Part shown: positions 1 through 64,000 of the stretch, one piece after another
How the letters are laid out: every line of letters starts with the position of its first letter
How positions within the stretch are numbered: position 1 is the stretch's first letter
Assembly: GCA_963742755.1 (NCBI GenBank)
Contig: CAVUMU010000002.1
Span: forward strand, 302,265 to 366,264
From: an uncultured Gemmatimonadales bacterium
GTDB taxonomy: Bacteria; Gemmatimonadota; Gemmatimonadetes; Gemmatimonadales; GWC2-71-9
Length of the DNA stretch: 64,000 nt
Direction: 5' to 3'
Program-made: the position numbers and the translations under genes
Notes under the pieces: model-generated
Seen by the model: the letters and a program-made list of their open reading frames with translations, nothing else
Database searches by the model: none
Told to the model about the DNA's origin: nothing

Positions 1-561
1 ACGGATCGCGACGAGCTCGCGGCTTTGCGCGGCCGGATCGGGTATGTCTTCCAGTTTGCAGCTCTGTTCGACTCCATGACGGTGGCCCAGAACATCCGTC
101 TGGGCCTGGTCCGGCGGGGACATGACGAGGCGACGATCCGGCAGCGGATCGAGGAGAGCCTGGATGTGGTGGAGCTGAGCGGAAGCGGGGACAAGATGCC
201 GGGCGAGCTCTCGGGCGGCATGCGGAAGCGAGTCGGGATCGCGCGAGCGATCGCCCTCAAGCCGCGCTACATTCTCTACGACGAGCCCACGACCGGGCTG
301 GATCCGGTCACCGCCGCTCTGATGGACCAGCTGATCATGCGAACCCGCGACCTCGGTGTTACCGCACTCGTGGTCACCCACGATATGCGCAGCGCCTTCA
401 GCGTGGGAGACCGCGTGGCACTCATGCACGATGGTGCCATCCGCCAGGTCGGCACGGTGGACGAGATGCAGACCTCTCACGATCCTCTGGTGCGACAGTT
501 CATCGAAGGCCGGCCCCACCCGGTGGTGCTCGAGCCGGTGGCACGGAGGTCTGCAGGGTGA
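1..561 (+). CDS. ABC transporter ATP-binding protein, MlaF/Mkl-like (5' end outside window)
   Basis: Frame 1 is open from nt 1. ABC signature LSGGMRKRVGIARA, Walker B ILYDEPTTGLD and H-loop VVTHD are present. The stop overlaps the GTG start of the next gene. Confidence 0.9.
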   Translation, partial: TDRDELAALRGRIGYVFQFAALFDSMTVAQNIRLGLVRRGHDEATIRQRIEESLDVVELSGSGDKMPGELSGGMRKRVGIARAIALKPRYILYDEPTTGLDPVTAALMDQLIMRTRDLGVTALVVTHDMRSAFSVGDRVALMHDGAIRQVGTVDEMQTSHDPLVRQFIEGRPHPVVLEPVARRSAG

Positions 562-1565
562 AACGGAGCAACGAATTCGCGGTGGGACTGGCCGTGCTGG
601 CGGCCCTGGCACTGGTGATCGGAGGCGCGCTCTGGCTGAGCGAGACCGACGTGAACCAGAAGCAGGCTTCCTATAAGGCCCGTTTCCGCACCGTGGGCGG
701 CCTGGGCGTGGGTGCGCCGGTCACCCTGCGGGGCGTCCGGGTGGGGCGGGTCGAGGGCATCCGGCTGATCGAGAACGAATGGGTCGAAACCGATCTCAGC
801 ATCGACCGCAGCGTCGAGCTGCCGCGGCGGCCAGCTGCCATTTCGGCCTCGGCCAGCCTGTTTGGTGAGTGGAGCGCCAACATCGTTCCCTTCGAGCCGC
901 TTCCCACGGACCCGCTTATCCGGAGCGCGCTCATCGAGTCCGATCGGGCCGGCGGGGCCGCCTGGCCCGGCGCCACGCTGCCGGATATCGGACAGCTGAC
1001 GGCGCAGGCCAGCCGCATTGCCGGTGACGTGGGCGACATCACCCAGCGGATCGGACAGGCGTTCGACAGCACGGCGCTCAAGAACATGCAGCAGAGCGTC
1101 AAGGATCTGGCCGCCATTTCCGGACGGCTGGTTACCTTTGCCAACGCCCAGACCAACCGGATGGATCGAGTCGGCCGGAATGTGGCCACCACCTCCGACG
1201 CCTTTGCCGGCGTGGCCCGAACTTTCGAGGGGGCGGTGGCCCGCCTCGATACAGCTACCAGCGACAATCAGCTGAAGGACATCCTCAACAACTCGCGCAG
1301 CTCGAGCGCCGACCTGAGGTATGCGGCCGCGGACCTGCGCTCGGTGATCGCCGCGGCCCGGGCCAACGAGGCGAGCCTGGTGCGGGTGCTTCAGGCGGCC
1401 GACACGCTGATGACCAGGATCCAGGCCGGCAACGGGACTCTCGGCATGTTGGCGTCGGATTCCACGCTCTATCGGGAGACCACGAAAACGGTGATTCAGT
1501 TCCGGGAGCTGCTGACCGACATTCAGGCCAACCCCAAGAAGTATCTGAAGATCTCCGTTTTCTAA
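558..1565 (+). CDS. MCE/MlaD-family outer-membrane lipid asymmetry protein
   Basis: N-terminal TM anchor followed by an MCE core (VGGLGVGAPVTLRGVRVGRVEGIRL). Translationally coupled to the MlaF-like ATPase. Confidence 0.8.
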   Translation: MKRSNEFAVGLAVLAALALVIGGALWLSETDVNQKQASYKARFRTVGGLGVGAPVTLRGVRVGRVEGIRLIENEWVETDLSIDRSVELPRRPAAISASASLFGEWSANIVPFEPLPTDPLIRSALIESDRAGGAAWPGATLPDIGQLTAQASRIAGDVGDITQRIGQAFDSTALKNMQQSVKDLAAISGRLVTFANAQTNRMDRVGRNVATTSDAFAGVARTFEGAVARLDTATSDNQLKDILNNSRSSSADLRYAAADLRSVIAAARANEASLVRVLQAADTLMTRIQAGNGTLGMLASDSTLYRETTKTVIQFRELLTDIQANPKKYLKISVF

Positions 1566-2147
1566 ATGAACAAGCGTCGCGCGGAGCTGGAGGTGAGTGC
1601 CGGCGGGATCGTGTTCCGGCGGGTGCCCGGTCAGGCAGCGACCTACCTGCTCATTCGGGATTCCTATAAGAACTGGGGCTTTCCCAAGGGACACCTCGAG
1701 GGCGACGAGTCGCCCGCCCAGGCCGCCATCCGGGAAACGGCTGAAGAAACGGGTCTGGAGCACTTGATCCTGCAGGGACCCATTCGGGTGATCGACTGGC
1801 ACTTCCGCTTTCGCGGACGACACATTCACAAGTACTGCCACTTCTTCCTCTTCGAGAGCCCCCACGGGGAGGCCTCTCCCCAGGTGGACGAAGGCATCAC
1901 CGACTGCCAGTGGCGCCCGTTGCCCGAAGCGCTCGATCTCCTGAGCTATGACAATGCACGCGGGGTGCTGAAGCGCGCCGGGGAGATGGTTCGCACCCTG
2001 GTGGCCATTGGAGCGGGACGGGCGGGCGGAAAGGCGGAGAGGCGGACAGGCGGACAGGCGGAGGCATCGACCCAGGCGCAGGAGGGCGAGGAGATTGAAG
2101 GAGATAGCCAACCGGCCGCCAGTCCGCCCGTCCATCCGTCCGCCTGA
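1566..2147 (+). CDS. NUDIX hydrolase with low-complexity C-terminal tail
   Basis: Nudix box GHLEGDESPAQAAIRETAEETGL. The last ~45 aa (GRAGGKAERRTGGQAEA...) are the translation of a tandem octamer DNA repeat. Confidence 0.85.
   Translation: MNKRRAELEVSAGGIVFRRVPGQAATYLLIRDSYKNWGFPKGHLEGDESPAQAAIRETAEETGLEHLILQGPIRVIDWHFRFRGRHIHKYCHFFLFESPHGEASPQVDEGITDCQWRPLPEALDLLSYDNARGVLKRAGEMVRTLVAIGAGRAGGKAERRTGGQAEASTQAQEGEEIEGDSQPAASPPVHPSA
2015..2146. repeat. tandem octamer array (GGCGGANA x5) with partial inverted copy
   Basis: GGCGGAAA GGCGGAGA GGCGGACA GGCGGACA GGCGGAGG at 2024-2063. The inverted GTCCGCC copies lie at 2116-2146. All of it is inside the Nudix ORF tail. Confidence 0.75.
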
Positions 2148-2149
2148 CC

Positions 2150-2929
2150 GTGCCCGCCATCGCTGCGTTGCTGGTCAGTCGTGCCGCGCTGATCGCTCTG
2201 CGGCGAACGCTCCCGAAGGGCGGTCCCAGCGTCGTCTCCTGCCGGAACCCCGCTGCGTTGCACCGGCTGCTTCAAACCAGGCTGGTGGATGCCGTGGTGC
2301 TGTCGCCGCAGCCGGAGCTTCTCGCGGATCTCTCCGATCTTCGATCCCACTTGCCGTATGTCCCCGTGGTTGCGTACGCCCCCTTCCGTCCCGACGATGG
2401 CGAGTTGCTCCTGGCCTGCCGCCGCCATGCGGTGGCCTCGGTGGTCGTCGAGGGAGTCGACGATCCGATCGTGGGCGATCTCGTGCTCCGTTCTTCCATT
2501 ACCGCGGAACGGCGCCGGGCGCTGGTAGATGCACCGCGCATGCTGCGGCTCACCGAGCCGCTGCAGCAGGCGGCCTGGAACCTGCTGCTGGGCGAGGTCG
2601 AGCGGCCGATGCGCACCACGCTGCTCGCGAGCCGCCTTCGGATCAGCCGGGAGCATCTCTCCCGCCAGTTCGGCGCCGGGGGCGCTCCCAATCTGAAGCG
2701 GGTCATCGACCTGACCCGCATCGCCTGCGCCGCCCAGCTGCTGGGAAACCCGGGCTACGCCGTGCAGACGGTGGTCCGAGTGCTCCACTTCTCCTCGTCC
2801 AACCATCTCGCCCGGAGTGCCCGCCGGATCGCCAATGTGCCCACCAGCGGACTGGCCGCGCTGGGCCCGCGCGGGGTGCTGGCGGCCTTCGTGAGAGGGA
2901 ATACCAGGAGCCGGGCGGTAAGACGGTAG
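2150..2929 (+). CDS. AraC-family HTH regulator with degenerate receiver-like N-terminal domain
   Basis: C-terminal AraC HTH (LASRLRISREHLSRQF ... VLHFSSSNHLARSARR). The N-terminus resembles a receiver fold but has VDAVVLSP where the phospho-Asp normally sits. GTG start. Confidence 0.7.
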   Translation: MPAIAALLVSRAALIALRRTLPKGGPSVVSCRNPAALHRLLQTRLVDAVVLSPQPELLADLSDLRSHLPYVPVVAYAPFRPDDGELLLACRRHAVASVVVEGVDDPIVGDLVLRSSITAERRRALVDAPRMLRLTEPLQQAAWNLLLGEVERPMRTTLLASRLRISREHLSRQFGAGGAPNLKRVIDLTRIACAAQLLGNPGYAVQTVVRVLHFSSSNHLARSARRIANVPTSGLAALGPRGVLAAFVRGNTRSRAVRR

Positions 2930-3050
2930 GCGGCGCGGGTCTTCATGCATCGCCGGCCCTTCGACCTCCGGTTCACTTTCACTCCGGCGCCAATGTTCCC
3001 TCGCGGTGACAACCTTACCGCCCTACCGTCCCGCCTTGCCCTCCCTCGCA

Positions 3051-3068
3051 TTGTGATTATTTTCACAA
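3051..3068. promoter_or_regulatory. perfect CRP-type palindrome TTGTGA-N6-TCACAA upstream of atpA
   Basis: TGTGA (3052-3056), ttattt, TCACA (3063-3067). It sits in an AT-rich patch 42 nt before the atpA ATG, with TAGATT at 3072-3077. Confidence 0.45.
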
Positions 3069-3109
3069 GCTAGATTGTAGCGCACCTTCAGCCAGGCTTA
3101 AAAAACGAC

Positions 3110-4686
3110 ATGGCCACCGAATCCATTCTTCGTCCGGGCGAGCTCAAAGAGATCCTGCTACGCGAGATCGCGTCGGCGGACCTTGCCACCGAGGACGTCA
3201 GCGAAGTCGGCACGCTGCTCGAGGTGCGTGACGGCGTCGCCCGCATTTACGGCCTCAAGAACGCCATCGCCAGCGAGATGTTGGAGTTCACGGCTCGCGA
3301 GACGGGGGAGACGGTTGCCGGACTGGCGCTGAATCTCGAAGAGGACAACGTCGGCGCCGCCATCATGGGCGATTACCTCAAGCTGAAGGAAGGCGATGAG
3401 GTCCGGCGGACGGGTCGCCTGCTCGAGGTTCCCGTCGGCCCCGCGATGCTGGGCCGAGTGGTTGACGCTCTCGGCAGCCCGGTGGACGGCCGCGGCCCGA
3501 TTCAAACCACCAGCACGCGGCCGGTTGAGATGGTTGCGCCGGGCATCATTGTGCGCCAGCCGGTGAAGGAGCCGCTGCAGACCGGCATCAAGGCCATCGA
3601 TGCCATGATTCCGATCGGCCGGGGCCAGCGGGAGCTGATCATCGGCGACCGGGGCACCGGGAAGACCGCCATCGCGGTGGACACGATCATCAATCAGAAG
3701 GGAACCGGCGTCATCTGCGTCTATGTCGCCATCGGGCAGAAGCGTTCGACCGTGGCCACGGTGGTGGAGAAGCTGAAGGACGCGGGGGCCATGGAGTATT
3801 GCATTGTAGTCGTCGCCTCGGCCTCAGATCCGGCGCCGCTCCAGTTCATCGCGCCGTACTCCGGCTGCGCCCTCGCCGAGTATTTCATGTACGAGGAAGG
3901 GAAGCCGACCCTGTGCGTTTACGATGACCTCTCCAAGCAGGCTGCGGCGTACCGCCAGCTGTCGCTGATCCTCCGGCGCCCGCCGGGCCGCGAGGCTTAT
4001 CCCGGAGACGTCTTCTACCTGCACAGCCGCCTGTTGGAGCGCGCCGCCAAGATCAACGAGGACGCGGAGGTGGTGAAATACGACCCCAGGATCAGGAAGG
4101 CGGGCGGGTCGCTTACCGCGCTGCCGATCATCGAGACCCAGGCGGGAGACGTCTCGGCCTACATCCCCACCAACGTCATCTCGATTACGGACGGCCAGAT
4201 CTTCCTGACCACCGATCTGTTCTACTCCAACGTCCGCCCCGCTGTCGACGCCGGAATCAGCGTCAGCCGGGTCGGCGGTAACGCCCAGATCAAGGCCATG
4301 AAACAGGTGGCCGGACCGCTCCGGCTCAGCCTGGCGCAGTACCGTGAGCTCGAGGCCTTCGCCCAGTTCGGTTCTGACCTCGACCCGGCCACACAGCGTC
4401 AGCTCTCCCGCGGCGCGCGCCTGGTGGAAGTGCTCAAGCAGCCGCAGTACCGCCCGGTGCCGGTCGAGAAGCAGGTCGTGATCATCTATGCGGTGACCAA
4501 CGGGCACCTGGACAACATCGAGGTCAAGCACATCCGCAAATGGGAGCATGACTTCCTCGATTACGTCGAGTCCTCGCATCCCGACGTGCTGAAGGACATC
4601 CGGACCAAGAAGGCGCTGGACGACGGTCTGACCCGTCGTCTCATTGCCGCGCTTGACGCGTTCCAGAAGTTGTTCGTGCCCGAATA

Positions 4687-4687
<1 letters not shown>
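3110..4687 (+). CDS. atpA: ATP synthase F1 alpha subunit
   Basis: P-loop GDRGTGKT and full-length collinear similarity to AtpA, 525 aa. Confidence 0.98.
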
Positions 4688-7367
<2,680 letters not shown>

Positions 7368-7378
<11 letters not shown>

Positions 7379-7988
7379 TCTCTGCGGTGGGCTTTTGGTG
7401 GCCGTGATGGTGGCTCTGGGTGCGAGCGAATCGGTGGCCCAGGAAACCGGCACTCCGGTCTTTCGGGCTCCTTATCGCGCCTTTACCAACCACGAGTTCG
7501 GGGCCTCGATCTCGGATCCGGGCAGCGCAGCCGACTTCGCGCTGGAGGGGTTCTACAGCTACGGCCGGGGGACGAACGATTTCGGTCTTCGCGCCGGCTT
7601 TGCCGACGGCGCCGGTACCCTTGGTACCCGCTTCCTGATCGGTGGGAACTTCCGCACTCGCGTTGTGAGCTACAGTGAGAGCTTCCCGCTCGACGGCGCC
7701 CTCACGGTTGGACTGGGAACCAGTCTGGGCGACGGCGACGATGCGTTCTTCATCCCGGTGGGGATCTCGCTCGGCCGGCGCTTCGAGATGGAAGGCTCCA
7801 AGACCAGCTTCATCCCGTACGTGCACCCGGTCATCGTCCCGATACTGGGCGCGGCCGGAGGCGATGACGTCGGCTTTTCCCTCGGCCTCGGTGTGGACGT
7901 CCGGTTCAGCGATACCTGGGCGATCCGCGCGAGCGGTGGTCTGGGCGACATCGAAGGTGTCGGCGTGAGCTTGACTTACCTTCAGTAG
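7368..7988 (+). CDS. small outer-membrane beta-barrel protein
   Basis: AAGGAG RBS 6 nt before the ATG at 7368. Signal peptide ...ASESVAQE, followed by alternating Gly/aromatic beta-strand pattern. Overlaps atpC by 11 nt. Confidence 0.65.
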
Positions 7989-8003
7989 TTCACCGCCCTC
8001 TGA

Positions 8004-8040
8004 AGCGCCCGTCCGCACTCGCTGCGGACGGGCGCTTTCG
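8004..8040 (+). terminator. intrinsic terminator after the first small outer-membrane protein gene
   Basis: AGCGCCCGTCCGC / GCGGACGGGCGCT stem followed by TTTCG. Confidence 0.6.
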
Positions 8041-8147
8041 CGTCTCACCCCACTGCCTGCTTCGGTTGACTTCCTTCGAAGCCCATTAGTACCTTCTGGC
8101 GCCCGCAGGGGTGGTTGATCGGCCCCGCACACCGAATGGAGCGTGTC

Positions 8148-8825
8148 ATGAGACACCGTACACATGAAGCCCTCGCAGCGGGTCTGGCTCTCTGCTTGAC
8201 ACTGGGTGTCGGGTCCGCGCGGGCCCAGGTCCGCGGGATCCCGGTGTATAACAGTGGCATTGCCACCGGCATCGCGCTCTACGGCGACGTGGGGTTCCCC
8301 AACGCCGAATCCGGCAAGGGGACGGCGCTGGCAGTCAGCGGCCGGGCGGGCTTCGGCCCCCTGGGCGCCACGGCCATGCTCTCCACGTTCAATCCCGACG
8401 GGGCGGGCGACAGCGAGCTCTCGGTTGGCGGCAGCCTCAACTACAAGGTCTTCGGTGGACCGCTGATTCCGCTCTCGGTGACGGTACAGGGAGGAATCGG
8501 ATATTCCAAACCGGACAACGGATTCCTGCCGGGGCAGGAGGTGAACGAGCTGCGGTTTCCAGTGGGTGTCGGGTTCGCGCTTACGATTCCTAATCCGGCC
8601 CTGGCCATCAAACCGTGGATCGCACCACGGATCGACATCGTGCGAAGGTCAGCGGGTGGAGTCTCCGACACCGAAAGCAACTTCGGGCTGGGAGGCGGGC
8701 TGGAGCTGAACCTGCTCAGCGGGCTTGGCGTTCATGCGGCGTACGATCGGGTGTTCATTGATGGCGCGGATGCCAGCGTGTTTGGCCTCGGCGCACACTA
8801 CAGCTTCGGGATTCCCGGACTGTGA
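8148..8825 (+). CDS. small outer-membrane beta-barrel protein (paralogue of 7368-7988)
   Basis: Signal peptide ...GVGSARAQ. Same strand-pattern architecture as the upstream gene. The C-terminal strand (AHYSF) is followed by GIPGL. Confidence 0.6.
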   Translation: MRHRTHEALAAGLALCLTLGVGSARAQVRGIPVYNSGIATGIALYGDVGFPNAESGKGTALAVSGRAGFGPLGATAMLSTFNPDGAGDSELSVGGSLNYKVFGGPLIPLSVTVQGGIGYSKPDNGFLPGQEVNELRFPVGVGFALTIPNPALAIKPWIAPRIDIVRRSAGGVSDTESNFGLGGGLELNLLSGLGVHAAYDRVFIDGADASVFGLGAHYSFGIPGL

Positions 8826-9199
8826 TACGCCGCCTGGGTATCGGGCTGGTGCTGTTCCTGGTTCTCGCCGGCTGCGCCGAGACGTTCGATGCCACTACCC
8901 TGGGAGTGCCGGCGACGCTGGCCACCCCGGCCGACCAGCCACCTGTGGGTAGCCGGTTCAGGGTCACTCAGCGGTCGGTGTACGGGCTCTGGGGACTGGC
9001 GACCATCAAGTCGCCCTCGCTCCGCAAGGCGCTGGCCGCGCAGCTCGCCGGGGGGAGCGGCATTGCCGGGCTCAAGATCAGGGCCCGAAGCCGCTGGAGC
9101 GATATCCTGATCACCGCGCTCACTGCCGGCCTGATAGTGCCCCGCTCTGTGACGTTCGAAGGAGTCGTGACCGGACCGCCCCAAGCCACCACTCGGTAG
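8822..9199 (+). CDS. Bor-like lipoprotein
   Basis: Lipobox LVLAGC. GLWGL ... ITALTAGLIVPRSVTFEGVV resembles the Bor-family layout. GTGA start/stop overlap with the upstream gene. Confidence 0.5.
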   Translation: MIRRLGIGLVLFLVLAGCAETFDATTLGVPATLATPADQPPVGSRFRVTQRSVYGLWGLATIKSPSLRKALAAQLAGGSGIAGLKIRARSRWSDILITALTAGLIVPRSVTFEGVVTGPPQATTR

Positions 9200-9334
9200 C
9201 CACCCGCCTCCAATCCGCTGTTCTGACCAATTTTGCCGACTCGTGAGCGCCATCACCACAGTTCTGTGGGACGCGGCATATGATGAAATAGCGGGATTCA
9301 GCCCGCCATTTCCACTCAACCCAAGGAGAGAGTC

Positions 9335-9466
9335 ATGCCTCGGTTGCAGGGCAAGTCGTCGAGTACTCCTGCCATCCTGGTGGTACTCCTCGTGTTGGTT
9401 GCCACGTTTCTGGTCCTCGAGTATTTCGGCGTGGTCAATCTGATTCCAGACTTCGGACGGCCGTAG
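9335..9466 (+). CDS. 43-aa single-pass membrane peptide (not in ORF track)
   Basis: AAGGAG RBS 6 nt upstream of the ATG. Sequence is MPRLQGKSSSTPAILVVLLVLVATFLVLEYFGVVNLIPDFGRP. The stop lies inside the RBS of the next gene. Confidence 0.55.
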   Translation: MPRLQGKSSSTPAILVVLLVLVATFLVLEYFGVVNLIPDFGRP

Positions 9467-9476
9467 GAGGTTGATC

Positions 9477-10787
9477 ATGCTCAAAGCCAGCGATAGTATC
9501 GGCTTGCCTGTCGTCACTTTCGACACCGGCGAGCGAATCGAAAAAGTCACCGACGTGGTGTTCGACCATGTCAGCAGTCGGGTAGTGGGTTTTCTGGTGG
9601 ACGAAGGCGGCTGGTTCCGCGCGGCCCGCATCCTCCCCTTCGGGTCGGTCCAATCGGTGGGCCCGGACGCGCTGGTGGTGCCGTCCAAGAGCTCGGTGGT
9701 GGACGCCAGCGAGATTCCCGAAGTCGCCGGCATTCTCCAGCGCGGCAACGTGCTGAAGGGGACCAAGATCATGACCACCGACGGGCGGGACCTGGGGTCC
9801 ATGCGGGATCTGTACTACAACGAGGCCACCGGACGGGTCGAGGGATTCGAGGTCTCGGGTGGGCTCTTCGCCGATGCCTACGAGGGACGCTCGTACGTGC
9901 CCGCTCCCCAAACGATCAATATCGGGGAGGACGTGGCCTTCGTACCCCCCGACACCGCCGATCTCATGAAGGAGCAGGTAGGTGGCATCAAGGGGGCCGC
10001 CCAGTCGCTGGGGGAGAAGATTAAGGAAGGTGCGGAAACGGCGGGGGAGCGGGTGCAGGAGGGGGCGCAGGCCGTGGGCGAAAAGATCCAGTCAGGCACC
10101 GCGGCCGCCGGCCAGAAGCTCCGGGCTGGGGCTGACGCCGCCCGCGAAGGGCTCGAGAAGGCCGGTGGCGTGGCGTCCGGTACGCTACTCGAGGAGGCAA
10201 AGGGCAGGCGCGTTCGCCAGGCCGTGCGCGACCGGGGCGGCTATATCCTGGCTGCCCCTGGCCAGATCGTCACCGACGAGGTGATCGAGCGGGCCCGGTC
10301 GAGTGACCAGGAGCAGGCGCTTCTCGCGTCCGTCGGACTGTCCGCCGGTGAGGCGGCCTCCGCTCGGGTACAGAGTGCAGCGAGTTCTGCCGGGACCGGC
10401 TTGAAGGAAGGCGCTGCGGAGGTCAAGGAGGGTGTGGCCAGCCTGTGGGGCAAGATGAAGGAGAAAGTGGGTGAGGTGAAGGATCGGAGCGCCCAGGAGC
10501 TGGAGGAGCGGCGCATCCGGGCAGCGCTCGGGCGGCCGGTCACCCGGGTGATTCTGGACCGCCAGGATGGCGTCATCCTCAACGTCGGCGAGCTTATCAC
10601 CCACGGTGCGATCCAGCGGGCAGCCTCCGAGGAAGTACTCGACGTGTTGCTGGATTCGGTGTACAAAGGCGAGCCAGAGCTGACCCAGGAAGACCTCCGA
10701 GCCTCGGAGTCCGGATCCGAAGCACTGGAATCCGAGTCCACCGAAGCCCAGGCTTCACCGGTCAGGCAGCCCGGTAGCAGGCAGTAA
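9477..10787 (+). CDS. PRC-barrel domain stress protein with LEA-like 11-mer repeats
   Basis: Two PRC-barrel units (GLPVVTFDTGERIEKV..., GTKIMTTDGRDLGSM...). These are followed by 5 x 11-aa repeats (GEKIKEGAETA etc., nt 10011-10175) and two ~45-aa repeats. AGGAGG RBS before the ATG at 9477. Confidence 0.75.
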   Translation: MLKASDSIGLPVVTFDTGERIEKVTDVVFDHVSSRVVGFLVDEGGWFRAARILPFGSVQSVGPDALVVPSKSSVVDASEIPEVAGILQRGNVLKGTKIMTTDGRDLGSMRDLYYNEATGRVEGFEVSGGLFADAYEGRSYVPAPQTINIGEDVAFVPPDTADLMKEQVGGIKGAAQSLGEKIKEGAETAGERVQEGAQAVGEKIQSGTAAAGQKLRAGADAAREGLEKAGGVASGTLLEEAKGRRVRQAVRDRGGYILAAPGQIVTDEVIERARSSDQEQALLASVGLSAGEAASARVQSAASSAGTGLKEGAAEVKEGVASLWGKMKEKVGEVKDRSAQELEERRIRAALGRPVTRVILDRQDGVILNVGELITHGAIQRAASEEVLDVLLDSVYKGEPELTQEDLRASESGSEALESESTEAQASPVRQPGSRQ

Positions 10788-10802
10788 ATCGCAGCGCCAA
10801 AT

Positions 10803-10848
10803 AGGTGGGTCATTCGGTTCAGCACCGGCCGCCGGTGGCCCACCTTTA
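10803..10848. terminator. hairpin between the convergent PRC-barrel gene and waaA
   Basis: AGGTGGG...CCCACCT outer stem encloses CACCGG-ccg-CCGGTG. Short T tail. Overlaps the waaA stop. Confidence 0.4.
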
Positions 10849-12218
10849 TCGCGGCGGCAAAACCCGGACGGCGTTTCCCCCGGGTCCGGCCGCCAGTAAC
10901 CCGGCCAGCATTTCCGCGCTCTTCACCGCCGCTCCAACGCCACTTTCCACCACCTGCCGTGCGCGCCGGCCCTGTTCCCGCCTGCGGGCCTCGTCGAATA
11001 TCCAATCGCTCCACTGCTTCTCCATCTCGGCGGCAGACCTCCGGGTGCTGCCGGTGGGGAGTGACGTTGCCCCCCCCGACCGAAGCAACAGCTCCGCATC
11101 CCGGCTGTTGCGCCACCGGGGCCCGAACGCAACTGGAATGCTCCAGGCGGCGGGCTCCAGCACCGAGTGCAGCCCCGCTCGCCCGAACCCACCGCCCACA
11201 TAGGCCATCGAGCCGGAGCCGTACAGCGTCGCGAGCAGACCGACCCGGTCGACCATGAGCAGCGGGCCGGGGCGGTCCGCAACGCTCAGCCGCACGGCCG
11301 GGGCAGCCCCAGACGGGCCACCAGGCCGTCCAAGGCGCTCAGGTGGGCCTCGGTGGGCTCGTGGGGCACGAGGATGAGACGAGCGTTCTGACTCCGGCGC
11401 CGGACCCCCACGAAGGCACGGAGGACCACAACCTCGTCCGAGGGCCAGGTGGATCCCGCCACCATCGTGGGGGCCCCGCGGCCGAAGCGGAGCAGAGGAT
11501 CGGAGGGATCTACCCCGAGCACGCGCTCGAGGACGCTATCGAACCGTGGATCGCCCAACACCCGGATCCGCTCCTCCGCCACGCCCAGACGAACGAGCCG
11601 GGCTGCGTCTTCTGGCGAGATAGCGGCGGCTGCCGTCACCGCCCTGTACCCTGGAGCGAGAAGCGTCCGGGCCGGCCAGCGCAGCCTGCCGCTGCCTTGG
11701 CTCACCGTCGCCGCGACCATCGCCACCTCTGTGCCGGTCGTCGAAGCGCGAGTCGCCAGCTCGGGCCACAGGTCCAGTTTGGCGAAAACCAGGAGATCGG
11801 GTTGCAGCGCGCCCAGCAGACGGTCCACGTGCTCGGGAAGATCGTAGGGGAGATAGTCGGCGACATCGACCGGAAGTCGTGCCGCGAGGCTCGTCGCCGA
11901 AGGGCTGAAATGGGTGTAGACCAGCTGACAGTCAGGCCGCAGGCGACGCAGCTGACGCAGCACGCTGTCGGCCTGGAGCCCCTCGCCCACCGACGCCGCG
12001 TGGAACCAGACCAGCGGACGGGCGTCGTCGCGGCTCGAGCGGGCCCAGTCCAGAAGGCGCTCTCCCGCGTCCTGCCGCGCACGAGTCGAGAAGCGAAGCC
12101 TGGGGGAGAGGACTCCCAGCGAGGGCACCAGCGCCGTTCCAAGTCGGACTGCGGTGCGATATCCCCAGGTTGTGGAAGCCATGGCGGGCAATGTTGCTGT
12201 GGTCGCCGATCCGGTCAA
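10846..12218 (-). pseudogene. waaA: 3-deoxy-D-manno-octulosonic acid (Kdo) transferase, split by a frameshift near 11290-11310
   Basis: The N-terminal ORF (12218-11286) carries WFHAASVGE and LILVPHEP motifs. The C-terminal ORF (11295-10846), in another frame, continues with VDRVGLLATLYGSGSMAYVGGGF..LHSVLEPAA. Confidence 0.85.
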
Positions 12219-12390
12219 CTGGGGCCGGGGGAAGGTCTTGCATCGGATCCCGGAATCCTGCTACCATTCTTTCGGCAGTACGGGTTCCACCTGCAACCGA
12301 GGGAGGTGATCCATTGTCTACAGCGTCAAGGGTCGCCTGCGGCCACTAGTAAGCGCTGCAAGCTAAACCCAGGCGACACTTCGAACCTGG

Positions 12391-12419
12391 GGGGGCCGCC
12401 ACTGGCGGCCCCTTTTTTT
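12391..12419 (+). terminator. intrinsic terminator inside the 5' leader of the CPBP protease gene
   Basis: GGGGCCGCC-act-GGCGGCCCC stem followed by seven Ts, 20 nt before the ATG at 12439. Confidence 0.7.
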
Positions 12420-12438
12420 GGCCATCCTTCGAAGGAAC

Positions 12439-13173
12439 ATGGCAACCTCCCTCTCGAACTATTGGCGCAGTGCCCGGGCGGCCCGGTATAGTCTGACTTT
12501 CGCGCTTCCGCTGCTCGTGGCGTACGAAGTGCTCGCCTTTTCCCTCTCCCACCATGAAGTCGCCGGCGTCCGCAACGGAGCCGACGTGCTGCTCAAGAGC
12601 CTCTTTCTGGCGATGGGCGGCCGGAACGGCCTGGTGCTATTCGGCGCCCTGCTGGTTGGCGGCGGCGCGTGGCTGGTCTGGCAGGACTACCGCAGATCGG
12701 GCTCGCTGGACCCCCGCGTGCTCGGGCTGATGGCGGTAGAGTCAGGATGCTACGCGTTTGTCTTTGGGATGGTGACAAGCACGCTCACCGGCCTGCTGCT
12801 CCCTGGCCTCGCTACTACACTGTCAGTGGCCCCAGCCGCTTCGTGGAGCCTGCCGACCCAACTCATGATCTCGCTCGGTGCGGGGATCTACGAAGAGCTG
12901 CTCTTTCGGGTGATCCTGGTGTCGGGACTCGCCTGGACCGCGCGGCGGGTGTTTGGCTGGACGACGACCACGGCAGGTCTCTTTGCCGTGGGTACCGGCG
13001 CGCTGATCTTCTCCGCCTTTCACTACATCGGTCCCTATGGAGACCACTTCGAGCTGGGCTCATTCACATTTCGGGCGGTTGCTGGCGTGCTCTTCAGTGG
13101 TCTGTACCTGTTGCGAGGCTTCGGGATCGCAGCGTGGACTCACGCGCTCTATGATGTGTTCTTGGCCCTGTAG
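12439..13173 (+). CDS. CPBP-family intramembrane glutamic endopeptidase (CAAX protease-like)
   Basis: Motifs EELLFR, FSAFH and HALYD in a polytopic protein. The ATG at 12439 has a GAAGGA RBS. Confidence 0.8.
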   Translation: MATSLSNYWRSARAARYSLTFALPLLVAYEVLAFSLSHHEVAGVRNGADVLLKSLFLAMGGRNGLVLFGALLVGGGAWLVWQDYRRSGSLDPRVLGLMAVESGCYAFVFGMVTSTLTGLLLPGLATTLSVAPAASWSLPTQLMISLGAGIYEELLFRVILVSGLAWTARRVFGWTTTTAGLFAVGTGALIFSAFHYIGPYGDHFELGSFTFRAVAGVLFSGLYLLRGFGIAAWTHALYDVFLAL

Positions 13174-13174
13174 C

Positions 13175-13810
13175 TCACCTTCCCGCCTTCACCGCGTACA
13201 CTGAATCCAGCACCCGCTTGAACACGTCGAACGGCACCGCGCCCTCCAGCAGCCCACCCTCGATGTAGAACGTCGGCGTGCTGGTCGCTCCAGAGCGCTC
13301 GGAGCCTTGAGCCTCAGCCCTCAGCGCCGCTTCGGTTTCGGGCGCCTGCAGACAGGCCAGGAGCATCTTCTTCGACAGCCCCGCGGAATCGGCGAGCGAG
13401 AGGAAAAACGGACCCGGCTCCTTCAGCGGCGCCCATCTCTCCTGGTAGTCAAACAGCAGATCGTGCATCGGCCAGAAGCCATCCTGCTTGGCGGAGCAGA
13501 GGGCGAGCTGGCCGGCAGCGGCCGCATGCTCATGCACACTGGTGAGGGGAAAGTTGATGAATACCCAGCGAACCTTGCCCGGCTTGATATAGCTCCGCTC
13601 GATCTGGGGGAAAGTTTCCTCCGCGAACCGCTTGCAGTAGGGACACTGGAAGTCGGACATCTCGTACACTGTCACCGGTGCCTTGGGAGAACCTTTGCTG
13701 CGGGCGGCGAGCGGGATGTCAGCCGACTGGGCCGCGAGGGGAGCGGCGCCCAGCAGCGTTAGAAGCACCCCCCCTGTCATCCTGAGGGAGTGTAACGACT
13801 GAAGCATCAT
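13175..13810 (-). CDS. DsbA-family thiol:disulfide oxidoreductase
   Basis: CPYC active site in a thioredoxin fold, with a signal peptide. GAGGA RBS before the ATG at 13810. Confidence 0.85.
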   Translation of the reverse strand: MMLQSLHSLRMTGGVLLTLLGAAPLAAQSADIPLAARSKGSPKAPVTVYEMSDFQCPYCKRFAEETFPQIERSYIKPGKVRWVFINFPLTSVHEHAAAAGQLALCSAKQDGFWPMHDLLFDYQERWAPLKEPGPFFLSLADSAGLSKKMLLACLQAPETEAALRAEAQGSERSGATSTPTFYIEGGLLEGAVPFDVFKRVLDSVYAVKAGR

Positions 13811-13817
13811 GAATTCC

Positions 13818-14612
13818 TCAATATCTCGGACGCCGCTGTCCGGTGCGGCTGGAGAGCAGGATGGTGTCAGAAGCGGCCGGAATGTTCCAGTACCATTGAG
13901 AGTTCGGGTCGCTGGTGTCCCAGGCCCGCGCATGAATCCACCAGTTGCCGGGCGCCAGGGTAAAGCGGGCCCAGCCGGTGGCGTCGGTGGTATCGGTCAT
14001 CGGCTCGCGCCGGCGAGCTCTGGCCAGCTGCCCCACGATGCTGTCGTATCCCCGGTAGGTGCTATCTTCCCAATGCCGAACCGCGCTGCGGAGGCTCTCG
14101 CTTCGGCTGACGAAATCCAGGCGGGCCCGGTCGAGCGCCACCCGCGCCCGCCGGGCACGGCTTTCGATGCCGCGCAGCGAGCCGGACATCCGGGCATAAC
14201 CGGCCGAGAGCGGGGCGTAGTCAGGGGACTGTCGCGGGAGCGAGTCAAGCCGGCTGCGCAGCAGACGAAGCGAGTCGCGCAGCGTGCCCTCGGCATAGGA
14301 GATGGCGGTGTAGGCGGTGAACGGACCCCGAAACCGCGCGAACAGGCTGTCGAGCGCCGCGGTGTCGGGGCGCGGCGAGCGGGCACGAGCCTCCAGGCTG
14401 ACCAGCACGCTGTCGCGATCGTAGGGCAGCGCAACCACGCCCACTCCGGCCGCCGGGGTTTCGGCCGAAGCGGGATCGGGAATAGAGACCCGCACCGCCA
14501 CCTCACGGCGCCCGCGATCGCAGCCGGCGAGCCCCGCCGCCAACACTGTGGTGAGCAGCAACGAGGGAAGCAGCGAATGGCCCAGCAGCAGGAGACCGAT
14601 TGATCGCGACAC
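13818..14612 (-). CDS. hypothetical lipoprotein
   Basis: Lipobox LAGC and coding-like GC3 bias. No recognisable catalytic motif. Confidence 0.5.
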   Translation of the reverse strand: MSRSIGLLLLGHSLLPSLLLTTVLAAGLAGCDRGRREVAVRVSIPDPASAETPAAGVGVVALPYDRDSVLVSLEARARSPRPDTAALDSLFARFRGPFTAYTAISYAEGTLRDSLRLLRSRLDSLPRQSPDYAPLSAGYARMSGSLRGIESRARRARVALDRARLDFVSRSESLRSAVRHWEDSTYRGYDSIVGQLARARRREPMTDTTDATGWARFTLAPGNWWIHARAWDTSDPNSQWYWNIPAASDTILLSSRTGQRRPRY

Positions 14613-15433
14613 GTGCCAAAGCTACCGCCCTCCTGGTGGCGCTTCAACTGACGGCGGCGGCCTCGTGGGCGCAACGGCCTGGGGTGGACACGCTGTTCCC
14701 CGCTCAACCGGTCGGCTTCGTCAACGACCTTGCCGCAATCATCGATGCCGGGTCCAAAGCCGGGATGGAAGATCTGATCCAGCGGCTGCGTGCCGCCACC
14801 GGGGCGGAGATCGCCGTGGTGACCCTTCCCTCCATAGGCCAGCAGGATGCAGCTGAAGTGGCCCTCGCCATCGGACGCAGGTGGAAGGTCGGGGCCAAAG
14901 CGGAGATCGGAGATGCGCGGCGGAACGCAGGCATCGTCATGCTGCTGGTGCCGCGACAGGCAGGTCGGCCGGGGACCGGCCATCTTCGCCTCGAGGTGGG
15001 GCAAGGTCTCGAGGGAATAATTCCAGATGCGGCCGCCGGGCGAATACGGCGCGAGGTCATGGGGCCGGATCTGGAGCGCGGAGCCTATGGCCCGGCGCTC
15101 CTGAAAGGGGTTCAGGCCCTCGCCGCCGAAATCGCGCGCGGGTTCGGCGTCTCGGACTCCGCCCTCACCGCGTATCGGGCTCCGGTTGCGCCGGGAAGCG
15201 GGACGCGGGCACTTAGCAACCTCCTGCCGATCGTCTTGTTCATCGTGTTTCTGCTCCTCAGTGCCAGAGGCTCCAGCGGAAGGCGCCGCAGGAGGAACGT
15301 ATATTGGGGTGGGGGTCCCTGGATCGGTGGTGGCTGGGGCGGCGGAGGTGGGTTCGGCGGTGGTGGAGGTGGCTTTGGCGGCTTTGGCGGGGGCGGTGGT
15401 TTCAGTGGCGGCGGTGCCGGGGGAAGATTCTGA
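14600..15433 (+). CDS. TPM-domain protein (YgcG-like) with TM segment and Gly-rich tail
   Basis: FVNDLAAIIDAG...EIAVVTLPSIG...GIVMLLV...LEVGQGLEGIIPD matches the TPM layout. A TM helix and a GGGWGGGGGFGGGGGGF tail follow. Confidence 0.8.
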   Translation: MIATRAKATALLVALQLTAAASWAQRPGVDTLFPAQPVGFVNDLAAIIDAGSKAGMEDLIQRLRAATGAEIAVVTLPSIGQQDAAEVALAIGRRWKVGAKAEIGDARRNAGIVMLLVPRQAGRPGTGHLRLEVGQGLEGIIPDAAAGRIRREVMGPDLERGAYGPALLKGVQALAAEIARGFGVSDSALTAYRAPVAPGSGTRALSNLLPIVLFIVFLLLSARGSSGRRRRRNVYWGGGPWIGGGWGGGGGFGGGGGGFGGFGGGGGFSGGGAGGRF

Positions 15434-16152
15434 TGCGTGATTCTGTGGCCAAGGTGGTGGACGCGTTCCTGACTGACGCCGACGCGGCGGTAGGTCCGGC
15501 GTATAGCGCCATCCTGTACGGATCGGCTGCGCGCGGCGACTACATCCCGGGTCGCTCCAATATCAATCTGATGCTGGTGATCGACGAGATCAGCCCCAAG
15601 GTCCTTCGCTCTTTCGGCCGCGGCTTCACCGCTTGGCGTAAGGCCGGCCGGGAGCCGCCGTTGGTGCTGAGCCGGGCCGAATGGGACCGCGCCTCGGACG
15701 CATTCCCCATCGAGATCACCGATATGCGAACCGCCTACAAAGTGCTTCGCGGCGCGGATCCGCTGCAGGGCGTTCGGGTCGAGCCCGCCGACCTGCGTAA
15801 GGCGCTCGAGCGCGAGTTTCGGGGCAAGCTGCTCCGGCTTCGGCAGGGTTATGCAACCTACGCACCCGATCCGGGAGCGCTGGGCTCGCTGGGGCTGCAG
15901 AGCGCGGCGACGATTCTGGTGTTGCTGCGCGGGGTGCTCAGCCTGCTGGGCAAGACGGTGCCGCACGAGTCACTCGAGCTCGCGGCTGCCGCAGCCGCGT
16001 CGGTTGGTTTCGAAGGAGAACATCTGCTGCACGTAGTTCGCCACCGGGTCGACCGCGAGTGGCGCTGTGAGGCCCCGGAGTTCGAGAACTACATGGACGC
16101 CGTGGAGCATACGGCGCGGTTCCTCGACCAACTTCAGCTCGGAGATCAGTGA
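15433..16152 (+). CDS. nucleotidyltransferase-fold protein with degenerate catalytic motif
   Basis: Pol-beta NTase signature YGSAARGDYIPGRS is followed by NIN (15559-15567) where DxD is expected. TGATG coupling to the TPM gene. Confidence 0.6.
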   Translation: MRDSVAKVVDAFLTDADAAVGPAYSAILYGSAARGDYIPGRSNINLMLVIDEISPKVLRSFGRGFTAWRKAGREPPLVLSRAEWDRASDAFPIEITDMRTAYKVLRGADPLQGVRVEPADLRKALEREFRGKLLRLRQGYATYAPDPGALGSLGLQSAATILVLLRGVLSLLGKTVPHESLELAAAAAASVGFEGEHLLHVVRHRVDREWRCEAPEFENYMDAVEHTARFLDQLQLGDQ

Positions 16153-16718
16153 TGAACCGAAGTTCCAGAATCCAGGTTCCCTTGCTTGCCGCCCTGATAT
16201 TCGTGGCGGGTTGTGGCTACAACACCATTCAGACACTGGATGAGAAGGTGAATCAGGCACAGGGGCAGATCCAAACGCAGCTGCAGCGGCGCTCGGACCT
16301 CATTCCCAACCTGGTCAACACCGTGAAGGGGATTACCAAGCAGGAAGACACCGTCTTCATCTCGATCGCCAATGCCCGTGCCCGGCTCGGTGGCGCGGTG
16401 CAGTCGGGTAACGTTCCCGAGATGGCGGCCGCTAACCAGCAGCTCACCCAGGGCCTGGGCCGCCTCCTCGCCATCGCGGAGAACTATCCCCAGCTCCAGT
16501 CCAGTCAGAACTTCCGCCAGCTCCAGGAACAGCTCGAGGGCACCGAAAACCGGGTCGCAGTTGCCCGACAGGACTACAATACAGCGGTCGGGGAGTACAA
16601 CGCCTACATCCGGCGATTCCCCTACAACCTGACTGCCAAGGTTTTTGGTATGGGCAGCCCTCGGGAGTACTTCGAGGCTGCAGAGGGATCCAAGGAGGCA
16701 CCGAAGGTGAACTTCTAA
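16149..16718 (+). CDS. LemA family protein
   Basis: N-terminal lipobox/TM, then the LemA core NTIQTLDEKVNQAQGQIQTQLQRRSDLIPNLV ... ENYPQLQSSQNF. Confidence 0.9.
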   Translation: MMNRSSRIQVPLLAALIFVAGCGYNTIQTLDEKVNQAQGQIQTQLQRRSDLIPNLVNTVKGITKQEDTVFISIANARARLGGAVQSGNVPEMAAANQQLTQGLGRLLAIAENYPQLQSSQNFRQLQEQLEGTENRVAVARQDYNTAVGEYNAYIRRFPYNLTAKVFGMGSPREYFEAAEGSKEAPKVNF

Positions 16719-16838
16719 GGAGGACGGAGAAGGCGGAGAAGACGGAGGACGGAGATGTAGAAACACAAACCCCCGATGCTTGGCACCGGGGGTTCTTGCT
16801 TTTCACCTCTTCGCCTTCTCCGTCCTCTTCAGTCCGTC
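16719..16838. repeat. purine-rich short-repeat palindrome flanking the lemA terminator
   Basis: GAGGACGGAGAAGGCG (16720-16735) is the exact reverse complement of 16812-16827. The arms are made of CGGAG-type short repeats. Confidence 0.8.
16768..16804 (+). terminator. intrinsic terminator after lemA, nested inside a larger palindrome
   Basis: AACCCCCG-11 nt-CGGGGGTT followed by CTTGCTTTT. Confidence 0.65.
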
Positions 16839-17755
16839 ACCACCCCATCGGGCAGTACGTATTTGAGCGGATCGACCGGGCGTCCCTTCACATGCACTTC
16901 GTAATGCAGGTGGGGACCGGTGGCGAGCCCGGAGTTTCCAACCAGGGCGATACGCTGGCCGCGGGACACCCGCTGGCCGGTGCGGACCAGGAGTTTGGAG
17001 GCATGAGCGAACTTGGTCTCGATGCCGAAGCCGTGGTCAATAGTGATGGTGTTCCCGTAGCCCGATTCCCAACGGGCATCGGTCACGAGCCCTGCGGCCG
17101 GGGCCTCGATCGGACTGCCCATGGGGGCGGTAACGTCGATTCCCTCATGCGGGCGGGCGTAGTGCAGAATCGGGTGGGCACGCATTGAGGAGAACGCGCT
17201 GGAGAGCCAGCCCTGGGTCGGCATGATCGACGGCGTGGCGGCGAGCCGTGCCGAGTGGTAGGACAGGCTGTCGGCGGCTTCTTTGAACGAGGAAGCCAGC
17301 AGGTTGGCGCGACGAATCAGCGCGCTGAGGTCGATCCGCACCTCCGCTGAACGCCGAGCGATACCGGTCATCCCGGCCAGACCGAGGCTGGTGACGCCGG
17401 CCGGACCACCGATGCCCGCGGCCTGGACCTGGGGGTCGATCGGCTCGAGGTTGGCGAGGACCCGGATACGGGCGTCGCGTTGAGAGATCCGGGTCAGCGT
17501 ATCAGCCAGGGTGGACAGACGGCCGTTGAGCTCTCCGATTTCACGGGCCAGATTCTCGTTTTCCTGCTGGAGTCTGGCGGTGCGGGAGAGGTCGGTTGTA
17601 TGGGAAACGGTGGCGTAGCCGGCAAGAAGTACCAGAACCAGGAAGCCCGCGGCGGCGGAGGCCGCTACCCGCAGTACTCCGTAGGAGACCTCGACAATGC
17701 GCGAGGGCTCCGCCCCGTGGGGCACAAGAACCAGAGTCCAACGGCGTTTGGCCAT
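16829..17755 (-). CDS. M23 family peptidoglycan metalloendopeptidase
   Basis: HEGIDV ... NSGLATGPHLHYEV zinc motifs. N-terminal TM plus coiled coil. Confidence 0.9.
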   Translation of the reverse strand: MAKRRWTLVLVPHGAEPSRIVEVSYGVLRVAASAAAGFLVLVLLAGYATVSHTTDLSRTARLQQENENLAREIGELNGRLSTLADTLTRISQRDARIRVLANLEPIDPQVQAAGIGGPAGVTSLGLAGMTGIARRSAEVRIDLSALIRRANLLASSFKEAADSLSYHSARLAATPSIMPTQGWLSSAFSSMRAHPILHYARPHEGIDVTAPMGSPIEAPAAGLVTDARWESGYGNTITIDHGFGIETKFAHASKLLVRTGQRVSRGQRIALVGNSGLATGPHLHYEVHVKGRPVDPLKYVLPDGVVTD

Positions 17756-17947
17756 GACCGTTCCTCAGCACAGGTGCGCGTGAAACGAGCAAAACCGCTT
17801 GCTCAATAGCAATACTGGGGCCCTTTGAGGGCAAGCACGGGCCCGCCCCCAACTCAAGGTGACCCTTTAGGATAATCCTTGTCAAGGGTTCGGGGGAGTG
17901 ATAACTCTTTCACTGTCAAGTAGTTTCGCACATGGGTCGTCTAACTT

Positions 17948-19462
17948 CTATGCCTTGACGGGCTTGGGGAACAGTATCGACGGCTTCTTCACTCGGCGGT
18001 TTGTCAGGGCCGGCTGTTCCGCGGCCGCCCATCGTGAGTGCGCAACCTCGCCATCCATTCCCAGATTCTCCCAGAGCGCTTGAGCTTTACCCGGAATGAA
18101 CGGGCAGGTCATCACCGCCAAACGGCAGAGCGCCCGAGCCAACGCACTTAGCACTTCATCCAGCTCGGCATCCTTGTCGGCTTTCGCGAGCGTCCACGGT
18201 GCAGACTGTTGCACGAAGAGATTCGCCGCCGACACCAGCGTCCAAGCCGCTTCCGCGCCGCCTCTCAGGTCCAGAGCGTCCATCGCCCGGGTGTAGTCCC
18301 GGAGCGCACTTTGTCCGGCCTGGTCGAGGGAAGTATCGCCCTTCTGCGCGGGCACGGCGCCGTCCCGATACTTGAGAAGCATGGCCATCGATCGAGAGGC
18401 CAGATTGCCAAAGCCGTCGGCCAGGTCAGCCGTGTAGCGCTCGTCGAACCGCTCCCAGGTGAAATTGCCATCCGCTTCGAACCCGACTTCCCTCAGAAGG
18501 AAATAGCGGAGCGCGTCGGGTCCATGCCGCTCGATCGCCTCATCCAGCGTGACCACGGTGCCTGCCGTCTTCGACATCTTGGTGCCTTCCCACTGCACGT
18601 AGCCATGGGCCCATACTTCGCGCGGAAGGTCCAGGTCGGCGGCGAGCAGCATCGCGGGCCAGATCACGCAGTGGAACCGGGTGATGCCCTTCCCGATCAC
18701 GTGCAGATCCGCGGGCCAGAGGCGCTCGTGGCCGGGCTCCGGAAAGCCGGTGGCCGACAGGTAGTTGATCAGGGCGTCGAACCAGACGTAGACTGTCTGC
18801 TCGGAATCGCCGGGGAAGGGAATCCCCCAGGGCTGCCGCAGGCGGGACACCGAGATGTCCTGCAGTCCGCCCTCGAGCAGACGCAGGACCTCGTTACGCC
18901 TGATGGCCGGCTCCACCCGAAACCGCCCGCTGGTGATCAGCTCGAGCAGGCGGTCGCCGTACCGGCTGAGCCGAAAGAAGTGGTTGCGCTCGCGAGTGGG
19001 GATCAGCTCCAGCGTTGGGTGCTCGATGCAGCGCCCATTCACAATCTGGCTTTCCTGCTTGAACTCCTCACAACCGGCGCAATAGAGGCCCTCGTACTCG
19101 GACACGTAGAGGTCATCAGGGTACCGCCGCTGGATCCGCTGCAGCAGCTCGGTGACCGAACGAAAGTGGCGCGGCTCCGTCGTGCGGATCCAGTCGTCGT
19201 TGCTGCACTCCAGCCGGGCCCAGAAGTCGGCGAAACGGGCGGCCATACGGTCGACCCACTCCTGGGGCGGAAGACCGGCCTTCGCCGCCGCCTGAAGAAC
19301 GGATTGACTGTGCTCGTCCATCCCCATGACGAAATGCACCTGATCGCCGCGCAGGCGCCGGTAACGCGCAATCGCATCAGCGCCGACCTTCTCCAGGGCG
19401 TGACCGAGATGAGGGTCGCCGTTGGAATAGTCTATCGCGGTAGTCAGGTAGAACTTGGGCAC
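17948..19462 (-). CDS. metG: methionine--tRNA ligase
   Basis: Class I HLGH (PHLGHALEK) and KMSKT motifs, 504 aa. GTG start with an AGGAG RBS. Confidence 0.95.
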   Translation of the reverse strand: MPKFYLTTAIDYSNGDPHLGHALEKVGADAIARYRRLRGDQVHFVMGMDEHSQSVLQAAAKAGLPPQEWVDRMAARFADFWARLECSNDDWIRTTEPRHFRSVTELLQRIQRRYPDDLYVSEYEGLYCAGCEEFKQESQIVNGRCIEHPTLELIPTRERNHFFRLSRYGDRLLELITSGRFRVEPAIRRNEVLRLLEGGLQDISVSRLRQPWGIPFPGDSEQTVYVWFDALINYLSATGFPEPGHERLWPADLHVIGKGITRFHCVIWPAMLLAADLDLPREVWAHGYVQWEGTKMSKTAGTVVTLDEAIERHGPDALRYFLLREVGFEADGNFTWERFDERYTADLADGFGNLASRSMAMLLKYRDGAVPAQKGDTSLDQAGQSALRDYTRAMDALDLRGGAEAAWTLVSAANLFVQQSAPWTLAKADKDAELDEVLSALARALCRLAVMTCPFIPGKAQALWENLGMDGEVAHSRWAAAEQPALTNRRVKKPSILFPKPVKA

Positions 19463-19687
19463 TCGCCGGACTCCTAAGAAAACAAGGAAAAGCTAGGGCA
19501 CTCCGGGCCTCGTGGTCAAAGCACACCGCTCAGTACTGGGGCTCGATTGGGGTGCCTTTAGAGAAAAAAGAAAGCACGCTGCCGTGGAGAAGGGAGCATT
19601 ATGCCACACGGAACGATCCCTACGTTTTCCGGGTCACCGTGCTGATGCTTTTCTAGTGTGGAAAGCTAAACCGGGACGGCGTGGGGT

Positions 19688-20683
19688 TCAGGTTGGCGGG
19701 CTTTGGGTACCGCCATCACCCCGGCGGCTGCGGCGGGACGGATGTGAAGAGGGATGGCCCTCGGGGCTGCCGCCCGGGCCGGGGACGGCTTGCTGGCTGC
19801 GCATCTCGCTGGTCTGGAGGACGTCGCCCAGCTGTTCGACTTCCTCCCGCAATTGCACCAGCGGGATGATGCGCGAGCCCTGCTCTTCGTGCTTGAGGAA
19901 GACGCGCTCGCGAAAGATATCCACCGCGATGACCTTCTCCGTCCCCAACGACGTTTTCAGTGTCTTCCCCTCCTTGGGAAAGCGCTTTCGAGCGGTGACG
20001 TAGAAATCATGCTCGTATTTCAGGCAGCAGAGCAACCGGCCGCAGCCGCCCGAGATCTGGGATGGATTGAGTGAGAGATGCTGGTCCTTGGCCAACCCGA
20101 GATTCACGGGAGAAAGTTCCTTGAGCCAGGTGGAGCAGCAGTATTCCCGGCCGCAGCGACCGACGCCGGACAGCCTGGCTGCCTCGTCCCGGACCCCGAT
20201 CTGTCGCAGTTCGATCCGGGTACGGAACAGCGAGGCGAGATCGCGCACCAGCGCACGGAAGTCGACTCGTTTGTCGGCGGTGAAGTAGATGGTCAGTTTG
20301 TTCCGGTCCCACTGCCACTCGGTATCGCTCACCTTCATCACGAGGTCGTGGGCCCTTACCCGCTGAATCACCTTCTGGCGCACCTCCTCTTCCGAGCCCC
20401 GGATTTCCCGGTGGGTCTGGAGGTCGTCGGGGGTGGCCCGCCGCAGCACCGGCTTGGGCGCTTCCGGCTCGGCGGCGGTTTCCCCGACCGCGCAGCCGGA
20501 GCAGCCGGTGCCACATTTCTTGTCCGCCAGGTCGCCAATGGCGGTAACCCGTCCCAGGTCCCGGCCGCGCTCGACCTCGACGATGACCGCGTCCTTGACC
20601 CTGATCGGGTCTTCCTCGTCGCCCCAGACGAAGTACGCTTTGCGGGTGCCCTTGAACCTCACTTCGACGGTCTGGGACATCAT
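19688..20683 (-). CDS. PSP1/RicT (YaaT)-like protein
   Basis: PSP1 C-terminal domain with Cys clusters (GRCGREYCCSTWL, GGCGRLLCCLKYE). Confidence 0.85.
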   Translation of the reverse strand: MMSQTVEVRFKGTRKAYFVWGDEEDPIRVKDAVIVEVERGRDLGRVTAIGDLADKKCGTGCSGCAVGETAAEPEAPKPVLRRATPDDLQTHREIRGSEEEVRQKVIQRVRAHDLVMKVSDTEWQWDRNKLTIYFTADKRVDFRALVRDLASLFRTRIELRQIGVRDEAARLSGVGRCGREYCCSTWLKELSPVNLGLAKDQHLSLNPSQISGGCGRLLCCLKYEHDFYVTARKRFPKEGKTLKTSLGTEKVIAVDIFRERVFLKHEEQGSRIIPLVQLREEVEQLGDVLQTSEMRSQQAVPGPGGSPEGHPSSHPSRRSRRGDGGTQSPPT

Positions 20684-21651
20684 GCCTCCGTGTAAGCGCC
20701 CATGGCCGCGTACTTCTCCGCCCGGCGCCGGACCAGCCGGTCCGGCTTACTCTTGCGCAGCTCGGTAACATGGCGGATCAAGGCCTCGCGCAGCGCCTCG
20801 CCGGCGGCATCGGGATCGACGTGGGCGCCCCCCACCGGCTCCTTGACGATCTCATCGATAACCTTGAGCCGTAGGAGGTCTTCAGCGGTAATCTTGAGCG
20901 CCTCGGCCGCCCGCTCACGCTGAGTGGCGTCCTTCCACAGGATGGCGGCACAGCCCTCGGGCGAGATCACCGAGTACACGGAGTTCTCCAGCATCAAGAC
21001 TCGATCCGCCACTCCGAGCGCCAGCGCGCCGCCCGAGCCACCCTCGCCGATGACCACCGCCACACAAGGCGTCGGGAGCGCCGACATCTCAAGGATGTTG
21101 CGAGCAAGCGCCTCCGACTGTCCCCGCTCCTCCGCCCCCAGCCCGGGGTACGCACCCGGCGTGTCGATGAGCGTGATGACCGGGCCGCCGAACTTGGCGG
21201 CGAGCTTCATCAAGCGAAGCGCCTTCCGGTAGCCCTCGGGGTGAGGCATTCCAAAATTGCGCTTCAGGTTGTCCTTGGTGTCCCGCCCCTTCTGGTGTCC
21301 GATCACCATGACCGACACGCCCGCCAGACGGGCCCATCCGCCGACGATTGCCGGATCATCCATGTAGAGCCGGTCGCCGTGGAGCTCGATAAAGTCGGTG
21401 AAGATGGTGCTGAGGTAGTCGAGGGTGTACGGCCTGCGGGGGTGCCGGGCCACCATCACCCGCTGCAGCGGAGTGAGCTCCCGATAGATCTCGGCACGGA
21501 GCGTTTCGAGCTTGCCCTGGAGCCCCTGCAGCTCGCCGTCGATGTCGATCTGGCGCTCGGTCCCAATGCGCTTGAGATCATCGATCTGCCGCTCCAGCTC
21601 GAGGAGCGGCTTCTCGAAGTCCAAAGTGTAGGCAGAAGCCATCGGGGTCAT
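20680..21651 (-). CDS. accA: acetyl-CoA carboxylase carboxyltransferase alpha subunit
   Basis: Full-length AccA similarity (DFEKPLLELERQIDDL ... TPGAYPG...ERGQSEA). 4-nt overlaps on both sides. Confidence 0.95.
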   Translation of the reverse strand: MTPMASAYTLDFEKPLLELERQIDDLKRIGTERQIDIDGELQGLQGKLETLRAEIYRELTPLQRVMVARHPRRPYTLDYLSTIFTDFIELHGDRLYMDDPAIVGGWARLAGVSVMVIGHQKGRDTKDNLKRNFGMPHPEGYRKALRLMKLAAKFGGPVITLIDTPGAYPGLGAEERGQSEALARNILEMSALPTPCVAVVIGEGGSGGALALGVADRVLMLENSVYSVISPEGCAAILWKDATQRERAAEALKITAEDLLRLKVIDEIVKEPVGGAHVDPDAAGEALREALIRHVTELRKSKPDRLVRRRAEKYAAMGAYTEA

Positions 21652-24600
21652 CCCGCCTTTACATAGTGGACGGAGTCGCTGCCCAGCAGCTCGCGCAATG
21701 CACGAACGAGGTCGTCTTCAGCCGCAACCCGGACTCGCCGCGACCGGAGTCGAACCGCCTCCCCGTTGCCGTCGCTCCATTCAATATAGAGCGGCGTAGG
21801 GCCCGGGTGCGCCGAACAGAGGGCGGCGACGGCCTGTAGCGCCGACGGCTGAAGTCCCGAGGGAGACCGCCAGCGGAGGCTGAGGGCGACGGCCCCCGAG
21901 GCCTTGAGGTCGGCCAGGTCCCGCGCGGCTTCCACGATGAAGGGAGCCTGATCCTCGCCTCGGTCCCGGTCGCTGTAACCGCCGGTGAGCAGGAGCGCCG
22001 CGTCGGGTAGGATGGTCTGGTTGAGCTTGGCCCAGGCATCCGGAAAGACGATAGCCTCCGCCGTGCCATGAAAATCCTCCAGCACCAGCCGGGCGTACTC
22101 CTTGCCCGTCTTCTTCGAGATCTGGCGCTTGACCCCGGTTACCACGGCGGCCACGCTCACCTGCTGCTCACCCCACTCGCTGAGGGTGGCCGTCGTGCGC
22201 GAGCCAAAGAGCTCCACCTCTTCCCGGTACCGCTCCAATGGGTGGCCTGAGATGAAGAAGCCCAGGACTTCCTTCTCCTTAGCCAGCCGCTCGGCTTCTG
22301 TCCAAGCGGGGATGTCGGGAATGATGGGAAGGTCGGGACGGGACGATGCGTTGACGCCTTCCTTCCCGTCTTCCCCGTCATTCCCGCCCTCTCCGAACAA
22401 CGACCCCTGCCCGGCCTCGCGCTCCTGGTTGCGCAGCTGGGCCTCGGCCAGCGCCGGCTCCAACACCTCGATCAGTTGTTTGCGGTGGCCCCCAAGCGAG
22501 TCGCAGGCCCCGGCGGCAACGAGGGACTCCAGCACCCGCTTATTGCACAGCCGCAAGTCGATCCGCTCCACCAGCTCGCCCAGCGTGCCGTAGGGAGCCT
22601 TATGCCGGCCGCCGATGATGGACGCGATCGCCCCTTCGCCCACGTTCCGCACCGCCCCCAGTCCGAAACGAATGCGTCGCTCGCCGATGACGGTGAACTT
22701 GAAGCCCGACTCGTTGACATCGGGAGGGAGGATCTCCAGCTCCAGCTCGCGCGCCTCGTTGATGTATTGTACCACCTTGTCGGTGTTGCCGATCTCCGAG
22801 GACAGGAGCGCGGCCATGAATTCGGCTGGGTAGTGGGCCTTGAGCCACGCGGTCTGGTAGGAGAGGATCGAGTAGGCCACCGAGTGCGATTTGTTGAAGC
22901 CGTAGCGACCGAAGGTGACGATCTGCCGCCCGAGCTCCTCTACCATGGACCGCGGGTGACCCAGCGCCACCGCCCGCTCCACGAACTTCGCGACCTCCTG
23001 ATTCGCCAGGTCCTGGTCTTTCTTGCCGACGGCTTTCCGGAGCACGTCGGCTTCCGCCAGGCTGAAGCCGGCGAGCACGTTGGCGATCCGCATCACCTGC
23101 TCCTGGTAGGTGATGACGCCATAAGTCGGCTCCAGCACCTCCCGGAGTGCCGGGTGGGGATAGGTCACTTTCTCCTGGCCCAGCTTCCGACGGATGAACA
23201 CAATGTGCATTCCTGCGTCCAGCGGGCCGGGGCGGAGCAGGGCGTTGGATGCCACCAGGTCGTCGAACCGGTCGCATCTCATCGCGCGAAGCGTGTCGGT
23301 GGCCAGCGGTGACTCGAACTGGAAGACGCCGGCGGTACGGCCCTGCCGCAGCAGCTCGTAGACCTTGGGGTCGTCGAAGGTCAGGGTCTCCATGTCGGGC
23401 CTGGTGCCGTGGCGCTCGCCGATCATGTTGACCGCGTCGTGGATCACGGTGAGTGTCTTGAGGCCCAGGAGGTCCATCTTGAGCATGCCGACCTTCTCCA
23501 GCGCCCCCATCTCGTACTGCGTAATGATGGATTCGCCTTCGGCAGCGGCGCCGGCGCCCCGGGTCGGGGCGGTGCACACCGGCACGTACTCGGAGAGCGG
23601 ACCGGGAGCGATCACCACCCCGGCCGCGTGCACCGACATGTGGCGGGAGATCCCCTCGATCCGCGAGCTCAGCTTAACCAGGCGCTCATAGGAGGGATTG
23701 TCCCGGATCAGGTCGCGCAGCTCGTCCACCTTCTTGGCGGCCTCCTGGACCGTAAGGCTGTAGGCCGGACCGGAGGGGATGAGCTTGGTAATGCGATCGG
23801 CCTCCCCGGGTGGGATCCTGAGAACCCGAGCAACATCCTTCACCGCCGCCCGGGCCTTCATGGTGCCGAAGGTGACGATCTGGCCGACGCTGGTGCGGCC
23901 GTAACGCTCCCGGACGTACTCGATCACCTCGCCCCGGCGCTCGAAGCAGAAGTCCACGTCGATATCCGGCATCGACACCCGCTCGGGGTTCAGGAACCGC
24001 TCGAACAGCAGGTCGAACTTGAGCGGATCCACATCGGTAATCCCAAGCGCATAGGCCACCAGCGAGCCGGCCACCGATCCCCGGCCAGGGCCGACTGGAA
24101 TGCCCCGCTCGCGCGCCGCCGCGATGAAATCCTGGACGATGAGGAAATAGCCGGCGTATCCAGCCGTGTTGATGACACCCAGCTCGTAAGCGAGACGGTC
24201 CCGGACCACGTCGGGCCAGGGCAGCCCGTAACGCCGCTCGGCACCAGTGGTCGCGAGGTGGTTGAGCAGGGCCTCGTCCGACGGGTACTCGGCGGGGCGG
24301 GGAAACTCGGGCAGGAAGTAGCGCTTCTCGAAGTCGAACTCGCACAGGCCGGCCACGACGCCGGTGTTGGCCAGCGTGTCCGGCCGATCCGGAAACAGTG
24401 CCTGCATCTCGGCTTCCGACTTCACGTACGATTCCTGGCCGGTGAACCGAAAGCGCTTCGGGTCGTCCAGATCGCTTCCCGTACCGATGGCCAGCAGCAC
24501 GTCGTGCGACTCGGCATCCTCGCGCTTGAGGTAGTGCGCATCGTTGGTGGCGACCACGCCGATGCCGAGCTCCTGGCCCAGCCGCAGCATCCCCTCGGTG

Positions 24601-25160
24601 ACCAGCCGTTCCTCCGGGAGGCCGTGTTGCTGGATCTCGAGCCAGAACCCGGCCGGTCCGAAGGTCTGGCTGAACCATTCCGCGCTGCGTCTGGCCTCCT
24701 CGAATCTCCCCTGCCGGAGATGGAGCGCCACTTCCCCTGAGAGACATGCCGCCAGGCAGACGATGCCCTCGGAGTGGGCCGCGAGTACCTCGCGGTCGAT
24801 TCGGGGCCGGCGGTAGAACCCCTCGACAAAACCGATCGAGGTGAGCCGGATCAGGTTTCGGTAGCCGGTGCGATTCTTGGCCAGCAGGACCAGATGGCTG
24901 TACGGGGCGGGCGCGCCCGGAGGCTTCTCACGGGCCGTCCGTGGGCCGAACGCAAGGTAGGCCTCGAAGCCGAGGATCGGCCGGATCTTCTGGGCCTTGG
25001 CGTGCTCGTAGAAGCTCCACGCCGCGTGCATGTTGCCGTGGTCGGTGACCGCCAGACTGTCCATGCCCAGCTTCTTGACGTGGGTAACCAGGTCAGGGAT
25101 CCGGTTGGCCCCGTCCAGCAGAGAGTATTCGCTATGGGTATGGAGATGAACGAAAGACAT
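21648..25160 (-). CDS. dnaE: DNA polymerase III alpha subunit
   Basis: PHP domain start MSFVHLHTHSEYSLLDG. 1170 aa, collinear with DnaE. Confidence 0.98.
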   Translation of the reverse strand: MSFVHLHTHSEYSLLDGANRIPDLVTHVKKLGMDSLAVTDHGNMHAAWSFYEHAKAQKIRPILGFEAYLAFGPRTAREKPPGAPAPYSHLVLLAKNRTGYRNLIRLTSIGFVEGFYRRPRIDREVLAAHSEGIVCLAACLSGEVALHLRQGRFEEARRSAEWFSQTFGPAGFWLEIQQHGLPEERLVTEGMLRLGQELGIGVVATNDAHYLKREDAESHDVLLAIGTGSDLDDPKRFRFTGQESYVKSEAEMQALFPDRPDTLANTGVVAGLCEFDFEKRYFLPEFPRPAEYPSDEALLNHLATTGAERRYGLPWPDVVRDRLAYELGVINTAGYAGYFLIVQDFIAAARERGIPVGPGRGSVAGSLVAYALGITDVDPLKFDLLFERFLNPERVSMPDIDVDFCFERRGEVIEYVRERYGRTSVGQIVTFGTMKARAAVKDVARVLRIPPGEADRITKLIPSGPAYSLTVQEAAKKVDELRDLIRDNPSYERLVKLSSRIEGISRHMSVHAAGVVIAPGPLSEYVPVCTAPTRGAGAAAEGESIITQYEMGALEKVGMLKMDLLGLKTLTVIHDAVNMIGERHGTRPDMETLTFDDPKVYELLRQGRTAGVFQFESPLATDTLRAMRCDRFDDLVASNALLRPGPLDAGMHIVFIRRKLGQEKVTYPHPALREVLEPTYGVITYQEQVMRIANVLAGFSLAEADVLRKAVGKKDQDLANQEVAKFVERAVALGHPRSMVEELGRQIVTFGRYGFNKSHSVAYSILSYQTAWLKAHYPAEFMAALLSSEIGNTDKVVQYINEARELELEILPPDVNESGFKFTVIGERRIRFGLGAVRNVGEGAIASIIGGRHKAPYGTLGELVERIDLRLCNKRVLESLVAAGACDSLGGHRKQLIEVLEPALAEAQLRNQEREAGQGSLFGEGGNDGEDGKEGVNASSRPDLPIIPDIPAWTEAERLAKEKEVLGFFISGHPLERYREEVELFGSRTTATLSEWGEQQVSVAAVVTGVKRQISKKTGKEYARLVLEDFHGTAEAIVFPDAWAKLNQTILPDAALLLTGGYSDRDRGEDQAPFIVEAARDLADLKASGAVALSLRWRSPSGLQPSALQAVAALCSAHPGPTPLYIEWSDGNGEAVRLRSRRVRVAAEDDLVRALRELLGSDSVHYVKAG

Positions 25161-25170
25161 GTAGGCCTTG

Positions 25171-25237
25171 GGGCTATGGGCTATGGGCTATGGGCTGTTC
25201 CGGTTCGACCCGCAGCCCATAGCCCATAGCCCATAGC
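25171..25237. repeat. tandem-heptamer hairpin (GGGCTAT)3 / (ATAGCCC)3
   Basis: 25-bp perfect stem (25173-25197 vs 25213-25237) with a 15-nt loop, between the hisIE stop and the dnaE start. Confidence 0.9.
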
Positions 25238-25240
25238 TCC

Positions 25241-25894
25241 TCACCGTGCTCTGGACTCCAGCTCACGTAACACGGCATCCAGCGGGACACCACGGGCCTG
25301 GAGGAGCACCAGAAGATGATAGAGGAGATCGGCCGCCTCGGACGCGAGACGTTCGTCGTCCTCCGAATTTGCCGCAACTACCACTTCCACCGCTTCCTCG
25401 CCCACCTTCTGCGAGGCCTTGCCGACGCCCTGGGCCAGCAGCTCGGCGGTATAGGACCCCCTGGGCTGGTCGGTGGCCCGCTGAGCGATGGTTCTAGCCA
25501 ACCGGCTCAGCACGTGGCCCCCCGGATCCTCTTCCGCCATGCTCCCGTCCGCCGGGCCACCCGTCCGCCCCATTACCGTCGAGAAGCAGGTGCGCGTCCC
25601 GGTGTGGCATGCCGGCCCGGTCTGTTCCACCCGATACAGGACCGTGTCGCCGTCGCAATCGAGCCGGACTTCGAGGATGCGCTGGACATGGCCGGACGTC
25701 TCACCCTTCTGCCACAGCACGCCGCGGGATCTACTGTAGTAGTGAGCCAAGCCGGTGGCGAGGGTACGGTTGAGCGCGTCCCGGTTGGCAAACGCAACCA
25801 TCAGGACGTCGCCGGAACGGCTTTCCTGGGTCACGACAGGCACTAGTCCGTCAGCACCGAACCTGACCGCCGACAGCCGTTTGTTCTCGGGCAC
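25241..25894 (-). CDS. hisIE: bifunctional phosphoribosyl-AMP cyclohydrolase / phosphoribosyl-ATP pyrophosphatase
   Basis: A HisI domain (LVPVVTQES...CHTGTRTCF) is fused to a HisE domain ([22 protein letters not shown]). Confidence 0.92.
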
Positions 25895-26017
25895 GGAGAG
25901 AACCTACCGGCAGGTTGTCGGATTGTCAAAAGCCCTTGCGGCGCCTTATTTTGTGAAGGTCCGCGGGTGATCCTTCCGGTCCAGGTCCCCTTGTCCAGCC
26001 ACAGGAGTGGTCCTCAC

Positions 26018-27691
26018 GTGCGACGTTCGCGCTCGCTTCTGATCGCCCTATTCGGTGGTCTCGTCCTCGCGGCCTGCAGCGAGGGGACCGGGCCCGGCGC
26101 GGGTCCCTCGCTGGACTGCTCCGAGGCCAACTCTCAGGTCCTGGCGGTCGGGGAGCACCGTGTTCTCGACCCCAATGAGACCGATGCCTGCATCCGCCTG
26201 CCTGCCGCAGGTGCCTCCGGGGCTCAACATCTCTATGTGCAGGTTGCCACCGAAGGGACAGAAACCGAAGACGGGGTCCGGACGGACTACCGGATACAAG
26301 GGTCTTCTCCGACCGCGGCGGCCGCGCGGCGGGTCCCGTCTCCCCTGCTGTCCGCGTTCCGTCCACCGGTACGAGCCGCCGCGTTCCACGCCATGCTTCG
26401 AGAGCGGGAACGGGCCCTGTCCCAGAGTCCGACCCAGGCACTTTTCGACCGAGGCCGGGTGCCTTCGTTGGCGACCGTCCCGGTCCTTGGCACCCAGCGC
26501 ACGTTCGATGTCTGCTCCACACCGACCTGTAATGCCTTCGTACAGGCGACCGCCACCGCCCGTGTGGTCGGCGACCGGGTAGCGATCTACGTCGACGACG
26601 ACGCGCCCGCCGGAGGTTACTCCGATCCAGACCTGGTCGACGTGGGCACCCTGTTCGACAACTTCCTCTATCCCATCGACACTACCGCCTTCGGCCGGGA
26701 ATCGGACATCGACGCCAACGGCGTGGTGATTGTCCTGCTGACTCACCGGGTGAATGCCCTGAGCCCGAACTGCACCGCCGAGGGCAGCGTCATTCTGGGG
26801 TACTTCTTCGGCGCCGACCTGCTGCCCCGCTCAGGCAACAATCCCGGCTCGAACGAGGGGGAGATCTTCTATGGCCTGGTTCCGGACCCCCTTAATGGCG
26901 CCTGTGATATCCCCCTGGACTTCGCCCGCCGGCGCCTGCCGGCGACGTTCATTCACGAATTCCAGCACATGATCAGCTTCAACCAGCACCGGCTGGTCCG
27001 GGGAGCGAGCGCGGAGGACATCTGGCTGAACGAAGGACTCTCCCATTTTGCCGAGGAGCTCGGCGCCCGGCTCCTGCCGCCCGCGGAGTGCGCATCCGGG
27101 TCTTGTTTCGATGATTTTCTGAGAATGGGCGACATCGCCAACGCATTCGCCTACCTCGATTCAACCGAGGCTTTTTTCCTGATCGAGCCGGGGAGCTCGA
27201 ATGGGACCCTGGAGGAACGAGGCGCCAACTGGCTCTTCGTCCGTTGGCTGGCAGATCACTTCGCCACCGACAGCGTGCTGGGCACCGACCTCACCCGGCG
27301 GCTGGTCGCGACCACCCAGGTGGGCGCCTCCAACGTTGCTGCTCAGACCGGAGTCGCGTTCTCGATTCTGGTTCCCGAGTGGCAGATGACCAATTATCTG
27401 GACGACCTCTCCGGCTTCAATCAGCCCGGCTCGCGGCTCCGCTACAAGACCTGGAACTTCCGCCAGGTCTTCCAGGACTCCCTGGTGAGCTCCTTTCCGC
27501 TGATACCGGACAACACCTCCGGAACCGGCTACAACCATACCGGGGTCCTGCGAGCCGGATCGGGCCACCACGTATTGGTTACCCAGGCCGCCGCTGCGCC
27601 GCTGGTCGATCTTCTGCTCAGCGCACCCTCGGGCACCGAGCCGGTGTCGCCTACGGTCGATGCGCGCATCGGCCTGGTCCGGATCCGGTGA
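26018..27691 (+). CDS. secreted lipoprotein zinc metalloprotease (HExxH, possibly M30-like)
   Basis: Lipoprotein signal MRRSRSLLIALFGGLVLAAC. HEFQHM plus a downstream NEGLSHFAEE. An alternative upstream GTG lies at 25967. Confidence 0.65.
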   Translation: MRRSRSLLIALFGGLVLAACSEGTGPGAGPSLDCSEANSQVLAVGEHRVLDPNETDACIRLPAAGASGAQHLYVQVATEGTETEDGVRTDYRIQGSSPTAAAARRVPSPLLSAFRPPVRAAAFHAMLRERERALSQSPTQALFDRGRVPSLATVPVLGTQRTFDVCSTPTCNAFVQATATARVVGDRVAIYVDDDAPAGGYSDPDLVDVGTLFDNFLYPIDTTAFGRESDIDANGVVIVLLTHRVNALSPNCTAEGSVILGYFFGADLLPRSGNNPGSNEGEIFYGLVPDPLNGACDIPLDFARRRLPATFIHEFQHMISFNQHRLVRGASAEDIWLNEGLSHFAEELGARLLPPAECASGSCFDDFLRMGDIANAFAYLDSTEAFFLIEPGSSNGTLEERGANWLFVRWLADHFATDSVLGTDLTRRLVATTQVGASNVAAQTGVAFSILVPEWQMTNYLDDLSGFNQPGSRLRYKTWNFRQVFQDSLVSSFPLIPDNTSGTGYNHTGVLRAGSGHHVLVTQAAAAPLVDLLLSAPSGTEPVSPTVDARIGLVRIR

Positions 27692-28779
27692 AGCGTATGG
27701 TCTTCTTTGCCCTCGTCGCCGCGTTGTTTGCCGGGTACGGAACCGCCTACCTCGCCAGCGATGATGTCCGTTACCTGACCCGGGCCGGATTCGAGGAAAC
27801 CCGGATCCTCCAGTCGCGGCAGCCGATCGCCCGGCTGGTGCGGGACAGCTCAACCGACCCTGTCCTTCGCCAGACCCTGGGGCTCGTTCTGGCCTCCCGC
27901 GACTATGCCGCCCGACTCGGACTCGAGGCCAAGGAGACCTATACGTCGTATTCGGACGTGGGCCGTGACACCCTCCTGCTGGTGCTCCAGGCAGCGCCCA
28001 AGAACTGCATCTGCCCGTATACCTGGAAGTACCCGATTGTGGGGCGGATACCCTACAAGGGGTTCTTCGATCCCCGTGCCGCACGGCGAGAGGCGGACCG
28101 CTTTGCGGCGAAGGGATATGACATTTACCTCCGTCCCTCCGGCGCATTCTCGACGCTGGGATGGTTCGAGGACCCGCTGCTGTCCACGGCCATCTCGGGG
28201 GACTCGGTCGAGCTGGCCGCTACCGTCTTCCACGAGATTGCGCATAACACGCTGTACGTAAAGAGCGCCACGCCGTTCAACGAGAGCTTTGCTCAGATGG
28301 TCGGCTATCGCTCCGCGGAAGCGTTTTTCCGGGAGCGAGGCGACAGCCTCAACGCGGCCCACGCGGCCAACCGCTGGCACGACGAGATCGTCCTGGGCGA
28401 CTACTACTCGGCCCTGGTGCGCCGTCTGGATTCACTCTACGGCCACAAGCCGGATTCGGCGGCGCTGGAGGCGGGGCGGAGAGAGACCGCCGTGTGGGCC
28501 CGGTCCCAGCTTACCGGACCCATCGCCCAGCGGCTTCGCACCTTCCGGGTCGACCGGATGGCGGAGCGGCCGATCAACAACGCCCAGCTGATCGGCGCCC
28601 GGATCTATCGCACCCGGCTGGATCTCTTCGACCGGTGGTTCGAACGACATGGCGGGGATGTCCGGCAGAGCGTCAGTGCACTCGGGAAGCTGATGGAGGG
28701 GGTCGAAGGCGACAGCGCTTACGGCAGGCTGGGACGGGCGGTCGGAGACTCCACTGCAACTGACGAGCACTCCCCATGA
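27688..28779 (+). CDS. predicted aminopeptidase (DUF2265-like, HExxH)
   Basis: FHEIAHNTLYV motif and an N-terminal anchor. The GTG at 27688 overlaps the upstream stop; an ATG at 27697 is the alternative start. Confidence 0.7.
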   Translation: MKRMVFFALVAALFAGYGTAYLASDDVRYLTRAGFEETRILQSRQPIARLVRDSSTDPVLRQTLGLVLASRDYAARLGLEAKETYTSYSDVGRDTLLLVLQAAPKNCICPYTWKYPIVGRIPYKGFFDPRAARREADRFAAKGYDIYLRPSGAFSTLGWFEDPLLSTAISGDSVELAATVFHEIAHNTLYVKSATPFNESFAQMVGYRSAEAFFRERGDSLNAAHAANRWHDEIVLGDYYSALVRRLDSLYGHKPDSAALEAGRRETAVWARSQLTGPIAQRLRTFRVDRMAERPINNAQLIGARIYRTRLDLFDRWFERHGGDVRQSVSALGKLMEGVEGDSAYGRLGRAVGDSTATDEHSP

Positions 28780-30194
28780 GAGAAGGCTTTGTCAAACGTG
28801 AGCAAGCCCGCCTGCTGGGCGAGCTGAGCGAATTCCTCTCCATCCCCAGCGTCAGCGCGCTCCCGGCGCATGCCCCGGATTGCCGCAGGGCCGCAGAGTG
28901 GTTGAGCACCCACCTGCGCGGCCTGGGCTGCCCGGTGGTAAACATCATCGAAGGTCCTGGCCACCCGGTGGTCTGGGCAGAGAGCCCTGCGGTGGCGGAC
29001 CGACCAACGCTGCTGATCTACGGCCACTATGATGTCCAGCCGCCCGACCCACTGGATGAGTGGATCAGCGAGCCCTTCACGCCTACCGTGCGGGACGGAG
29101 GCCTCTACGCCCGTGGCGCTGCCGATGACAAAGGGCAGGTCTTCTGCCTGCTGAAGGCGTATGAAGCGGTGCTCGACTCCAGGCGCATGCCTCCTCTTAA
29201 CGTGCACTTCATCTTCGAGGGTGAGGAGGAGTGTGGCGGCAAGGTCATCTTCGATCTGCTGCACAACGAGCCGGCGCGGACCCGGGCAGATGCCGCCCTG
29301 GTGTGCGACATGTCCTACTACGCGCCCGGCTGGCCCGCCGTGTACACCGCGCTCCGTGGGCTGTGCTACGCAGAGATCTCGGTCCGCACCCTGGAGCGCG
29401 ACCTCCACTCGGGGACCTACGGCGGCGTGGCCCCCAATGGACTGGAAACGCTGGTCCGGATCCTTGCTCAGCTCAAGTCGCCGACCGGCGAGATCCGGAT
29501 TCCCGGGCTCTACGAAGCGGTCCAGGCTCCGACCAGAGAGGAGCTCGACACCTGGAAGCGCCTGCCCTTCGACCAGGAGCGCTTCCTCAGCGACGAGGTC
29601 ACCGGCAGGGCCCTTACCGGTCTCACCGACCGGTCGGTATACGAGAGAGTCTGGGCCCTGCCCACCCTGGAAATACACGGCATCAAGGGTGGCTTTGTCG
29701 GCGAAGGGGCCAAGACGGTGATTCCGGCCCAGGCGACGGCCAAGGTGAGTCTGCGCCTGGTGCCCGGCCAGCAGGTGGCGGAAGTCGGTCGCGCCCTGGA
29801 GCGCGCGGTGGCGGCGCTGGCCCCCGGGTGGGCCGACGTGAAAGTGACGGTCCTGCACGGAGGCGACCCGGTCCAGGTGGACGTCAACCATCCCGCATTC
29901 GAAATCCTGAACGAGGCCTTCGAAGCGGTGGAAGGACGGAAGGCAGTGCAGGTGCGGGCCGGCGGGTCGATTCCGATCGTTCCCGAGCTCGGCCTCAGCG
30001 GGGCGCCGGTCATTCTCACCGGAATTGGTCTTCCCGACGACGGGCTCCACTCCCCGAACGAGAAGCTGGAGCTGCGCCAGCTCTGGAACGGGATCGAGAT
30101 ATTCGGACGATTCTTCGAGTTATTTGCCGAGAAGGGCGGGGAGGGAAGACAGGCGGCGACGGCCAGCACAAAGCGCCAACGCACCGCACGGTAG
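28776..30194 (+). CDS. M20 family dipeptidase
   Basis: Motifs GHYDVQP, ARGAADDKG and FEGEEECGG. 4-nt overlap with the upstream gene. Confidence 0.9.
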   Translation: MREGFVKREQARLLGELSEFLSIPSVSALPAHAPDCRRAAEWLSTHLRGLGCPVVNIIEGPGHPVVWAESPAVADRPTLLIYGHYDVQPPDPLDEWISEPFTPTVRDGGLYARGAADDKGQVFCLLKAYEAVLDSRRMPPLNVHFIFEGEEECGGKVIFDLLHNEPARTRADAALVCDMSYYAPGWPAVYTALRGLCYAEISVRTLERDLHSGTYGGVAPNGLETLVRILAQLKSPTGEIRIPGLYEAVQAPTREELDTWKRLPFDQERFLSDEVTGRALTGLTDRSVYERVWALPTLEIHGIKGGFVGEGAKTVIPAQATAKVSLRLVPGQQVAEVGRALERAVAALAPGWADVKVTVLHGGDPVQVDVNHPAFEILNEAFEAVEGRKAVQVRAGGSIPIVPELGLSGAPVILTGIGLPDDGLHSPNEKLELRQLWNGIEIFGRFFELFAEKGGEGRQAATASTKRQRTAR

Positions 30195-30212
30195 GCGCGC
30201 CAGCCTGCGGAC

Positions 30213-30764
30213 CTACTCTTCGTCGGGCGTGATGCGCTTGACCGGTCCCGAGTAGCGGGCTTCGGTACGGGCATGGAGCTCATCTACGCCAATCAACGCG
30301 CGCACTGAGGCGATGACCCCTGCCACCACGTCATCCGCCCAGTAGGGATCCGGACGCTCGCCGGCCGGGAGGATCACCGTCTGGCCCTCCAGGTATCGGA
30401 TGGCGGTGGTGATCCATTCGGTCTGGGCCGAGGCCACAATGGCCCAGGATCCGGTGGAGCGAAGCTCCAGCTCCTCCAGGGCCTTCAGGTGCTCCTCCAC
30501 CCCTTCCGTCACCGGCTTCGAGCGCAGCCGATCGGCCACCATCGACAGGACCTGCCGGCGCTCGGTCTCCTGCGGCTCCGGCAGCGGGGCGAGGTAGTTC
30601 CGCTGATCGGCGACCATTTCCGCCAGGCGGATGCACACCGCCCGGATGGCCGGCATGAGTGCCCGCGGGGCCTCCCGCGACCAGCTGTCGGCCGCGCGCA
30701 GGATCTCCTGGATCCGCTGGTCCGCCTGGGCGTCAGGCGAGGGGTGTCGGGTCGAATCGGGCAT
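30213..30764 (-). CDS. hypothetical protein
   Basis: 183-aa ORF with coding GC3 bias, last gene of the lip/pdh transcription direction. No recognisable motif. Confidence 0.45.
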   Translation of the reverse strand: MPDSTRHPSPDAQADQRIQEILRAADSWSREAPRALMPAIRAVCIRLAEMVADQRNYLAPLPEPQETERRQVLSMVADRLRSKPVTEGVEEHLKALEELELRSTGSWAIVASAQTEWITTAIRYLEGQTVILPAGERPDPYWADDVVAGVIASVRALIGVDELHARTEARYSGPVKRITPDEE

Positions 30765-30848
30765 GGTAGGGAGAAAAACTCATTGGTGTCCAGAAGGCAA
30801 CCGCGCAGAACAAGGGCGAGGCGGGAGTGGCGAACCAGGCGGAATGAG

Positions 30849-31532
30849 CTAGAGAATCGCGAGCATGGGGGTTTCGACCGGCTGGAGCTCGAAGGCTTCC
30901 GCCATCCCTGCGATGACGGCCTGACGGGCCTCCTCCCAGAGAGCCGGAGAATCTGCCCGGCGCAGCTCCGCGGCCACGCTGGTCATGGTCACATCCTTGA
31001 TGCCACACGGAACGATGAGATCGAAGTAGGACAGGTCGGTGCTCACGTTGAGGGCAAAGCCGTGGAACGTCACCCACTGCTTCACGTGGATACCGATGCT
31101 TGCGATCTTCCGGCCTTGGGTCCAGACCCCGGTAAGCCCCGGATTTGCTCCCGCCTCGACTCCCAGTTGGCCCAGGCTCCCGATCAGACCCGCCTCAAGC
31201 CGGCGAAGATACCAGTGCAGGTCCTCCCGGTGATGCCGCAGATCTACCACGGGATAGCCCACCAGCTGTCCCGGACCGTGAAAGGTGACGTCACCTCCGC
31301 GCTCCACTTCGAACACCTCGACCCCGCGTCGTTCGAGCTCTGCTCGTGGCAGCGGCAGGCTCTCTGCTCGGGTTCCCCGGCCCAGCGTCACCACCGGATC
31401 GTGTTCCACCAGCAGCAGGACGTCTTCGTCGCTCTCACCCGCGATACGTTGGCGGCACAGGCGTCGCTGCAGCTCCAGTACCTCGGCATAATCCCGCCGG
31501 CCGAGGTCGTGCACGACCAGGCGAGCGGTCAC
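30849..31532 (-). CDS. lipB: lipoyl(octanoyl) transferase
   Basis: Motifs ERGGDVTFHGPGQLVGYP and KIASIGI. Confidence 0.92.
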   Translation of the reverse strand: MTARLVVHDLGRRDYAEVLELQRRLCRQRIAGESDEDVLLLVEHDPVVTLGRGTRAESLPLPRAELERRGVEVFEVERGGDVTFHGPGQLVGYPVVDLRHHREDLHWYLRRLEAGLIGSLGQLGVEAGANPGLTGVWTQGRKIASIGIHVKQWVTFHGFALNVSTDLSYFDLIVPCGIKDVTMTSVAAELRRADSPALWEEARQAVIAGMAEAFELQPVETPMLAIL

Positions 31533-31924
31533 GGGTGCACCTGCGACCTGAGGCGGCGAGCCTGGAAGGCCAGCACCGCGGAGGTCAGGGCGGAGAGGCC
31601 CAGCAAGGTGAGCAGGCCGGCGCGGCCGAAGAGCTCGAAGACCCCGGTGCAGATCAGCATCAGGACGACTGTGGCAAAGGCCGCAACCATGGCCAATCCC
31701 CCACGGCGGTACGCGGACGCGACCGGCTCGAGCAGACGCCAGGCGACGAAGCCGGCAAGGACGAGCCCCGCGATCGTCCCGCAGGCGATCAGGTAAAACC
31801 GAAACTCGAGGTTGGCCTCCCCATGCCGGGAGCGGAGCGTATCGGCGACCAGCACCGTCGCCGTGATTGCGCTCAGACCGGTCAGGACCGCGGACGCGAG
31901 CGCGGCCGCCAGAAACCCCAGCAT
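31529..31924 (-). CDS. hypothetical 4-TM membrane protein
   Basis: Four hydrophobic helices. Coupled to lpdA (1-nt overlap) and lipB (4-nt overlap). Confidence 0.55.
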   Translation of the reverse strand: MLGFLAAALASAVLTGLSAITATVLVADTLRSRHGEANLEFRFYLIACGTIAGLVLAGFVAWRLLEPVASAYRRGGLAMVAAFATVVLMLICTGVFELFGRAGLLTLLGLSALTSAVLAFQARRLRSQVHP

Positions 31925-33321
31925 CAGATATGCACCACCCGTCCCATCGAATCCAGCGCCGCCTCGGCGATCGCTTCGGACAGCGTCGGATGGGCGTGGA
32001 TGGCGAGATCCACCTCCTCGACGGTGTATTCGTTCTGCCGGGCGACAGCCAGCTCGTGGATTATCTCTGAGGCGTGTCCACCCACGATGTGGGCGCCGAG
32101 GATCTCGCCGTACTTCTTGTCCCGGATGATCTTCACGAAGCCTTCAGTCTCACCGGCGGTCCGGGCGCGGCCGTTGGCGCTGAACGGGAAACGACCAACC
32201 TGATACTCCAGCTTCCGCTCCTTGGCCTGGTCCTCGGTCATCCCGATGCTGGCGACCTCGGGGTGGCAATAGGTCACACTGGGGACGTTGTCGTACTTGA
32301 TCGGCTGGGGGTGATGGCCGGCGATCAGCTCCGCGACCACCATCCCCTCGCGGCTCCCCTTGTGGGCCAGCATCGGGGGACCGGCTACGTCGCCGATGGC
32401 GTAGACCCCGGGCGCGCTGGTCTCCAGCGTCGCCAGATTCACCTTGATGAACCCCCGATCGGTCAGCTGGACGCCGGCTTCCTGCAATCCCAGATTCTCG
32501 GTGTTCACCGCGCGGCCGGCGGCCATCAACACCTTCTCCGCCTCGATCGACTCGGTCTTTCCGCCGGTCTCGACCTCGAGGGTCACCTTGTCCTTGGCGA
32601 CAGTGGCCTTCTTGACCTTGGCGCCGGCAATGACGGCGATGCCGCGCTTCTTGAAGCTCTTGGTCAGGGCGTCGGATGATTCGGCGTCCTCCAGTGGAAG
32701 GATCCGGGGCAGGGCCTCGATGAGGGTGACCTTGCTTCCGAAAGCGTGGAAGATGTCGGCGAACTCACATCCGACGGCGCCGGCCCCCACGATGGCGAGC
32801 GTCTTGGGCTGGGTCTCGAGGAACAGGGCCTCATCCGAGCTGATTACAGTGCTCTTGTTGATCTCCAGCCCGATCTGAGGAATGCCCTTCACCCGTGACC
32901 CGGTGGCGATCACTACCGCCTTCCGCGCCTGGTACTCGTCCTTGCCCACCCGCACGGTGCGGTTGCGCGCCACCACCCCGGCGCCCTTCACCACCGTGAC
33001 CTTGTGCTTCTTCATCAGGAACTCCACTCCCTTGGAGTTTTGCTCCGAGACCTTGCGGGAGCGCCGCATCGCCACGCCGTAGTCGGTCTTCACCGATCCG
33101 ACTTCGATTCCCAGGTCCTTGGCCTCGTGGGCCACCAGGCCGGCGACGTAGGCGCTGTGCAGCAGGGCCTTGGTGGGGATGCAGCCGATATTCACGCAGA
33201 CGCCGCCGAGCTTGTCCTTCTCGATCACGGCCGTTGCGAGCCCGAGCTGCGCCGCGCGGATGGCGCAGACATAGCCGGCGGGCCCGCCTCCCACGATGAT
33301 CACGTCGAACTGAGTTGCCAC
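31924..33321 (-). CDS. lpdA: dihydrolipoyl dehydrogenase (E3)
   Basis: FDVIIVGGGPAGY, redox disulfide CVNIGCIPTK and HAHPTLSE. The GTG at 33321 has a GAGGGG RBS. The track start at 33354 would run into the intergenic hairpin. Confidence 0.93.
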   Translation of the reverse strand: MATQFDVIIVGGGPAGYVCAIRAAQLGLATAVIEKDKLGGVCVNIGCIPTKALLHSAYVAGLVAHEAKDLGIEVGSVKTDYGVAMRRSRKVSEQNSKGVEFLMKKHKVTVVKGAGVVARNRTVRVGKDEYQARKAVVIATGSRVKGIPQIGLEINKSTVISSDEALFLETQPKTLAIVGAGAVGCEFADIFHAFGSKVTLIEALPRILPLEDAESSDALTKSFKKRGIAVIAGAKVKKATVAKDKVTLEVETGGKTESIEAEKVLMAAGRAVNTENLGLQEAGVQLTDRGFIKVNLATLETSAPGVYAIGDVAGPPMLAHKGSREGMVVAELIAGHHPQPIKYDNVPSVTYCHPEVASIGMTEDQAKERKLEYQVGRFPFSANGRARTAGETEGFVKIIRDKKYGEILGAHIVGGHASEIIHELAVARQNEYTVEEVDLAIHAHPTLSEAIAEAALDSMGRVVHI

Positions 33322-33349
33322 AGTATCCCCTCTAAGAAAAGCGAGTGAT

Positions 33350-33414
33350 GTCACCCTGAGCGTAGCGAAGGGGCCGAAGCGACGCTCTGGCCCCCTCGCG
33401 CTGCTCGGGGTGAC
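33350..33414. repeat. long imperfect hairpin in the pdhC-lpdA spacer
   Basis: GTCACCC/GGGGTGAC, GAGC/GCTC and CGAAGGGGCC/GGCCCCCTCG stems. Confidence 0.7.
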
Positions 33415-33420
33415 AATCTG

Positions 33421-34773
33421 CTACCAGACCAGCGCCAGCGGATTTTCCAGCATCCCCTTCAGCGTCTTGAGAAACTGGGCGCCGGTCGCGCCGTCGATCA
33501 CCCGGTGGTCGCAGGACATGGTGAGCCGCATCCGGCGCCGGATAGCAACCGCGCCCTGGTGCGCCACCGGCTTCTCTGCCATGCGGCCCACCGCCAGAAT
33601 GCCGGTTTCGGGCGGATTGATGATGGCAGTGAACTCCTCGATGTCGAGCATGCCGAGGTTGGAGACCGTAAAGGTGCCGCCGGTGTACTCCTCGGGCTTG
33701 AGCCGCCGCTCCCGGGCCCGGGCGGCCAGATCCCGTGACTCGGTCGCGATCTCCCGCAGGGTCTTCTGGTCGGCGTGACGGATCACCGGGGTGATCAGAC
33801 CTTCCTCGACCGCGACCGCCATGCTCACGTGCACCTCGTTCCAGTAGCGGATGTGATCGTCCTGCCACCAGCTGTTGCAGGCCGGATGCTGCCGCAGAGC
33901 CATGGCCACGGCCTTGATAATGATATCATTGAACGAGACGCTGGCGTCTTTCCCCGCTTCCCCGCTTTCCCGCTTACCCGCCGCGCGAAGCTCTTCGCGC
34001 GCCTCGACTACCCGCTCCATGTCCACCTCGCTGGTGAGGTAGAACGTCGGGACCGGGCCGATCGACTGGGCGAGCCGCCGGGCGATGGTCTTCCGGATTT
34101 GGGTGAGCGGGACATCGGTGTAGGGGGCGCCAGCGGGGCCGCGGGGCAGCGGGGCAGCCGCAGGGCCTGACGACGCGGGTGCCGGTCGGGCGGGACTCGC
34201 CGCAACGGCCGTCTCAAGGTCACGGGCGATGATGCGGCCCTCCGGCCCGGTGCCGGCCACGGCCCCGAGATCCATTCCACGGTCCGCCGCGATCCGGCGC
34301 GCCAGTGGCGAAGCCTTGACCCTGGTGGGGGTGGCCTTGGCCCCGTTTCCTTCGCGCGCGGGCTGCTTTTCCACAGGACGCCGCTCTACCGTGGCCACGG
34401 CGGCTGGTGGCGCGGGCGGCATGGAGACCGGTCGGTCCTTCCCGGGCGATGGCTGCGTGGCTTGTGCCTCTTTGCTGGCCCGTGGCCCCGCGGCCCCGCT
34501 GTCCGTCCGCCCCACTGCCCCGCTTACATCCTCCCCTCGTTCCCCAATGACAGCAACCAGCTCCGAGACTGGTACGGTGGCGCCGGCCTCAACCACGTGC
34601 TTGAGCAGCGTCCCCGCAGCGCGGGCCACGAGCTCCATGACCGCCTTATCGGTCTCCACCTCGGCGAGCACGTCACCCACGGCGACGGTGTCGCCCTCCT
34701 GCTTTTTCCATTCGACCAGGCGCCCTTCCTCCATGGTGGGGGAGAGGGCTTCCATTACGACTTTCGTGGTCAT
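33421..34773 (-). CDS. pdhC: dihydrolipoamide acetyltransferase (E2) of the pyruvate dehydrogenase complex
   Basis: Lipoyl domain (EVETDKAVMEL), a peripheral subunit-binding domain, and a catalytic DHRVIDG. Confidence 0.93.
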   Translation of the reverse strand: MTTKVVMEALSPTMEEGRLVEWKKQEGDTVAVGDVLAEVETDKAVMELVARAAGTLLKHVVEAGATVPVSELVAVIGERGEDVSGAVGRTDSGAAGPRASKEAQATQPSPGKDRPVSMPPAPPAAVATVERRPVEKQPAREGNGAKATPTRVKASPLARRIAADRGMDLGAVAGTGPEGRIIARDLETAVAASPARPAPASSGPAAAPLPRGPAGAPYTDVPLTQIRKTIARRLAQSIGPVPTFYLTSEVDMERVVEAREELRAAGKRESGEAGKDASVSFNDIIIKAVAMALRQHPACNSWWQDDHIRYWNEVHVSMAVAVEEGLITPVIRHADQKTLREIATESRDLAARARERRLKPEEYTGGTFTVSNLGMLDIEEFTAIINPPETGILAVGRMAEKPVAHQGAVAIRRRMRLTMSCDHRVIDGATGAQFLKTLKGMLENPLALVW

Positions 34774-34793
34774 TCTTGAGTCCTGGTTGAAGC

Positions 34794-34893
34794 GCTATTG
34801 GCTATTGGCTATTGGCTATGGGCTGATCCGATGCCGACGAAGCTCCGCTTCCAGGGCGGAACAGCCAAGGGCCAATAGCCAATAGCCAATAGC
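34794..34893. repeat. tandem-heptamer hairpin (GCTATTG)3 / (CAATAGC)3
   Basis: At least 22-bp perfect stem plus an imperfect extension, with a 36-nt loop, between the pdhB stop and the pdhC start. Its unit is closely related to the unit of the 25171 element. Confidence 0.9.
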
Positions 34894-35874
34894 CTACTCC
34901 TTATACAAAACCTGATTCACCGCGCTGACCACTTTCGCCGGATCGGCCTTGGCCGCCTTCTCCAGCTGCTTGTTGTAGGGCATGGGGACATCGGCACCGG
35001 TGACCCTCAGCACCGGGGCGTCGAGCTCATCGAACACCTCGCGCTGAATGGTGTCGACCACCTGGGCCCCGATGCCGGCAAACGGCCAGCCCTCCTCGAC
35101 CACGACGCACCGGTGGGTCTTGGCCACCGAGGTGAGCACCGCTTCAGTGTCCATCGGCCGGATGGTGCGCAGGTCCAGCACCTCGGCCTTGATCCCGTCC
35201 TTGGCCAGCTGCTCCGCCGCTTTGAGCGACACGCCGACGCTCTTCGAGTGGCAGATGATCGTCACATCGCTGCCCTCGAGTTTGATGTCCGCCAGTCCGA
35301 GCGGCACGACATGCTCCCCCTCGGGCACCTCGCCCTTGAGGTTGTACAGCATCTCGCCCTCGATGAAGATGACCGGATTGTCATCCCGGATGGCGCTCTT
35401 CAGTAGCCCCTTTGCATCGGCCGGCGTCGCCGGCATGACCACCTTGAGTCCGGGGATGTGGGCGTACCAGCTCTCGAAGGCCTGGGAGTGCTGCGAGGCG
35501 AGCTGCAATGCAGATCCGCCGGGTCCCCGAAACACCGCGGGAACTCCTACCTGGCCATTCGACATGTAGCGCATCTTCGCGGCCGAGTTGACCAGCTGAT
35601 CGACCGCAAGCAGCGCGAAGTTCCAGGTCATGAACTCGATGACGGGCCGAAGCCCGACCATGGCGGCGCCCACCCCGACGCCCGCGAACCCCAGCTCGGT
35701 GATGGGGGTATCCACCACCCGCATCGGACCGAACTCATCGAGCAGGCCGCGGCTCACCTTGTAGGCGCCCTGATAGACCCCGACCTCCTCGCCCATGAGG
35801 AAGACGTTCGGGTCCCGCTGCATCTCCTCGCGAAGTGCCTGGTTGAGGGCGTCTCTATAGGTCAGAATTGCCAT
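34894..35874 (-). CDS. pdhB: pyruvate dehydrogenase E1 beta subunit
   Basis: Transketolase-like pyrimidine-binding and C-terminal domains, 326 aa. Confidence 0.93.
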   Translation of the reverse strand: MAILTYRDALNQALREEMQRDPNVFLMGEEVGVYQGAYKVSRGLLDEFGPMRVVDTPITELGFAGVGVGAAMVGLRPVIEFMTWNFALLAVDQLVNSAAKMRYMSNGQVGVPAVFRGPGGSALQLASQHSQAFESWYAHIPGLKVVMPATPADAKGLLKSAIRDDNPVIFIEGEMLYNLKGEVPEGEHVVPLGLADIKLEGSDVTIICHSKSVGVSLKAAEQLAKDGIKAEVLDLRTIRPMDTEAVLTSVAKTHRCVVVEEGWPFAGIGAQVVDTIQREVFDELDAPVLRVTGADVPMPYNKQLEKAAKADPAKVVSAVNQVLYKE

Positions 35875-35884
35875 AGGTGATCCC

Positions 35885-35948
35885 GGTGAACGGTGAACGG
35901 TAAACCGGATGCGCGGTAGCAGGCCGGTTCACTGTTTACCGTTTACGC
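35885..35948. repeat. tandem-heptamer hairpin (GTGAACG/GTAAACG units)
   Basis: GGTGAACGGTGAACGGTAAACCGG pairs with CCGGTTCACTGTTTACCGTTTAC, with transition mismatches. The right arm contains the pdhA stop. Confidence 0.8.
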
Positions 35949-36969
35949 TGTTTTCTTCCGCGTAGACGTCCTGGTACAGCTCCTCCGGCGCGGGGTCCGG
36001 TGCCTGATCGGCGAACTGGTAGGCGTCCTCGACCTCCTCCAGCACATCCTTGTCCATGGCCCGCACCGCGCTTTCATCCATCAGCCCGTCCGCGATCAGG
36101 CGCTGGGACCAGACGGAGATCGGGTCGCGCTTGCGCTGGTCTTCCACTTCCTCGCGGGTGCGATAATGGCCGTGAATGGGGTCGGACATCGAGTGGCCCA
36201 TGAAGCGGTAGGTGCGGACTTCGAGCAGGGTGGGGAGCTTCTCGTTCCTGGCCCGTTGTACCGCCCGGTCCATGGCGGCGTTCATGGTCAGCACATCCTG
36301 TCCGTCGACCACCTCGTTGGCCATGTCGTAGGAGCAGGCTCGCTCGGAGATGTCGTACAGGGCGCTGGCCCGCTCGAGCGCGGTGCCCATGCCGTAGCGA
36401 TTGTTCTCGCAGAGGTATATGGCGGGCAGCTTCCAGAGCGCCGCCATGTTGAGCGCCTCGTGGAAGGCGCCGTTATTGACGGCGGCCTCGCCGAAGTAGC
36501 AGACCGCCACCTGGCTGGTTCCCCGATACTTGGCGGCAAACGCCATCCCGGTGGTCAGCGGGATGTGGCCTCCCACGATGCCGTGGCCGCCCAGGAAGCC
36601 CAGGGAGGCGTCGAACAGGTGCATCGAGCCACCCTTGCCACCGGTGCAGCCCGCTGCCTTGCCGAACAGCTCGGCCATGACCGCCTGGGACGAGATCCCC
36701 CGGGCCAGCGCGTGGCCGTGCTCGCGGTAGGAGCAGGTGATGTAGTCATCCGGCCCCAGCGCGGCGAGGCTGCCGACCGCCACCGCCTCCTGGCCGATAT
36801 AGAGATGGCAGAAGCCACCGACCTTGCCCAGGCTGTACGCCTCGCCGGCCTTCTCCTCGAAGCGGCGGATCAGCAGCATCTGGCGCAGCCAGTGCCGGTA
36901 CTCCTCGGCGCGGCCGGCGTCGAGACCCTTGGACTTGGCGGTGGTGCGGGCGGCGGTCGATCCGGCCAC
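35929..36969 (-). CDS. pdhA: pyruvate dehydrogenase E1 alpha subunit
   Basis: TPP-binding motif (GDGA-type): GEAAVNNGAFHEALNMAALWKLPAIYLCENN. The GTG at 36969 overlaps the lipA stop (TAGTG). The longer track ORF overlaps lipA. Confidence 0.9.
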   Translation of the reverse strand: MAGSTAARTTAKSKGLDAGRAEEYRHWLRQMLLIRRFEEKAGEAYSLGKVGGFCHLYIGQEAVAVGSLAALGPDDYITCSYREHGHALARGISSQAVMAELFGKAAGCTGGKGGSMHLFDASLGFLGGHGIVGGHIPLTTGMAFAAKYRGTSQVAVCYFGEAAVNNGAFHEALNMAALWKLPAIYLCENNRYGMGTALERASALYDISERACSYDMANEVVDGQDVLTMNAAMDRAVQRARNEKLPTLLEVRTYRFMGHSMSDPIHGHYRTREEVEDQRKRDPISVWSQRLIADGLMDESAVRAMDKDVLEEVEDAYQFADQAPDPAPEELYQDVYAEENSVNGKQ

Positions 36970-37901
36970 TACGCGTGCTCGGGGCGCGCGGAGCGCGCCT
37001 GCTCCCAGGCGTGGTACGACGACCGGGTGAGGGGGCTGGCTTGGACGTGCGAGAACCCCATGCCGAGGCCCACATCGCGCAGCTCGTCGAACTCCTGGGG
37101 AGTGTAGTAGCGGGCTACCGGCATGTGACTCCCGGAGGGGCGCAGATACTGGCCCAGCGTGAGGATGTTGACGTCGCTGGAACGGAGGTCCCGCATGCAG
37201 GTGATCACCTCGTCCCACTCCTCGCCCATGCCGAGGATCACCCCGGACTTGGTGAGCCCATCGGGGGCCATGCGGCGCGCGTTGGCCAGCAATCGAAGCG
37301 CCCGGTCGTAGCGGCCCCCGGGCCGCGCCATGCGATAGAGACGTTCGGCAGTCTCGAGGTTGTGATTGAGAATGTCGGGCCGGGCCTCCATCACGATGCC
37401 GAGCGCCTGCTCGGAGCCCTTGAAGTCCGGGATGAGTACCTCGACCGTTGTCTCCGGCAGACGCCGCCGGATCTCGGTGATGCAGCCGGCAAACGCTTCC
37501 GCGCCGCCGTTGGGCAGATCGTCGCGATCAACCGAGGTGATCACGACATGCTGAAGGCCCATGCGAGCCACCGCTTCTGCCAGCCGCAGCGGCTCCAGCT
37601 CGTCGAATGCCTTCGGGGTGCCGTGGGCAACCGCGCAATAGGTACAGTTGCGGGTGCAGACGTCGCCCAGAATCATGAAGGTGGCGGCCTCGTGCTCCCA
37701 GCACTCGCCCACGTTCGGGCAGCGGGCCTCCTCACAGACCGTGTGGAGGCCAAGCTCGCGCATCATTCCCTTCAAGCGGACATAGTTGGCGCCGCCGGGG
37801 GCCTTCACCTTGAGCCAGCCGGGCTTCCGGGCGGGAACCAAGGGGGCAGGGCTCGCGTTGGTGGAACCCGATCGCGTCAGTTGGACCAGCGGAACTGCCA
37901 C
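36969..37901 (-). CDS. lipA: lipoyl synthase
   Basis: Radical-SAM CTRNCTYC plus the auxiliary cluster CEEARCPNVGEC. The GTG at 37901 follows a GAGGAG RBS. Confidence 0.93.
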   Translation of the reverse strand: MAVPLVQLTRSGSTNASPAPLVPARKPGWLKVKAPGGANYVRLKGMMRELGLHTVCEEARCPNVGECWEHEAATFMILGDVCTRNCTYCAVAHGTPKAFDELEPLRLAEAVARMGLQHVVITSVDRDDLPNGGAEAFAGCITEIRRRLPETTVEVLIPDFKGSEQALGIVMEARPDILNHNLETAERLYRMARPGGRYDRALRLLANARRMAPDGLTKSGVILGMGEEWDEVITCMRDLRSSDVNILTLGQYLRPSGSHMPVARYYTPQEFDELRDVGLGMGFSHVQASPLTRSSYHAWEQARSARPEHA

Positions 37902-37974
37902 TATCTCCTCACCAGTTGGTGCCTGCCTGCTAGTAGGTTCGACCGGAAAACTAGCAGGGGCGGCCAGCCGGGAG

Positions 37975-38388
37975 CTAGCTGCGACACCGGTCCAGCAGCG
38001 CCTGTGCGTCGGCCTTGACCAAGTCGGATGCCCGCTCCTGCACCTCGGTCGGACCCCGCTGCGTGGTGTATTCCGCGAAGGTGCGGGGCAGCACCTCGAT
38101 GCTCGTTTGTCCCTCGGCCGTGGCCGAGACGTCAACGTCCAGCTTGTCCTGGATGCGGCGGAATTGCACGTCAGGCCGGCGCGACTTGGAGTCGATCTTG
38201 GTGGCGGTGACCCGGAGATCGTCGGCGTCGTTCGAGGTCTGCCGGTAGCCCAGCGCTCCGAGCTGTTTCTTCACGCATGCGAAGGTATCGTCGGGACCCG
38301 CCGCCGTCCGGGTATTCACCGGAGTGGAAAGCGCCTTGCCGCATCCTGACAGGAGCACGGCCATGCCGAGGAACACGCGGTAAAGCAT
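37975..38388 (-). CDS. hypothetical lipoprotein
   Basis: Lipobox LLSGC, 137 aa. Confidence 0.5.
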   Translation of the reverse strand: MLYRVFLGMAVLLSGCGKALSTPVNTRTAAGPDDTFACVKKQLGALGYRQTSNDADDLRVTATKIDSKSRRPDVQFRRIQDKLDVDVSATAEGQTSIEVLPRTFAEYTTQRGPTEVQERASDLVKADAQALLDRCRS

Positions 38389-38463
38389 CGACTGCTCCAG
38401 GGTTGAGTGAGGGTGGCGGTAATGTACCCAAGGTCAACCGGCGCCGCTCCTGAAGGGACTCCG

Positions 38464-38497
38464 AAAAAACGACGGCCCCTCGAACGGGAGGCCGTCG
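38464..38497 (-). terminator. intrinsic terminator after the porin gene
   Basis: On the minus strand, CGACGGCC...GGCCGTCG is followed by TTTTTT. Confidence 0.7.
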
Positions 38498-38521
38498 TGG
38501 ACCGCGGTAAAAGGTTGTGCG

Positions 38522-39709
38522 CTAGAAGAACAGCATCAGGCCGACGGCTGGAGCGATGGACTTGTTATCGTCGCTGAGATCGCTGTCGTCTCCGGTAACG
38601 GCATAGTTGAATTCGCCGACCGCCTTGAGCGACTTGGTGGCCTGATAATAGATGCCACCCGAAGCCAGCCAGTTCTTGGTCTTGAAGGCGGGTTCGCTGT
38701 CGGAGTTCTCCAGGATGCTGATGCCCCAGCTGCCGGCCACCGTCACCTTGCTGTTGGCCGGAGTAAAGGTCACCTGACCGATCCCGCCCATGGACTTCCG
38801 CAGGTCATCGCCCAGGGTCCCGCCTGTGCCGAGGTTGAACAGCAGGGTGGTTCCGAGACCCTTGCCGTAATAGCCGCTGGCCGTGAGCGAGAACGTCGGA
38901 TTACCGAAGCGCACACCACCAGTGCCGCCCCAGGACGTGGCCTTCTCGTCGGCTACGCCGCCGGTGCCGTTGTTCTGCACCAGACCGCCGACCCAGACCT
39001 TGGTGTTTCCGGCCGCCCACACACCCTCGGCCTCCAACCGCGGGAGCTCGATGGTGGTGTACGGCCCATTGCTGGCCGGATCGAACACGCCGATCGAAAG
39101 CTGGAACGGCCGGCCTGCCGCCGTGCTGTAGGTCATCTGGGCCTTGAACTGCGGATAGATGTACCCGAAGCCGATGCGCCCGAGGGTCGTGCCGCCGGAG
39201 ATTTGGCCACCCGTGGCGCCGACGCCAAACAGGGTCTGGTCGGTCAGGATGTTCTGCCGGCCGAAGAGACCGAGCTCGCGACCCGCGAGAATCTGGCCCC
39301 ACGCCCCGCCGACGGTCAGGTACACCTGACGCATGTCGATCTGGGCGCCGAAGCAGTCATGAAAGACCTGTCCGGTGAGCGGATCGCCGCCGCACTGAAT
39401 CTGTGGCGCGAATCCGAAGTGAACGCCGAGATCGGTGTTGCCCTCCTTGCCCTTCGCATCGAATACCGCAAAGGCCGGGAGCAGCCCGGTGCGGATCCGG
39501 GTGGCACCCTCGCCGCCTCCGGCAACGATGCCGCCGGGCGTCGCGGTCGGGGCCGCGTTATCACTCGGCTTCTCGTAGACCAGGAAGGCATTGACGTTCC
39601 CGCCAAAGGTGAAGCTCCAGCCATTACTCATCTGCATCGTCAGCTGTGCCTCGGCGGCGCTGGCCGCTCCCATCACCAAGCCCATACACAACAGTGCGAC
39701 TCGCTTCAT
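38522..39709 (-). CDS. outer-membrane porin
   Basis: Signal peptide ...SAAEAQ, beta-strand periodicity, and a C-terminal ...VGLMLFF. An intrinsic terminator follows. Confidence 0.75.
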   Translation of the reverse strand: MKRVALLCMGLVMGAASAAEAQLTMQMSNGWSFTFGGNVNAFLVYEKPSDNAAPTATPGGIVAGGGEGATRIRTGLLPAFAVFDAKGKEGNTDLGVHFGFAPQIQCGGDPLTGQVFHDCFGAQIDMRQVYLTVGGAWGQILAGRELGLFGRQNILTDQTLFGVGATGGQISGGTTLGRIGFGYIYPQFKAQMTYSTAAGRPFQLSIGVFDPASNGPYTTIELPRLEAEGVWAAGNTKVWVGGLVQNNGTGGVADEKATSWGGTGGVRFGNPTFSLTASGYYGKGLGTTLLFNLGTGGTLGDDLRKSMGGIGQVTFTPANSKVTVAGSWGISILENSDSEPAFKTKNWLASGGIYYQATKSLKAVGEFNYAVTGDDSDLSDDNKSIAPAVGLMLFF

Positions 39710-39797
39710 AGGTACGTCTCCCTCGAGTAAGGATGACCGCCAACGACTGCTTAACTTCGGGATCAAAGCCACGACTTGATCAAAAGCTCCAGCAATG

Positions 39798-40199
39798 TTA
39801 CGGCAGTGTATCGGTAATCGGCCGGCCAAGTGCGGTGTTCACCTCCAGGAAAGCGTGCCACGTGGGCAGGGGGACGTGGTTTTTCCACCAGTAGAAATCA
39901 CTGATGCGACTCGAATACACATTGGCACTGTAGGGAAAGCGAAGCCGGTCATTCCGGCTCAGCTTCTCGATGGCCATCCGAACCTGGGCTGAGTCCCGGG
40001 CGCCGGCGGCGGCCTGACCCAGCGCCGCGCCGGCAAGGAACCCCTCGACATAGGCCAGCCGTACGTCCGGCTTCATCTGTCGCCAGTCGGCGCCGTTCAC
40101 GCCGAGCCAGGGACGAGGGGGATCCTGCCGGGACCAGGCGGATCCTGCCAGGGCTCCCACCACCAGCAGGGTCATCCAGAACCACCGTGTGACTGCCAT
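39798..40199 (-). CDS. hypothetical exported protein downstream of the PQQ dehydrogenase
   Basis: Signal-like MAVTRWFWMTLLVVGALAGSAWS. No heme (CxxCH) or EF-hand motifs. An alternative GTG start lies at 40223. Confidence 0.5.
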   Translation of the reverse strand: MAVTRWFWMTLLVVGALAGSAWSRQDPPRPWLGVNGADWRQMKPDVRLAYVEGFLAGAALGQAAAGARDSAQVRMAIEKLSRNDRLRFPYSANVYSSRISDFYWWKNHVPLPTWHAFLEVNTALGRPITDTLP

Positions 40200-40265
40200 A
40201 GTTCTCGTGCACCGGACCGGCAAGGAACCCGAATCACGGGATCCCGGCCGGCCGACACGGATGAC

Positions 40266-41930
40266 TTACCTCTTGGCTGCTGCCCGCTTCGGAAGACCGA
40301 AGACGAGGATGTCGTCGCCCAGTGGATAGCTGAGCTGGAAGTTGCCGCCACAGGCCACGGCAATAAACTGCTCGCCACCGTGCATGAACGTCATGGGCGC
40401 GGAGTTACAGCCGGCGCCGCCATTGAACTGCCACAGCAGCTTCCCGGTCTTCGAATCGTAGGCGTTGAAGTTGCCGTTCCCTTCACCGGTAAAGGTGAGG
40501 CCGGTGGACGTAGCGAGGGCGCCGCCCATCATGGGCTGGGGTACCTTGTTCTGCCAGGCAATCTTGCCGGTCTTGAGGTTGACCGCGGAGTAGAGCCCGT
40601 ACTGCTCTTCACCCGGAATGGCCACGAAGGCCGATCCGAGCCAGAGCTTGCCTTTCTCGTACGGGGCCGAGTGGGTGATGTAGTTCATCGGCTGGTGCAG
40701 GCCGGCCACGAAGGCGTAGCCGAGGGTAGGATCGACCGCGATGGGAGACCACTCCGCGCCGCCGTTGGCACCCGGAAGCATGCGGGTACCCTTGTCGCTC
40801 GGCAGGGCGAACATGTTCTCCTGAGGCGTAAAGTTGTCCGTCTTGCGGATCAGCTTCCCGGTGGCGGCATCGAGGACGTAGACCCACGCCGTCTTGCCGG
40901 CATGCACGACGGCCTTCTTACCGCCCACGTTCACGACTACCGGCGGAGAGGTGGCGTCGAGGTCCCAGACATCGTGCGGGACGGTCTGGTAATACCAGTT
41001 GGTCTTGCCGGTGGTGGCATCGATCGAGACGACCGCGTCGGTGTAGAGGTTGTCCCCCGGGCGGATGCTGCCATCCAGGTCGGGCGAAGGATTGCCGACC
41101 GAGACGAAGATCGCATTGAGTTCCTTGTCATACGCCGGAGTCGTCCACACGCCGCCGCCGCCGGTCTTCCACGCGTCGGCGTACTTGGCGCTGTCGGCCT
41201 TTTCCTTGGCGATGTCGCGGTGCAGGTCGTGGTCTTCCGCCTTCGGGGCCCAGGTACCCCACCAGCCGTTGGGGGCCTTGTCGTCGAAGGTGGGATCGCC
41301 CTGGGGGGCGGGAATCGAATACCAGCGCCAGACCTGGTCGCCGCTGACCGCGTTATAGGCGGTGACGTGACCGCGGATGCCGTACTCGCCGCCCGAGACC
41401 CCGATGATCACATTGTCGCCAACGATGAGTGGGGCGTGGGTGATGCTGTAGCCGAAGGCGGGATCGGCCACTTCCTTGTCCCAGAGCACCTTGCCGGTCT
41501 TTCCCTCGAAGGCCACCAGATGGGCGTCGAGGGTGCCCATGTAGACGTGGGGGCCGTGCATGCCAAAGCCGCGGTTGTTCGGTCCGCAGCAGGTGATGGT
41601 CGTGCCCAGCTTGTGCTCGTAGCGCCAAAGCTCCTTGTTGGTATTGAGATCGTAGGCCATGGCGGTGTTGTACGGGGTGGTCACGTACATGATGCCGTTG
41701 GAGACGAGCGGGGTGTTCTCGAACGAGCCCAGCTTGGAGATACCGGTCTGGAAGATCTTGCGGGGCACCAGCTGCGAAACGTTTGCTGGGGTGATGAGCT
41801 TCAAGGTCGAGTACCGCTGATTCCAGTCGTTACCGCCGTAAGTGGTCCAATCGCCTTTTCCTTGCGCGCTCAACGGGCTGGCAACAGCTAGAAGCACAGG
41901 GGCCACCCACCAACGAGAACAGATCCTCAT
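40266..41930 (-). CDS. PQQ-dependent alcohol/methanol dehydrogenase, XoxF/ExaF-like (lanthanide-type motif)
   Basis: Signal peptide, vicinal Cys pair TITCCGPNNRG, eight-bladed propeller W motifs, and PHDVWDLDA carrying Asp-x-Asp (40956-40964). Confidence 0.88.
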   Translation of the reverse strand: MRICSRWWVAPVLLAVASPLSAQGKGDWTTYGGNDWNQRYSTLKLITPANVSQLVPRKIFQTGISKLGSFENTPLVSNGIMYVTTPYNTAMAYDLNTNKELWRYEHKLGTTITCCGPNNRGFGMHGPHVYMGTLDAHLVAFEGKTGKVLWDKEVADPAFGYSITHAPLIVGDNVIIGVSGGEYGIRGHVTAYNAVSGDQVWRWYSIPAPQGDPTFDDKAPNGWWGTWAPKAEDHDLHRDIAKEKADSAKYADAWKTGGGGVWTTPAYDKELNAIFVSVGNPSPDLDGSIRPGDNLYTDAVVSIDATTGKTNWYYQTVPHDVWDLDATSPPVVVNVGGKKAVVHAGKTAWVYVLDAATGKLIRKTDNFTPQENMFALPSDKGTRMLPGANGGAEWSPIAVDPTLGYAFVAGLHQPMNYITHSAPYEKGKLWLGSAFVAIPGEEQYGLYSAVNLKTGKIAWQNKVPQPMMGGALATSTGLTFTGEGNGNFNAYDSKTGKLLWQFNGGAGCNSAPMTFMHGGEQFIAVACGGNFQLSYPLGDDILVFGLPKRAAAKR

Positions 41931-42199
41931 GGGCACTCTCCTCAGGGGCAAGTCTGGATGGGAAGAATCGGTTGCTCGGTCATGGAGACGGCTCGGTGCC
42001 GCCCGGGAGAAGCCCCCTGCGGCCACCACTAACTTCGGCGCTGGAAGTGTTTTAACGGGTTACAATTTGATTACACCGCTGGCTGCGTCAAGCCCCAGTT
42101 CCCCTACCGTGGCCGGGCAATTCATGGAATAATGATGCAACTTTATGGAGTGCAACCGTTTGCGCGCTTAGGCAGGGTATCGGCCGGTAGGATCAGAAT

Positions 42200-42337
42200 T
42201 CATCGGAAGAGCACGGCGGCCTTCTTAACCGTCTGCCAGATCCCCCAAAGGAGGGGTAACGTCACCGGCAGCCACGCCAGAACGACCATGACCCAGCTGC
42301 TATCCGAGCGCCGGTCCGACGCGTCGTTGGTGGCCAC
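42200..42337 (-). CDS. 45-aa membrane peptide, candidate MFS transporter small subunit (not in ORF track)
   Basis: AAGGAG RBS, GTG start. VATNDASDRRSDSSWVMVVLAWLPVTLPLLWGIWQTVKKAAVLFR has one TM helix with a W..P..WG motif. It lies downstream of the OFA transporter. Confidence 0.5.
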   Translation of the reverse strand: MATNDASDRRSDSSWVMVVLAWLPVTLPLLWGIWQTVKKAAVLFR

Positions 42338-42420
42338 AGTCGGCTCCTTGGGTGCTCAGCAAGTTGAGGCGTAAGGCGCAATAATATGCGGTGAGCCTTG
42401 GGTTTTATGCAACGGGGGGC

Positions 42421-43908
42421 TCAGCCACGCTGCCCGGCCTGGAGCGCCCTGGCGGCCGCCAGCTCCTCGGCCGTCATGTGGTACCCGGGGTGCACCGGCT
42501 TCACCATCAGATTACAGATCAACCCTATCACCAGCAGTCCGGCCAGCACGAACATCGTGACGTTATACGCCTGTGCTGTGGGCACCCCGCGCTCGATCTG
42601 GTACTCCCTGATGTAGTTCACCAGGACCGGTCCGAGCACACCCGCGGTGGACCAGGCGGTGAGCAAACGGCCGTGAATCGCGCCCACATACTGGGTGCCG
42701 AAGATGTCGGCCAGATACGCGGGGATGGTGGCGAATCCCCCTCCATACATGGTCAGGATGATGCAGAAGAGGACGACGAAGAGGGTGACGCTGCCGGTCC
42801 GGCCAGCGAACGGGGCCGTCCCGTAGAGCACGAAACCCAGGGCGAAGAAGACCAGGTAGGTGCGTTTCCGGCCGATGTAGTCGGAAAAGGAGGCCCAGCC
42901 GATCCGGCCGGCGATATTCGAAAGACTGAGCAAGGCCGCGAAACCGGCGCCGATGCTGGCAAGCTGGACTTTCTGCTCCGGAGTGAGCTGCTGCAGGGTT
43001 CCCGGAACTCCAAGCAGGCGGCCACCGAAAATCTCCTGGATCATCGGCGATGCGATACCGATGACGCCGATGCCCGCGCTCACGTTCATGCACAATACCA
43101 TCCAGAGGAACCAGAACTGCGGCGTCCGCCAGGCCCGGCTCACGTGGACGTTCCCACTGGTGATCATGCCGGTGCGCTGGGAGCTGGGCGTCCATCCAGC
43201 CGGCTTCCAGTCCGGTGGCGGCACCCGGTACCCGAAGGCCCCGGCCATCATGGTAATGAAGTAGAGGGCGCCCAGGGCGACGAAAGTCTGCCATACACCA
43301 ACTGACGTCGGAGTCGTGAAGTGGCGCATGAGGATGTCGGCCAGTGGAGCTCCGATCATCGTGCCTCCGCCGAATCCCATGATGGCCATCCCTGTCGCCA
43401 TGCCGCGGCGGTCGGGAAACCACTTGATCAGGGTGCTGACCGGTGAGATGTAGCCCAGCCCCAGCCCGCAGCCGCCGATGACGCCGGAGCCGAGCCAGAG
43501 CAGCCAGATCTGGTGGAGGTAGATTCCCAGTGCGGAGATGAAGAATCCCGTCGACCAGCAGACGGCGGCCACCACGCCGGTTCTCCGCGGTCCCACCCGT
43601 TCGACCCAGGGCCCGAACAGCGCCGCCGACGAGCCGAGGAAGACGAAGAAGAGGGTGAACATCCAGCCGAGCTCGCTGATCTTCCAGTCACAGTCGCGGG
43701 TGACGAGCAGTTGGAAGAAGCCCATGTCGGCCGGGCACGGCCTGGACTCCGTCAGGCCGACGGCCCGGCTCAGCGGCAGCCAGAACACGCTGAATCCGTA
43801 CGCCATGCCGATGGACAGGTGAATGGCGAGTGCGGCCGGAGGCACCAGCCACCGGTTGTACCCCGGCCTGGCGACGGTCCGTTCCCTCGAAAGCAATCCC
43901 GCCATCAC
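42421..43908 (-). CDS. MFS transporter, oxalate/formate antiporter (OFA) family
   Basis: 12-TM MFS. The N-terminal YNRWLVPPAALAIHLSIGMAYGFSVF is typical of the OFA family. Confidence 0.85.
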   Translation of the reverse strand: MMAGLLSRERTVARPGYNRWLVPPAALAIHLSIGMAYGFSVFWLPLSRAVGLTESRPCPADMGFFQLLVTRDCDWKISELGWMFTLFFVFLGSSAALFGPWVERVGPRRTGVVAAVCWSTGFFISALGIYLHQIWLLWLGSGVIGGCGLGLGYISPVSTLIKWFPDRRGMATGMAIMGFGGGTMIGAPLADILMRHFTTPTSVGVWQTFVALGALYFITMMAGAFGYRVPPPDWKPAGWTPSSQRTGMITSGNVHVSRAWRTPQFWFLWMVLCMNVSAGIGVIGIASPMIQEIFGGRLLGVPGTLQQLTPEQKVQLASIGAGFAALLSLSNIAGRIGWASFSDYIGRKRTYLVFFALGFVLYGTAPFAGRTGSVTLFVVLFCIILTMYGGGFATIPAYLADIFGTQYVGAIHGRLLTAWSTAGVLGPVLVNYIREYQIERGVPTAQAYNVTMFVLAGLLVIGLICNLMVKPVHPGYHMTAEELAAARALQAGQRG

Positions 43909-44017
43909 GATTCTCCTGGGTTATGTTCCTGCGGAGGCGACGGCGGGTGTCATTTCCCCCGCGGCGATTTCAGCTACGAAGGTACAGACGACCCTATTCC
44001 GGGACCAGAGCACCGCA

Positions 44018-44626
44018 ATGATTCAGCTCCCTCCCTCTCTTCTCATCACCTCGGCGGCCGCGGCGTTGACTGTGGCCATGGGCTGCTCCGGACGGGGCCA
44101 GGCGGCCGCGAGTGCCCCGGCTCCGGCGCCACCGGCCCGAGAGGCGGCCACGCCGGCTCCAGGAGCCGGCGACACCGCGGCCGTGCCGTCCTGGATGACC
44201 GTGGACAGTGCGGCCAGGGTGGTCACATTGTCGCTCGAAATTACCGCCCCACCCGGAGCGCCGTCGGCACTGATCAACGGCTATCGCGCCGGAGAGGCCC
44301 GCATCGTCGTGCCGCTCGGCTGGACGGTCAAATGGGATTGGCGCTCGGCCGACTCGACCGCCCCCCACAGCCTGGTGGTGATGGTGCAGCGGGAGAAGAT
44401 TCCGCTGGAGGGCGGCCGCGCCTCGTTCAGCAATGCCATGACCCGGGCGGTTGTCGAGGGACTCCGTCCGGGCCAGAACGATCAGACCATCTTCGTTGCC
44501 GATGAAGCCGGCTGGTACTGGCTGCTGTGCGGGGTACCGGGGCACGCCATCAAAGGCGAATGGCTGGAGCTACGGGTGGATCCGGAGGCGAAGCTGCCGA
44601 ACGTGGTCGTCAAGAACAAGGCGTGA
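44018..44626 (+). CDS. sulfocyanin-like cupredoxin lipoprotein with Glu at the axial-ligand position
   Basis: Lipobox VAMGC. Copper ligands are APHSLVV and CGVPGH-AIKG-E(W), where sulfocyanins have GMW. The Glu codon is at 44558-44560. Confidence 0.7.
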   Translation: MIQLPPSLLITSAAAALTVAMGCSGRGQAAASAPAPAPPAREAATPAPGAGDTAAVPSWMTVDSAARVVTLSLEITAPPGAPSALINGYRAGEARIVVPLGWTVKWDWRSADSTAPHSLVVMVQREKIPLEGGRASFSNAMTRAVVEGLRPGQNDQTIFVADEAGWYWLLCGVPGHAIKGEWLELRVDPEAKLPNVVVKNKA

Positions 44627-44686
44627 GCGGTAAGCGGTAAGCGGGACACAGCCCCTCCTCCCCTTCACCGCCTCACTGCTTACGCT
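44621..44686. repeat. tandem-heptamer hairpin (GTGAGCG/GTAAGCG units)
   Basis: GCGTGAGCGGTAAGCGGTAAGCGG pairs imperfectly with CCGCCTCACTGCTTACGC. Both convergent genes stop inside the arms. Confidence 0.8.
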
Positions 44687-45869
44687 TTTCACCTAAAAGT
44701 CTCTCAATTTCGACCTCGAACTCCCGCGCCTGCCGCTGGTGTTGGTCCCCTGCCGCCAGGCCGTGGAAGCCGGCGTGCACCCGGCGCACCCGGCCATCGC
44801 GACCCAGAAAGACTAGCGTCGGAAAGGCACCGGCCCCCTGAAGCTGGGGCAGCGCCGCCTCGATGCCCTCGACGTCGTTGGTTCCGGCCAGGAGCAGGGG
44901 GAAGGGAATGCGGAACTTGTCGCGGTAGCGGCGCACCAACGGCGCGTCCACGGCCGGGTCGCCGGTGACCTCGAAGGCCAGACCCACGATCTCCAGTCCC
45001 CGTCCACGATACCGATTATAGAGCTCGATCAGCCCCGGCATTCCTTCGTGACAGGTGGGGCACCAGGTCCCGAAGATGTCGACCAGGACGACTTTTCCCT
45101 TGAAGCGCGGGTCGTCGTTCCCCACCAGGCGGCCCTGAAGATCGGGGAAGCGAAACCGGAACGGCGCGGTGGTGTCGGCAGAGGTGATCTCGGTCGGAGA
45201 CTTGAGATGGGCCGCTCCGGTGCTGCGCACCGCCTGCCACGGTGTCTGGGTTCTCAGTCCGGCGTGAAAAATCCCCCGCAGCGTATCGCCGTGGAGCTTG
45301 CCGGTGATGAGGTAGACGAACGAGCCGTCGAAGTATCCGATCGCGAAGCTGTCAGCCGAAGCGGTCCCCGAGAACGGCCCATAGTCCGAGGTGCTGGAGA
45401 TGAGGGTTCCCTCGATGCCGCCGGGTCCGTTGCGAAACTCGAAGACGCGCGGGCTGGTTTCCAGGTCCTGGAAGAAAGTCGCGTCCCAGCGGCCCACCAG
45501 CTTCCTGGAGGCCTTACTGATCGGCCAAGGGCGGCGCGCTGCCCGGAATGGAATGGTGCGCGGCCCGTTGCTGCCGATGTTGCGGTAATATCCGATCAGC
45601 GAGTCGCGCCGGACGGCGGCCTTTATGGTCGCAGCATAGTCGGCGATTTCGAGAACCACGCTGTCGCCTTCCACTCGCACGGCCGAGAACGGCTGGGACT
45701 TCTGCCCGTTCCAAAGCCTCCCCAGCCAGTCGCCATCTTCATTGTGCCCGACTTGCACCGTAAACGGCAGGGGACCGCCTGCGAGGTCCAGCACGGCCCG
45801 CCAGGTCCCCCTCGGCGAAGAAACTACCGCCAGGCCAAGCGCGGCCTGGATCGCCAGGACGAGCATCAT
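44673..45869 (-). CDS. TlpA/redoxin-family thiol:disulfide oxidoreductase with N-terminal extra domain
   Basis: The C-terminal thioredoxin fold carries WCPTC. ATGATG overlap with the upstream stop. Confidence 0.8.
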   Translation of the reverse strand: MMLVLAIQAALGLAVVSSPRGTWRAVLDLAGGPLPFTVQVGHNEDGDWLGRLWNGQKSQPFSAVRVEGDSVVLEIADYAATIKAAVRRDSLIGYYRNIGSNGPRTIPFRAARRPWPISKASRKLVGRWDATFFQDLETSPRVFEFRNGPGGIEGTLISSTSDYGPFSGTASADSFAIGYFDGSFVYLITGKLHGDTLRGIFHAGLRTQTPWQAVRSTGAAHLKSPTEITSADTTAPFRFRFPDLQGRLVGNDDPRFKGKVVLVDIFGTWCPTCHEGMPGLIELYNRYRGRGLEIVGLAFEVTGDPAVDAPLVRRYRDKFRIPFPLLLAGTNDVEGIEAALPQLQGAGAFPTLVFLGRDGRVRRVHAGFHGLAAGDQHQRQAREFEVEIERLLGEKRKQ

Positions 45870-46696
45870 TCCGCCGGCTGGTCGGGCACGACTTGGAGGC
45901 CGCCCCCCGAGTAGCGCTCTCCTGCCCGGATAGCGGCAGGCACGGTGTTGCCCCGCCATGGCGCGGGACAGGGGTATACCGAGCTGTAGGCGCAGAACGG
46001 ATTCCGGGCCCGGTTGAAGTTCAGCCGGAACAGGCCGTTTGAAAGCGGGTGCAGGCTGACGAATCGGCCTGCCGGATAGGTCCCGTCTCCGTTGCTCTCG
46101 TCGCGGAAGTAGATCTCCAGGTCCGACTCATTACCGCCCGCAAACGGGATACGCAGCACGCGAAGCGAGGTCCGTCCGCCAAGCGGCACGACGACGCTAC
46201 CCACCTCGGTAGCCTCGACCTCGATTCCGTCGGAGGCAAGGACGCGTATTGACTGAGGAGTCTTGAGTCGGATGAGAGGCCCAGTAAACACCATCGAGGG
46301 GTCGTAATCGTAGTAGCCCGGCGGCTCTTTGCCGGCCTGGTCGGTGAACACGGACAGAACCGTCCCCCGCTGAGAGCCGGTGAGATACAGCGCATATTTC
46401 CCGATCCGATACGGCCCGCCACGGCCGATGGGTCGCTTGTCGTCTGACCCTTCGAGAACGACGCCTGTGCCACTCGGGTAGACTCGATACTCATCGATCC
46501 CCGGCAGCGGAATGTCCGCATCCCCCGGTCCCAGTCGGAGCCCATCGCCGACCTTTTGCCGCGCAACGGCCGACAGCGGCGAGTTGAGTCCCTTCTTGAG
46601 CCAATCAACGTAGCCGGTTCGTTCCATGACCACGTCAGGCGGCGCCTGTGCCGCGAGCGTCGATGCAAGAAGAACCAACGGAAGAAAGCGAGTCAT
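45866..46696 (-). CDS. DUF1684 domain protein
   Basis: Signal peptide, and the motif NFNRARNPFCAYSSVYPCPAPWRGN typical of DUF1684. Confidence 0.75.
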   Translation of the reverse strand: MTRFLPLVLLASTLAAQAPPDVVMERTGYVDWLKKGLNSPLSAVARQKVGDGLRLGPGDADIPLPGIDEYRVYPSGTGVVLEGSDDKRPIGRGGPYRIGKYALYLTGSQRGTVLSVFTDQAGKEPPGYYDYDPSMVFTGPLIRLKTPQSIRVLASDGIEVEATEVGSVVVPLGGRTSLRVLRIPFAGGNESDLEIYFRDESNGDGTYPAGRFVSLHPLSNGLFRLNFNRARNPFCAYSSVYPCPAPWRGNTVPAAIRAGERYSGGGLQVVPDQPAE

Positions 46697-46725
46697 ATAG
46701 TCAGGATAATACAGATAGCTTCGTC

Positions 46726-47823
46726 TCAGAATCGGTCTGGAGCGAATGCCTGCAATCCGACACCCGGCGGCTCCCCGTCCATCAACTGCCGGAGGAGCAC
46801 TCCAGTAATGCCCGCCAGCAGTATGCCGTTTCGTCCATGTCCAGTCGCGTACCACAGCCCCCTCATGGTGGGCTCACGGCCGATGATCGGCATGCCGTCC
46901 GGCGTCATGGGGCGGAGTCCGGCCCAGGTTCGCCGTACCTTGGCCCTGATGAGGCTGGGGGACAGCAGCATGGTGGCCGCAAAGATCTGGGCCAGGCCCG
47001 CGGAGGTGACTTCGGGCCGGAACCCCACGGGTTCCATGGTCGAGCCGATGATCGCCTCACCAGCCCGGGCCAGGATATAGGAATGGTTGTGGTAGACGAT
47101 TGCTCGGGGCACCGCGGCAGGCCAGGGGAGCGCGGCCATCTGACCGCGCACCGGTTCGACCGGCAGTGGCCGGGGGAGATTCTGCAGCTGGCCCGACCAG
47201 GCCCCCGCAGCGACCAGGACGTGCTCGCTGGAGTAGCGCCCGGTCTCCCCGCCCACTCCCGTCAGTTTGTCTCCTGCCCGCTCTAGCCTGAGGGCCCGAT
47301 CATCGACTACGACCGCGCCGAGCCGCAGCGCGTCGGCCAGCAGGGCCTGGACCAGCCGTTCGGGATCGAGTGCGCCATCCCGGGGCGCCCACAGCGCGCC
47401 GAGGGTCGGGCCCAGCCAGGGCCAGCGCCGGCGAACCTCGTCCCGCTCCAGCCACTCACACGCATAGCCCTGTTGCTGTTGCCACGCTACCTTCGACCCC
47501 AGCGCGGCCGCCTCGACATCGGTGCCGGCCATCCGGGCTATGCCCTCCTGCCAAAGGCCCACATCGACACCGGTTGTCTCATGAAGGGCGGCCGCCAGCG
47601 GTTGGTACAGGTCCCGCGCGGCCAGGCCAAGGGTGAGGAGCTGGTCGCTCGCGTCCGCCTCGATCTGCGGAGCAAGCAGCCCCCCGGCCGCTCGCCACGC
47701 CTGCCCGTGCTGGCCGCCGGGTTCCAGGATGAGGACGGTGCGACCGGTTGACGCCAGCTCTCGGGCGCAGGCAGCCCCCATGGCGCCGCCTCCGATCACG
47801 ATCACATCGTACGCGGGGCTCAC
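46726..47823 (-). CDS. FAD-dependent oxidoreductase (glycine oxidase ThiO / DAO family)
   Basis: The dinucleotide fold begins YDVIVIGGGAMGAACAREL. GGLLAPQIEA is ThiO-like. Confidence 0.75.
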   Translation of the reverse strand: MSPAYDVIVIGGGAMGAACARELASTGRTVLILEPGGQHGQAWRAAGGLLAPQIEADASDQLLTLGLAARDLYQPLAAALHETTGVDVGLWQEGIARMAGTDVEAAALGSKVAWQQQQGYACEWLERDEVRRRWPWLGPTLGALWAPRDGALDPERLVQALLADALRLGAVVVDDRALRLERAGDKLTGVGGETGRYSSEHVLVAAGAWSGQLQNLPRPLPVEPVRGQMAALPWPAAVPRAIVYHNHSYILARAGEAIIGSTMEPVGFRPEVTSAGLAQIFAATMLLSPSLIRAKVRRTWAGLRPMTPDGMPIIGREPTMRGLWYATGHGRNGILLAGITGVLLRQLMDGEPPGVGLQAFAPDRF

Positions 47824-47894
47824 CCGGCACCGATGAAACTATTTGAAACGTCCGGGCGTACTGCAGCCTGACCCGCTCTCACGAGGAAACGAGA

Positions 47895-48104
47895 ATGTTG
47901 CGGAACCTGCTGGGATTCGCGGTGCTGGCGGTGGTGACGGTCTTTTTGCTGAAGGTCGTCTTCACCCTCTTTGGTCTGGTCCTGGGGCTGGTGGGGGCGG
48001 CGCTGTGGTTTGCCTTCGTGGGCTTCATGATCTATCTGGTCCTGAAGGTCTTTGCCCCGAACACCGCGGCGCGAGTGCGGGAGATGATTGCTGGGGAGCG
48101 GTGA
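47895..48104 (+). CDS. small 2-TM membrane protein
   Basis: 69 aa and very hydrophobic. GAGGAAACGAGA precedes the ATG. A hairpin follows. Confidence 0.5.
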   Translation: MLRNLLGFAVLAVVTVFLLKVVFTLFGLVLGLVGAALWFAFVGFMIYLVLKVFAPNTAARVREMIAGER

Positions 48105-48145
48105 GGGCGTAAGACCCAGGTAAAGCGCCCAGGAACAAGGTCTAG

Positions 48146-48182
48146 GTGAAGACGTCTACGGTATTCTAGCAGACGTCTTCAT
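48146..48182. repeat. hairpin between convergent genes built on the palindromic unit AGACGTCT
   Basis: TGAAGACGTCT-13 nt-AGACGTCTTCA. A third GACGTCT copy lies at 48186-48192. Confidence 0.7.
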
Positions 48183-48192
48183 CTGGACGTCT

Positions 48193-49158
48193 CTATTTGG
48201 ACTGCTTTTTCTCGACCGCCTCCACCACGCCCCACACCAACAGCGGGATCAAGATCTCATGATGCCCGGTGAGGAGAAAGCCGGTGCCCCCTGCTCGGGT
48301 GGGTCGCTGCACCACGTTGACCCGCGGCCGGTAGTGCCGCTGCATGTCGAAGTCGGCCGCCGTGAAGTGAGTGGGTTTCCCGCCCTCGAGGTTCCGCGCG
48401 ATGGTCAGGGCTTTGAGGAAGACCTCCGGCAGCAACACCGCGCTCCCCAGATTGAGCACCACCCCACCCTGATGCAGATCGGGGACTGAGGCCGCAAGGC
48501 GGCGGAAGTCTCGGTGGCTGGTGGCGCCGACCGCGGCGCCGTCGGCGGTGGGATGCTGGTGGATGATCTCCGCCCCGATGGCGGCGTGGACGGTCACCGG
48601 AACATCGTGCTCCTGGGCCGACAGCAGGATGGAGGCCTCGGCCCCGGGCAGGCTCTTCCGCTTGGCCAGGGCCCGGGAGAGACCCTCTCCCATTCCCTGC
48701 TCGGCACGGGCCGCCGCGCCGATCGCGGCGTTCATCCCGGCCCCAGTCTCCTCAGCCATGCCGAAGCTGCCGTCCGTCAGACCGGCCTCTACGTCCTCGC
48801 TCGTCCCCCCGAATGCCGCCAGCTCGAAGTCGTGAATAGCAGCGGCACCGTTCATCGCGACGTGGGTGACGATCCCGCGTGCCAGCCAGGTGTTGATGAG
48901 CGGACCCAGGCCTACCTTTACGACGTGGCCGCCCAGGAGGAGAATCACCCCCCTGCGTTCGCGCGCAGCATCAACCACTGACTGGATGACCTGGCGGAGA
49001 TCGTGGGCGGCCAGGATGTCTGGCAGACTGTCGAGAAAAGCGGAAAAGGAGCGGTTCGTTCCGGGCGGCGAGGCCAGCCGTCGCTGGTCGACCTTGTTCC
49101 GCCGCCCGGCGACCGGAATGGTCGTGAGGCGGCTCAGGTCGGCCTCGCGATACGGCAC
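48193..49158 (-). CDS. conserved hypothetical protein, possibly deoxyhypusine-synthase-like (DHS-like Rossmann fold)
   Basis: GGHVVKVGLGPLI ... VAMNGAAAIHDFELA ... TSEDV resembles the DHS family layout. Last gene of the kinase/GT operon. Confidence 0.4.
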   Translation of the reverse strand: MPYREADLSRLTTIPVAGRRNKVDQRRLASPPGTNRSFSAFLDSLPDILAAHDLRQVIQSVVDAARERRGVILLLGGHVVKVGLGPLINTWLARGIVTHVAMNGAAAIHDFELAAFGGTSEDVEAGLTDGSFGMAEETGAGMNAAIGAAARAEQGMGEGLSRALAKRKSLPGAEASILLSAQEHDVPVTVHAAIGAEIIHQHPTADGAAVGATSHRDFRRLAASVPDLHQGGVVLNLGSAVLLPEVFLKALTIARNLEGGKPTHFTAADFDMQRHYRPRVNVVQRPTRAGGTGFLLTGHHEILIPLLVWGVVEAVEKKQSK

Positions 49159-49160
49159 GA

Positions 49161-49925
49161 TCAGCGACTCATGGCCGAAGTGGTCGTGCCAGGCAGAACC
49201 ATGTCCTTGAGCCGGAGTGTAATGGTACCAAAGGGAAATTTGGTGCGGATCTGCACCGGTAACCGGCGAACATCGTCGGTCAGCCAGATGCGCGTCTCTG
49301 AGCGCTTGGAGAAGAGTCCGCGGGTGTCGATCGTGGGATGTAGCACCAGGCAGTTCACCTTGGCGCCATCGGGCAGCTCCAGCTTCTCCCGCTTGAGAAC
49401 CTCGATGGTAACAGGGTTCTTCTCCTTCCGGAAATAGCGATCGTAGGAGTATTTCCGGCCCACCTCGAGCGGAGTGACCCGGACGAAGTAGAAGAACGCG
49501 GCGTCATCCAGCGGCGCGGATGGCGTGGACCAGGTGGTGTCCCGGCCGTGCTCGCGGAAGAACCCTGAATCCGGGTAGATCTCGTACCGGCGGTCGGAGG
49601 ACTTGCCGTTCTCCTCGAAATCCTGCACGAACCGGCGGGAATGCAGATCGCTGGTACCCACCCAGGATTCCAGCACATCGTCGAGCGAGTAGAACGCGGT
49701 TTTCCCCTTGAGCCGGAACCGCAGCCGGAGGCTTTCGACCCCCCGTACGGTGTCGATCGAGGCTACCTCCAGCGTGGCCGAGCCCAGCGTCAGCATTCCC
49801 AGCTTGGCGCTGTAACTGAGCTTCTCCCCCACGACGAAGGGGTAGGACAGGGGCTGCGTCGCTGCCGCCGGCGCGGGGGAGGCCGCCGCCTGCAAGAGCA
49901 CGATAGCGAGCTGGAGGCTGGTCAC
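49161..49925 (-). CDS. DUF3108-like exported protein
   Basis: The GTG at 49925 overlaps the GT2 stop (GTGA). Signal-like N-terminus and beta-rich sequence (YSAKLGMLTLGSATLEV...). Confidence 0.5.
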   Translation of the reverse strand: MTSLQLAIVLLQAAASPAPAAATQPLSYPFVVGEKLSYSAKLGMLTLGSATLEVASIDTVRGVESLRLRFRLKGKTAFYSLDDVLESWVGTSDLHSRRFVQDFEENGKSSDRRYEIYPDSGFFREHGRDTTWSTPSAPLDDAAFFYFVRVTPLEVGRKYSYDRYFRKEKNPVTIEVLKREKLELPDGAKVNCLVLHPTIDTRGLFSKRSETRIWLTDDVRRLPVQIRTKFPFGTITLRLKDMVLPGTTTSAMSR

Positions 49926-50716
49926 GATGGGGCCACCTCCGCCGGGCGCGAAGCTTCGCGGCTGGCGGGCGGCTCCGCAGCCCGGGCTGGGGGCAGGTGG
50001 CTCAGTGAGCCTCGTGAGCGCCAGACGTTGATCATGGGCGCCCATGAGCCGGCCCGGCTCTCCCGCTGCCGGAGATCACGACGTTCCACGGCGGTAATCG
50101 TCTCCACCCGCCGAGCATGGCGTGAGGCTCGACCGTACAACTCGGCGTTGGCCGCCCAGCCTTCGGTGGTGAGGAGCTGGCCGGGTGCGCTGCGGAAGGC
50201 ATTGCGCAGAGTGACGAGACGGAACACCGCGAACCCGGAGACCACATCGGTCACACCGGGCACGGAAACCGCTCCCCGTAGCAGATGAGGGGCAAGCCGG
50301 CGGATCCAGCGCCGGACGCGGGACGGTTCTCCCTCCAGCTTGCTCTGGGCGATCACGATATCCGCACCGCTCTCGATCCGACGAACCAGGTCGGGGATGG
50401 AGTGGGGGCCATGGGCAAAGTCGGCATGCATCAGGATGGCACAGTCCCGCTTGGGACGGTCGGTCCGATCCACGGCCAGGCGCAGGAGCTCTTCGACGCT
50501 GTCGGCATAGCCCTGCCGCTCCTGGTGCCGGATGACGCTCAACGGCAGCACCCGAGTGTACCGTTCCAGGACTTCCGCCGTGGAATCGTTGGATCCGTCA
50601 TCCAAAACCAGCATCTGGTACTCCCGCTGGAAGCCGGCAAACACCTGGCGGATCTTCCACAGCAGGAGCCCGATAGTAGGGGCTTCGTTGTAACTCGGTA
50701 TGCAAACGTAAATCAT
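49922..50716 (-). CDS. family 2 glycosyltransferase
   Basis: IPSYNEAPTI ... VLDDGSNDST (GT-A DxD region). Confidence 0.85.
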   Translation of the reverse strand: MIYVCIPSYNEAPTIGLLLWKIRQVFAGFQREYQMLVLDDGSNDSTAEVLERYTRVLPLSVIRHQERQGYADSVEELLRLAVDRTDRPKRDCAILMHADFAHGPHSIPDLVRRIESGADIVIAQSKLEGEPSRVRRWIRRLAPHLLRGAVSVPGVTDVVSGFAVFRLVTLRNAFRSAPGQLLTTEGWAANAELYGRASRHARRVETITAVERRDLRQRESRAGSWAPMINVWRSRGSLSHLPPARAAEPPASREASRPAEVAPS

Positions 50717-51792
50717 GAGCCGTCAAGAGAATGGACGGACGAACGATACACCCCTAGAACCCGCTCTGCCATCCCGGGAACCGAGAATCCCCCGGCGTCA
50801 CGACGGCCGATTCTGACCAGGTTTTCCCGGAGCCCCGGTTCGGTGAGGACCCGCCGAACGGCGGCGGCAAACCCTGACGGGTTGCCCGGAGAAACCATCA
50901 GTCCGGCTCCGGTGCCAAGGAGCTCGGGAATACCTCCCACCCGCGTGGCCACCACCGGTACGCCCAGCGCCATAGCCGCCAGAATGGAGCTCCCCAACCC
51001 CTCGGATGTCGAGCTCAACACACACACATCGGCATCCACGAGGGCGGTGTGCGGGTCGGGCAGCTGGCCCACCAGGTGGAACCGTTGGTCCAGGCCGGCC
51101 GCGGAGATTTGCTGCTCCAGCACCCCGCGCAGCGGGCCTTCGCCCGCGATAACCCAGTGGAGGTCGGGCAAGTCCCGGACCAGCAGGGCCGCCGCCGCTA
51201 CGAGCGTGGACTGGTCCTTTTCCGGGGTCAATGCCGCCAGGCTAACGGCCAGCCGTCCCTTTTCGGGGAGATGCAACGCGTGTCGGATGGAAGGCTGGGC
51301 CGGGGTGGCCGAGTCCTCGACATCGACCGCGGAGGGAATGATTACGATACGCTGCGCTTCTACCCCGTCGGCCACCAGCGCGTCCCGGACCGCCTCGGAA
51401 ATGGCGATGACCTGCCGCGCCCGCAGCCAGAACCCCCGGTGCCGAAGGGGAAAGACGACGCGACGGGTCACGACCAGAGGAGCTCCGGTCAGAGCAGCGC
51501 AGATACCTGACAGGGTGAGGGAGTGGGCGTCATGGGCGTGGAGAACCGCGTGGGGACGGCGGAGCTCCTGGAGAATGGGCCAGAGGACCCGCGGATCCAG
51601 TCCGGCTTTCCAGGAGGCGGTCCGAACAGGAACGCCGGACGACTGGAGCCGTCTGGCCAGTTCGGTTCCCGCGCCGGTGACCACGACCTGCACGGTTCCG
51701 GCGCGACGGAGCTCGCGGGCGAGCAGCCACACCTGCCGCTGACCGCCTCGCCACTCGCGGCCGGAGGCCACGTGGACGACGGCGGGGTTCAC
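50713..51792 (-). CDS. family 4 (GT-B) glycosyltransferase
   Basis: Glycos_transf_1-type C-terminal region with SSTSEGLGSSILAAMALGVPVVAT. Confidence 0.85.
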   Translation of the reverse strand: MNPAVVHVASGREWRGGQRQVWLLARELRRAGTVQVVVTGAGTELARRLQSSGVPVRTASWKAGLDPRVLWPILQELRRPHAVLHAHDAHSLTLSGICAALTGAPLVVTRRVVFPLRHRGFWLRARQVIAISEAVRDALVADGVEAQRIVIIPSAVDVEDSATPAQPSIRHALHLPEKGRLAVSLAALTPEKDQSTLVAAAALLVRDLPDLHWVIAGEGPLRGVLEQQISAAGLDQRFHLVGQLPDPHTALVDADVCVLSSTSEGLGSSILAAMALGVPVVATRVGGIPELLGTGAGLMVSPGNPSGFAAAVRRVLTEPGLRENLVRIGRRDAGGFSVPGMAERVLGVYRSSVHSLDGS

Positions 51793-53822
51793 GTCCTGGG
51801 TAGAGCGTCTGCCGGCCAGCTCCCGCTTTCGCGCACAATGGCCTGGGGCCCGCTTTCCCGTACAATATCGGCCAGCAGAGTCCGAAGCTCGGCCAGGCTG
51901 AAGGGCTTATGGAGGTAGGGGCGGTCGAGTGTTTCCAGAAAGGCGAGGGTGTCGCCCCGCACCGTATCCCCGGTGCTGAAGACCAGCCGCGCCGCCATCG
52001 CGGGGTTCCGGCGGGACAGCTCCTCGTAGAATTCCCGGCCTCCGTATCGGGGCATCCGCAGATCGGAGATGATCAGGTCGAACTGCTCGCTGGTCGCCCG
52101 GGAAAGCCCTTCTTCGCCGTCGCCGGCGACCACGGGGATGTGTCCCCATGCCTCCAGCGTCGCCCTCATGTAGTGTAGGATGTGCGGCTCGTCGTCGACC
52201 ACCAGGACTCGGAGCCGTCTGGTGGGGGCTCGTGTGGCGTCATCCGCGGGCGGAGTGGAGGTTCGGCTGCATATGGGCAGCTGGACTGTGAAGGTCGAGC
52301 CCTTGCCCTCCTCGCTGGAGAGCATGATCCGGCCGCCGTGCTCCTTCACGATCCCCTGGCTGATCGAAAGGCCGAGACCGGTACCTTCGCCCTCGGCCTT
52401 GGTGGTGAAGAAAGGCTCGAAGACCTGAGTAGCCAGGTGGTCGGACATACCCGGACCATCGTCGATGATGTCGATCGCCACTCCGTCCAGCCAGCGCCGG
52501 GCCCGAACCACGATGGTGCCTGGTCTTCCGGTGGCAGCAACCGCCTGCGCGGCGTTGTTGATCAGGTTGACGAAGACCTGCTGGATCTGGTTGGGGTCTA
52601 TGTCGGGCATGGGCAGGTCGGGCTCGACCTCGATGCTCGCTTCTACCCGGTGCGCCATCAGCTGGTTTCGCAGCAGCACGAACGTCGCATCCAGCAGGGG
52701 TTTGAGCGCGGTGGGTCGGCGCTGATGTTCCTGCTTTCGGGCAAAGCCCAGGAGGTTTCTGACGATGCTGGAAGCCCGTTCGGCCTCTTCGCGAATGACG
52801 GTGAGCGGCTCGCGGATGTTGGGCGGAATGTGAGGCACTTCGGTGAGGAAGTCGGCGAACCCAAGCACGGAGGCGAGCGGGTTGTTCAGGTCGTGGGCGA
52901 TGCCTGCAATCAATTGCCCGATGGCCGACATTTTTTCCGACTGGATCAGCTGGTCTTGCAATCGGCGTCGCTCCGTCTGGTCGTCGAACAGGAGCACGAC
53001 GGCGCTGCGGTCGTTGCTGCTAATCGGAACGGCGGTAACGGCATAGGTCCGCTCGCCGGTGCGCAGCTCGACTTCCCGGCCCGCTCCTTGCTGGTCGAGA
53101 GCCCGCTGGATATCGGTGGCCCACTCGGGCGGGATGAACGCCTGCCACGGCCGCCCGATGAGGCTCGCGGGGGGTGCGTTCACCAGGTCGGCAAAGGCCC
53201 GGTTCGCTCGCCGGATGGCCCCGCTTCGGTCCACGATGCACAATGCCGGGGAGATGGCGTCCACCACCTCCTGCCAGGTACGGCGGCCGTCATCGTGAAG
53301 GTCCACCAGCCGGGCACTCTCGAGGGCAATGCTGGCCTGCGATACCAGCCCTTCGAGCAGAACCAGGTCCGCCGGTCCAAAGCGACCCGCCTCACCGCGC
53401 GCAGCGATGGCCCCGGTTACCCTTCCTTTGGCGATGAACGGTGCGACCAGCCAGCTTCCCACCGTCAGAGGGGGTGGAGTAAGGCCAGCCTCCCTCAGTA
53501 TGGCATCCAGTCCGTCATGAATGAGCAGGGCGCCCCGGCGGGTCGCCAGCTCCAGCAAGGGTCGCGGGTTGGTTCGGCCCGGAGGCCAGCCCAGCACAAA
53601 GTCGATGGTCTCCGCTTCGCGCTGAAACAAGGCAATAGCGATCTCGCTGGGGGCCAGCGACTCCCGTACATGTCGCACCAGCAGGTCTATCACCGAGGCA
53701 CGCCGCAGGGTCCCGGCCACTTCCTGGCCGAAGGCGGTGAGCCGGCGGACAAGGTCGAGATCGGTAGGGGCGTCGGTGCTGTCGGGTCCCGACAGGAGTT
53801 TCGCTGATGGAGGGTTCGTCAT
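51789..53822 (-). CDS. hybrid sensor histidine kinase / response regulator (GAF-PAS-HisKA-HATPase-REC)
   Basis: H-box IAHDLNNPL, N/G boxes (NLINNAAQA, DDGPGM, GTGLGLS), and a C-terminal receiver (VLVVDDE...IISDLRMP). Confidence 0.9.
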   Translation of the reverse strand: MTNPPSAKLLSGPDSTDAPTDLDLVRRLTAFGQEVAGTLRRASVIDLLVRHVRESLAPSEIAIALFQREAETIDFVLGWPPGRTNPRPLLELATRRGALLIHDGLDAILREAGLTPPPLTVGSWLVAPFIAKGRVTGAIAARGEAGRFGPADLVLLEGLVSQASIALESARLVDLHDDGRRTWQEVVDAISPALCIVDRSGAIRRANRAFADLVNAPPASLIGRPWQAFIPPEWATDIQRALDQQGAGREVELRTGERTYAVTAVPISSNDRSAVVLLFDDQTERRRLQDQLIQSEKMSAIGQLIAGIAHDLNNPLASVLGFADFLTEVPHIPPNIREPLTVIREEAERASSIVRNLLGFARKQEHQRRPTALKPLLDATFVLLRNQLMAHRVEASIEVEPDLPMPDIDPNQIQQVFVNLINNAAQAVAATGRPGTIVVRARRWLDGVAIDIIDDGPGMSDHLATQVFEPFFTTKAEGEGTGLGLSISQGIVKEHGGRIMLSSEEGKGSTFTVQLPICSRTSTPPADDATRAPTRRLRVLVVDDEPHILHYMRATLEAWGHIPVVAGDGEEGLSRATSEQFDLIISDLRMPRYGGREFYEELSRRNPAMAARLVFSTGDTVRGDTLAFLETLDRPYLHKPFSLAELRTLLADIVRESGPQAIVRESGSWPADALPRT

Positions 53823-54498
53823 GATCCGTGCGAATACGCGGGGCCGCCTGACCGCGGCAGACCTGCAGCTGGTGATCCTGCTGCTGAGCCGTGGGTCCGC
53901 CCATCGCCGCGCCTATCTGGAGCGCCGGCTGACGACCGAAGGACCCGACTCACTGCTCGACGCGCCTGATCTGGTCGAGCGGCTGCTGACAATGCGTTCG
54001 ATGCTGCTTCCGTCCGAGGCGCTCTTCTTCTATGTCCTGGTACGCCATGCCCTGCGCGGAGCCGGTCTCGACGATCGCGACCTGGCCGACTACCTGGCTG
54101 CCCTGCTGATGGAGTTCGGCCAGCGGGACCGGGCCTGGCGGGTGGACTGGAACGACGACCAGCGACATCGGTACCTGGTCGACATCCTGACCGATCTCGA
54201 GGCCACGGCGGGCGACCGCCGCTTCAAGGTGATGGTCCACCTCGGCAATTACGCGCTGTGGTTGACTGGACTCTTTCCCGATTATATCGCCGCCCGGCGG
54301 CTGCGCAAAGCAGGCCCGGACATCAGCTACTACGATGCGCTCGGCAGCCGGGGATTCAGTCTGGCGTCCGATCACGCGCTGGCGGCTCAGTACGGCCTCG
54401 ATCTCGTTCTCCGGACCGCCGCTGACCGCTTCCCGGCCCTACGGAGCGCGCTCAACGGCGTGAGCGATCGCGTCTTCTTTCCGTCGTCCTCCCACTAA
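53821..54498 (+). CDS. hypothetical protein
   Basis: 225-aa ORF with coding bias. Its start codon overlaps the kinase start on the opposite strand (CATG). No motif recognised. Confidence 0.45.
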   Translation: MIRANTRGRLTAADLQLVILLLSRGSAHRRAYLERRLTTEGPDSLLDAPDLVERLLTMRSMLLPSEALFFYVLVRHALRGAGLDDRDLADYLAALLMEFGQRDRAWRVDWNDDQRHRYLVDILTDLEATAGDRRFKVMVHLGNYALWLTGLFPDYIAARRLRKAGPDISYYDALGSRGFSLASDHALAAQYGLDLVLRTAADRFPALRSALNGVSDRVFFPSSSH

Positions 54499-55227
54499 CC
54501 CACGGCGGGCAAGCCCCGCTTCATTCACCAGCGCCGAGAAGAGACCATGCTCCGGCGCCTGACGGTCCGCGTGCATTTCCTCCGGGTGCCATTGAACAGC
54601 CAGAATCCATGGGGTCCCGGGGGTAGTCTCGGCGACCTCGATCAGGCCGTCGCTGGTCCACCCGGTGGCGACCAGACCCGGCGCCAGATCCTTGATGGCC
54701 TGGTGGTGTACCGAGTTCACCGTCACGCTCGTGGTCTCCAGCGCCGCGGCCGCCCGGCTGCCGGGCTGGATACGAACTGAATGAGTACGGATATCGCGGG
54801 CACCTGGTGGACTGTGCTCCACGATCCCCGGTCGCTCGGACGGGAGGTCCTGAATCAGGGTGCCTCCCAAGGCCACGTTGATGAGCTGAATGCCCCGGCA
54901 GATACCCAGGATGGGCAACTCGCGTTGCCGCGCCACGGCAAAAAGCGCGAGCTCGAACAGATCCCGCTCCTGGCTGGGTGGACTCAGCAGGGGCGACGGG
55001 TCGGCGCCATACCAGGAGGGATGGATGTCTTCCCCGCCCGAGAGCAGGAGTCCATCACAGCCATCGAGTGCCGATCCTGCCAGCGGGGCGCCCATCAGTG
55101 GTGAGAGAATCAGCGGAACGCCGCCCGCGGCCAGGAGGGCGCGCACATAGGCGGCGTTGACTCCCGTGCGGTCGGCCCCGTCCCAGGTGCGGACCACCCC
55201 GCTGACGGCTATGCGGGCAAGACTCAC
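54439..55227 (-). CDS. gamma-glutamyl-GABA hydrolase-like class I glutamine amidotransferase (peptidase C26)
   Basis: Nucleophile elbow GICRGIQL and the motif QWHPE. The GTG at 55227 overlaps the upstream stop (GTGA). Confidence 0.85.
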   Translation of the reverse strand: MSLARIAVSGVVRTWDGADRTGVNAAYVRALLAAGGVPLILSPLMGAPLAGSALDGCDGLLLSGGEDIHPSWYGADPSPLLSPPSQERDLFELALFAVARQRELPILGICRGIQLINVALGGTLIQDLPSERPGIVEHSPPGARDIRTHSVRIQPGSRAAAALETTSVTVNSVHHQAIKDLAPGLVATGWTSDGLIEVAETTPGTPWILAVQWHPEEMHADRQAPEHGLFSALVNEAGLARRGLVGGRRKEDAIAHAVERAP

Positions 55228-55706
55228 TGAATCACGGTGTCGGGGAAGAACGGGCACCGGGGATCTTCGATCTTTGCCGGGTCCAGCTGGATGCCGATCA
55301 ACGGCACGGTGAACTCCCCGATCGACACCCGTCCGATCTCCGGTGCGCCCTCGATGGGTGTTCCCTCGTAGAGAATTACCCCTCGCGCCTTCTCGCTTTG
55401 ATCGAGAATCAGCACGGCGAAGCCGGGCTTTACATTGGGCGGCAAGCTCCCGTTAACTCCGATGATCCATAGCGAATCGGCCCGACCGACAATCGCGGGA
55501 TAGGCCGGACCAGCGACCAGCCGCACCACCAGACGTTCCGGGAGATTGCGCGGAGGGGTACCAAGCGTCTGGCCCGCAATGCTGAACTGTCCCAGCAGCG
55601 CGGTAGGTCCGGCAAGCGCTGCCAGGCCGCACGCCGCGGAAGGTTGTCGATCAGACCGGGAGCAGCCGGCGATCAGGAGGAACGCGAGACCCAGGACCCA
55701 GCGCAT
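55224..55706 (-). CDS. hypothetical lipoprotein
   Basis: Lipobox LIAGC, 160 aa. Confidence 0.5.
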   Translation of the reverse strand: MRWVLGLAFLLIAGCSRSDRQPSAACGLAALAGPTALLGQFSIAGQTLGTPPRNLPERLVVRLVAGPAYPAIVGRADSLWIIGVNGSLPPNVKPGFAVLILDQSEKARGVILYEGTPIEGAPEIGRVSIGEFTVPLIGIQLDPAKIEDPRCPFFPDTVIQ

Positions 55707-55747
55707 GAGCTAAGATAACTCGCTGGCCGAGCGGATGAGACTCCGCA

Positions 55748-56044
55748 CTACGACCAGATCTCTCGCTGGGCCCAGGTTTCCCGGGTCAGGATGACCCCAT
55801 CCGGAAACTGGGTCTGGAACTCGGCGCGGAAGTGAGGCGCGTGGTCCTTCAGGTACCGGTCGAGATCGGCCTGTCCATCCGCCTGGTAGCTGGTTCGAAA
55901 TCGGTTGGCGGCGGCGAGGCTGAAACGGATCCGGCGAAAGCAGCCGGTGGCGAATATCGCAGGAATATGGCGCTGCCTCATGTACTCCTCCACTGCGGCT
56001 GCCAGCCTCGCCTCGACCTGCAGGGTGACTTCGTAGCTGATCAT
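55748..56044 (-). CDS. DUF4286 family protein
   Basis: 98 aa. MISYEVTLQVEARLAAAVEEYMRQRHIPAI has the typical DUF4286 layout. Confidence 0.65.
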   Translation of the reverse strand: MISYEVTLQVEARLAAAVEEYMRQRHIPAIFATGCFRRIRFSLAAANRFRTSYQADGQADLDRYLKDHAPHFRAEFQTQFPDGVILTRETWAQREIWS

Positions 56045-56062
56045 GAGTCGAGTCTCCGGGGA

Positions 56063-56097
56063 GGGTCCAGGGTCTAGAGTCTGGGGTCTGGAGTCTA
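56063..56097. repeat. five tandem heptamers (GGGTCCA GGGTCTA GAGTCTG GGGTCTG GAGTCTA)
   Basis: Exact period of 7 in the gap between the HD gene and the DUF4286 gene. I found no inverted partner. Confidence 0.75.
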
Positions 56098-56178
56098 TTG
56101 CAGCGACCTGGGTCGTTGGCGCCTCGCATGGGAGTGGTTCCTGCGGTAGCTGCCCCGTTGGTTCGGCGGCGCGGTCCG

Positions 56179-56823
56179 TCAGGACCGCTCATCCCCGAGC
56201 CTTGCTATCGTTCTCACCAGGTTGGCCCGCGCCGGCGCCTCGTATAGATGGCGGAAATGGTCGGTCTGATAGATCGAAGGGCGCCGCAGGAACCCCGCCA
56301 AGATCTCCCCTCGCGCACGGCGGTACATCGGCTCAGGCACCCAGGCGTACTCCCGCCGGATCCGCTGCTCGAAGTCATCGAAAACGTCCGGGGTCCGGCC
56401 GAGAATAGAGAGGTCGATGTCGCAGAGGAGCGCCGCGTCCGGCTCTCCCGGACTGGAGAGATGCCGGGTGGTGAGGATGAGCTCCGCGATCCGGTCAGCG
56501 ATTTCGAGTGAGGCTCCTGCGGCCGCCAGGCTGGACCTGCCCAGACGCGCGCTCTGGTCTTCGTTGTCGGAGGACCCTGGCTGATAGACCGCGTCGTGAA
56601 ACCAGATGGCGGCCTCGACTTCGTCGGGCCGCTTTGCGATTGGTGAGGTCATATCGAATTGCCCAAGGCAGTCGCGGATGTGCTCGGCCGTGTGGTAGGC
56701 TCGGGCCGGTTCCGCGTAGGCCGCCTGGAGCGCGTTGAAGACGGGAAGCCCGTCTCCCTGGGCGCCGAGGCGGTTCCACAATCCGATCCACCGGCTTCGA
56801 TCCAGGGCTGGGAGTTGCGCCAC
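56179..56823 (-). CDS. HD-superfamily metal-dependent phosphohydrolase (COG4339-like)
   Basis: YAEPARAYHTAEHI ... WFHDAVY. The GTG at 56823 lies just after the upstream TAG; the longer track start would overlap that gene by 59 nt. Confidence 0.7.
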   Translation of the reverse strand: MAQLPALDRSRWIGLWNRLGAQGDGLPVFNALQAAYAEPARAYHTAEHIRDCLGQFDMTSPIAKRPDEVEAAIWFHDAVYQPGSSDNEDQSARLGRSSLAAAGASLEIADRIAELILTTRHLSSPGEPDAALLCDIDLSILGRTPDVFDDFEQRIRREYAWVPEPMYRRARGEILAGFLRRPSIYQTDHFRHLYEAPARANLVRTIARLGDERS

Positions 56824-56824
56824 G

Positions 56825-57232
56825 CTATCCGGGTGCCGCCACGGTCTGAGCGCCGCGCCCCACCAGGTGGCTGCACCACTCAATTTCGATCTCGAGCTGC
56901 TCCATCTGCAGGGCTGCCTCCGCCACGCACTCCTCCAGGTCGCGGTCCCCGGCCACGGAGTGGAGTGCGCTTACCAGCTCGCGCAGCCCTTCCAGCTCGA
57001 AGGTGAGGAGCTGGTGATAGCGGCGGGCGGCGGATGGCAGGGTAGGAGCGAGCCGCCGCAGCTCGGCCTTCCGATCCAGAGTGTGCTCGATCGAGTGGCG
57101 TGCGGCGTAGTCCTCGGCGGCAATGCGCGGGCGACGGCGCTCCACCGCCGGGACCAGAAACGGCAGCCGGCGCCGATGGCGGGTCCTGAACCGGTCGAGC
57201 GTCTCCAGGATGCTGCGCAGGGTGAGGGCCAC
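56825..57232 (-). CDS. hypothetical protein
   Basis: 135-aa helical ORF immediately upstream of, and presumably co-transcribed with, the HD gene. Confidence 0.4.
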   Translation of the reverse strand: MALTLRSILETLDRFRTRHRRRLPFLVPAVERRRPRIAAEDYAARHSIEHTLDRKAELRRLAPTLPSAARRYHQLLTFELEGLRELVSALHSVAGDRDLEECVAEAALQMEQLEIEIEWCSHLVGRGAQTVAAPG

Positions 57233-57321
57233 CGCTGGCCTCTGCTGTCGTAGATCGGGCTAAAATCGTGAGGGAGCCCGATAATAGCGCGAAACCAGCC
57301 GCCGGCCTAGAGGCTCTTCGC

Positions 57322-57350
57322 TTGACGGTCTCCCAGTGCACTCCTACCAT
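57322..57350 (+). promoter_or_regulatory. putative sigma-70-type promoter
   Basis: TTGACG, a 17-nt spacer, then TACCAT, 73 nt upstream of the 57423 start. Confidence 0.3.
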
Positions 57351-57422
57351 TCGCCTTCCCCAGTAGTCTGATTCCTGCCTGTAGTACCCCGAGGTGGACA
57401 CGATGACTGGTGTGCGCCGGCC

Positions 57423-57983
57423 GTGTTCGAAAGTGTAAAGGCCAGGCTGGAAAAGTTGTTTCGCGACCACTCCCGGTCCGACCCGCGGGCCTACCTGGCG
57501 GGCCTCCGCGAGGCTCTCCTGGAGGCCAAGGTGGGAGTCGGGGCGATGAAGAGCGCGCTCTCTGCCACCGAGCGCGAGCTGCTGAACGAACGGCGCCAGT
57601 TGGCCGACGCCGAGCGGAGAGGCCGGCTTGCGGCGGAGCTGCCTGATGCGGAAACGGCAGCGCTCGCGGAACGCTACGCGCTGAAGCATCGCGAGCGCGT
57701 CGCTGTCCTGGAGCGGAAGCTGGTGGTCCAGCGGGATGAGCTGGTGCTGGCGGAACGTGAGGTCGAGGAGATGCTCATTCAGGTGCGTGCCGGCCGGCCG
57801 GGGCTGGGGGCCGAGTCCATCGCGGCCGCGTGGAGGGACCTCGAGTCCGCCGGAGGGGCTCGACCCGACCTGGCGCCGGAGGACGAACGGCTTCGAGCCG
57901 AGGCCGACCGCAAGCTCAAGGAGCAGGCAGTGGAGGCGCAGCTGGCTTTCCTTAAATCAAAACTCAAAAAGCGCGAACGGTAA
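57423..57983 (+). CDS. coiled-coil protein, PspA/IM30-like
   Basis: Predicted to be largely alpha-helical with heptad-like charge pattern. GTG start with no clear RBS, so the boundary is uncertain. Confidence 0.4.
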   Translation: MFESVKARLEKLFRDHSRSDPRAYLAGLREALLEAKVGVGAMKSALSATERELLNERRQLADAERRGRLAAELPDAETAALAERYALKHRERVAVLERKLVVQRDELVLAEREVEEMLIQVRAGRPGLGAESIAAAWRDLESAGGARPDLAPEDERLRAEADRKLKEQAVEAQLAFLKSKLKKRER

Positions 57984-58082
57984 ATAGTGAGCGGTAAACG
58001 GACGACTCCTGCGTTCCTGGCGCTGCTGAGCCTCGCGGCAGCGTGTATTTCCTGTGCACCCTTCACGGTTCACCGTTCACGC
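57973..58082. repeat. degenerate tandem-heptamer inverted repeat (GTAAACG/GTGAGCG units)
   Basis: The left arm GCGAACGGTAAATAGTGAGCGGTAAACGG pairs with the right arm CCTTCACGGTTCACCGTTCACGC. The element overlaps the end of one gene and the signal-peptide region of the next. Confidence 0.55.
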
Positions 58083-59108
58083 CTTTCAGTCCCATCCCCG
58101 ACGGTCACTCCCACGCATGGGCTCAAGCTGGCGCACACTTACAGCATCGTCGCCTATGACTCCATCACCGGCGACCTCGGGGTAGCGGTACAGTCCAAGT
58201 TTCCCAACGTAGGTGGAATTGTGCCGTGGGGGCGGGCCGGCGTCGGCGCGGTGGCGACCCAGAGTCTGTCGAATACCGACTACGGTGAGCGGGGGCTCGA
58301 CCTCATGGCCCAAAGCGCCACAGCGGAGGAGGCGCTGCGCATCGTGATGCGGACCGATACCATGCTGCAGGATCGACAAGTCGGCATGGTGGATGCCCAG
58401 GGGAACGCGGCCAGCTTCACCGGAGATCGAACCTTTGATTGGGCCGGAGGTCGTGTCGGGTCCGATGCGCCTGCCCGGAGCCCTTCGCCAGTGCGCAGAG
58501 TACCCTCTACGCCGGGACGGCCTGGCGGCCCGATCGGCGGAAAGGGCGAGGTCATCGTGGGCCGGGGTTACGCCGCCCAGGCGAACATCATGGTGTCGGA
58601 TCAGACGGTCAGGAATCTGGCGGAGACCTTCGAACGGACCAGCGGCAGCCTGGCCGACCGGTTGATGGCCGCGCTCAAGGCCGGACAGGCCGGCGGTGGC
58701 GACAAGCGCGGTATGCAGTCGGCTGCCCTCCTGGTGGTCCGAAAGAACGGCGGGTATTTAGGCGCCAACGATCGCTTCATCGACATCCGGGTCTACGACG
58801 CCAGGGATCCCATCGCAGAGCTGGAGCGGCTCCTGGCCCTGCACCGGCTGCACTTCTTCCCCAGCGAGCCGCGCGACCTGATTCCTCTCGGGCCGGCCCT
58901 GGTCGCCAGGCTGGAGCCGATCCTGTTGAGCGAGCCACAAGGCCAGCGGGAGAAGTGGCTCAAGCAGAGGCAGGGCAGGGCCACGCCGGCGTTTCTCCAG
59001 GCGCTGCAGAATTTCATGTACTGGGAGAACTACGACGTGCGGGTGCGGATGGACGGAAAGATCGATCGGGTGGTGCTGGAAGACATCTTAGAAAAACGTA
59101 AGCGGTGA
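57987..59108 (+). CDS. DUF1028 (Ntn-hydrolase fold) lipoprotein
   Basis: Lipobox LAAAC. YSIVAYDSITGDLGVAVQSKFPNVGGIVPWGRAGVGAVATQS matches the DUF1028 core. Confidence 0.8.
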   Translation: MSGKRTTPAFLALLSLAAACISCAPFTVHRSRLSVPSPTVTPTHGLKLAHTYSIVAYDSITGDLGVAVQSKFPNVGGIVPWGRAGVGAVATQSLSNTDYGERGLDLMAQSATAEEALRIVMRTDTMLQDRQVGMVDAQGNAASFTGDRTFDWAGGRVGSDAPARSPSPVRRVPSTPGRPGGPIGGKGEVIVGRGYAAQANIMVSDQTVRNLAETFERTSGSLADRLMAALKAGQAGGGDKRGMQSAALLVVRKNGGYLGANDRFIDIRVYDARDPIAELERLLALHRLHFFPSEPRDLIPLGPALVARLEPILLSEPQGQREKWLKQRQGRATPAFLQALQNFMYWENYDVRVRMDGKIDRVVLEDILEKRKR

Positions 59109-59209
59109 GCGGGCAAGAAAGAGCGTGAGCGGGAAAAACGGGTGCCAGGCGATTCGTTGCGCTTTAACTCCCGCTTACCGCTTACGCTGTTTTTTCCCCG
59201 CTTACGCTT
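59097..59209. repeat. nested double hairpin of GTAAGCG/GTGAGCG units with a T-run
   Basis: CGTAAGCGGTGAGCGGG and AGCGTGAGCGGG pair with CCCGCTTACCGCTTACG and CCCCGCTTACGCT. TGTTTTTT follows the inner hairpin. Confidence 0.8.
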
Positions 59210-59222
59210 TGAGGAGCTAACC

Positions 59223-60773
59223 TTGGCCACTGTAACAGCCCCGTCTAAAGCCTCGGCATCGGGTCGTGACGATACTCGGTTTTTCGGCCACCCGCGCGGC
59301 CTCTCCACCCTCTTCTTCACCGAGATGTGGGAGCGGTTCAGCTATTACGGCATGCGGGCGCTCCTCATTCTTTTCATGACCGCACCGGTCGCCGCCGGGG
59401 GGCTGGGCTTCGACACGGCCAAGGCCGGCCCGATCTATGCCCTGTATGTCAGCTCCGTGTATCTGCTCTCCGTGCCCGGCGGCTGGTTCGCGGATCGGGT
59501 GCTTGGGCTCCGGCGTACGGTCTTCGTCGGTGGCGTCATCATCATGCTCGGGCATATCTGCCTTGCGGTGCCGTCGATCACCACCTTCTATCTCGGGCTG
59601 ACCCTGATCGCCACTGGGACCGGCCTGCTCAAGTCCAACGTCAGTGTGCTGGTCGGCAAGCTCTACTCTCCGGATGACGTCCGGAGGGACGCGGGTTACT
59701 CGATCTACTACATGGGGATCAATACCGGCGCCCTGATCGCTCCGATCATCACCGGCTGGCTGGCTCAAGGGGATTCCTTCAAGCGGATGCTCGCCTCGGC
59801 CGGGATCGCGGTAGAGACCTCCTGGCACTGGGGCTTCGGGGCCGCGGCTGTGGGAATGTTTCTCGGTCTGGTGCAGTACACGATGGGCGGAAAGCACCTC
59901 TCTCCCGACGGACTCTATCCTGTCAGACCAAGCGACCCGGCTGCTGCGGCCAGGGTGGACCGGCAAGTCAGACTGGTGGGACTCGTCACCGGTGGCCTGG
60001 TATTGGCTGCGGTGGTGCTGGTGCTCAGCGGTGTGGTGGGGCTCGACCCCGAAGCGATCTCCCGGAATTTCAAGTGGGTTCTGATTGCCGTCACCGCGGG
60101 ATTTTTCGGCTGGCTGTTTCTCAGCCGCGAGTGGACCCGGGAGGAGCGAAAGGGTCTAGTGGTGATCGCGGTCCTTTTTGCCGCCGCCGTCGTGTTTTGG
60201 ATGGCCTACGAACAGGCCGGCTCGACCCTCAATCTCTTTGCCGATCGCAGCACCAACAACACCATCCTGGGTCACAGCTTCCCCGCCAGCTGGTACCAGT
60301 CGCTTCCGCCACTCTTCATCATCATGTTCGCCCCGGTCTTCGCCTTCGTCTGGGTGCGTCTGGGCAAGCGAGACCCTTCGAGCCCCGCCAAGTTCACCAT
60401 TGCCCTGGCTCTGCTGGGACTTGGTTTTGCGGTGATGATCGGCGCGGCCACCGCCGCCGCCGCCGGTGCGCAGGTCAGCCCCATGTGGCTGGTGGTGTCC
60501 TACCTGCTTCAAACGCTGGGTGAGCTGTTTCTGAGCCCGGTTGGACTCAGCGCGATGAGCAAGCTGGCCCCGGTCCGGATTGCGGGTCTGGTCATGGGAG
60601 TGTGGTTCCTTGCCCTGTCGGTGGGGAACTACCTGGCCGGCATGGCCTCCAGCTTCTACGAGACGATGCCGTTGCCGACGCTGTTCACCATCGTCACCGC
60701 GACGGCCCTTGCCACCGCGCTCGTGCTCGCGTTCTTGATCAAGCCGATTCAGCGTATGTTACAGCGGTCGTAG
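59223..60773 (+). CDS. POT/PTR2 family di-/tripeptide:proton symporter
   Basis: FGHPRGLSTLFFTEMWERFSYYGMRALL signature. The TTG at 59223 follows a GAGGAG RBS. The longer track start lies within the upstream repeat. Confidence 0.88.
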   Translation: MATVTAPSKASASGRDDTRFFGHPRGLSTLFFTEMWERFSYYGMRALLILFMTAPVAAGGLGFDTAKAGPIYALYVSSVYLLSVPGGWFADRVLGLRRTVFVGGVIIMLGHICLAVPSITTFYLGLTLIATGTGLLKSNVSVLVGKLYSPDDVRRDAGYSIYYMGINTGALIAPIITGWLAQGDSFKRMLASAGIAVETSWHWGFGAAAVGMFLGLVQYTMGGKHLSPDGLYPVRPSDPAAAARVDRQVRLVGLVTGGLVLAAVVLVLSGVVGLDPEAISRNFKWVLIAVTAGFFGWLFLSREWTREERKGLVVIAVLFAAAVVFWMAYEQAGSTLNLFADRSTNNTILGHSFPASWYQSLPPLFIIMFAPVFAFVWVRLGKRDPSSPAKFTIALALLGLGFAVMIGAATAAAAGAQVSPMWLVVSYLLQTLGELFLSPVGLSAMSKLAPVRIAGLVMGVWFLALSVGNYLAGMASSFYETMPLPTLFTIVTATALATALVLAFLIKPIQRMLQRS

Positions 60774-60792
60774 GAACAAAACGGAGGCGAGC

Positions 60793-61326
60793 TCAGGCCC
60801 GAGCTGTTTCGTAGATCAGCACCTCTCCCACCTCGTCGTCCTCGTACGAACCCACCGGCCGCATGCCGACCTTTTCGGCCACGTGGACCGCGGGCGTGTT
60901 CCAGACCGGGGCCAGGGCCCGAACGATCTTGACCCCCGGCTGAGCAAAGGCCCAATCCACCATGGCTCGCACCGCTTCGGTCGCGTAGCCGCTTCCCTCG
61001 CGCGCCGGATACATCGCGTAGCCGATCAGCACCGATCCCGCAGGATCGGGCATCCCGCCGAACGCCACCGATCCCACCGCCTCGGCATTGTCCTGGCGCA
61101 CCACCAGCCAGTTCCACCATTGTGCCTCTGCCGGATTCTTCCGCAGACGCTCCTGCACGACCGGCAGTGACTCGGCCATGTAGGGCGGCGGCCCTGCGGG
61201 TGTGGCGAACTCCGCCTGGGTAAGCGAGCGCAGCCGGACCGCGTCGCCATCGAGGAGGGCCTCGACCGCGTCGGCGGTGAGTGGGGTGAGCTGGAGGCGC
61301 TTGGTGTGGACCGCGATGTCGCTCAT
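60793..61326 (-). CDS. GNAT family N-acetyltransferase (RimJ/RimL-like)
   Basis: Acetyltransferase fold motifs (GYAMYPAREGSGYATEAVRAMVDWAF). 4-nt overlap with cydB. Confidence 0.8.
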   Translation of the reverse strand: MSDIAVHTKRLQLTPLTADAVEALLDGDAVRLRSLTQAEFATPAGPPPYMAESLPVVQERLRKNPAEAQWWNWLVVRQDNAEAVGSVAFGGMPDPAGSVLIGYAMYPAREGSGYATEAVRAMVDWAFAQPGVKIVRALAPVWNTPAVHVAEKVGMRPVGSYEDDEVGEVLIYETARA

Positions 61327-62354
61327 GGTTGCCTCGCTCCTGGATCGGCCGGGACAGTCTTGAAGATGTGGAAGAGGTACCAGAGGGAAGGGACCAGCAC
61401 GATTCCCCCCAGCGCCGTGGCAATGAGCAGCGCCCGAAGCGTGGCATGGGGCGCCGCCGAGCCTTCAATGGTGAAGTCGGGAGGAATAAGCAGGGGGTAC
61501 TGGGCCAGCGCCCAGCCCCAGAAGATCAGCGACACCTGGAGGCCCGCGCCGAGTCGGGCCAACCGGAACCGCCGAAACCAGAGCGCAGCAAAGACGGCGA
61601 TCGCGGTGACGCCCGTCGCCAGGTGCAACGGCAGAGCCCAGGGAGACGCCGCCAGTCCGGCCATCACCAGCGGCGCCTGACCCTTCGATAACAGCAGCAC
61701 CAGCGCCGACGCCAGGAAGACCGCGATCCCCGACCCCAGCGCACGGCGCCGGAAGTCCTCGCACAGGTCGTGATCGTGGGTCTCCAGCGTGAGGAACACC
61801 GCGGCCAGAAAGGCGAAGAGGGCCAGGGTCAGCAGTCCGACGCTGAAGGCAAACGGAGTGAGCCAGGGCTCCACGTACTGCGCCACGAAGCCGCCGGCCA
61901 TTTCCCGCCCGACCCGGCCCGTCGCCACCGCCCCGATCGCCGTCCCCAGCAGCACCGGCGTAATTACGCTGGCGCTGGAGAAGATGCGTCCCCAGCGGTG
62001 CTGTGCCGCGTCGTGCTGGCTGTCATAGGTGCGGAAGGTGAACGCCGAGCCGCGCAGCACGATGCCGATGAGCATCAGGGTAAGCGGAATGTGCAGCACC
62101 GTCCCCAGCCGGGCAGCCACCGCCGGAAAACAGGTGAAGGTGAGCACGATGGCAAAGATGAGCCAGACATGGTTGGCTTCCCAGATTGGCCCGAGCGCGT
62201 GCGCGATCACCTCCCGCTGACGATTGCGGCGGGGTCCCGAGGCGAGCAGGTCCCAGACGCCGCCACCGAAGTCGGCCCCGCCGAAGAGAACGTAGGCGTT
62301 GAGCGAGAGGGCCAGCAACCCGGCCATGATCTGGGGCAGGCCGAGCTCAGGCAC
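61323..62354 (-). CDS. cydB: cytochrome bd ubiquinol oxidase subunit II
   Basis: Polytopic protein starting LNAYVLFGGADFGGG. Overlaps cydA by 8 nt. Confidence 0.9.
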   Translation of the reverse strand: MPELGLPQIMAGLLALSLNAYVLFGGADFGGGVWDLLASGPRRNRQREVIAHALGPIWEANHVWLIFAIVLTFTCFPAVAARLGTVLHIPLTLMLIGIVLRGSAFTFRTYDSQHDAAQHRWGRIFSSASVITPVLLGTAIGAVATGRVGREMAGGFVAQYVEPWLTPFAFSVGLLTLALFAFLAAVFLTLETHDHDLCEDFRRRALGSGIAVFLASALVLLLSKGQAPLVMAGLAASPWALPLHLATGVTAIAVFAALWFRRFRLARLGAGLQVSLIFWGWALAQYPLLIPPDFTIEGSAAPHATLRALLIATALGGIVLVPSLWYLFHIFKTVPADPGARQP

Positions 62355-63690
62355 CTGGCACCCCCCGAGGCGTATAGATCCGGCTCCACTCGGCCGGCGT
62401 CGGGCTCCGGATGATCTGACGATAGAGGAGCCACACCACGATCACCCCGAGAAAACAGTAGAGCAGGGTAAACAGCAGAAAGGGCACGATCAGTCCTGGC
62501 ATCGGCGTGACCGCGTCCGCGGTACGGAGCACGCCGTGAATGACCCACGGTTGCCGGCCCACCTCGGTGACGGTCCAGCCGGCCTCGATGGCGATGAAGC
62601 CCATCGGCGCGCCCAGGGCGATCGCCTGAAGCAGCCGCCGGCTGGCAACCAGATCCCCGCCCCGAAGCGCCAGCCATCCGGCCCACAGGGAGACCAGCGC
62701 CAGGTAAGTCCCCAGCGCAACCATGATCTGAAAGGCGAGGTGTACGATCGGGACGTTGGGCCAGTCTTCCCGGGGAAAATCCTTCAATCCCTTCACCACC
62801 GCCCCGGGATCGTGAAAGGCAAGCAGCGAAAGCCCATACGGAATCTTGATGGCGTAGCGCACCGTGCCGGCATCCACGTCGGGCCAGCCTCCCACCGTGA
62901 GCGGAGCTCCAGCCGTCGTCTCGAAATGCGCCTCCATGGCGGCGAGCTTCACTGGCTGGCTCGCTGCCACCTGCCGCGCGCTGATATCTCCCGACAGCGG
63001 CTGCAGCAGCGCAGCGGGGGCGCCCACCAGCAGTGCAACACTCAGCGCGCGGCGATGGAAGGCATTGAGCGGGTCGAACAGCAGGAGGAGGGCGTGGATC
63101 CCAGCGACCGCAAACCCCGTGGCGGTGAACGCGGCCAGCGTCATGTGCAAGGTCTGCTGAAACGCCGCCGGGTTCAGCATCGCGGCGATGGGATCGACGT
63201 TGGTGACCCGGCCTCCCACGATCTCGAACCCGGCCGGTGAGTTCATCCATGCGTTGGCGGTCACCACGAAGATTCCCGAGGCGATTCCGCTCACCGCAAC
63301 AGCCACGCCGGACCAGATGTGCGCCCGGGGAGAGATCCGGTCCCAGCCGTAGAGGTAGATCCCCAGGAAAATGGCTTCGGTGAAGAAGGCAAATCCCTCC
63401 AGGGAGAACGGCATCCCGATGATCCCGCCGGCGAACTCCATAAACTCGGGCCAGAGGAGAACCAGCTCGAAGGACAGCACCGTGCCGGAGACGGCGCCAA
63501 CCGCGAAAAGGATTGCCGTTCCCTTCGACCACCGCTTGGCGAGCTCGAGATAGATGCCGTCGCCGGTTTTCTGCCAGCGCCGCTCGGCGATGACCATGAG
63601 CACCGGCATCCCGATGCCGACTACCGCGAAAATGATGTGGAAGGCCAGCGAGATGGCCATCTGGGAGCGGGCGGCGAGGAGGTCGGACAT
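62347..63690 (-). CDS. cydA: cytochrome bd ubiquinol oxidase subunit I (short Q-loop type)
   Basis: N-terminus LAARSQMAISLAFHIIFAVVGIGMP. GWTVTEVGRQPW motif. 447 aa. Confidence 0.92.
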   Translation of the reverse strand: MSDLLAARSQMAISLAFHIIFAVVGIGMPVLMVIAERRWQKTGDGIYLELAKRWSKGTAILFAVGAVSGTVLSFELVLLWPEFMEFAGGIIGMPFSLEGFAFFTEAIFLGIYLYGWDRISPRAHIWSGVAVAVSGIASGIFVVTANAWMNSPAGFEIVGGRVTNVDPIAAMLNPAAFQQTLHMTLAAFTATGFAVAGIHALLLLFDPLNAFHRRALSVALLVGAPAALLQPLSGDISARQVAASQPVKLAAMEAHFETTAGAPLTVGGWPDVDAGTVRYAIKIPYGLSLLAFHDPGAVVKGLKDFPREDWPNVPIVHLAFQIMVALGTYLALVSLWAGWLALRGGDLVASRRLLQAIALGAPMGFIAIEAGWTVTEVGRQPWVIHGVLRTADAVTPMPGLIVPFLLFTLLYCFLGVIVVWLLYRQIIRSPTPAEWSRIYTPRGVPGA

Positions 63691-63825
63691 GAGGTGAAGG
63701 TATCGCCGAACGTCTCAAGTCGCACCGGGGATGGGCTGCGGGCCTGAATCTTTTGGAATACCGCTCCAGTAGAGCTTCATAGGGACCATCGCAGGGCCAT
63801 CCATCTTTCAATCGCTGGAGGTTAC

Positions 63826-64000
63826 ATGTCGCAACGGTCGTATCGATCGCGCGCGGCGCTGGCCGGTGTCGTCCTGGCCTCACTCGCGGGGTACGGGTCG
63901 GCGGCAGGGCAGGCGGACGGCAGGATCCCCATCACCACTTCATCGGCCGAGGCAAAGGAGCAATACGTGAAGGGCCGCACCCTGGCCGAGAACCTCCGGG
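63826..64000 (+). CDS. hypothetical exported protein (3' end outside window)
   Basis: GGAGG RBS. MSQRSYRSRAALAGVVLASLAGYGSAAGQ is a signal peptide. The frame is open to the end of the window. Confidence 0.45.
   Translation, partial: MSQRSYRSRAALAGVVLASLAGYGSAAGQADGRIPITTSSAEAKEQYVKGRTLAENLR

What the first reader, a model, noticed from the sequence alone, without database searches (positions are those of the whole stretch)
12219..12438. Structured ~170-nt leader ending in a strong intrinsic terminator just before the CPBP protease start
The divergent waaA/CPBP spacer has no ORF, but it ends in a 9-bp GC stem plus T7 (12391-12419) only 20 nt before the ATG. There is no room for a promoter after the terminator, so transcription of the gene must read through it.

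Upstream segments can pair in mutually exclusive ways:
- GTCGCCTG (about 12325) with CAGGCGAC (12370-12377).
- CCCAGG (12368-12373) with CCTGGG (12386-12391), which invades the terminator's 5' flank.

This is the layout of a riboswitch or attenuator, or of a small RNA. I cannot match it to a riboswitch class I know (no TPP, SAM, cobalamin, glycine, FMN or fluoride hallmarks).
Basis: partly seen in the sequence, partly recalled or inferred. Interest (0 to 1): 0.6.

Follow-up and report, generated by a model that had tools for sequence, protein, structure and literature searches.

The report
Ribosome-docking mini-mRNA gene, not riboswitch
The flagged "leader" is a separate, roughly 146-base RNA gene whose start matches the tail of 16S ribosomal RNA and is followed by an 11-codon frame; it is a Gemmatimonadota variant of the published rreB/rreR (Rfam CC2171) small mRNAs, whose function is still unknown, and it is not a riboswitch.

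Summary
The terminator (stem 12392-12400/12404-12412, T7 12413-12419) and both alternative pairings are present, and the plus strand folds better than all 200 shuffles.

The spacer holds a stand-alone gene. It has a conserved promoter (TTGCAT 12238-43, N18, TACCAT 12262-67). It has a 12-nt perfect complement to this genome's own 16S tail (12302-12313; 15 bp with wobbles). An 11-codon frame follows (UUG 12314 to UAG 12349), then two internal sequences that can mask the ribosome site, then the terminator.

About 70 nt are identical in 24 related genomes whose neighbouring proteins are only 65-85% identical. The 18-nt module GGAGGTGATCCANTGTCT occurs in at least 120 genomes of Alphaproteobacteria, Gemmatimonadota and a few others. 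N is G, A or T and never C.

The class is published (Hahn et al. 2016, PMC5711450): rreB binds 30S subunits, is weakly translated, and has no known function. That paper covers only Alphaproteobacteria. Here the complement is shorter, the start is UUG and Rfam's threshold is not reached, so I file it as a variant.

No antiterminator is predicted, and six relatives keep the gene but lack CPBP. CPBP still has no room for its own promoter, so read-through is likely.

This scan has already found the same class on other DNA.

The parts
12238..12243 (+). -35 element TTGCAT of the element's own promoter
   Evidence: TTGCnn, an 18-nt spacer (17 in one locus) and TAnnnT occur 32-35 nt upstream of GGAGG in 19 of 25 related loci. 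It is only a weak match to the E. coli consensus and the consensus scan did not call it. No transcription start site data are available.
12262..12267 (+). -10 element TACCAT; predicted transcription start about 12274
   Evidence: The position and the TAnnnT form are conserved. The start site is inferred from spacing only.
12286..12292 (+). Upstream mask UCCACCU, which resembles the 16S anti-SD and can pair with AGGUG of the ribosome-binding site
   Evidence: A CCACC(U/C) box is conserved 10-16 nt upstream of GGAGG in all three Gemmatimonadota subfamilies. It pairs with the SD in conformer B and in several subfamily minimum-energy folds.
12299..12313 (+). Extended Shine-Dalgarno GAGGGAGGUGAUCCA. 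Positions 12302-12313 are a perfect 12-nt complement to the 16S tail UGGAUCACCUCC, and 12299-12301 add G.U, A-U and G.U pairs.
   Evidence: The genome's own 16S 3' end reads ...GCGGCUGGAUCACCUCCUUUCU. The predicted duplex is -26.3 kcal/mol, against -11.6 for a canonical 8-nt SD. The sequence is invariant in 24 relatives.
12314..12349 (+). Mini-ORF UUG...UAG: 11 codons plus stop, MSTASRVACGH
   Evidence: The frame is 11 codons in 24 of 24 relatives, with the stop varying as TAG (15), TGA (8) or TAA (1). Across the class, the base before UG is G 88, A 17, T 15 and C 0. Translation was not tested here.
12330..12338 (+). Downstream mask GGGUCGCCU, which pairs with AGGUGAUCC (12304-12312) and hides the SD and the start codon in a hairpin
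   Evidence: It is part of the RNAalifold consensus and is pairable in 100% of cells but invariant, so there is no covariation. Equivalent boxes GGAUYGCY and CGAUCGCC sit at fixed offsets in the 14-codon and 20/21-codon subfamilies, and the latter is in a different reading frame.
12339..12359 (+). Variable hairpin (GCGG 12339-42 pairing with CUGC 12356-59); the stop codon lies in its variable interior
   Evidence: The outer 4 bp are conserved and the interior varies in sequence and length.
12368..12391 (+). Switch segment. CAGGCGAC (12370-77) can pair with GUCGCCUG (12332-39). Alternatively CCCAGG (12368-73) pairs with CCUGGG (12386-91).
   Evidence: Both pairings are 99% pairable in 24 sequences. 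The one variable column (A/G) fits both. The two conformers are nearly isoenergetic at -65.5 and -64.9 kcal/mol.
12392..12419 (+). Intrinsic terminator: 9-bp G+C stem, 3-nt loop, U7
   Evidence: Read directly. The hairpin folds at -20.3 kcal/mol. Eight stem pairs are kept in 23-24 of 24 relatives while the loop varies.
12439..13173 (+). CPBP/Rce1-like intramembrane protease gene, starting 19 nt after the T-run (a neighbour, probably fed by read-through)
   Evidence: Pfam PF02517, E = 1.9e-8. It lies directly after the terminator in the CPBP-bearing relatives, and is absent in six loci.
11286..12182 (-). Divergent waaA (Kdo transferase), N-terminal part; a conserved neighbour
   Evidence: Pfam PF04413, E = 8e-41. 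waaA flanks the element in loci of the 11-codon type and in the two 20/21-codon-type loci L027 and L122.

Best explanation
Window positions about 12274-12419 (+) are a stand-alone gene for a small mRNA of about 146 nt. It is of the 'rre' type (rreB/rreR; Rfam CC2171 is one branch).

How it most likely works:
- It is transcribed from its own promoter and ended by its own intrinsic terminator.
- Its 5' module (GAGGGAGGUGAUCCA) can pair with almost the whole free 3' tail of 16S rRNA. That would dock the RNA on 30S subunits with UUG (12314) in the start position.
- The over-long SD helix and the weak UUG start would allow only poor translation of the 11-codon frame.
- In the free RNA the ribosome site is hidden by one of two internal partners: upstream UCCACCU or downstream GGGUCGCCU. 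Ribosome binding would release GGGUCGCCU to pair with CAGGCGAC.

The RNA, rather than its peptide, is the conserved product. The biological role of the class is unknown.

In this lineage the CPBP protease gene sits directly behind the terminator without room for a promoter. It is therefore probably expressed by read-through from the same promoter.

What is shown and what is inferred:
- Shown here: the anatomy, the conservation, the complementarity to the genome's own 16S, the class-wide start-codon and frame-length pattern, and the synteny.
- Inferred from rreB experiments in Bradyrhizobium (PMC5711450): 30S binding, weak translation, and decay that depends on the start codon.
- Inferred from layout only: read-through into CPBP.
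For: Conservation:
- The core is invariant over about 70 nt in 24 genomes. The adjacent CPBP, DsbA-like and waaA proteins are 57-85% identical across relatives.
- Only one site in this genome has the motif outside what look like coding regions. In the phylum sample there is one copy per positive genome.

Transcription unit:
- The promoter TTGCnn-N18-TAnnnT lies at a fixed distance in 19 of 25 loci.
- The terminator is conserved with a variable loop.

Ribosome docking:
- The genome's own 16S tail is complementary over 12 Watson-Crick pairs plus 3 flanking pairs. The predicted duplex is -26.3 kcal/mol, against -11.6 for a canonical SD.
- The SD and start codon lie in a hairpin with only the 5' few nucleotides free, as predicted for rreB.

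Class membership signals:
- The exact 18-nt module is shared with at least 120 loci. These include Bradyrhizobium rreB-type loci (14 codons, next to a tRNA) and Rhodobacterales rreR-type loci (18 codons).
- The base before UG is never C (88 G, 17 A, 15 T).
- Frame lengths are fixed within subfamilies while the stop codon changes identity.
- RF01867 is the only Rfam family with E below 0.01 (26 bits, E = 0.0028). It hits Caulobacter, Methylobacterium and Brevundimonas loci carrying the same motif at 91-120 bits.

Published experiments on rreB: co-sedimentation with 30S subunits, weak translation, and a half-life rising from 10 to 37 min when the start codon is removed.

Independence from CPBP: the element is retained in six loci that lack CPBP.
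Against: - There are no expression data.
- The promoter is a weak match to the E. coli consensus, and the consensus scan found none.
- There is no covariation. The helices are invariant, so structure counts equal their shuffled controls, and the two conformers cannot be ranked.
- The hallmark used by Hahn et al. (16-17 nt of perfect complementarity, including the first base of the start codon) is not met: here there are 12 perfect pairs.
- The Rfam score is far below the gathering threshold (26 against 75 bits).
- A second frame, starting at AUU 12313, also ends at a semi-conserved interchangeable stop in 16 of 24 sequences. The stop-codon argument alone is therefore weak.
- The in-frame substitutions seen in conserved codons (E4A, R6G, and the variable last codon) are all non-synonymous.
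- Because CPBP has no promoter space of its own, the RNA may also serve as that gene's 5' leader.
Confidence: 0.72

Rival explanations
1. It is a cis-acting leader (riboswitch or ribosome-mediated attenuator) of the CPBP gene. A ligand, or translation of the mini-ORF, would decide whether the terminator forms.
For: - The likely CPBP start lies about 1-30 nt after the T-run in the CPBP-bearing loci, so its transcription must cross the terminator.
- There are two mutually exclusive, nearly isoenergetic conformers.
- The layout (leader ORF, then terminator, then gene) resembles attenuators. Attenuator RNAs such as rnTrpL can also act as sRNAs (title and abstract listing of PMC6614838).
Against: - The terminator hairpin is untouched in every predicted conformer. 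This includes the fold with the ribosome site forced open.
- The stop codon lies 43 nt before the stem, too far for a terminating ribosome to reach it.
- Six relatives keep the element and its terminator but have no CPBP gene.
- The same class sits in unrelated contexts in other phyla.
- No riboswitch family matches.
- There is no run of regulatory codons in the 11-codon frame.
Confidence: 0.08
2. It is a purely non-coding, trans-acting base-pairing sRNA. The SD-like sequence would be a seed that targets CCUCC-like sites in mRNAs or other RNAs, and the mini-ORF is never translated.
For: - The nucleotide sequence is invariant, including at synonymous sites.
- The peptide differs completely between subfamilies, and the conserved masking box falls in different reading frames.
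- CC2171 is catalogued and northern-validated as an sRNA.
Against: - Across the class, the base before UG is G, A or T in 120 of 120 loci and never C.
- The SD-to-start spacing is optimal, and frame lengths are fixed within subfamilies while stops interchange.
- rreB is translated weakly, and its decay depends on the start codon.
Confidence: 0.12
3. It is a gene for a functional 11-residue peptide, and the RNA features only serve to tune its synthesis.
For: The frame length is conserved in 24 of 24 sequences. The peptide sequence is conserved within each subfamily.
Against: - Within the genus, the in-frame changes in the conserved codons alter the peptide and none is synonymous.
- The last residue varies (H, R, C, L, N).
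- There is no similarity between subfamily peptides.
- The synthetic RreB and RreR peptides were unstructured, and overproduction gave no phenotype.
Confidence: 0.08

Closest known systems
rreB of Bradyrhizobiaceae and rreR of Rhodobacterales: 'small mRNA with a unique, extended Shine-Dalgarno sequence' (Hahn et al., RNA Biol 2016/2017, PMC5711450)
   Same: - A stand-alone transcript of about 150-165 nt with its own promoter and terminator.
- An SD extended into a long complement of the 16S 3' tail.
- An NUG start 7 nt after GGAGG, followed by UCU and a 10-27-codon frame.
- The SD and start codon predicted to lie in a hairpin with only the 5' few nucleotides free.
- The exact shared 18-mer GGAGGTGATCCANTGTCT.
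   Different: - The phylum is Gemmatimonadota; the paper reports only Alphaproteobacteria.
- There are 12 perfect pairs (15 with wobbles) instead of 16-17, and the first base of the start codon does not pair.
- The start is UUG, not GUG.
- The frame has 11 codons with an unrelated peptide.
- There is a second, upstream CCACCU mask.
- Synteny next to waaA is conserved, and a protein gene follows directly behind the terminator.
- 30S binding is untested here.
Rfam RF01867, CC2171 (Caulobacter crescentus sRNA; northern-validated in Methylorubrum, bioRxiv 10.1101/2022.01.24.477521)
   Same: - It is the best and only Rfam hit with E below 0.01.
- The 5' motif cGA(A)AGGAGGUGAUCCA(G/U)UGUCU is shared.
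- The overall order is the same: a free 5' end, an enclosing helix, then the terminator.
   Different: - The score is 26 bits against a gathering score of 75.
- The enclosing helix and inner hairpins do not align.
- RF01867 reaches its threshold only on the Caulobacter, Brevundimonas and Methylobacterium loci. It does not on the rreB, rreR or Gemmatimonadota loci.
Ribosome-mediated transcription attenuators with leader peptides (trpL type; rnTrpL of Sinorhizobium, PMC6614838)
   Same: A short ORF, alternative helices, an intrinsic terminator, then a gene without its own promoter space.
   Different: No antiterminator competes with the terminator. There are no regulatory codons. The element persists without the downstream gene.

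Membership tests
rre small mRNAs (Hahn et al. 2016) | [quoted passage not shown] | tested here: not met
   The genome's own 16S tail is GGAUCACCUCCUUUCU. There are 12 contiguous Watson-Crick pairs (12302-12313) plus G.U, A-U and G.U upstream, giving 15 bp. U12314 faces C (direct reading).
rre small mRNAs (Hahn et al. 2016) | A short ORF that starts immediately after the complementarity region and is conserved within the clade | tested here: met
   UUG lies 7 nt after GGAGG. The frame is 11 codons in 24 of 24 relatives, and the stop interchanges among TAG, TGA and TAA.
rre small mRNAs (Hahn et al. 2016) | A stand-alone small transcript with its own promoter and terminator | tested here: inconclusive
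   Promoter-like boxes are conserved in 19 of 25 loci and a strong terminator is present.
rre small mRNAs (Hahn et al. 2016) | Most of the SD and the start codon in a hairpin, with the 5' few nucleotides free as a seed | tested here: met
   The RNAalifold consensus pairs AGGUGAUCC and UUG with CAA and GGGUCGCCU. The pairing is prediction only and the pairs are invariant.
rre small mRNAs (Hahn et al. 2016) | Binding to 30S subunits, weak translation, and decay that depends on the start codon | not testable with these tools
   These are experimental properties of rreB.
rre small mRNAs (Hahn et al. 2016) | Sequence homology of the 5' module to bona fide members | tested here: met
   The exact 18-mer GGAGGTGATCCANTGTCT is shared with Bradyrhizobium (14-codon, beside a tRNA), Rhodobacterales (18-codon) and Caulobacter loci. 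The upstream CAACCGA resemblance is weaker.
Rfam RF01867 CC2171 | Covariance-model score at or above the gathering threshold (75 bits) | tested here: not met
   The score is 26 bits, E = 0.0028. There is no match at the gathering threshold in the whole window.
Riboswitch | A match to a described aptamer class | tested here: not met
   No riboswitch family appears even at E up to 10 on 1.1 kb around the site.
Transcription attenuator | Terminator stem in competition with an alternative (antiterminator) helix | tested here: not met
   The terminator is intact in the minimum-energy fold, in both forced conformers, and with the ribosome site held open.
Transcription attenuator | Obligate linkage to the regulated downstream gene | tested here: not met
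   Six related loci (L015, L018, L019, L020, L031, L121) keep the element but have no CPBP gene.

The most novel reading that the evidence does not exclude
The docking of free 30S subunits on this RNA, and the refolding that follows (GGGUCGCCU shifting from the SD to CAGGCGAC), could set how much transcription or RNA survives past the terminator. The RNA would then act as a sensor of spare ribosome capacity. It would gate expression of the CPBP intramembrane protease in an envelope-gene neighbourhood (waaA, DsbA-like). That would give the function-less rre class its first physiological output.
Probability: 0.06. Interest if true: 0.75.

Novelty: new variant of a known kind. Interest (0 to 1): 0.35.

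Why it matters
The rre/CC2171 RNAs are among the few bacterial RNAs built to pair with the entire free tail of 16S rRNA. Ten years after their description, their function is still unknown.

Finding the same 18-nt module, one copy per genome, in a second phylum is informative. It is there with a shorter complement, a different start codon, unrelated peptides and the same self-masking logic. This indicates that the conserved product is the ribosome-docking RNA module and not the peptide.

The fixed position beside waaA, and a protease gene that can only be transcribed through the terminator, offer a concrete handle that the alphaproteobacterial genes lack. In those, the genomic context is not conserved.

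For genome annotation, it removes a false riboswitch candidate.

Tried and rejected
- **Rfam.** At gathering thresholds on the whole window there was nothing. At E up to 10 on 1.1 kb, only the sub-threshold CC2171 hit and two chance matches appeared.
- **Consensus promoter/terminator scan.** It found nothing in 11500-13500 and missed the obvious terminator, so I did not rely on it.
- **Covariation.** Both candidate structures are 99% pairable, but every measure equals its shuffled control because the helices are invariant. Neither conformer can be preferred.
- **Stop-codon interchange as proof of coding.** This is weakened because the AUU frame (12313) also ends at an interchangeable stop in 16 of 24 sequences. 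I rejected the AUU frame because the equivalent triplet in most of the class (AGU or AAU) is not a start codon.
- **Internal promoter for CPBP.** Reading the 3' part of the element, I saw no conserved -35/-10 pair.
- **Neighbour analysis of the 14-codon and 20-codon subfamilies by raw ORFs.** This was too noisy in these high-G+C loci to use.
- **Follow-up literature.** In the held library only the original laboratory cites the rreB paper. I found no functional study and no report outside Alphaproteobacteria.

Full report
**1. What is in the sequence**

The spacer lies between waaA and the CPBP/Rce1-like gene. waaA is on the minus strand with its ATG at 12182 (Pfam PF04413). The CPBP gene is on the plus strand with its ATG at 12439 (Pfam PF02517).

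The stem is GGGGCCGCC 12392-12400, the loop ACU, the other arm GGCGGCCCC 12404-12412, followed by U7 at 12413-12419. The hairpin folds at -20.3 kcal/mol. It ends 19 nt before the CPBP ATG.

GUCGCCUG is at 12332-12339 rather than about 12325.

The plus strand folds better than all 200 shuffles (z = -3.0). The minus strand does not (z = -1.76). The consensus scan lists neither the terminator nor a promoter, so I did not rely on it.

**2. First clue to identity**

A permissive Rfam search gave no riboswitch. It gave one sub-threshold hit, RF01867 (Caulobacter sRNA CC2171), at 26 bits against a gathering score of 75, E = 0.0028. The hit rests on a nearly identical stretch, GGAGGUGAUCCA(G/U)UGUCU. 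Nothing in the window reaches an Rfam gathering score.

**3. Conservation in relatives**

- The core (window 12284-12423) is present in 20 of 24 other genomes of the genus.
- An alignment of 24 distinct copies shows about 70 invariant positions. These include all of GGAGGTGATCCATTGTCTACAG, GGGTCGCCTGCGG and most of the terminator stem.
- The flanking CPBP, DsbA-like and waaA proteins are only 57-85% identical across relatives.
- Upstream, TTGCnn, an 18-nt spacer (17 in one locus) and TAnnnT sit 32-35 nt before GGAGG in 19 of 25 loci. In the window these are TTGCAT 12238-43 and TACCAT 12262-67.

Promoter, conserved body and terminator together define an independent unit of about 146 nt.

**4. 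The 5' module is a complement of the 16S tail**

The genome's own 16S rRNA ends ...GCGGCUGGAUCACCUCCUUUCU.

- Window positions 12302-12313 are a perfect 12-nt complement.
- Positions 12299-12301 add G.U, A-U and G.U pairs.
- The predicted duplex is -26.3 kcal/mol. A canonical 8-nt SD gives -11.6, and the 17-nt rreB region gives -32.2.
- UUG follows at the optimal distance and opens an 11-codon frame, 12314-12349.
- It is the only such site in this genome that does not look to be inside a coding region.

**5. It belongs to a large class**

A scan of one genome per species for GGAGGTGATCCANTGTCT stopped at its limit with 120 loci. They are mostly Alphaproteobacteria. Eighteen are Gemmatimonadota, and a few are Gammaproteobacteria plus one Planctomycetaceae MAG.

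- N is G in 88 loci, A in 17, T in 15 and C in none, so the triplet is always a usable start codon.
- The frame from it is 10-27 codons in all but a few loci.
- Frame length is fixed within subfamilies: 14 codons in Bradyrhizobium, 18 in Rhodobacterales, and 11, 14 or 20/21 in Gemmatimonadota. The stop changes among TAA, TAG and TGA.
- In a sample of 301 genomes of the phylum, 66 carry the 17-nt pattern. Each positive genome has exactly one copy. They fall in three families (50 of 124, 9 of 70, 6 of 23). The reversed control pattern gives no hit.

**6. The class is published**

Notes from earlier agents of this scan pointed to Hahn et al. 2016 (PMC5711450), which I read. The main points of that paper are:

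- rreB of Bradyrhizobium japonicum is a 165-nt mRNA with a 17-nt complement to the 16S tail, a GUG start and a 14-codon frame.
- It co-sediments with 30S subunits and is translated only weakly.
- Its half-life rises from 10 to 37 min when the start codon is removed.
- Most of its SD and its start codon are predicted to lie in a hairpin, with five 5' nucleotides free.
- Its function is unknown.
- Analogues with at least 16 nt of complementarity were reported only in four alphaproteobacterial orders.

I confirmed that RF01867 reaches its threshold (91-120 bits) on the Caulobacter, Brevundimonas and Methylobacterium loci of my scan. It does not on the rreB-type, rreR-type, Gemmatimonadota, Pseudohongiella or Planctomycetaceae loci. 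CC2171 is therefore one branch of the class.

**7. Structure**

RNAalifold pairs AGGUGAUCC and UUG with CAA and GGGUCGCCU. [quoted passage not shown]

A second conformer pairs AGGUG with upstream CCACCU, and GUCGCCUG with CAGGCGAC. The two are nearly isoenergetic at -65.5 and -64.9 kcal/mol.

With the ribosome site held single-stranded, the GUCGCCUG:CAGGCGAC helix forms at a cost of about 10 kcal/mol. That is far less than the gain from the 16S duplex.

The terminator is intact in every case.

All these pairs are invariant, so there is no covariation, and pair counts equal their shuffled controls.

Support comes instead from the other Gemmatimonadota subfamilies. They carry equivalent boxes (GGAUYGCY at +37, CGAUCGCC at +53) and the upstream CCACC box. 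The downstream box falls in a different reading frame in the 20/21-codon type, which argues for an RNA-level constraint rather than a peptide-level one.

**8. Relation to CPBP**

- In the 18 CPBP-bearing loci listed (window included), the likely CPBP start lies about 1-30 nt after the T-run; the first in-frame start codon found mechanically falls between -6 and +30.
- Six loci have no CPBP gene. They still keep the element between waaA and the convergent DsbA-like gene.
- Two loci of the 20/21-codon type (L027, L122) also sit beside waaA.

The element is therefore not an obligate leader. CPBP appears to have come to lie behind it and to depend on leakage through the terminator. Whether that leakage is regulated is unknown.

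**9. Verdict**

The riboswitch/attenuator reading is not supported, and the small-RNA alternative is.

The element works like an rre small mRNA and shares that class's exact 5' module. It fails two formal membership tests: 16 nt of perfect complementarity, and the Rfam threshold. It also lies in a phylum not covered by the paper. I therefore file it as a new variant of a known kind.

The same class was already found by this scan on other DNA, including a locus beside waaA and one upstream of a CPBP gene.

Noticed in passing
window 10846-12182 (-): waaA is split into two overlapping frames. Residues 6-302 of a relative's single 452-aa open frame match frame -2, and residues 288-436 match frame -1. 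The break is near 11286-11295. Relatives have one ORF of about 445-450 aa. This is either a real frameshift (pseudogene) or an assembly error.
   Followed up: partly
L006 (G017), L017 (G006), L014/L143 (G008); L141 and L142 for the waaA-side junctions: In three related genomes the native promoter and leader of the element are replaced by foreign DNA joined exactly at GGAGGTGATCCATTG. In G017 and G006 a second contig keeps waaA, the promoter, the leader and GGAGGTGATCCATTG, followed by unrelated sequence. The 15-nt core is therefore duplicated like attL/attR. Direct repeats with 11-13-nt spacing (for example TGTTACCA...TGTTACCA, ACTGAACCA...ACTGAACCA) lie near both junctions, like arm-type integrase sites. 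This suggests that the conserved ribosome-site module serves as an integration site for a mobile element. No integrase gene was found because the contigs are short. In G008 only about 2.8 kb, carrying a repeat-rich secreted protein, remains.
   Followed up: partly
L056, L075, L139 (Azospirillum): Here the same super-SD module, with an ATG start, precedes a 59-60-codon ORF with a signal-peptide-like N-terminus (MSHGASPVVAALFGLAALLTAGIA...) rather than a mini-ORF. Hahn et al. noted that the Azospirillum copy is plasmid-borne and starts with ATG.
   Followed up: no
L132 ('Parcubacteria group' MAG), L125 ('Hydrogenophaga intermedia' MAG), L140 (Betaproteobacteria MAG): L132 and L125 carry alpha-type copies (MSHC... 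frames) in bins labelled as unrelated taxa. This is most simply mis-binned contigs, otherwise horizontal transfer. L140 carries the module with an ATG start and a different 23-codon frame (MSKHLS...).
   Followed up: no
window 12313-12366 (+): A second small frame starts at AUU 12313 (17 codons, IVYSVKGRLRPLVSAAS). It keeps its length in 16 of 24 relatives, with interchangeable stops. It is probably a by-product of U-purine-purine triplets in loop regions, but it is a caution against reading stop conservation as proof of translation.
   Followed up: yes

Follow-up and report, generated by a model that had tools for sequence, protein, structure and literature searches.

The question raised by this locus is what kind of sequence fills the gap between hisIE and the essential gene dnaE, where the original prediction had described two perfectly matching 25-bp inverted arms, built of heptamers, around a 15-nt loop. 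Within the window, by which we mean the whole stretch of 64,000 nucleotides that was analysed, this description proved exact: the 25-bp pairing is the longest perfect one, and a 15-nt spacer separates its arms (Table 1). TRF reports (GGGCTAT)×3.7 at 25171–25196 and (AGCCCAT)×3.4 at 25214–25237, both with a 100 % match, and each arm holds about 3.5 copies of the heptamer. The right arm carries TAG in all three frames, and the start of the spacer, GGCTG followed by TTCCG, is common to the element at 34794–34894 and to metagenome copies.

Table 1. Coordinates, composition and setting of the hisIE–dnaE hairpin, its flanking genes and the other repeat elements of the window
Feature	Position	Strand	Composition	Setting
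Focal hairpin, left arm	25173–25197	5′ arm on plus strand	GCTATGGGCTATGGGCTATGGGCTG	Inside TRF array 25171–25196
Focal hairpin, spacer	25198–25212		15 nt, TTCCGGTTCGACCCG	
Focal hairpin, right arm	25213–25237		CAGCCCATAGCCCATAGCCCATAGC, perfect reverse complement of left arm	
hisIE (PRA-CH and PRA-PH domains)	25241–25894	minus		Stop codon TGA at 25241–25243 adjoins the stem
dnaE (1170 aa)	21648–25160	minus		ATG at 25158–25160, ~10 nt past the stem
GGCTATK-family element	34794–34894		(GCTATTG)×4.4, inner stem-loop, (AGCCAAT)×4.6	E1-beta stop to E2 start
GTRARCG-family element	35884–35948			Between E1-alpha and E1-beta; E1-alpha stop codon inside an arm
GTRARCG-family element	44621–44686			Convergent genes (SoxE-like, redoxin); upstream TGA part of the first unit
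GTRARCG-family element	57973–58082		With inner hairpin	Upstream TAA stop inside the array
GTRARCG-family element, nested	59097–59209			DUF1028 gene and POT-transporter gene; upstream TGA inside the array
Period-~9 element	16719–16838		Arms (GACGGAGAA) around canonical terminator hairpin 16767–16795	Convergent genes (LemA, M23 peptidase)
Period-8 element	2025–2144		(GGCGGACA)×4.8 paired with (CCGTCCGC)×4.1	
Tandem array	56063–56097		GTCTAGA/GTCTGGG	No clear partner
Plain hairpin	48146–48182		Not tandem	

When folded as RNA, the focal hairpin reaches −61.7 kcal/mol on the minus (sense) strand (z = −9.0) and −63.4 kcal/mol on the plus strand (z = −10.2), with a stem of about 29 pairs whichever strand is folded. 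None of 200 dinucleotide shuffles equalled its fold energy. The hairpin takes up the gap from the hisIE stop codon to the dnaE start codon, so that 0–3 nt remain at one end and ~10 nt at the other. With the ATG ~10 nt from the stem, a promoter could not fit between the hairpin and the dnaE start.

The remaining genes of the window are housekeeping genes, for example those for ATP synthase, MetRS, AccA and LipB, and a scan of the window for tRNA and tmRNA genes found none. Rfam at gathering thresholds gave no match in the whole window. The DNA derives from a Gemmatimonadales bacterium: over its N-terminus, DnaE shares 96 % identity with the DnaE of MAG DATMDQ01, and every one of the best 80 relatives belongs to the Gemmatimonadota.

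The architecture recurs in the window, and the list of recurrences drawn up beforehand was largely right. The period-7 layout is present at 34794, 35884, 44621, 57973 and 59097, but the element listed at 48146–48182 lacks tandem arms; among the loci thought to be degenerate or tandem-only, 56063–56097 is indeed tandem only, whereas 2025–2144 and 16719–16838 have periods of 8 and about 9. The six period-7 elements belong to two unit families only, GTRARCG (four elements) and GGCTATK (two). Two of them, at 34794–34894 and 35884–35948, separate the E1alpha, E1beta and E2 genes of a 2-oxoacid dehydrogenase operon. The unit of the period-8 element contains no stop codon, and a NUDIX ORF reads through it to end at 2147. 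The GTCTAGA/GTCTGGG unit, which stands as a tandem array in the window, forms a paired element in the relative L002.

In order to place these elements against chance expectation, arrays were counted in a comparison set of 1.35 Mb, consisting of the window and 80 related dnaE-centred loci. Period-7 TRF arrays numbered 89 against ~20 in dinucleotide shuffles, a 4.5-fold excess that upholds the predicted enrichment over shuffled controls, and period-8 arrays numbered 45 against ~22. The excess at period 9 was put down to coding repeats, as was that at periods 6 and 12; periods 5, 10 and 11 showed no excess. Pairing followed a similar order. A reverse-complement partner within 250 nt was found for 44 of 92 period-7 arrays (0–3 for reversed-only or complemented-only controls), for 21 of 55 at period 8 (controls 3–6) and for 13 of 109 at period 9 (controls 7–8), with essentially none for periods 5, 6 and 10–12 in the same 1.35 Mb. 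Periods 8 and 9 thus share the pairing signal of period 7 in weaker form; the conserved period of 7 that had been proposed is the strongest component of the layout but not its only form.

The placement of the elements at gene ends and in intercistronic gaps, which had also been claimed, is real and recurrent. Elements start between about −10 and +13 nt relative to stop codons, and the stop often lies inside the first units. By orientation of the neighbouring genes, which were called with our own codon-usage ORF picker, 9 of 42 convergent gaps are occupied, 14 of 186 co-directional ones and 3 of 68 divergent ones; the lower figure for divergent gaps lacks statistical significance (p = 0.22), the gene calls being crude. 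At least one of the three divergent cases is a miscall (L028, really a co-directional hisIE–dnaE gap).

The elements are also polar. Whichever strand is read, the G-rich array forms the 5′ arm in 37 of 39 elements (p = 3 × 10−9) when the first three units only are scored; without the GTRAR-type units the figure is 19 of 21. In public genomes, among the matches listed, the partner of a GTRARCG array lies downstream in 55 cases and upstream in one, and that of a GGCTATK array in 30 and one. Loci with other units, fetched for a different reason, gave 25 : 4 in Gemmatimonadota and 29 : 5 in other phyla (54 : 9 in total). Taken together, these counts define a class of strongly enriched, period-specific, polar palindromic repeats located at gene ends.

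Within the elements, the arms typically comprise 3–4 units and often wrap an inner core of one of two types. The first is a canonical terminator hairpin, as at 16767–16795 in the window; arms around a terminator core occur at the orthologous convergent junction of the window and of seven relatives (L002, L004, L006, L025, L037, L059 and L076). A REP-like palindrome, GTCAYCCCGAGC...GCTCGGGRTGAC, makes up the second type. The G-first polarity does not extend to the cores. A period-9 copy is found in frame within the dnaE linker, just past the QGSLFG motif, in the window and in L001–L003.

Stop codons inside the units are frequent: 27 of 36 arrays have them, compared with 24 % of random 7-mers. 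A stop-codon cassette, in which a 7-mer with a stop repeated three times supplies stops in three frames, was considered and set aside: when the letters within each unit are permuted, a smaller excess remains, with 22 stop-containing units against 13.7 expected, or 32 against 26.6. The stop codons within units are therefore mostly a matter of composition and survivorship, as was likewise argued by MacGregor (2015; PMC4679880).

The elements could be RNA features under selection, acting as bidirectional factor-independent terminators or as stem-loops that protect 3′ ends, and replacing canonical terminators that are largely lacking in this high-GC lineage. Several observations fit: the elements lie at gene 3′ ends, convergent gaps are the most occupied, arms extend canonical terminator cores at the orthologous convergent junction, and the window shows no enrichment of canonical terminators (13 found for 9.9 expected, and 10 for 9.2). 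The GTRARCG family, moreover, usually has A-rich 5′ and T-rich 3′ flanks of the form AAAGCG...CGCTTTT. With such A-/T-tract flanks it comes closest to an intrinsic terminator, and it may well terminate transcription.

The focal copy is another matter. On the sense strand its 3′ side reads CCAAGGCCUAC, a U-tract is absent and the terminator scan of the window does not detect the paired-repeat elements; a canonical terminator was accordingly rejected for this copy. In 50 sense-direction tails at least four U within 8 nt occurred in seven and at least five in none, so the predicted lack of a U-tract holds for most copies but must be qualified by the flanks of the GTRARCG family. Selection at the RNA level was also sought by comparing G : U pairs on the two strands, and no asymmetry appeared: stems have no sense-strand G : U excess (31 sense against 42 antisense, p = 0.24), and they tolerate many A : C mismatches. 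The focal hairpin folds about equally on both strands and several copies fold better on the antisense strand. The E1alpha–E1beta–E2–E3 operon carries copies inside it, and the focal copy and its neighbours stand right upstream of dnaE, E1beta and E2, which need expression. As these genes begin just beyond the stems, RNA polymerase would have to pass all three hairpins. Many relatives, furthermore, have no element at the hisIE–dnaE junction, and in-frame copies lie inside coding regions. Given the missing G : U excess, the usual absence of a U-tract and an essential gene 10 nt downstream, the elements are not ordinary terminators. Selected RNA function thus seems to us possible though not probable as the general account, and it is in part compatible with the explanation that we prefer below.

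Comparison of orthologous gaps revealed rapid turnover. Among 39 hisIE–dnaE junctions, the gap measures ≤ 14 nt in 21 (an example is TAGGCATG), and 15 bear a tandem-arm hairpin. Those 15 hairpins are built from about ten different units: GCTATGG, GCTATTG, GTGAACR, GGAGTCA, GGTRAGC, GGCTATC/AGTCATC, GTCGCGR, AGTCGTG, GGTCGAG and CAGCCRT. The closest relative of the window, L002 (~87 % DNA identity), carries elements in all four shared gaps, and in none of the four do they match. At hisIE–dnaE the window has GGGCTAT and L002 has GTGAACR; at E1beta–E2, GGCTATT is set against GTCTAGA; at E2–E3, a REP-like palindrome against AGGTGAG; and at the convergent junction, GACGGAGAA against GGGCAGCG.

Change on a finer scale is visible in metagenome contigs. 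L321 and L325 are 99.5–99.9 % identical to L323 and differ from it by one CCCATAG unit, in one arm. A search of metagenomes with the exact hisIE–hairpin junction returned no match, a second pattern did return alleles, and an exact look-up of the E1beta protein, meant to reveal strain variants, found no record of this protein. The copy numbers of the two arms are uncorrelated (rho −0.14 and 0.17), and the big expansions are one-sided (18 against 5 units, 10 against 3). Fold-back template switching, by which an expansion in one arm would be mirrored in the other, is unsupported because arm copy numbers do not vary together. Arms gain and lose entire units, orthologous sites turn over rapidly, and families recur across loci.

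An origin in assembly or sequencing error, which had been named as a way in which the finding might fail, can be given negligible weight. Well over a hundred independent assemblies, produced by different projects, have the architecture at orthologous loci and elsewhere, and JGI metagenome contigs also carry it, with alleles one unit apart.

The recurrence of units bears on whether the elements move. It had been stated that units differ between loci and that, in distinction to REPs, no sequence is shared; this is partly right, but two families recur and some loops are shared. Both window families occur at many loci of many genomes, including many Gemmatimonadales genomes, and Gemmatimonadota account for 38 of 120 of the matches listed for one family and 30 of 80 for the other, about one third. 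In one MAG, four loci have the loop core GCTCCG..CGGAG in common; the elements at 25171 and 34794 and three metagenome loci agree in the inner boundary GGCTGTTCCG; and family ends are conserved (for example AAAGCGTGAAC...GTTCACGCTTT). These features, together with the characteristic arm size and the wholesale swapping of orthologous gaps to another family at 87 % DNA identity, would suit non-autonomous mobile elements of REPIN/REP-like or MITE-like kind, inserted at gene ends, whose heptamer TIRs are bound by a transposase encoded elsewhere, such as a RAYT, an IS200/IS605-type Y1 enzyme.

REPs are marked by a GTAG or CGTC tag, go together with RAYT transposases and have arms that are not tandem repeats; polymerase reads through them, and the upstream mRNA is stabilised. 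The elements described here resemble REP, BIME and REPIN sequences in being extragenic palindromes at gene ends and in operons, often as inverted pairs and in sequence families, in their high copy number (~8–10 in 64 kb) and in the differences between related species at orthologous gaps. Like REPs and REPINs they form many-copy families, two of which cover six window loci and many Gemmatimonadales loci. Unlike REPs, their arms are tandem repeats, and no GTAG or CGTC tag is present at element ends, which read GCGTGAAC..., AGCGCTATTGG... and GGAGCTATGG.... Nor do they behave as MITEs: no copy inspected has a direct target-site duplication, the flanks being complementary (A-/T-rich) or unrelated and never direct repeats, and the loops mostly differ within the window, although loci of one MAG share them in part. 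A scan of ~50 window proteins revealed no transposase. Dozens of distinct units exist, with seven in 8 kb of one genome (L130), so mobilization would need many enzymes or one that acts independently of sequence. The G-first polarity, finally, extends to all families and phyla alike and so suggests a general constraint, not family ancestry. On this balance we consider an origin as mobile elements rather doubtful.

The repeat class had been thought undescribed, and this did not hold, as two earlier reports come close to it. Rehm et al. (2015, PLoS One; PMC4692102) described intergenic GGGAATC arrays in Xanthomonas, with 70–75 convergent inverted pairs per genome, and read them as G-quadruplex motifs. 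On the coding strand those arrays stand 0–50 bp from stop codons, which they overlap in some cases; they are under-represented in gaps flanked by divergent ORFs, vary in length by species and have no link to IS elements (PMC4692102). The present elements are likewise convergent inverted pairs of intergenic tandem heptamers with G-first polarity near stop codons. They differ in that Xanthomonas has a single G3 unit, whereas here there are many units, most of them without G3 runs (GTRARCG, GGCTATT, GGAGTCA and AGGTGAG, for example), as well as periods of 8 and 9; they belong to another phylum, and their arms often enclose terminator or REP-like cores. The second report is that of Mrazek (2007), as summarized in PMC4679880, according to which heptanucleotide long simple-sequence repeats are the most abundant class in most genomes and mostly non-coding, with polymerase slippage at a contact length of ~7 nt proposed as their cause. 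The arrays described here agree with this class in consisting of tandem units in above-chance number. In that summary, however, the repeats are direct arrays, and inverted pairing, a polarity rule and placement at stop codons form no part of the description.

Other tandem heptamers offer narrower parallels. The TAACTGA repeats of Beggiatoaceae and cyanobacteria (MacGregor, 2015; PMC4679880) are similar in having a heptamer with three-frame stops, arrays that overlap ORF ends and a distribution over several phyla; they differ from the window elements in that nearly all their sets are direct (169, with a single indirect one) and stand immediately before start codons (PMC4679880). Paired DNA-uptake sequences, CRISPR and iterons were considered and set aside, none of them being inverted pairs of tandem 7-mers with many units. 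The class also resembles the cyanobacterial STRR heptamers, tandem 7-nt repeats that Mazel reportedly described in 1990. Rickettsia palindromic elements (RPE) are 100–150 bp long, have a conserved sequence and can sit in frame in coding genes. The period-9 copy in the dnaE linker is like them in occupying a permissive in-frame site, but the elements here differ from RPE in being tandem-unit hairpins.

The Xanthomonas precedent invites the view that the arrays are structure-forming or protein-binding sites, either G-quadruplexes such as (GGGCTAT)4 or heptad operators of a ribbon-helix-helix protein. Arrays of heptad operators are known from inc18 plasmids. The focal arm, with four GGG runs at 4-nt spacing, is a formal G4 motif, and GGGAATC arrays form G4 in vitro (Rehm et al., PMC4692102). 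The resemblance to the Xanthomonas type stops at the focal GGGCTAT unit, as GTRARCG, GCTATTG and most units of relatives lack the G3 runs. The complementary arm would also compete by duplex pairing, the copies follow stop codons instead of standing in promoter regions, and one genome may have many unrelated units. That many unrelated units build the same architecture rules out G-quadruplexes as a general explanation, and we regard binding sites or quadruplexes as very improbable.

What the comparisons leave as apparently new is the occurrence of many unrelated units per genome, the period-8, period-9 and in-frame variants, the wrapping of terminator or REP-like cores by the arms, the replacement of whole elements at orthologous gaps and a G-first rule that crosses phyla.

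The explanation that we favour, with a probability of roughly 0.55, is that these are dispersed REP/BIME-like palindromes of long simple-sequence repeats, shaped by slippage at the DNA level and tolerated only at gene 3′ ends. We propose to call them paired heptanucleotide-repeat palindromes. Each consists of two arrays of a 7-nt unit, less often of 8 or 9 nt, set as a convergent inverted pair that has the G-rich array 5′ on either strand and starts right after a stop codon. A few unit families would be copied between loci, which gene conversion or some mobilizing activity could bring about, and replication slippage would add and remove whole units in each arm independently, as the population polymorphism and the unbalanced arms suggest. 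Shaping at the DNA level is indicated by the lack of G : U asymmetry, by the equal folding of the two strands and by the in-frame period-9 copies in the dnaE linker. Copies would survive only where a long stem-loop is harmless, namely at the 3′ ends of genes, between cistrons and, in the form of in-frame period-9 versions, in protein linkers.

Applied to the focal copy, the slippage-shaped palindrome would appear in the transcript as a stem of ~25–29 bp that RNA polymerase reads through; since dnaE starts 10 nt past the stem and polymerase must therefore continue, this copy is unlikely to be an efficient terminator. Because the stem abuts the hisIE stop codon, the terminating hisIE ribosome would probably open its base and leave the dnaE ribosome-binding site usable, which would explain how an essential dnaE tolerates a hairpin 10 nt upstream. 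RNase III acts on double-stranded RNA of two turns. A stem of that length could thus serve as a site of RNase III processing or of mRNA stability.

Slippage alone does not explain the recurrence of units at unrelated loci, the arms of 3–4 units or the G-first polarity. A single polar process, as yet undescribed and independent of sequence, might build up arrays of G-rich 7-nt units at gene ends across phyla, in the direction of a dyad; it may belong to replication or repair or be the work of an enzyme, and it would account jointly for the polarity, the preference for 7 nt and the 3–4 units per arm. These traits hold in Gemmatimonadota, Acidobacteria, Betaproteobacteria and Xanthomonas-like bacteria. 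We put the idea forward as a speculative one that is unlikely as it stands.

For annotation, the elements matter in that they alter C-termini, extend ORFs (as in the NUDIX tail) and sit in essential operons; they also break short-read assemblies and are thus relevant to annotators of high-GC soil MAGs. More broadly, no long simple repeats are commoner in bacteria than those of heptanucleotides, and the detailed account of paired arrays has so far concerned one genus only, as G-quadruplex motifs. The present elements turn over fast, whole elements being replaced at ~87 % DNA identity and single units within populations, and the strict G-first rule across phyla could reflect Rho avoidance, the strength of RNA : DNA hybrids or a bias in slippage.

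Paired arrays were also observed within coding sequence. In dnaE, an in-frame inverted repeat with arms reading GGGAATGAC GGGGAAGAC GGGAAGGAA ... CGTCCCGTCCCGACCTTCCCATCATTCCC, the G-rich arm preceding, immediately follows the clamp-binding-like QGSLFG motif of DnaE; this looks like the paired-array architecture of the gene-end elements, persisting within a protein linker. The gene for the E2 acyltransferase, a component of the 2-oxoacid dehydrogenase operon, contains two octamer arrays that are inverted relative to each other, spaced ∼150 nt apart and located in the linker regions flanking the E3-binding domain. Read in the sense direction the C-rich array comes first, the reverse of the usual polarity, and both arrays are also kept in L002 (the closest relative of the window), L003, L007 and L012. 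Furthermore, a stop-free period-8 element (2025-2144) is read through by a NUDIX ORF beyond its Pfam domain, with the TGA stop found immediately past the 3' arm, such that the protein probably gains a ∼40-aa tail from the element.

Outside the window, the acidobacterial locus L130 (a Pyrinomonadaceae MAG) exceeds it in element density, with seven paired heptamer elements in a single 8-kb stretch, whose units differ (GGACGAT, AATGATG twice, GCTGAAT and TAAATCG, among others).

Separate from the heptamer-arm elements is a family of REP-like palindromes that share the core GTCAYCCCGAGC...GCTCGGGRTGAC. The copy in the window is solitary, without surrounding heptamer arms; in relatives (L013, L019, L041, L085, L092, L094, L108, L128 and L229) such arms enclose a nested copy. 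Ordinary hairpins that are strong, GC-rich and devoid of tandem arms are also present in the window, GAAGCGCCCGTCCGC...GCGGACGGGCGCTTTC and GGGGGCCGCC...GGCGGCCCCTTTTT being two examples; they look like conventional terminators. Among three metagenome contigs that are ∼99.5 % identical (L321, L323 and L325), a palindromic insertion was carried by two and missing in the third; thus, a non-tandem hairpin too shows presence/absence polymorphism.

Coordinates of palindromes, arrays and the associated ORF
Feature	Location	Context
REP-like palindrome	window 33355-33420	E2-to-E3 gap, minus strand
In-frame inverted repeat, ∼9-nt-period arms	window ∼22330-22395	dnaE coding region, minus strand
In-frame inverted repeat, other copies	L001 4178-4260; L002 12781-12866; L003 12787-12851	dnaE
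NUDIX ORF	window 1566-2147	Pfam domain, residues 17-131
GC-rich hairpins without tandem arms	window 7989-8114 and 12219-12417	
Octamer array TTCCCCGC x4	window 33950-33981	E2 acyltransferase gene (33421-34773)
Octamer array CAGCGGGG x3.5	window 34131-34158	E2 acyltransferase gene (33421-34773)
Palindromic insertion, 57 nt, GCCCGCGGGGACGGATCCGCGG...CCGGAGCGGATCCCG	L321 6230-6290

Follow-up and report, generated by a model that had tools for sequence, protein, structure and literature searches.

We read the dehydrogenase gene at 40266-41930 of this 64-kb stretch of DNA (the window), which comes from a soil Gemmatimonadales bacterium, as encoding a lanthanide- and PQQ-dependent alcohol or aldehyde dehydrogenase that would donate its electrons to copper proteins, in a predicted operon with a small protein (u133) and a porin. 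We give this reading a probability of about 0.55. According to it, the substrate would reach the periplasm, perhaps via the porin of the predicted operon, and be oxidised at the lanthanide-PQQ centre of the enzyme. Two electrons would then leave singly to a membrane-tethered, sulfocyanin-like cupredoxin, not to a cytochrome c, and pass on to a terminal oxidase, and the MFS monocarboxylate transporter encoded upstream would perhaps import the acid product. Two proteins of the source genome are candidates for the acceptor: the adjacent cupredoxin lipoprotein (cupA), which has Glu at the axial position, and a paralogue of the Met type that is encoded on a different contig (C3:61137-61583). A broader reading is held more tentatively, at a little short of even odds: that the enzyme represents a widespread lanthanide-type soil branch which as a whole works without haem and hands electrons straight to fused, operonic or nearby blue-copper proteins, including the Glu-axial cupredoxin of Gemmatimonadales. 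The features discussed are collected in Table 1.

Table 1. Features around the PQQ dehydrogenase gene, in window positions
Feature	Coordinates	Strand	Basis
Intrinsic-terminator-like hairpin, 11-bp stem then TTTTT	38469..38498	-	just 3' of porin stop
Porin-like outer-membrane beta-barrel, last gene of the predicted operon	38522..39709	-	PF13609 Porin_4, weak (29.2 bits)
u133, exported or membrane-anchored all-alpha protein, 133 aa	39798..40199	-	orthologue alignment, AF2
PQQ dehydrogenase, exported, eight-bladed, 554 aa	40266..41930	-	ORF, Pfam, motifs, tree
Leader/promoter region, 269 nt, upstream of dehydrogenase	41931..42199	-	alignment of 33 upstream regions
MFS transporter small subunit, 45 aa	42200..42337	-	NF047966, 40.8 bits (cut-off 24)
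MFS monocarboxylate-type transporter, OFA/SfMCT-like	42421..43908	-	NF049980, TIGR00890
cupA, sulfocyanin-like cupredoxin lipoprotein	44018..44626	+	PF06525, 52.1 bits
TlpA/ResA-like periplasmic thiol:disulfide oxidoreductase (WCPTC)	44673..45869	-	PF08534, NF002854

What kind of enzyme does the gene encode? A GGAG Shine-Dalgarno sequence stands 7 nt 5' of the ATG (41930), and the product begins with a signal peptide (MRICSRWWVAPVLLAVASPLSA/QG). Its match to PF01011 reaches 267.6 bits against a Pfam cut-off of 26.7, which makes it a PQQ propeller, and it scores 432.5 bits with the methanol/ethanol family model TIGR03075, below the cut-off of 480.05. The polypeptide is a propeller only: Pfam detects no cupredoxin domain in it, and there is no CxxCH in its 554 residues, so it is without the haem c domain of type II/III quinohaemoprotein alcohol dehydrogenases (ADHs). 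Membership in the acido-empty-quinoprotein group A (TIGR04528) was considered and rejected, since the match gives 329 bits where the cut-off is 650, and the genome has pqqA-E; the pqq genes (pqqABCDE) for which the earlier note proposed a search are thus present.

The earlier note had read a vicinal Cys-Cys in TITCCG and a catalytic region in PHDVWDLDA, and both were borne out, as Cys114-Cys115 and as Asp323 (codon 40964-40962) and Asp325 (codon 40958-40956). It had also taken the second Asp for the lanthanide-type residue. In HMMER alignments with solved structures, Asp323 and Asp325 fall on the 'WDFDG' of PedH and the 'WDYDG' of XoxF, while at the position of Asp325 the Ca-type enzyme ExaA has Ser ('WDFSG') and ADH IIB has Thr ('WDFTA'). 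Because the alignment puts Asp325 on the Asp that ligates the lanthanide in PedH and XoxF, it occupies the metal-ligand position, as the earlier note had supposed. Glu182 (SGGEYG), Asn280 (VGNPSP), Arg120, Trp262 and Lys346 are likewise present, and C114, C115, R120, E182, W262, N280 and D323 align with residues of the solved enzymes. The ten residues checked are invariant in all 80 orthologous loci, and the D-L-D motif is found in 120 of 120 homologue clusters. Together with PQQ, the residues Glu182, Asn280, Asp323 and Asp325 would form a metal site of the lanthanide type, from which we infer that the enzyme uses a lanthanide.

Does the D-x-D motif imply lanthanide dependence in this enzyme? 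It might instead use Ca2+ or be promiscuous for its metal, for the marker is a correlation seen in sequences and the members of its superclade are uncharacterised. Between the two Asp there is a Leu, where XoxF and PedH have an aromatic residue, and one near relative (P0122) reads D-L-S instead of D-L-D. However, Asp325 aligns with a proven lanthanide ligand, and its invariance extends from the 80 loci and 120 clusters to the fused sister family described below. The genome also encodes two further lanthanide-type XoxF enzymes, namely a true XoxF on C11 (757 bits to 6oc5; TIGR03075 score 693.4) and a third XoxF-like gene outside the window contig, and a 2026 preprint (10.64898/2026.07.10.737718) reports lanthanide motifs in 15 clades of PQQ enzymes with eight blades, from the same phyla. 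Use of Ca2+ or metal promiscuity is thus improbable here, and a lanthanide is the metal we prefer. A regular expression for the clustered EF-hand loops of lanmodulin, a crude test, matched in none of the six frames.

To place the enzyme among its relatives, a tree of 125 sequences was used. The window clade has support 100 and joins P0125 and the cupredoxin-fused P0123 with support 99; the P0123-type fusions, which come from Gemmatimonadaceae and other soil bacteria, are sister to it at 47% identity. The window clade lies in a superclade of 51 sequences (support 97) that includes none of the characterised enzymes, and the XoxF/MxaF clade (support 100) excludes the dehydrogenase. By the AU test, a sister position to the whole XoxF/MxaF clade was not rejected (p = 0.089), and a grouping with PedH/ExaA was rejected (p = 0.00027, delta lnL 179). 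The label 'XoxF/ExaF-like' given in the earlier note therefore fails in the phylogenetic sense, and of the clades among which placement had been proposed (XoxF1-5, ExaF and PedH) the enzyme belongs to none. It is a member of an uncharacterised, Gemmatimonadales-wide orthologue group, sister to fusions of the propeller with blue-copper domains, and orthologues occur in at least 80 species representatives of Gemmatimonadales, as well as in hundreds of clusters from soil metagenomes. Because no member of the superclade is characterised, the metal, the substrate and the acceptor are read from sequence and gene context. The 'PQQ-ADH type 8' of Keltjens and other numbered types are reported to be abundant in Gemmatimonadota (10.64898/2026.07.10.737718).

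Then where would the electrons go? All 8 cupredoxin-fused representatives on the tree sit in the 51-sequence superclade. The fused cupredoxins are C-terminal and of three Pfam types (SoxE, Copper-bind and Cupredoxin_1), and fusion to the propeller was gained about seven separate times. The SoxE-fused family (PF01011 plus PF06525) comprises more than 60 clusters, many of them from Gemmatimonadaceae, and in it CC, E, N, D-x-D and K are invariant along with the copper ligands H, C, H and M. The AF2 model of one fused relative (pTM 0.73) has a flexible or disordered linker of 31 residues and is silent on docking. No description of PQQ-cupredoxin or PQQ-sulfocyanin fusions was found in the literature searched, outside subscription journals.

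The fusions have to be weighed against another explanation, that this is an ordinary haem-coupled PQQ ADH which donates to a soluble cytochrome c encoded elsewhere and has nothing to do with the adjacent cupredoxin. Cytochromes c are at hand in the genome, including an XoxG-like 146-aa protein beside xoxJ and a cytochrome c of 158 aa, both on C11 (47142-47582 and 37805-38281, respectively) and a dihaem cytochrome on C3, and unlinked acceptors are common among PQQ dehydrogenases. What is more, the unfused relatives stand alone on their contigs, some superclade members bear cytochrome c fusions instead of a cupredoxin, and the adjacency of cupA is perhaps inherited synteny. Yet it is exactly in the window's superclade that fusions to cupredoxins of three Pfam types are seen repeatedly, the nearest fused family is the well-supported sister of the window clade, and an operonic cupredoxin gene is found in about a quarter of the orthologous loci (see below). 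In the loci read at the level of ORFs or called genes, no cytochrome c gene adjoins the dehydrogenase or its close relatives; the one nearby, at L104, is encoded on the other strand at a distance of about 4 kb, next to a nos-type propeller gene. Haem coupling is in our view unlikely, and donation to a copper protein is the reading we follow.

The window itself was scanned for haem partners. Three CxxCH motifs occur in its open frames of at least 80 aa. The redoxin accounts for one, its thioredoxin site WCPTCH; the remaining two fall in frames of low GC3, of which one overlaps lipB in another reading frame. Thus the CxxCH scan of open frames gives no c-type cytochrome gene anywhere in the 64 kb, and the window has no XoxJ either, the only XoxJ of the genome being encoded at C11:47699-48406. 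The local absence of cytochrome cL and XoxJ, as claimed before, extends to the whole window. A search with TIGR03872 gave only weak matches (32 and 25 bits), so the genome appears to have no cytochrome cL. A canonical xoxGJ pair elsewhere, co-regulated with the enzyme, had been named as a finding that would count against the earlier proposal. Half of this is borne out, in that a canonical cluster of xoxF, xoxJ and a cytochrome c gene does exist on C11, but it has a true XoxF of its own.

Which cupredoxin might be the acceptor? The gene cupA is divergent from the MFS gene and kept in 73 of 80 loci. Its product has the ligands His-Cys-His, and a conserved Glu replaces the usual axial Met (CGVPGHAIKGEW), as read from an alignment with Met-type paralogues and fused domains; this Glu is retained in all orthologues read. 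The gene lies on the strand opposite to the dehydrogenase. A sulfocyanin-like gene of the Met type (cupB) adjoins the dehydrogenase on its 3' side, on the same strand, in about 21 of the 80 Gemmatimonadales loci, and in the second-copy loci L079 and L084 a Met-type cupredoxin is found about 2 kb upstream. Five of five relatives without an operonic Met-type cupredoxin retain a Met-type orthologue elsewhere, and in the source genome the Met-type paralogue is the gene on C3 given above. The suggestion of a copper protein as electron acceptor thus gains from the fused outgroups and the operonic Met-type genes, but in one respect it falls short, for the cupredoxin of the window is Glu-axial and not Met-type.

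The other neighbours in the earlier note (a 133-aa exported protein, a porin, an OFA transporter with its small subunit, a cupredoxin and a redoxin) keep their identities by Pfam, NCBIfam and the ORFs. Of the alcohol or C1 oxidation module proposed along with them, the C1 part is not supported, as nothing links the dehydrogenase to C1 substrates. The dehydrogenase is followed by u133 in 56 of the 80 loci and the porin is kept in 61; the terminator-like hairpin closes this predicted unit of three genes. The alignment of u133 orthologues (A1) has 20 invariant residues, mostly aromatic, and the AF2 model is confident, with a pLDDT of 82.5. The protein matches no Pfam or NCBIfam family and has no paralogue in the source genome, and a Foldseek comparison of its fold with the PDB gave no match (best E = 6.1). 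It is without an acidic cluster such as a lanthanide-binding protein would be expected to have. On the other side, the leader holds a GC-rich hairpin and a block, ATTGTAACCCGTT at 42066-42054, that is conserved. When 37800-46800 was scanned with Rfam, the sole match was at chance level (E = 0.67), and a sigma-70 promoter scan found none. The MFS gene, kept in 72 of 80 loci, scores 313.6 bits with NF049980 (SfMCT L-lactate transporter, cut-off 320) and 142 bits with TIGR00890 (OFA). The redoxin gene, convergent with cupA and kept in 63 of 80 loci, may possibly serve copper-protein maturation.

Is this a functional module, or do the dehydrogenase, u133, porin, MFS and cupredoxin genes just follow a vertically inherited Gemmatimonadales gene order? 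Within one order, all 10 genes of the neighbourhood are conserved, lipA among them, and for this reason the adjacency of cupA, MFS gene and redoxin may be inherited. The linkage of MFS gene and porin may also be inherited and not functional, because it is confined to that order. Synteny reaches lipA, thiO and a lipoprotein at similar conservation, no MFS gene, porin or u133 accompanies the enzyme in the two fused and three unfused relatives whose surroundings were read outside the orthologue group, and a gap of 269 nt separates the MFS unit from the dehydrogenase. Inherited order would not account as easily for the tight spacing of dehydrogenase, u133 and porin on one strand up to a strong terminator, nor for the cupredoxin gene inserted in a subclade, which landed between the dehydrogenase and u133. 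We regard gene order without function as somewhat unlikely, and favour an operon of dehydrogenase, u133 and porin. The roles of the porin, u133 and the MFS genes, the substrate, and which cupredoxin accepts the electrons are inferred.

There is a further question of what such a route would mean. The oxidation of alcohols in soil is now predicted to be dominated by lanthanide-dependent PQQ enzymes, but to our knowledge studies so far have dealt only with the XoxF and PedH/ExaF types, which have cytochrome c partners. If the reading is true, a large share of the volatile-alcohol oxidation in soil would take an undescribed electron route to copper proteins, one that differs in redox potential and in metal demand (lanthanide plus copper, no haem). 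This would be a 'quino-cuproprotein' route of periplasmic alcohol oxidation, of which no description was found in the literature searched. In the fused relatives, electron transfer from PQQ to copper could be tested within a single polypeptide, and these proteins could also serve bioelectrocatalysis.

How does the system compare with known ones? The best-scoring solved relative of the dehydrogenase is PedH of Pseudomonas putida KT2440 (PDB 6zcw/6zcv, E = 4.7e-82). Like PedH/ExaF, it is a periplasmic eight-bladed propeller without a haem domain, with Cys-Cys and Glu/Asn/Asp/Asp ligands and Asp at +2, but PedH has Arg in place of Lys346. The PedH/ExaF systems have a gene for cytochrome c550 (PedF/ExaB), whereas none is near the window dehydrogenase, whose putative partners are cupredoxins, a porin and the helical u133. 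XoxF (clades 1-5; PDB 6oc5, 4mae and 6dam) belongs to the same superfamily and has the same D-x-D signature. However, the window dehydrogenase matches XoxF structures at only 207-248 bits, is without their C-terminal extension, and has neither XoxJ nor XoxG beside it.

In type II quinohaemoprotein ADHs (ADH IIB, 1kv9; ADH IIG, 1yiq) the electrons end on a blue-copper protein, azurin, which has been named their natural acceptor (PMC8348568). The window dehydrogenase has in common with these enzymes the Lys at the Arg/Lys position, but at +2 it has Asp where they have Thr. The fused relatives mimic their layout of propeller, flexible linker and redox domain, with the difference that the quinohaemoproteins route electrons via their own haem c first, while the redox domain of the fused relatives is the cupredoxin itself. 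Methylamine dehydrogenase is a periplasmic quinoprotein that donates directly to a dedicated cupredoxin, amicyanin, encoded beside it; its cofactor is TTQ, its fold family is other than the PQQ propeller, and its active site has no metal. As for the P0123-type fusions, their cupredoxin domain is of the SoxE type, like cupA of the window and the operonic cupB. They keep the axial Met where the adjacent cupredoxin of the window has Glu, and the window dehydrogenase is unfused, its copper protein or proteins being separate lipoproteins, but the invariant CC, E, N, D-x-D and K are common to both.

What kind of enzyme is encoded by the dehydrogenase gene? By Pfam the product contains PF01011, the PQQ beta-propeller (267.6 bits), and with TIGR03075, the NCBIfam model of the methanol/ethanol family, it scores 432.5 bits against a cut-off of 480, so it is a divergent member of that family. 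The ATG at 41930 has GGAG in front of it. This start, the shorter one chosen in the earlier note, is likely, since it gives the protein a classical signal peptide at its N-terminus. When solved structures were ranked with HMMER, PedH (6zcv/6zcw) was the best match (E = 4.7e-82), followed by ExaA (1flg, E = 2.5e-76), ADH IIB (1kv9, E = 4.6e-75) and XoxF (6dam, E = 2e-72). In these alignments W-D323-L-D325 falls on W-D-F-D of PedH and W-D-Y-D of XoxF, both lanthanide enzymes, while the Ca-type ExaA has W-D-F-S and ADH IIB has W-D-F-T. Glu182, Asn280, Cys114-Cys115, Arg120 and Trp262 also align with the solved enzymes; Lys346 corresponds to Arg in PedH and XoxF and to Lys in ADH IIB. The ten checked residues are invariant in 80/80 orthologous loci, and D-L-D is found in 120/120 homologue clusters. 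Thus the lanthanide-type Asp at +2, first noticed from the sequence and with the codons of both Asp correctly located, is confirmed. We consider it quite probable that the enzyme uses a lanthanide.

Features in the window and elsewhere in the source genome (G000)
Feature	Position	Strand	Remark
PQQ dehydrogenase	40266-41930	-	554-aa ORF translation
MFS transporter	42421-43908	-	first in minus-strand order
MFS small subunit, 45 aa	42200-42337	-	NF047966
Conserved leader block ATTGTAACCCGTT	42054-42066	-	
GC-rich leader hairpin	about 41990-42020	-	
u133, 133-aa exported protein	39798-40199	-	downstream of dehydrogenase
Porin-like protein	38522-39709	-	Porin_4, 29.2 bits
Strong terminator-like hairpin	38498-38469	-	after porin-like gene
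lipB to lipA	30849-38135	-	just downstream of operon
cupA, SoxE-type cupredoxin lipoprotein	44018-44626	+	divergent from MFS gene
xoxF-xoxJ-cytochrome c cluster	G000:C11:46199-51874		L016, L005
Mono-haem cytochrome c, 146 aa	C11:47142-47582		in the xox cluster
XoxF-like dehydrogenase and dihaem cytochrome c	G000:C3:29851-34960		L004, L014
Met-type cupredoxin lipoprotein paralogue	C3:61137-61583		

Where does the enzyme belong in the family? Searching 1.84 billion cluster representatives exhaustively with HMMER brought up no full-length relative outside its own orthologue group that is more than 47% identical. A maximum likelihood tree (IQ-TREE, LG+G4, SH-aLRT; a quick search with a single-matrix model) was built from 125 sequences, namely full-length representatives, three close orthologues, the two paralogues in the genome and eight reference enzymes rebuilt from PDB alignments (ExaA without 8 residues). 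The window protein groups with its orthologues in one clade (support 100), sister to the homologue P0125 (81) and then to P0123 (99), all within a superclade of 51 sequences (97) that has no characterised member. The other half of the tree (support 99) holds XoxF and MxaF, both paralogues included, as well as PedH/ExaA and ADH IIB. Joining the window clade with PedH/ExaA was rejected (AU p = 0.00027), and making it sister to all of XoxF/MxaF lowers the log-likelihood by 69.6 units without being formally rejected (AU p = 0.089). Therefore the enzyme is neither a XoxF1-5 nor a PedH/ExaF, and the XoxF/ExaF-like affiliation proposed earlier does not hold in phylogenetic terms; its deep placement in this sequence tree is uncertain. 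A 'PQQ-ADH type 8', to which the enzyme may or may not correspond, is abundant in Gemmatimonadota according to a 2026 preprint (10.64898/2026.07.10.737718). One sizeable subclade of the superclade (P0129, P0133, P0134, P0141, P0146, P0147, P0163, P0185) has W-G-x-D, with Gly at the catalytic Asp position, the +2 Asp kept and the Cys-Cys pair kept in most; these propellers would thus be without the proposed catalytic base. Another relative, P0126 (1155 aa), carries at its N-terminus a fused membrane domain of the PMT type (dolichyl-phosphate-mannose transferase-like).

The dehydrogenase, u133 and the porin-like gene look like one operon, because their minus-strand order is closed by a terminator-like hairpin. 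A gap of 269 nt separates the dehydrogenase from the MFS small subunit; this leader holds a conserved block and a GC-rich hairpin, both common to related loci, and no Rfam family matched them. For the MFS protein the nearest models are the SfMCT L-lactate transporter (313.6 bits, just under its cut-off of 320) and the oxalate/formate antiporter family. In the exported and conserved u133, which follows the dehydrogenase in 56 of the 80 loci, 20 residues, mainly aromatic ones, do not vary; its structure is modelled confidently as all-alpha (pLDDT 82.5), and it has no fold match in PDB and no family. Downstream, lipB, dihydrolipoamide dehydrogenase, pyruvate dehydrogenase E2, E1 beta and E1 alpha, and lipA are an ordinary housekeeping context, syntenic in relatives. 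The whole neighbourhood from thiO to lipA is kept across the 80 loci, which are all Gemmatimonadales at 76-95% identity, so adjacency by itself is weak evidence. The porin may admit the substrate and the MFS transporter may take up the acid product. Five relatives outside the orthologue group, two of them cupredoxin fusions and three unfused, have neither an MFS gene nor a porin nor u133 around them, and hence these roles are suggested by operon structure in Gemmatimonadales only.

If the enzyme has no cytochrome nearby, what accepts its electrons? A CxxCH motif search found no c-type cytochrome gene across the 64-kb window, in line with the earlier note, which saw no cytochrome cL in the neighbourhood; of three motifs, one is WCPTCH of the TlpA/ResA-like redoxin convergent with cupA, and two are in frames unlikely to be coding. 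Three independent lines, namely fusions, operonic copies and the neighbouring cupA, point to a cupredoxin partner. A C-terminal cupredoxin motif occurs in nine of the best 150 representatives, and Pfam confirms the domain in 7/7 scanned: SoxE in P0124 and P0197, Copper-bind in P0130, P0209, P0238 and P0267, and Cupredoxin_1 in P0158. P0123 is a SoxE fusion by database annotation. The eight fused representatives of sufficient length for the tree all belong to the superclade of the window enzyme, where about seven gains are needed. At 90% identity the SoxE-fused family alone falls into more than 60 clusters, many of which bear the label Gemmatimonadaceae; in 39 of the clusters CC, Glu, Asn, D-x-D and Lys are invariant and the copper ligands His660, Cys715, His720 and Met725 are kept. 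No cytochrome was found near the two fused relatives examined, and a predicted structure of a fused relative was uninformative on docking. Beside one fused PQQ-dehydrogenase::sulfocyanin gene (L100:4075-6799) are a TonB-dependent receptor whose gene was called as two pieces and, with it, a protein of 116 aa without family, which recall the lanthanide receptor/small periplasmic protein pairs of 10.64898/2026.07.10.737718.

About 21 of the 80 loci have a Met-type sulfocyanin-like gene (CGVPGHGLSGMW) on the same strand, immediately after the dehydrogenase and before u133, and two second-copy loci of different context (L079, L084) have such a gene about 2 kb upstream. This operonic copy is absent from the source genome, which has a Met-type lipoprotein paralogue on contig C3; that paralogue has one or two orthologues (66-84% identity) in each of five relatives also without the operonic copy. 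The gene cupA is kept beside the locus in 73/80 loci. Its C-terminal loop is CGVPxHxxxGE[W/Y/F] (CGVPGHAIKGEW in the window), in which a conserved Glu, present in every orthologue read across Gemmatimonadales, replaces the axial Met. In two cupA orthologues Asp replaces the ligand Cys. Thus the idea of a copper acceptor gains from the fusions and operonic genes of relatives, but the window's own cupA fits it less well. A cupredoxin is probably the acceptor, and, judging from the fusions and operonic copies, a Met-type protein is more likely the direct one than the Glu-axial cupA. As for cupA, it may act as an additional carrier whose potential is shifted, or serve some other role. The neighbouring redoxin may hold the cysteine of the copper site in reduced form so that metal can be loaded.

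Is there a canonical system elsewhere? The assembly (3.45 Mb, 11 contigs), which the names of the sources of close homologues place in Gemmatimonadales, encodes pqqB, C, D and E with a PqqA-like peptide (MSWTKPEAEVVAVTMEVTAYVATL) on contig C10. A canonical xox cluster, which would count against the earlier reading if it were co-regulated, is indeed present on contig C11. It is served by its own XoxF (757 bits to M. extorquens XoxF1), and therefore the enzyme in the window is a further dehydrogenase of another kind. XoxJ follows (TIGR03871, 259.8 bits), and next comes a mono-haem cytochrome c with weak matches to methanol-related and PedF cytochromes; pentapeptide-repeat genes and a YVTN beta-propeller protein lie beyond this cluster. 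Just upstream are a GHMP-kinase-fold gene, which by eye resembles the beta-RFAP synthase of methanopterin synthesis, and genes that by eye resemble PabA/PabB. If these identities are true, the organism may be methylotrophic via the methanopterin pathway. A third PQQ dehydrogenase, on contig C3, is XoxF-like (HDNWDYDA), and a gene for a dihaem cytochrome c (CDGCH and CTACH) comes after it. No cytochrome cL exceeded the cut-off in a genome profile search, and a crude genome scan found no lanmodulin-like EF-hand cluster.

Taken together, the product would be a periplasmic lanthanide/PQQ alcohol or aldehyde dehydrogenase whose electrons would pass to a membrane-tethered sulfocyanin-like cupredoxin and from there to a terminal oxidase; we give this whole picture a probability of roughly 0.55. 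Nothing in the evidence reviewed points specifically to C1 compounds as substrate, so the suggestion of C1 oxidation is not retained. Lanthanide-motif PQQ enzymes in Gemmatimonadota were previously reported (PMC10875860; 10.64898/2026.07.10.737718), and in the literature searched we found no description of cupredoxin coupling or of fusions to PQQ dehydrogenases. For type II quinohaemoprotein alcohol dehydrogenases a review (PMC8348568) names azurin as natural acceptor, which gives a precedent for copper acceptors of PQQ enzymes, although in those enzymes the electrons cross their own haem domain before reaching azurin.

Follow-up and report, generated by a model that had tools for sequence, protein, structure and literature searches.

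Gene-end palindromes with stop-bearing heptanucleotide arms in Gemmatimonadales

How can two convergent genes both end inside one palindrome, each with its stop codon in a different arm? The question is raised by the junction between a cupredoxin gene and a TlpA-like gene in a 64-kb stretch of DNA (hereafter, the window) from an uncultured Gemmatimonadales bacterium. The palindrome at 44621-44686 consists of GCGTGAGCGGTAAGCGGTAAGCGGG, a 14-nt loop and CCTTCACCGCCTCACTGCTTACGC, and the hairpin runs from an A-rich flank through the 5' arm, the loop and the 3' arm to a T-rich flank. The features of the junction, in window coordinates, are the following:

44618..44688, no strand: focal hairpin between convergent genes, delimited by RNA fold and sequence reading
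44623..44643, plus strand: focal 5' arm, units GTGAGCG, GTAAGCG and GTAAGCG; each of the three frames receives one stop (44624, 44631, 44638)
44660..44692, minus strand: focal opposite arm (GGTGAAAAGCGTAAGCAGTGAGGCGGTGAAGG), with degenerate units, encoding the TlpA-like tail EKRKQ and its stop
43823..44626, plus strand: cupredoxin gene (SoxE/sulfocyanin domain, Pfam), stop TGA at 44624-44626, start codon uncertain
44673..45959, minus strand: gene of a TlpA-like thiol-disulfide oxidoreductase (Pfam), stop TGA at 44675-44673 inside the arm

The true start of the TlpA-like gene probably lies about 30 codons inside this ORF. The cupredoxin TGA belongs to the first unit of the 5' arm and the TlpA-like TGA lies in the opposite arm, so that the two convergent genes do end in the two arms of one hairpin, as the preliminary description had it. 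Every unit contains TGA or TAA, and since its length of 7 is not divisible by 3, three units give stops in all frames. Recomputed positions and frames agree with those first reported, namely frames 2, 0 and 1 for the stops at 44624, 44631 and 44638, and frames 1, 2 and 0 for those at 35887, 35894 and 35901 in a second hairpin. As a general property of the arms, the proposed three-frame coverage was found in five of the eight window arms, the others reaching two frames only. Its repetition on the opposite strand of the palindrome was found at 35884-35948 and 57975-58082, but not in the focal right arm, which covers two of the three frames because one of its units is 8 nt long; at 59096-59207, the stops of either arm reach two frames only. 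The strand leaving the hairpin had stops in none of the eight window arms. As RNA, the focal hairpin has a predicted energy of -35.7 kcal/mol (z = -4.65) on the plus strand and a z of -1.6 on the minus strand. Both reading directions have U-rich tails, which are Lys codons of the opposite gene. The synteny of this junction is conserved among orthologous loci. Their hairpins extend from as little as a 7-8 bp stem (L201) up to arms of three units, and the units differ from genome to genome.

The GTRARCG arrays are not a chance feature of the window. Tandem GTRARCG doublets occur six times, whereas shuffled sequences would give 0.01 and did not reach six in any of 100 trials. The doublets fall in four inverted-repeat loci (35884-35948, 44621-44686, 57975-58082 and 59096-59207). 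Besides these four GTRA-type hairpins, the window holds at least five other tandem-arm hairpins, all at gene ends. In nine out of nine intergenic window hairpins, a gene stop is located inside an arm or no more than 7 nt from the foot. Those referred to below are:

35884..35948, no strand: pdhA/pdhB hairpin, GTGAACG/GTAAACN units, both arms covering three frames
57975..58082, no strand: coiled-coil/DUF1028 junction hairpin, overlapped by both flanking genes
59096..59207, no strand: compound two-tier hairpin after DUF1028, -59.2 kcal/mol, z = -5.0, with the DUF1028 stop at 59106-59108
25170..25240, no strand: period-7 hairpin, unit GGGCTAT / ATAGCCC, z = -9.3
34794..34894, no strand: period-7 hairpin, unit GGCTATT / AATAGCC, z = -9.4
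16706..16841, no strand: LemA/M23 peptidase hairpin between convergent genes, GGAGAAG-like unit
2025..2150, no strand: octamer-arm hairpin (GGCGGACA), arms without stops

All five genes that had been named as terminating inside an arm do so, and the arms supply their stop codons. In addition to the two focal stops, TGA at 44624 (plus strand, cupredoxin/SoxE) and TGA at 44675-44673 (minus strand, TlpA-like), they are:

35931-35929, minus strand: pdhA stop, TGA
57981: stop of the coiled-coil protein, TAA
59106: DUF1028 stop, TGA

The hairpin at 35884-35948 separates pdhA from pdhB (start 35874), both on the minus strand. The 5' arm of that at 57975-58082 contains the coiled-coil stop and the GTG start of DUF1028 (57987), and its loop and 3' arm lie within the signal or pro-peptide coding region of DUF1028. 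At 59096-59207, the inner stem is followed by a TTTTTT run, and the outer 3' arm (59199-59207, CCGCTTACGCTTT) is the reverse complement of DUF1028's own last codons. The hairpin at 25170-25240 adjoins the hisIE stop (25241-25243), with stops in its 3' arm and none in its 5' arm. The one at 34794-34894 fits exactly between the pdhB stop (TAG, 34896-34894) and the E2 spacer; in three relatives, this spacer is conserved and nothing occupies the site. At 16706-16841, the stops of both convergent genes are 10 nt inside the arms. In contrast to the stop-bearing arms, the stop-less hairpin at 2025-2150 is read through in its entirety by a NUDIX ORF, which reaches a stop at 2145 and gains an extra tail of about 40 aa. 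Neighbours identified with Pfam are a SoxE-type cupredoxin, Redoxin/TlpA-like, E1 alpha (pdhA), E1 beta, E2, DUF1028 and a POT transporter. Exact look-ups with the TlpA-like protein and pdhB gave no hit, whereas a homologue search with DUF1028 returned a 100% identical protein from a 387-kb contig, among relatives named as Gemmatimonadales. The window hairpins have predicted folds between -30 and -71 kcal/mol (z-scores between -1.6 and -9.4); GTRA-type stems are imperfect, with paired units 87% identical, and three of these folds have a z of only -1.6 to -2.3. Rfam gave no match at gathering score in the 64-kb window.

We examined these repeats in 80 orthologues of the DUF1028 locus from metagenome-assembled genomes of Gemmatimonadales, which with the window make up 1.3 Mb, and in at least 120 independent metagenome loci retrieved with the pattern (GTRARCG)3. 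In the 1.3 Mb, TRF returned 171 arrays of period 7, while periods 5, 8 and 11 gave 12, 66 and 48 arrays; the period was 7 in 30 out of 34 tandem-arm hairpins. Chains of GTRA numbered 75 when the spacing was 7, and 0-1 for each of the other spacings between 4 and 12. Tetramers used as controls gave 1-6, except T[AG]AG (36), which overlaps GTRAG units. The commonest units are GTGAGAG, GTGAGCG, GTGAACG, GTAAGCG and GTGAGAA, and the 3-nt spacers found in the different unit families are GAG, GCG, ACG, AAA, AGG and ACA. The array (GAGGTGA)n was considered as a Shine-Dalgarno mimic and dropped, other common units being without that complementarity. Where an array has an inverted partner, its polarity is nearly invariant: 116 arrays have GTRA in the 5' arm and TYAC in the 3' arm versus 3 that do not, with 57:0 in the Gemmatimonadales loci, 49:3 in metagenomes and 10:0 in viral contigs, and the stop-bearing strand faces inward. 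A viral contig with arrays had no BLAST match among annotated phages. The common layout is an A-rich flank, two to eight G-T-R-A-n-n-n units, GGG, a loop, CCC, two to eight n-n-n-T-Y-A-C units and a T-rich flank.

The two arms have complementary units, whose type co-varies across orthologues (GTGAGAG/CCTCTCA, GTGAACG/GTTCACC, GTGAAAA/CCTTTCA), and copy number differs between the two arms. Variant units are unmirrored, the identity of paired units being 0.868 versus 0.869 in shuffles of unit order; therefore, neither continuous selection for pairing nor continuing template switching is evident, and the arms drift independently of each other. The loops, compared all against all with BLAST (those of at least 25 nt from 86 hairpins detected with regular expressions), are unrelated between loci. 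The only similar loops belonged to overlapping detections, to copies at orthologous sites, to foreign repeats nested in loops and to two L090 hairpins with a common 55-nt loop. Other palindromic repeats are nested inside some of the loops.

Constraint on the unit was measured on TRF-defined arrays and is, hence, independent of how the core is defined. Across 201 units, the seven positions G, T, R, A, n, n and n departed from the consensus of their array 6, 8, 39, 6, 13, 26 and 39 times. At R, 34 out of 39 changes were between A and G and, therefore, T-R-A remains a stop codon. The first G, which precedes TRA, is conserved to the same degree as T and A, and stop maintenance alone does not account for this. 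Could the three-frame stop cassette itself be what is selected, catching read-through or frameshifted ribosomes before they enter the hairpin or the next gene, on the premise that out-of-frame stops are rare in a 65% GC genome? The conserved second and fourth positions, the A/G interchange at the third, with both forms giving stops, and the inward-facing stop strand (116 arrays versus 3) all agree with this, as do the stop-free leaving strands of all eight window arms, the placement of solitary arrays on gene stops and the read-through tail produced by the stop-less hairpin. Against these stand the equal conservation of the first G, which is outside the stop codon, the near absence of TAG, and the three out of eight window arms that cover two frames only. 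Moreover, three units provide no second in-frame stop, which makes them a poor backup against read-through, and any selection imposed by the few frameshifted ribosomes would be very weak. The same window also has period-7 hairpins without 5'-arm stops (25170-25240 and 34794-34894), and we consider a selected stop cassette an unlikely explanation for the family.

The same conservation can be read without reference to translation. The arrays could be sites for a multimeric RNA- or ssDNA-binding factor reading GURA/UYAC every 7 nt, or products or targets of a Y1 transposase (IS200/IS605, RAYT-type) acting on TYAC, with the stop codons being incidental. HutP reads UAG at 7-nt spacing and TRAP binds GAG repeats, while the target of IS608, TTAC, resembles TYAC. 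Such a reading would accommodate the conservation of G, T and A alike over a 3-nt spacer that varies by family, the strict spacing of 7, the frequency of solitary arrays and one array, (NNNTCAC) x 8, in which all spacers are different. Fully variable spacers are, however, rare (7 out of 181 chains), the tie to stop codons would need a separate explanation, no candidate protein was identified and no transposase was seen beside the arrays, so that we regard this reading as distinctly improbable. More speculatively, Gemmatimonadota and other soil bacteria might have a dedicated system, either a GURA-binding multimer or an enzyme that adds or targets units, which places three-frame stop cassettes with inverted partners at gene ends and keeps them there, coupling termination to RNA structure and continually rewriting C-termini and signal-peptide regions; this is doubtful. 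Strict adherence to a period of 7, like the conservation of the G ahead of TRA, would point to undescribed biochemistry.

The hairpins are always downstream of at least one gene. In the 120 metagenome loci, the stop of the upstream gene is inside the array in 33, about half of cases, and precedes it by 3-10 nt in 11, 11-30 nt in 6, 31-60 nt in 6, 61-120 nt in 4 and 121-300 nt in 3. The placement of arrays relative to gene stops is far from random (33 inside the array versus 19 at 11-300 nt). No hairpin was found between divergent genes among 25 independent metagenome hairpins, and the apparent divergent cases in the Gemmatimonadales loci all trace to one mis-called coiled-coil gene. Solitary arrays are located on gene stops as often as hairpin arms are (15 out of 37 versus 12 out of 34); the hairpin may not be the essential part. 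Per 12 nt, the flanks have 3.6 A upstream and 3.7 T downstream, versus 2.1 expected, with a clear U-tract in a minority of copies only. A simple terminator scan (loops of 3-8 nt) is blind to these long-loop hairpins.

Where a stop lies inside an arm, the last residues of the protein could be encoded by the repeat, and it had been suggested that the Lys/Arg-rich C-termini of all five window proteins arose in this way. A comparison of orthologue tails supports this for pdhA, the TlpA-like protein and the coiled-coil protein, but not for DUF1028 and the cupredoxin. In pdhA orthologues, the conserved core ends ...ELYTHVYA(D/E/N)x. Tail-less forms end VYANP, VYADS or VYAE, and one such relative has a 42-nt spacer without repeats; other orthologues carry the tails EEREQ, EDERER, ENVNGGE or EESVNSKQ, and the window EENSVNGKQ, of which NSVNGKQ is read from repeat units. 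The core of the TlpA-like orthologues ends ...EIE(K/R)LLxE, and the shortest forms stop at LLAE. Their tails are EKRER (the commonest), EKRKR, EKRKQ (window), ENSVNSKR and ESVNGER, and KRKQ, which follows ...LLGE in the window, is a variable, repeat-encoded tail. In most coiled-coil orthologues, the terminus is ...GKQ(P), and stop and start overlap as RTGA; the KKRER terminus of the window lineage is derived, replacing the common GKQ, with RER encoded by the repeat.

The two remaining proteins differ. The DUF1028 ending ...LEDILKKRKR is kept in hairpin-free orthologues with different codons (AAG AGA AAG CGA TAG in L039), and distant homologues end ...LEDIRKKHQQW or ...LEDLRRRFG; by this comparison, the basic tail KRKR is ancestral and not repeat-encoded. 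The cupredoxin ending ...K-x-A is conserved as well (KKRA, KKKA and KNKA in orthologues), and the arm contributes only the stop. Among metagenome ORFs, the in-array stop is at offset +1 in 13, +8 in 3 and +15 in 15, the last including VNGER and VSGKR endings. According to whether the stop is in unit 1, 2 or 3, the tails before it read x, (G/R)ER or V(N/S)G(E/K)R, and this vocabulary recurs in the pdhA, TlpA-like and DUF1028 orthologues. Non-coding repeats would here decide where unrelated proteins end, adding short lineage-specific tails and even parts of signal peptides. The annotation of metagenome-assembled genomes is affected, as gene ends, starts and small 'hypothetical' ORFs are here repeat-derived.

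These observations, from the anatomy, polarity and period of the arrays to the conservation of their core, their location at gene ends and the vocabulary of tails, lead us to favour, with roughly even confidence, a reading of the elements as dispersed gene-end palindromes, REP-like or terminator-like, with microsatellite arms whose all-frame stops allow overlap with coding ends. That the element at 44621-44686 is one copy of such a family, present in Gemmatimonadales and other high-GC environmental bacteria, is a proposal we hold to be evenly balanced. Once an arm has three units, the strand entering the hairpin from either side would have stops in all frames and the leaving strand none, so any ORF reaching the element would close within 6 codons. 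In a genome where genes leave almost no intergenic space, the element could then occupy their last codons or expand over them. A backup stop just downstream would make loss of the native stop nearly neutral, and we infer that termination could migrate into the array in any of three phases, yielding the recurrent tails xA, (K)RER or KRKR, and SVNG(K/E)R on unrelated proteins. The reading does not account for the period of 7, nor for the occurrence of one unit type at many loci despite unrelated loops.

Judged from their anatomy, the elements may act in RNA through termination, 3'-end protection or translational coupling. Some copies might terminate transcription intrinsically in both directions or stabilise 3' ends, the focal copy being U-rich both ways. 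In the pdhA/pdhB and coiled-coil/DUF1028 copies, a ribosome terminating in the 5' arm would have to melt the intercistronic hairpin and would so couple translation of the downstream gene. The stop codon buried in a stem would offer a natural test system for its relation to termination, mRNA stability and translational coupling.

Likeness to Rho-independent terminators, including bidirectional ones, lies in the location between convergent genes and the restriction to gene 3' ends, never between gene starts (0 out of 25 divergent), and in some copies perhaps in the GC-rich stem with A-tract and T-tract flanks; in the focal copy, the tail Lys codons of each gene form the U-tract for the opposite transcript. 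Here, however, loops are 14-90 nt long, a mismatch interrupts the stem roughly every 7 bp, many copies are without a U-tract or lie within operons, and the stop is inside the stem rather than upstream of it. REP/BIME and REPIN sequences of Enterobacteria and Pseudomonas are short, imperfect, multi-copy extragenic palindromes at gene 3' ends or between cistrons. REP hairpins are often a few nt from the stop, and stabilise upstream mRNA or affect termination or translation. The present elements resemble them in having many dispersed copies at gene ends (the window hairpins and at least 120 metagenome loci), but only a 7-nt unit is common to the copies, with unrelated loops and no conservation of the whole palindrome. 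Their arms are tandem arrays of variable copy number that overlap coding ends and supply the stop, the head is GTRA instead of GTAG, and no RAYT partner was seen in 64 kb of genome.

Cyanobacterial STRRs are dispersed intergenic tandem heptanucleotide arrays with several unit families. The repeats described here are likewise tandem heptanucleotide arrays dispersed through a bacterial lineage, but in another phylum and with other units; to our knowledge, neither fixed inverted pairing, nor a stop-codon core, nor overlap with gene ends has been reported for STRRs. DUS/USS of Neisseria and Pasteurellaceae are each one fixed 10-12-mer tied to natural competence, and their inverted pairs are terminators. 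They share with our elements a short over-represented motif and inverted pairs just downstream of genes, and differ from the 4-nt core with variable spacers arranged in tandem at a 7-nt period. Integron attC sites, with the consensus polarity 5'-RYYYAAC...GTTRRRY-3' and an integrase nearby, were rejected on polarity, since 5'-GTRA...TYAC-3' is the reverse. We found no comparable repeat family in the searched literature or, for the 64-kb window, in Rfam. If this description is right, an entire bacterial order, probably together with other high-GC soil lineages, uses an undescribed type of gene-end repeat, made of 7-nt microsatellite arms whose core is conserved and contains a stop, and whose polarity is fixed.

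Transposition as a unit into gene ends, as by a classical mobile element (MITE or REPIN), would explain why orthologous sites are polymorphic, filled or empty, and why the hairpin at 34794-34894 sits exactly between a TAG and a spacer conserved in relatives. The two L090 copies with a common loop and the palindromic repeats nested in loops also fit. As the main reading, it was rejected because loops are unrelated between loci, save the L090 pair, orthologous copies and nested foreign repeats. In addition, filled and empty sites revealed no target-site duplication, no conserved internal sequence was seen, arm copy number varies, and in at least one case native coding sequence makes up the left arm. 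We judge such an element very unlikely.

Under the gene-end palindrome reading, the elements would originate by local amplification and inverted copying of gene-end sequence. At the coiled-coil/DUF1028 junction, array-free orthologues have the overlapping stop/start caGTGAgc, and arrays start exactly there; in L001, L006 and L041, an array (AGGCGGTA)n directly follows AGG CGG TAA. Seeding by the native stop as the sole origin was rejected, given that 18 out of 31 array-ending ORFs end in unit 2 or 3, and is, therefore, not the whole story. Both junctions would also be expected if the arrays were a neutral by-product, in which slippage amplifies 7 nt around a stop, template switching inverts the copy, and the functionless result persists where harmless; the same can be said of the outer right arm that is the reverse complement of the DUF1028 gene end and of the unequal copy number between arms. 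Neutrality is at odds with the clear constraint on core positions, with the more than half of ORFs that end outside the seeding phase and with the recurrence of the same unit type at many unrelated loci in many taxa. Slippage does not account for the specificity of period 7 either, and this explanation, too, is very improbable.

Replication template switching has been described as a source of hairpins (PMC8794818). The arm at 59199-59207 resembles such hairpins, in which an arm can be a one-step inverted copy of neighbouring sequence, although neither the 7-nt tandem periodicity nor the GTRA core follows from template switching. Copy number did not differ between the window and strain L204 in this one 98.3%-identical pair, which speaks against the neutral by-product, and a phase-variable contingency locus was rejected on the same comparison. 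The two strains have the same arms and differ by two substitutions in the loop.

Further repeats of the window lie within reading frames or adjoin gene ends:

2025-2150, octamer hairpin (GGCGGACA), NUDIX ORF 1566-2147
22307-22395, inverted repeat with 35-nt arms, dnaE (21648-25187, minus strand)
33950-33981 and 34131-34158, octamer arrays of complementary sequence (TTCCCCGC and CAGCGGGG), E2 acyltransferase gene
48140-48188, hairpin with 18-nt arms, adjoining a gene end
56066-56100, period-7 repeats GTCTAGA/GTCTGGG, adjoining a gene end
57987-58120, DUF1028 5' coding region overlapping its hairpin (around position 10000 in the orthologous loci L001-L080)

The inverted repeat in dnaE, whose units are heptamer-like (GGGAATG, GGGAAGG), is in frame with the gene and occupies the linker that joins the HHH_6 domain to the OB-fold domain. 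Given this in-frame, interdomain position, an essential gene appears to tolerate an internal hairpin element. The arms of the NUDIX hairpin contain no stops, and the ORF stays open across the entire hairpin, so that the repeat encodes some 40 aa of C-terminal tail.

At the DUF1028 locus, in the window as in L001-L080, the open frame extends back through the 3' arm and the loop to the 5' arm, with its GTG start inside a repeat unit. The loop encodes the hydrophobic core of the signal peptide, and an insert of 7-14 aa (PFTVHRS, LTSHLSPLT) is encoded by the 3' arm. In array-less orthologues among L001-L080, the upstream coiled-coil gene and DUF1028 overlap by RTGA (caGTGAgc or ccATGAcc), a classic arrangement for translational coupling; the arrays pull this overlap apart.

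Nested within many loops is a second, unrelated palindromic repeat (...GGATCCTTCGCTGCGCTCAGGATGACA...), which translates as SFAALRMT or VILSAAKDL and provides an in-frame ATG at some loci. Its copies, and the arrays found in a further locus (L090) and a viral contig (L230), are located as follows:

L003, L014, L017, L020, L040, L041 and L062, GGATCCTTCGCTGCGCTCAGGATGACA repeat in loops near position 10000
L021 and L035, GGATCCTTCGCTGCGCTCAGGATGACA repeat 3' of DUF1028; further copies in L161 and L196
L090, hairpins at 746-835 and 1930-2033, 1.2 kb apart
L230 (IMG/VR UViG_2883497546_000001), array at 687-800

The two L090 hairpins share a loop segment (98% identity over 55 nt) and differ in their number of GTGAGCG units (2 vs 5); one 3' arm consists of (NNNTCAC) x 8, with all spacers different. 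(GTRARCG)n arrays are present in L230 and in 46 further contigs with a viral or prophage classification, including some from isolate genomes. An annotated phage relative was sought for the array-carrying viral contig and was not found. The L230 array begins 20 nt past a stop and comprises 17 copies of GTGAGCG followed by four of GTGTGACG.

Among the remaining window repeats, the foot of the hairpin with 18-nt arms lies 7 nt from the stop at 48193. The two E2 acyltransferase arrays, both coding-region repeats, are spaced 149 nt apart.
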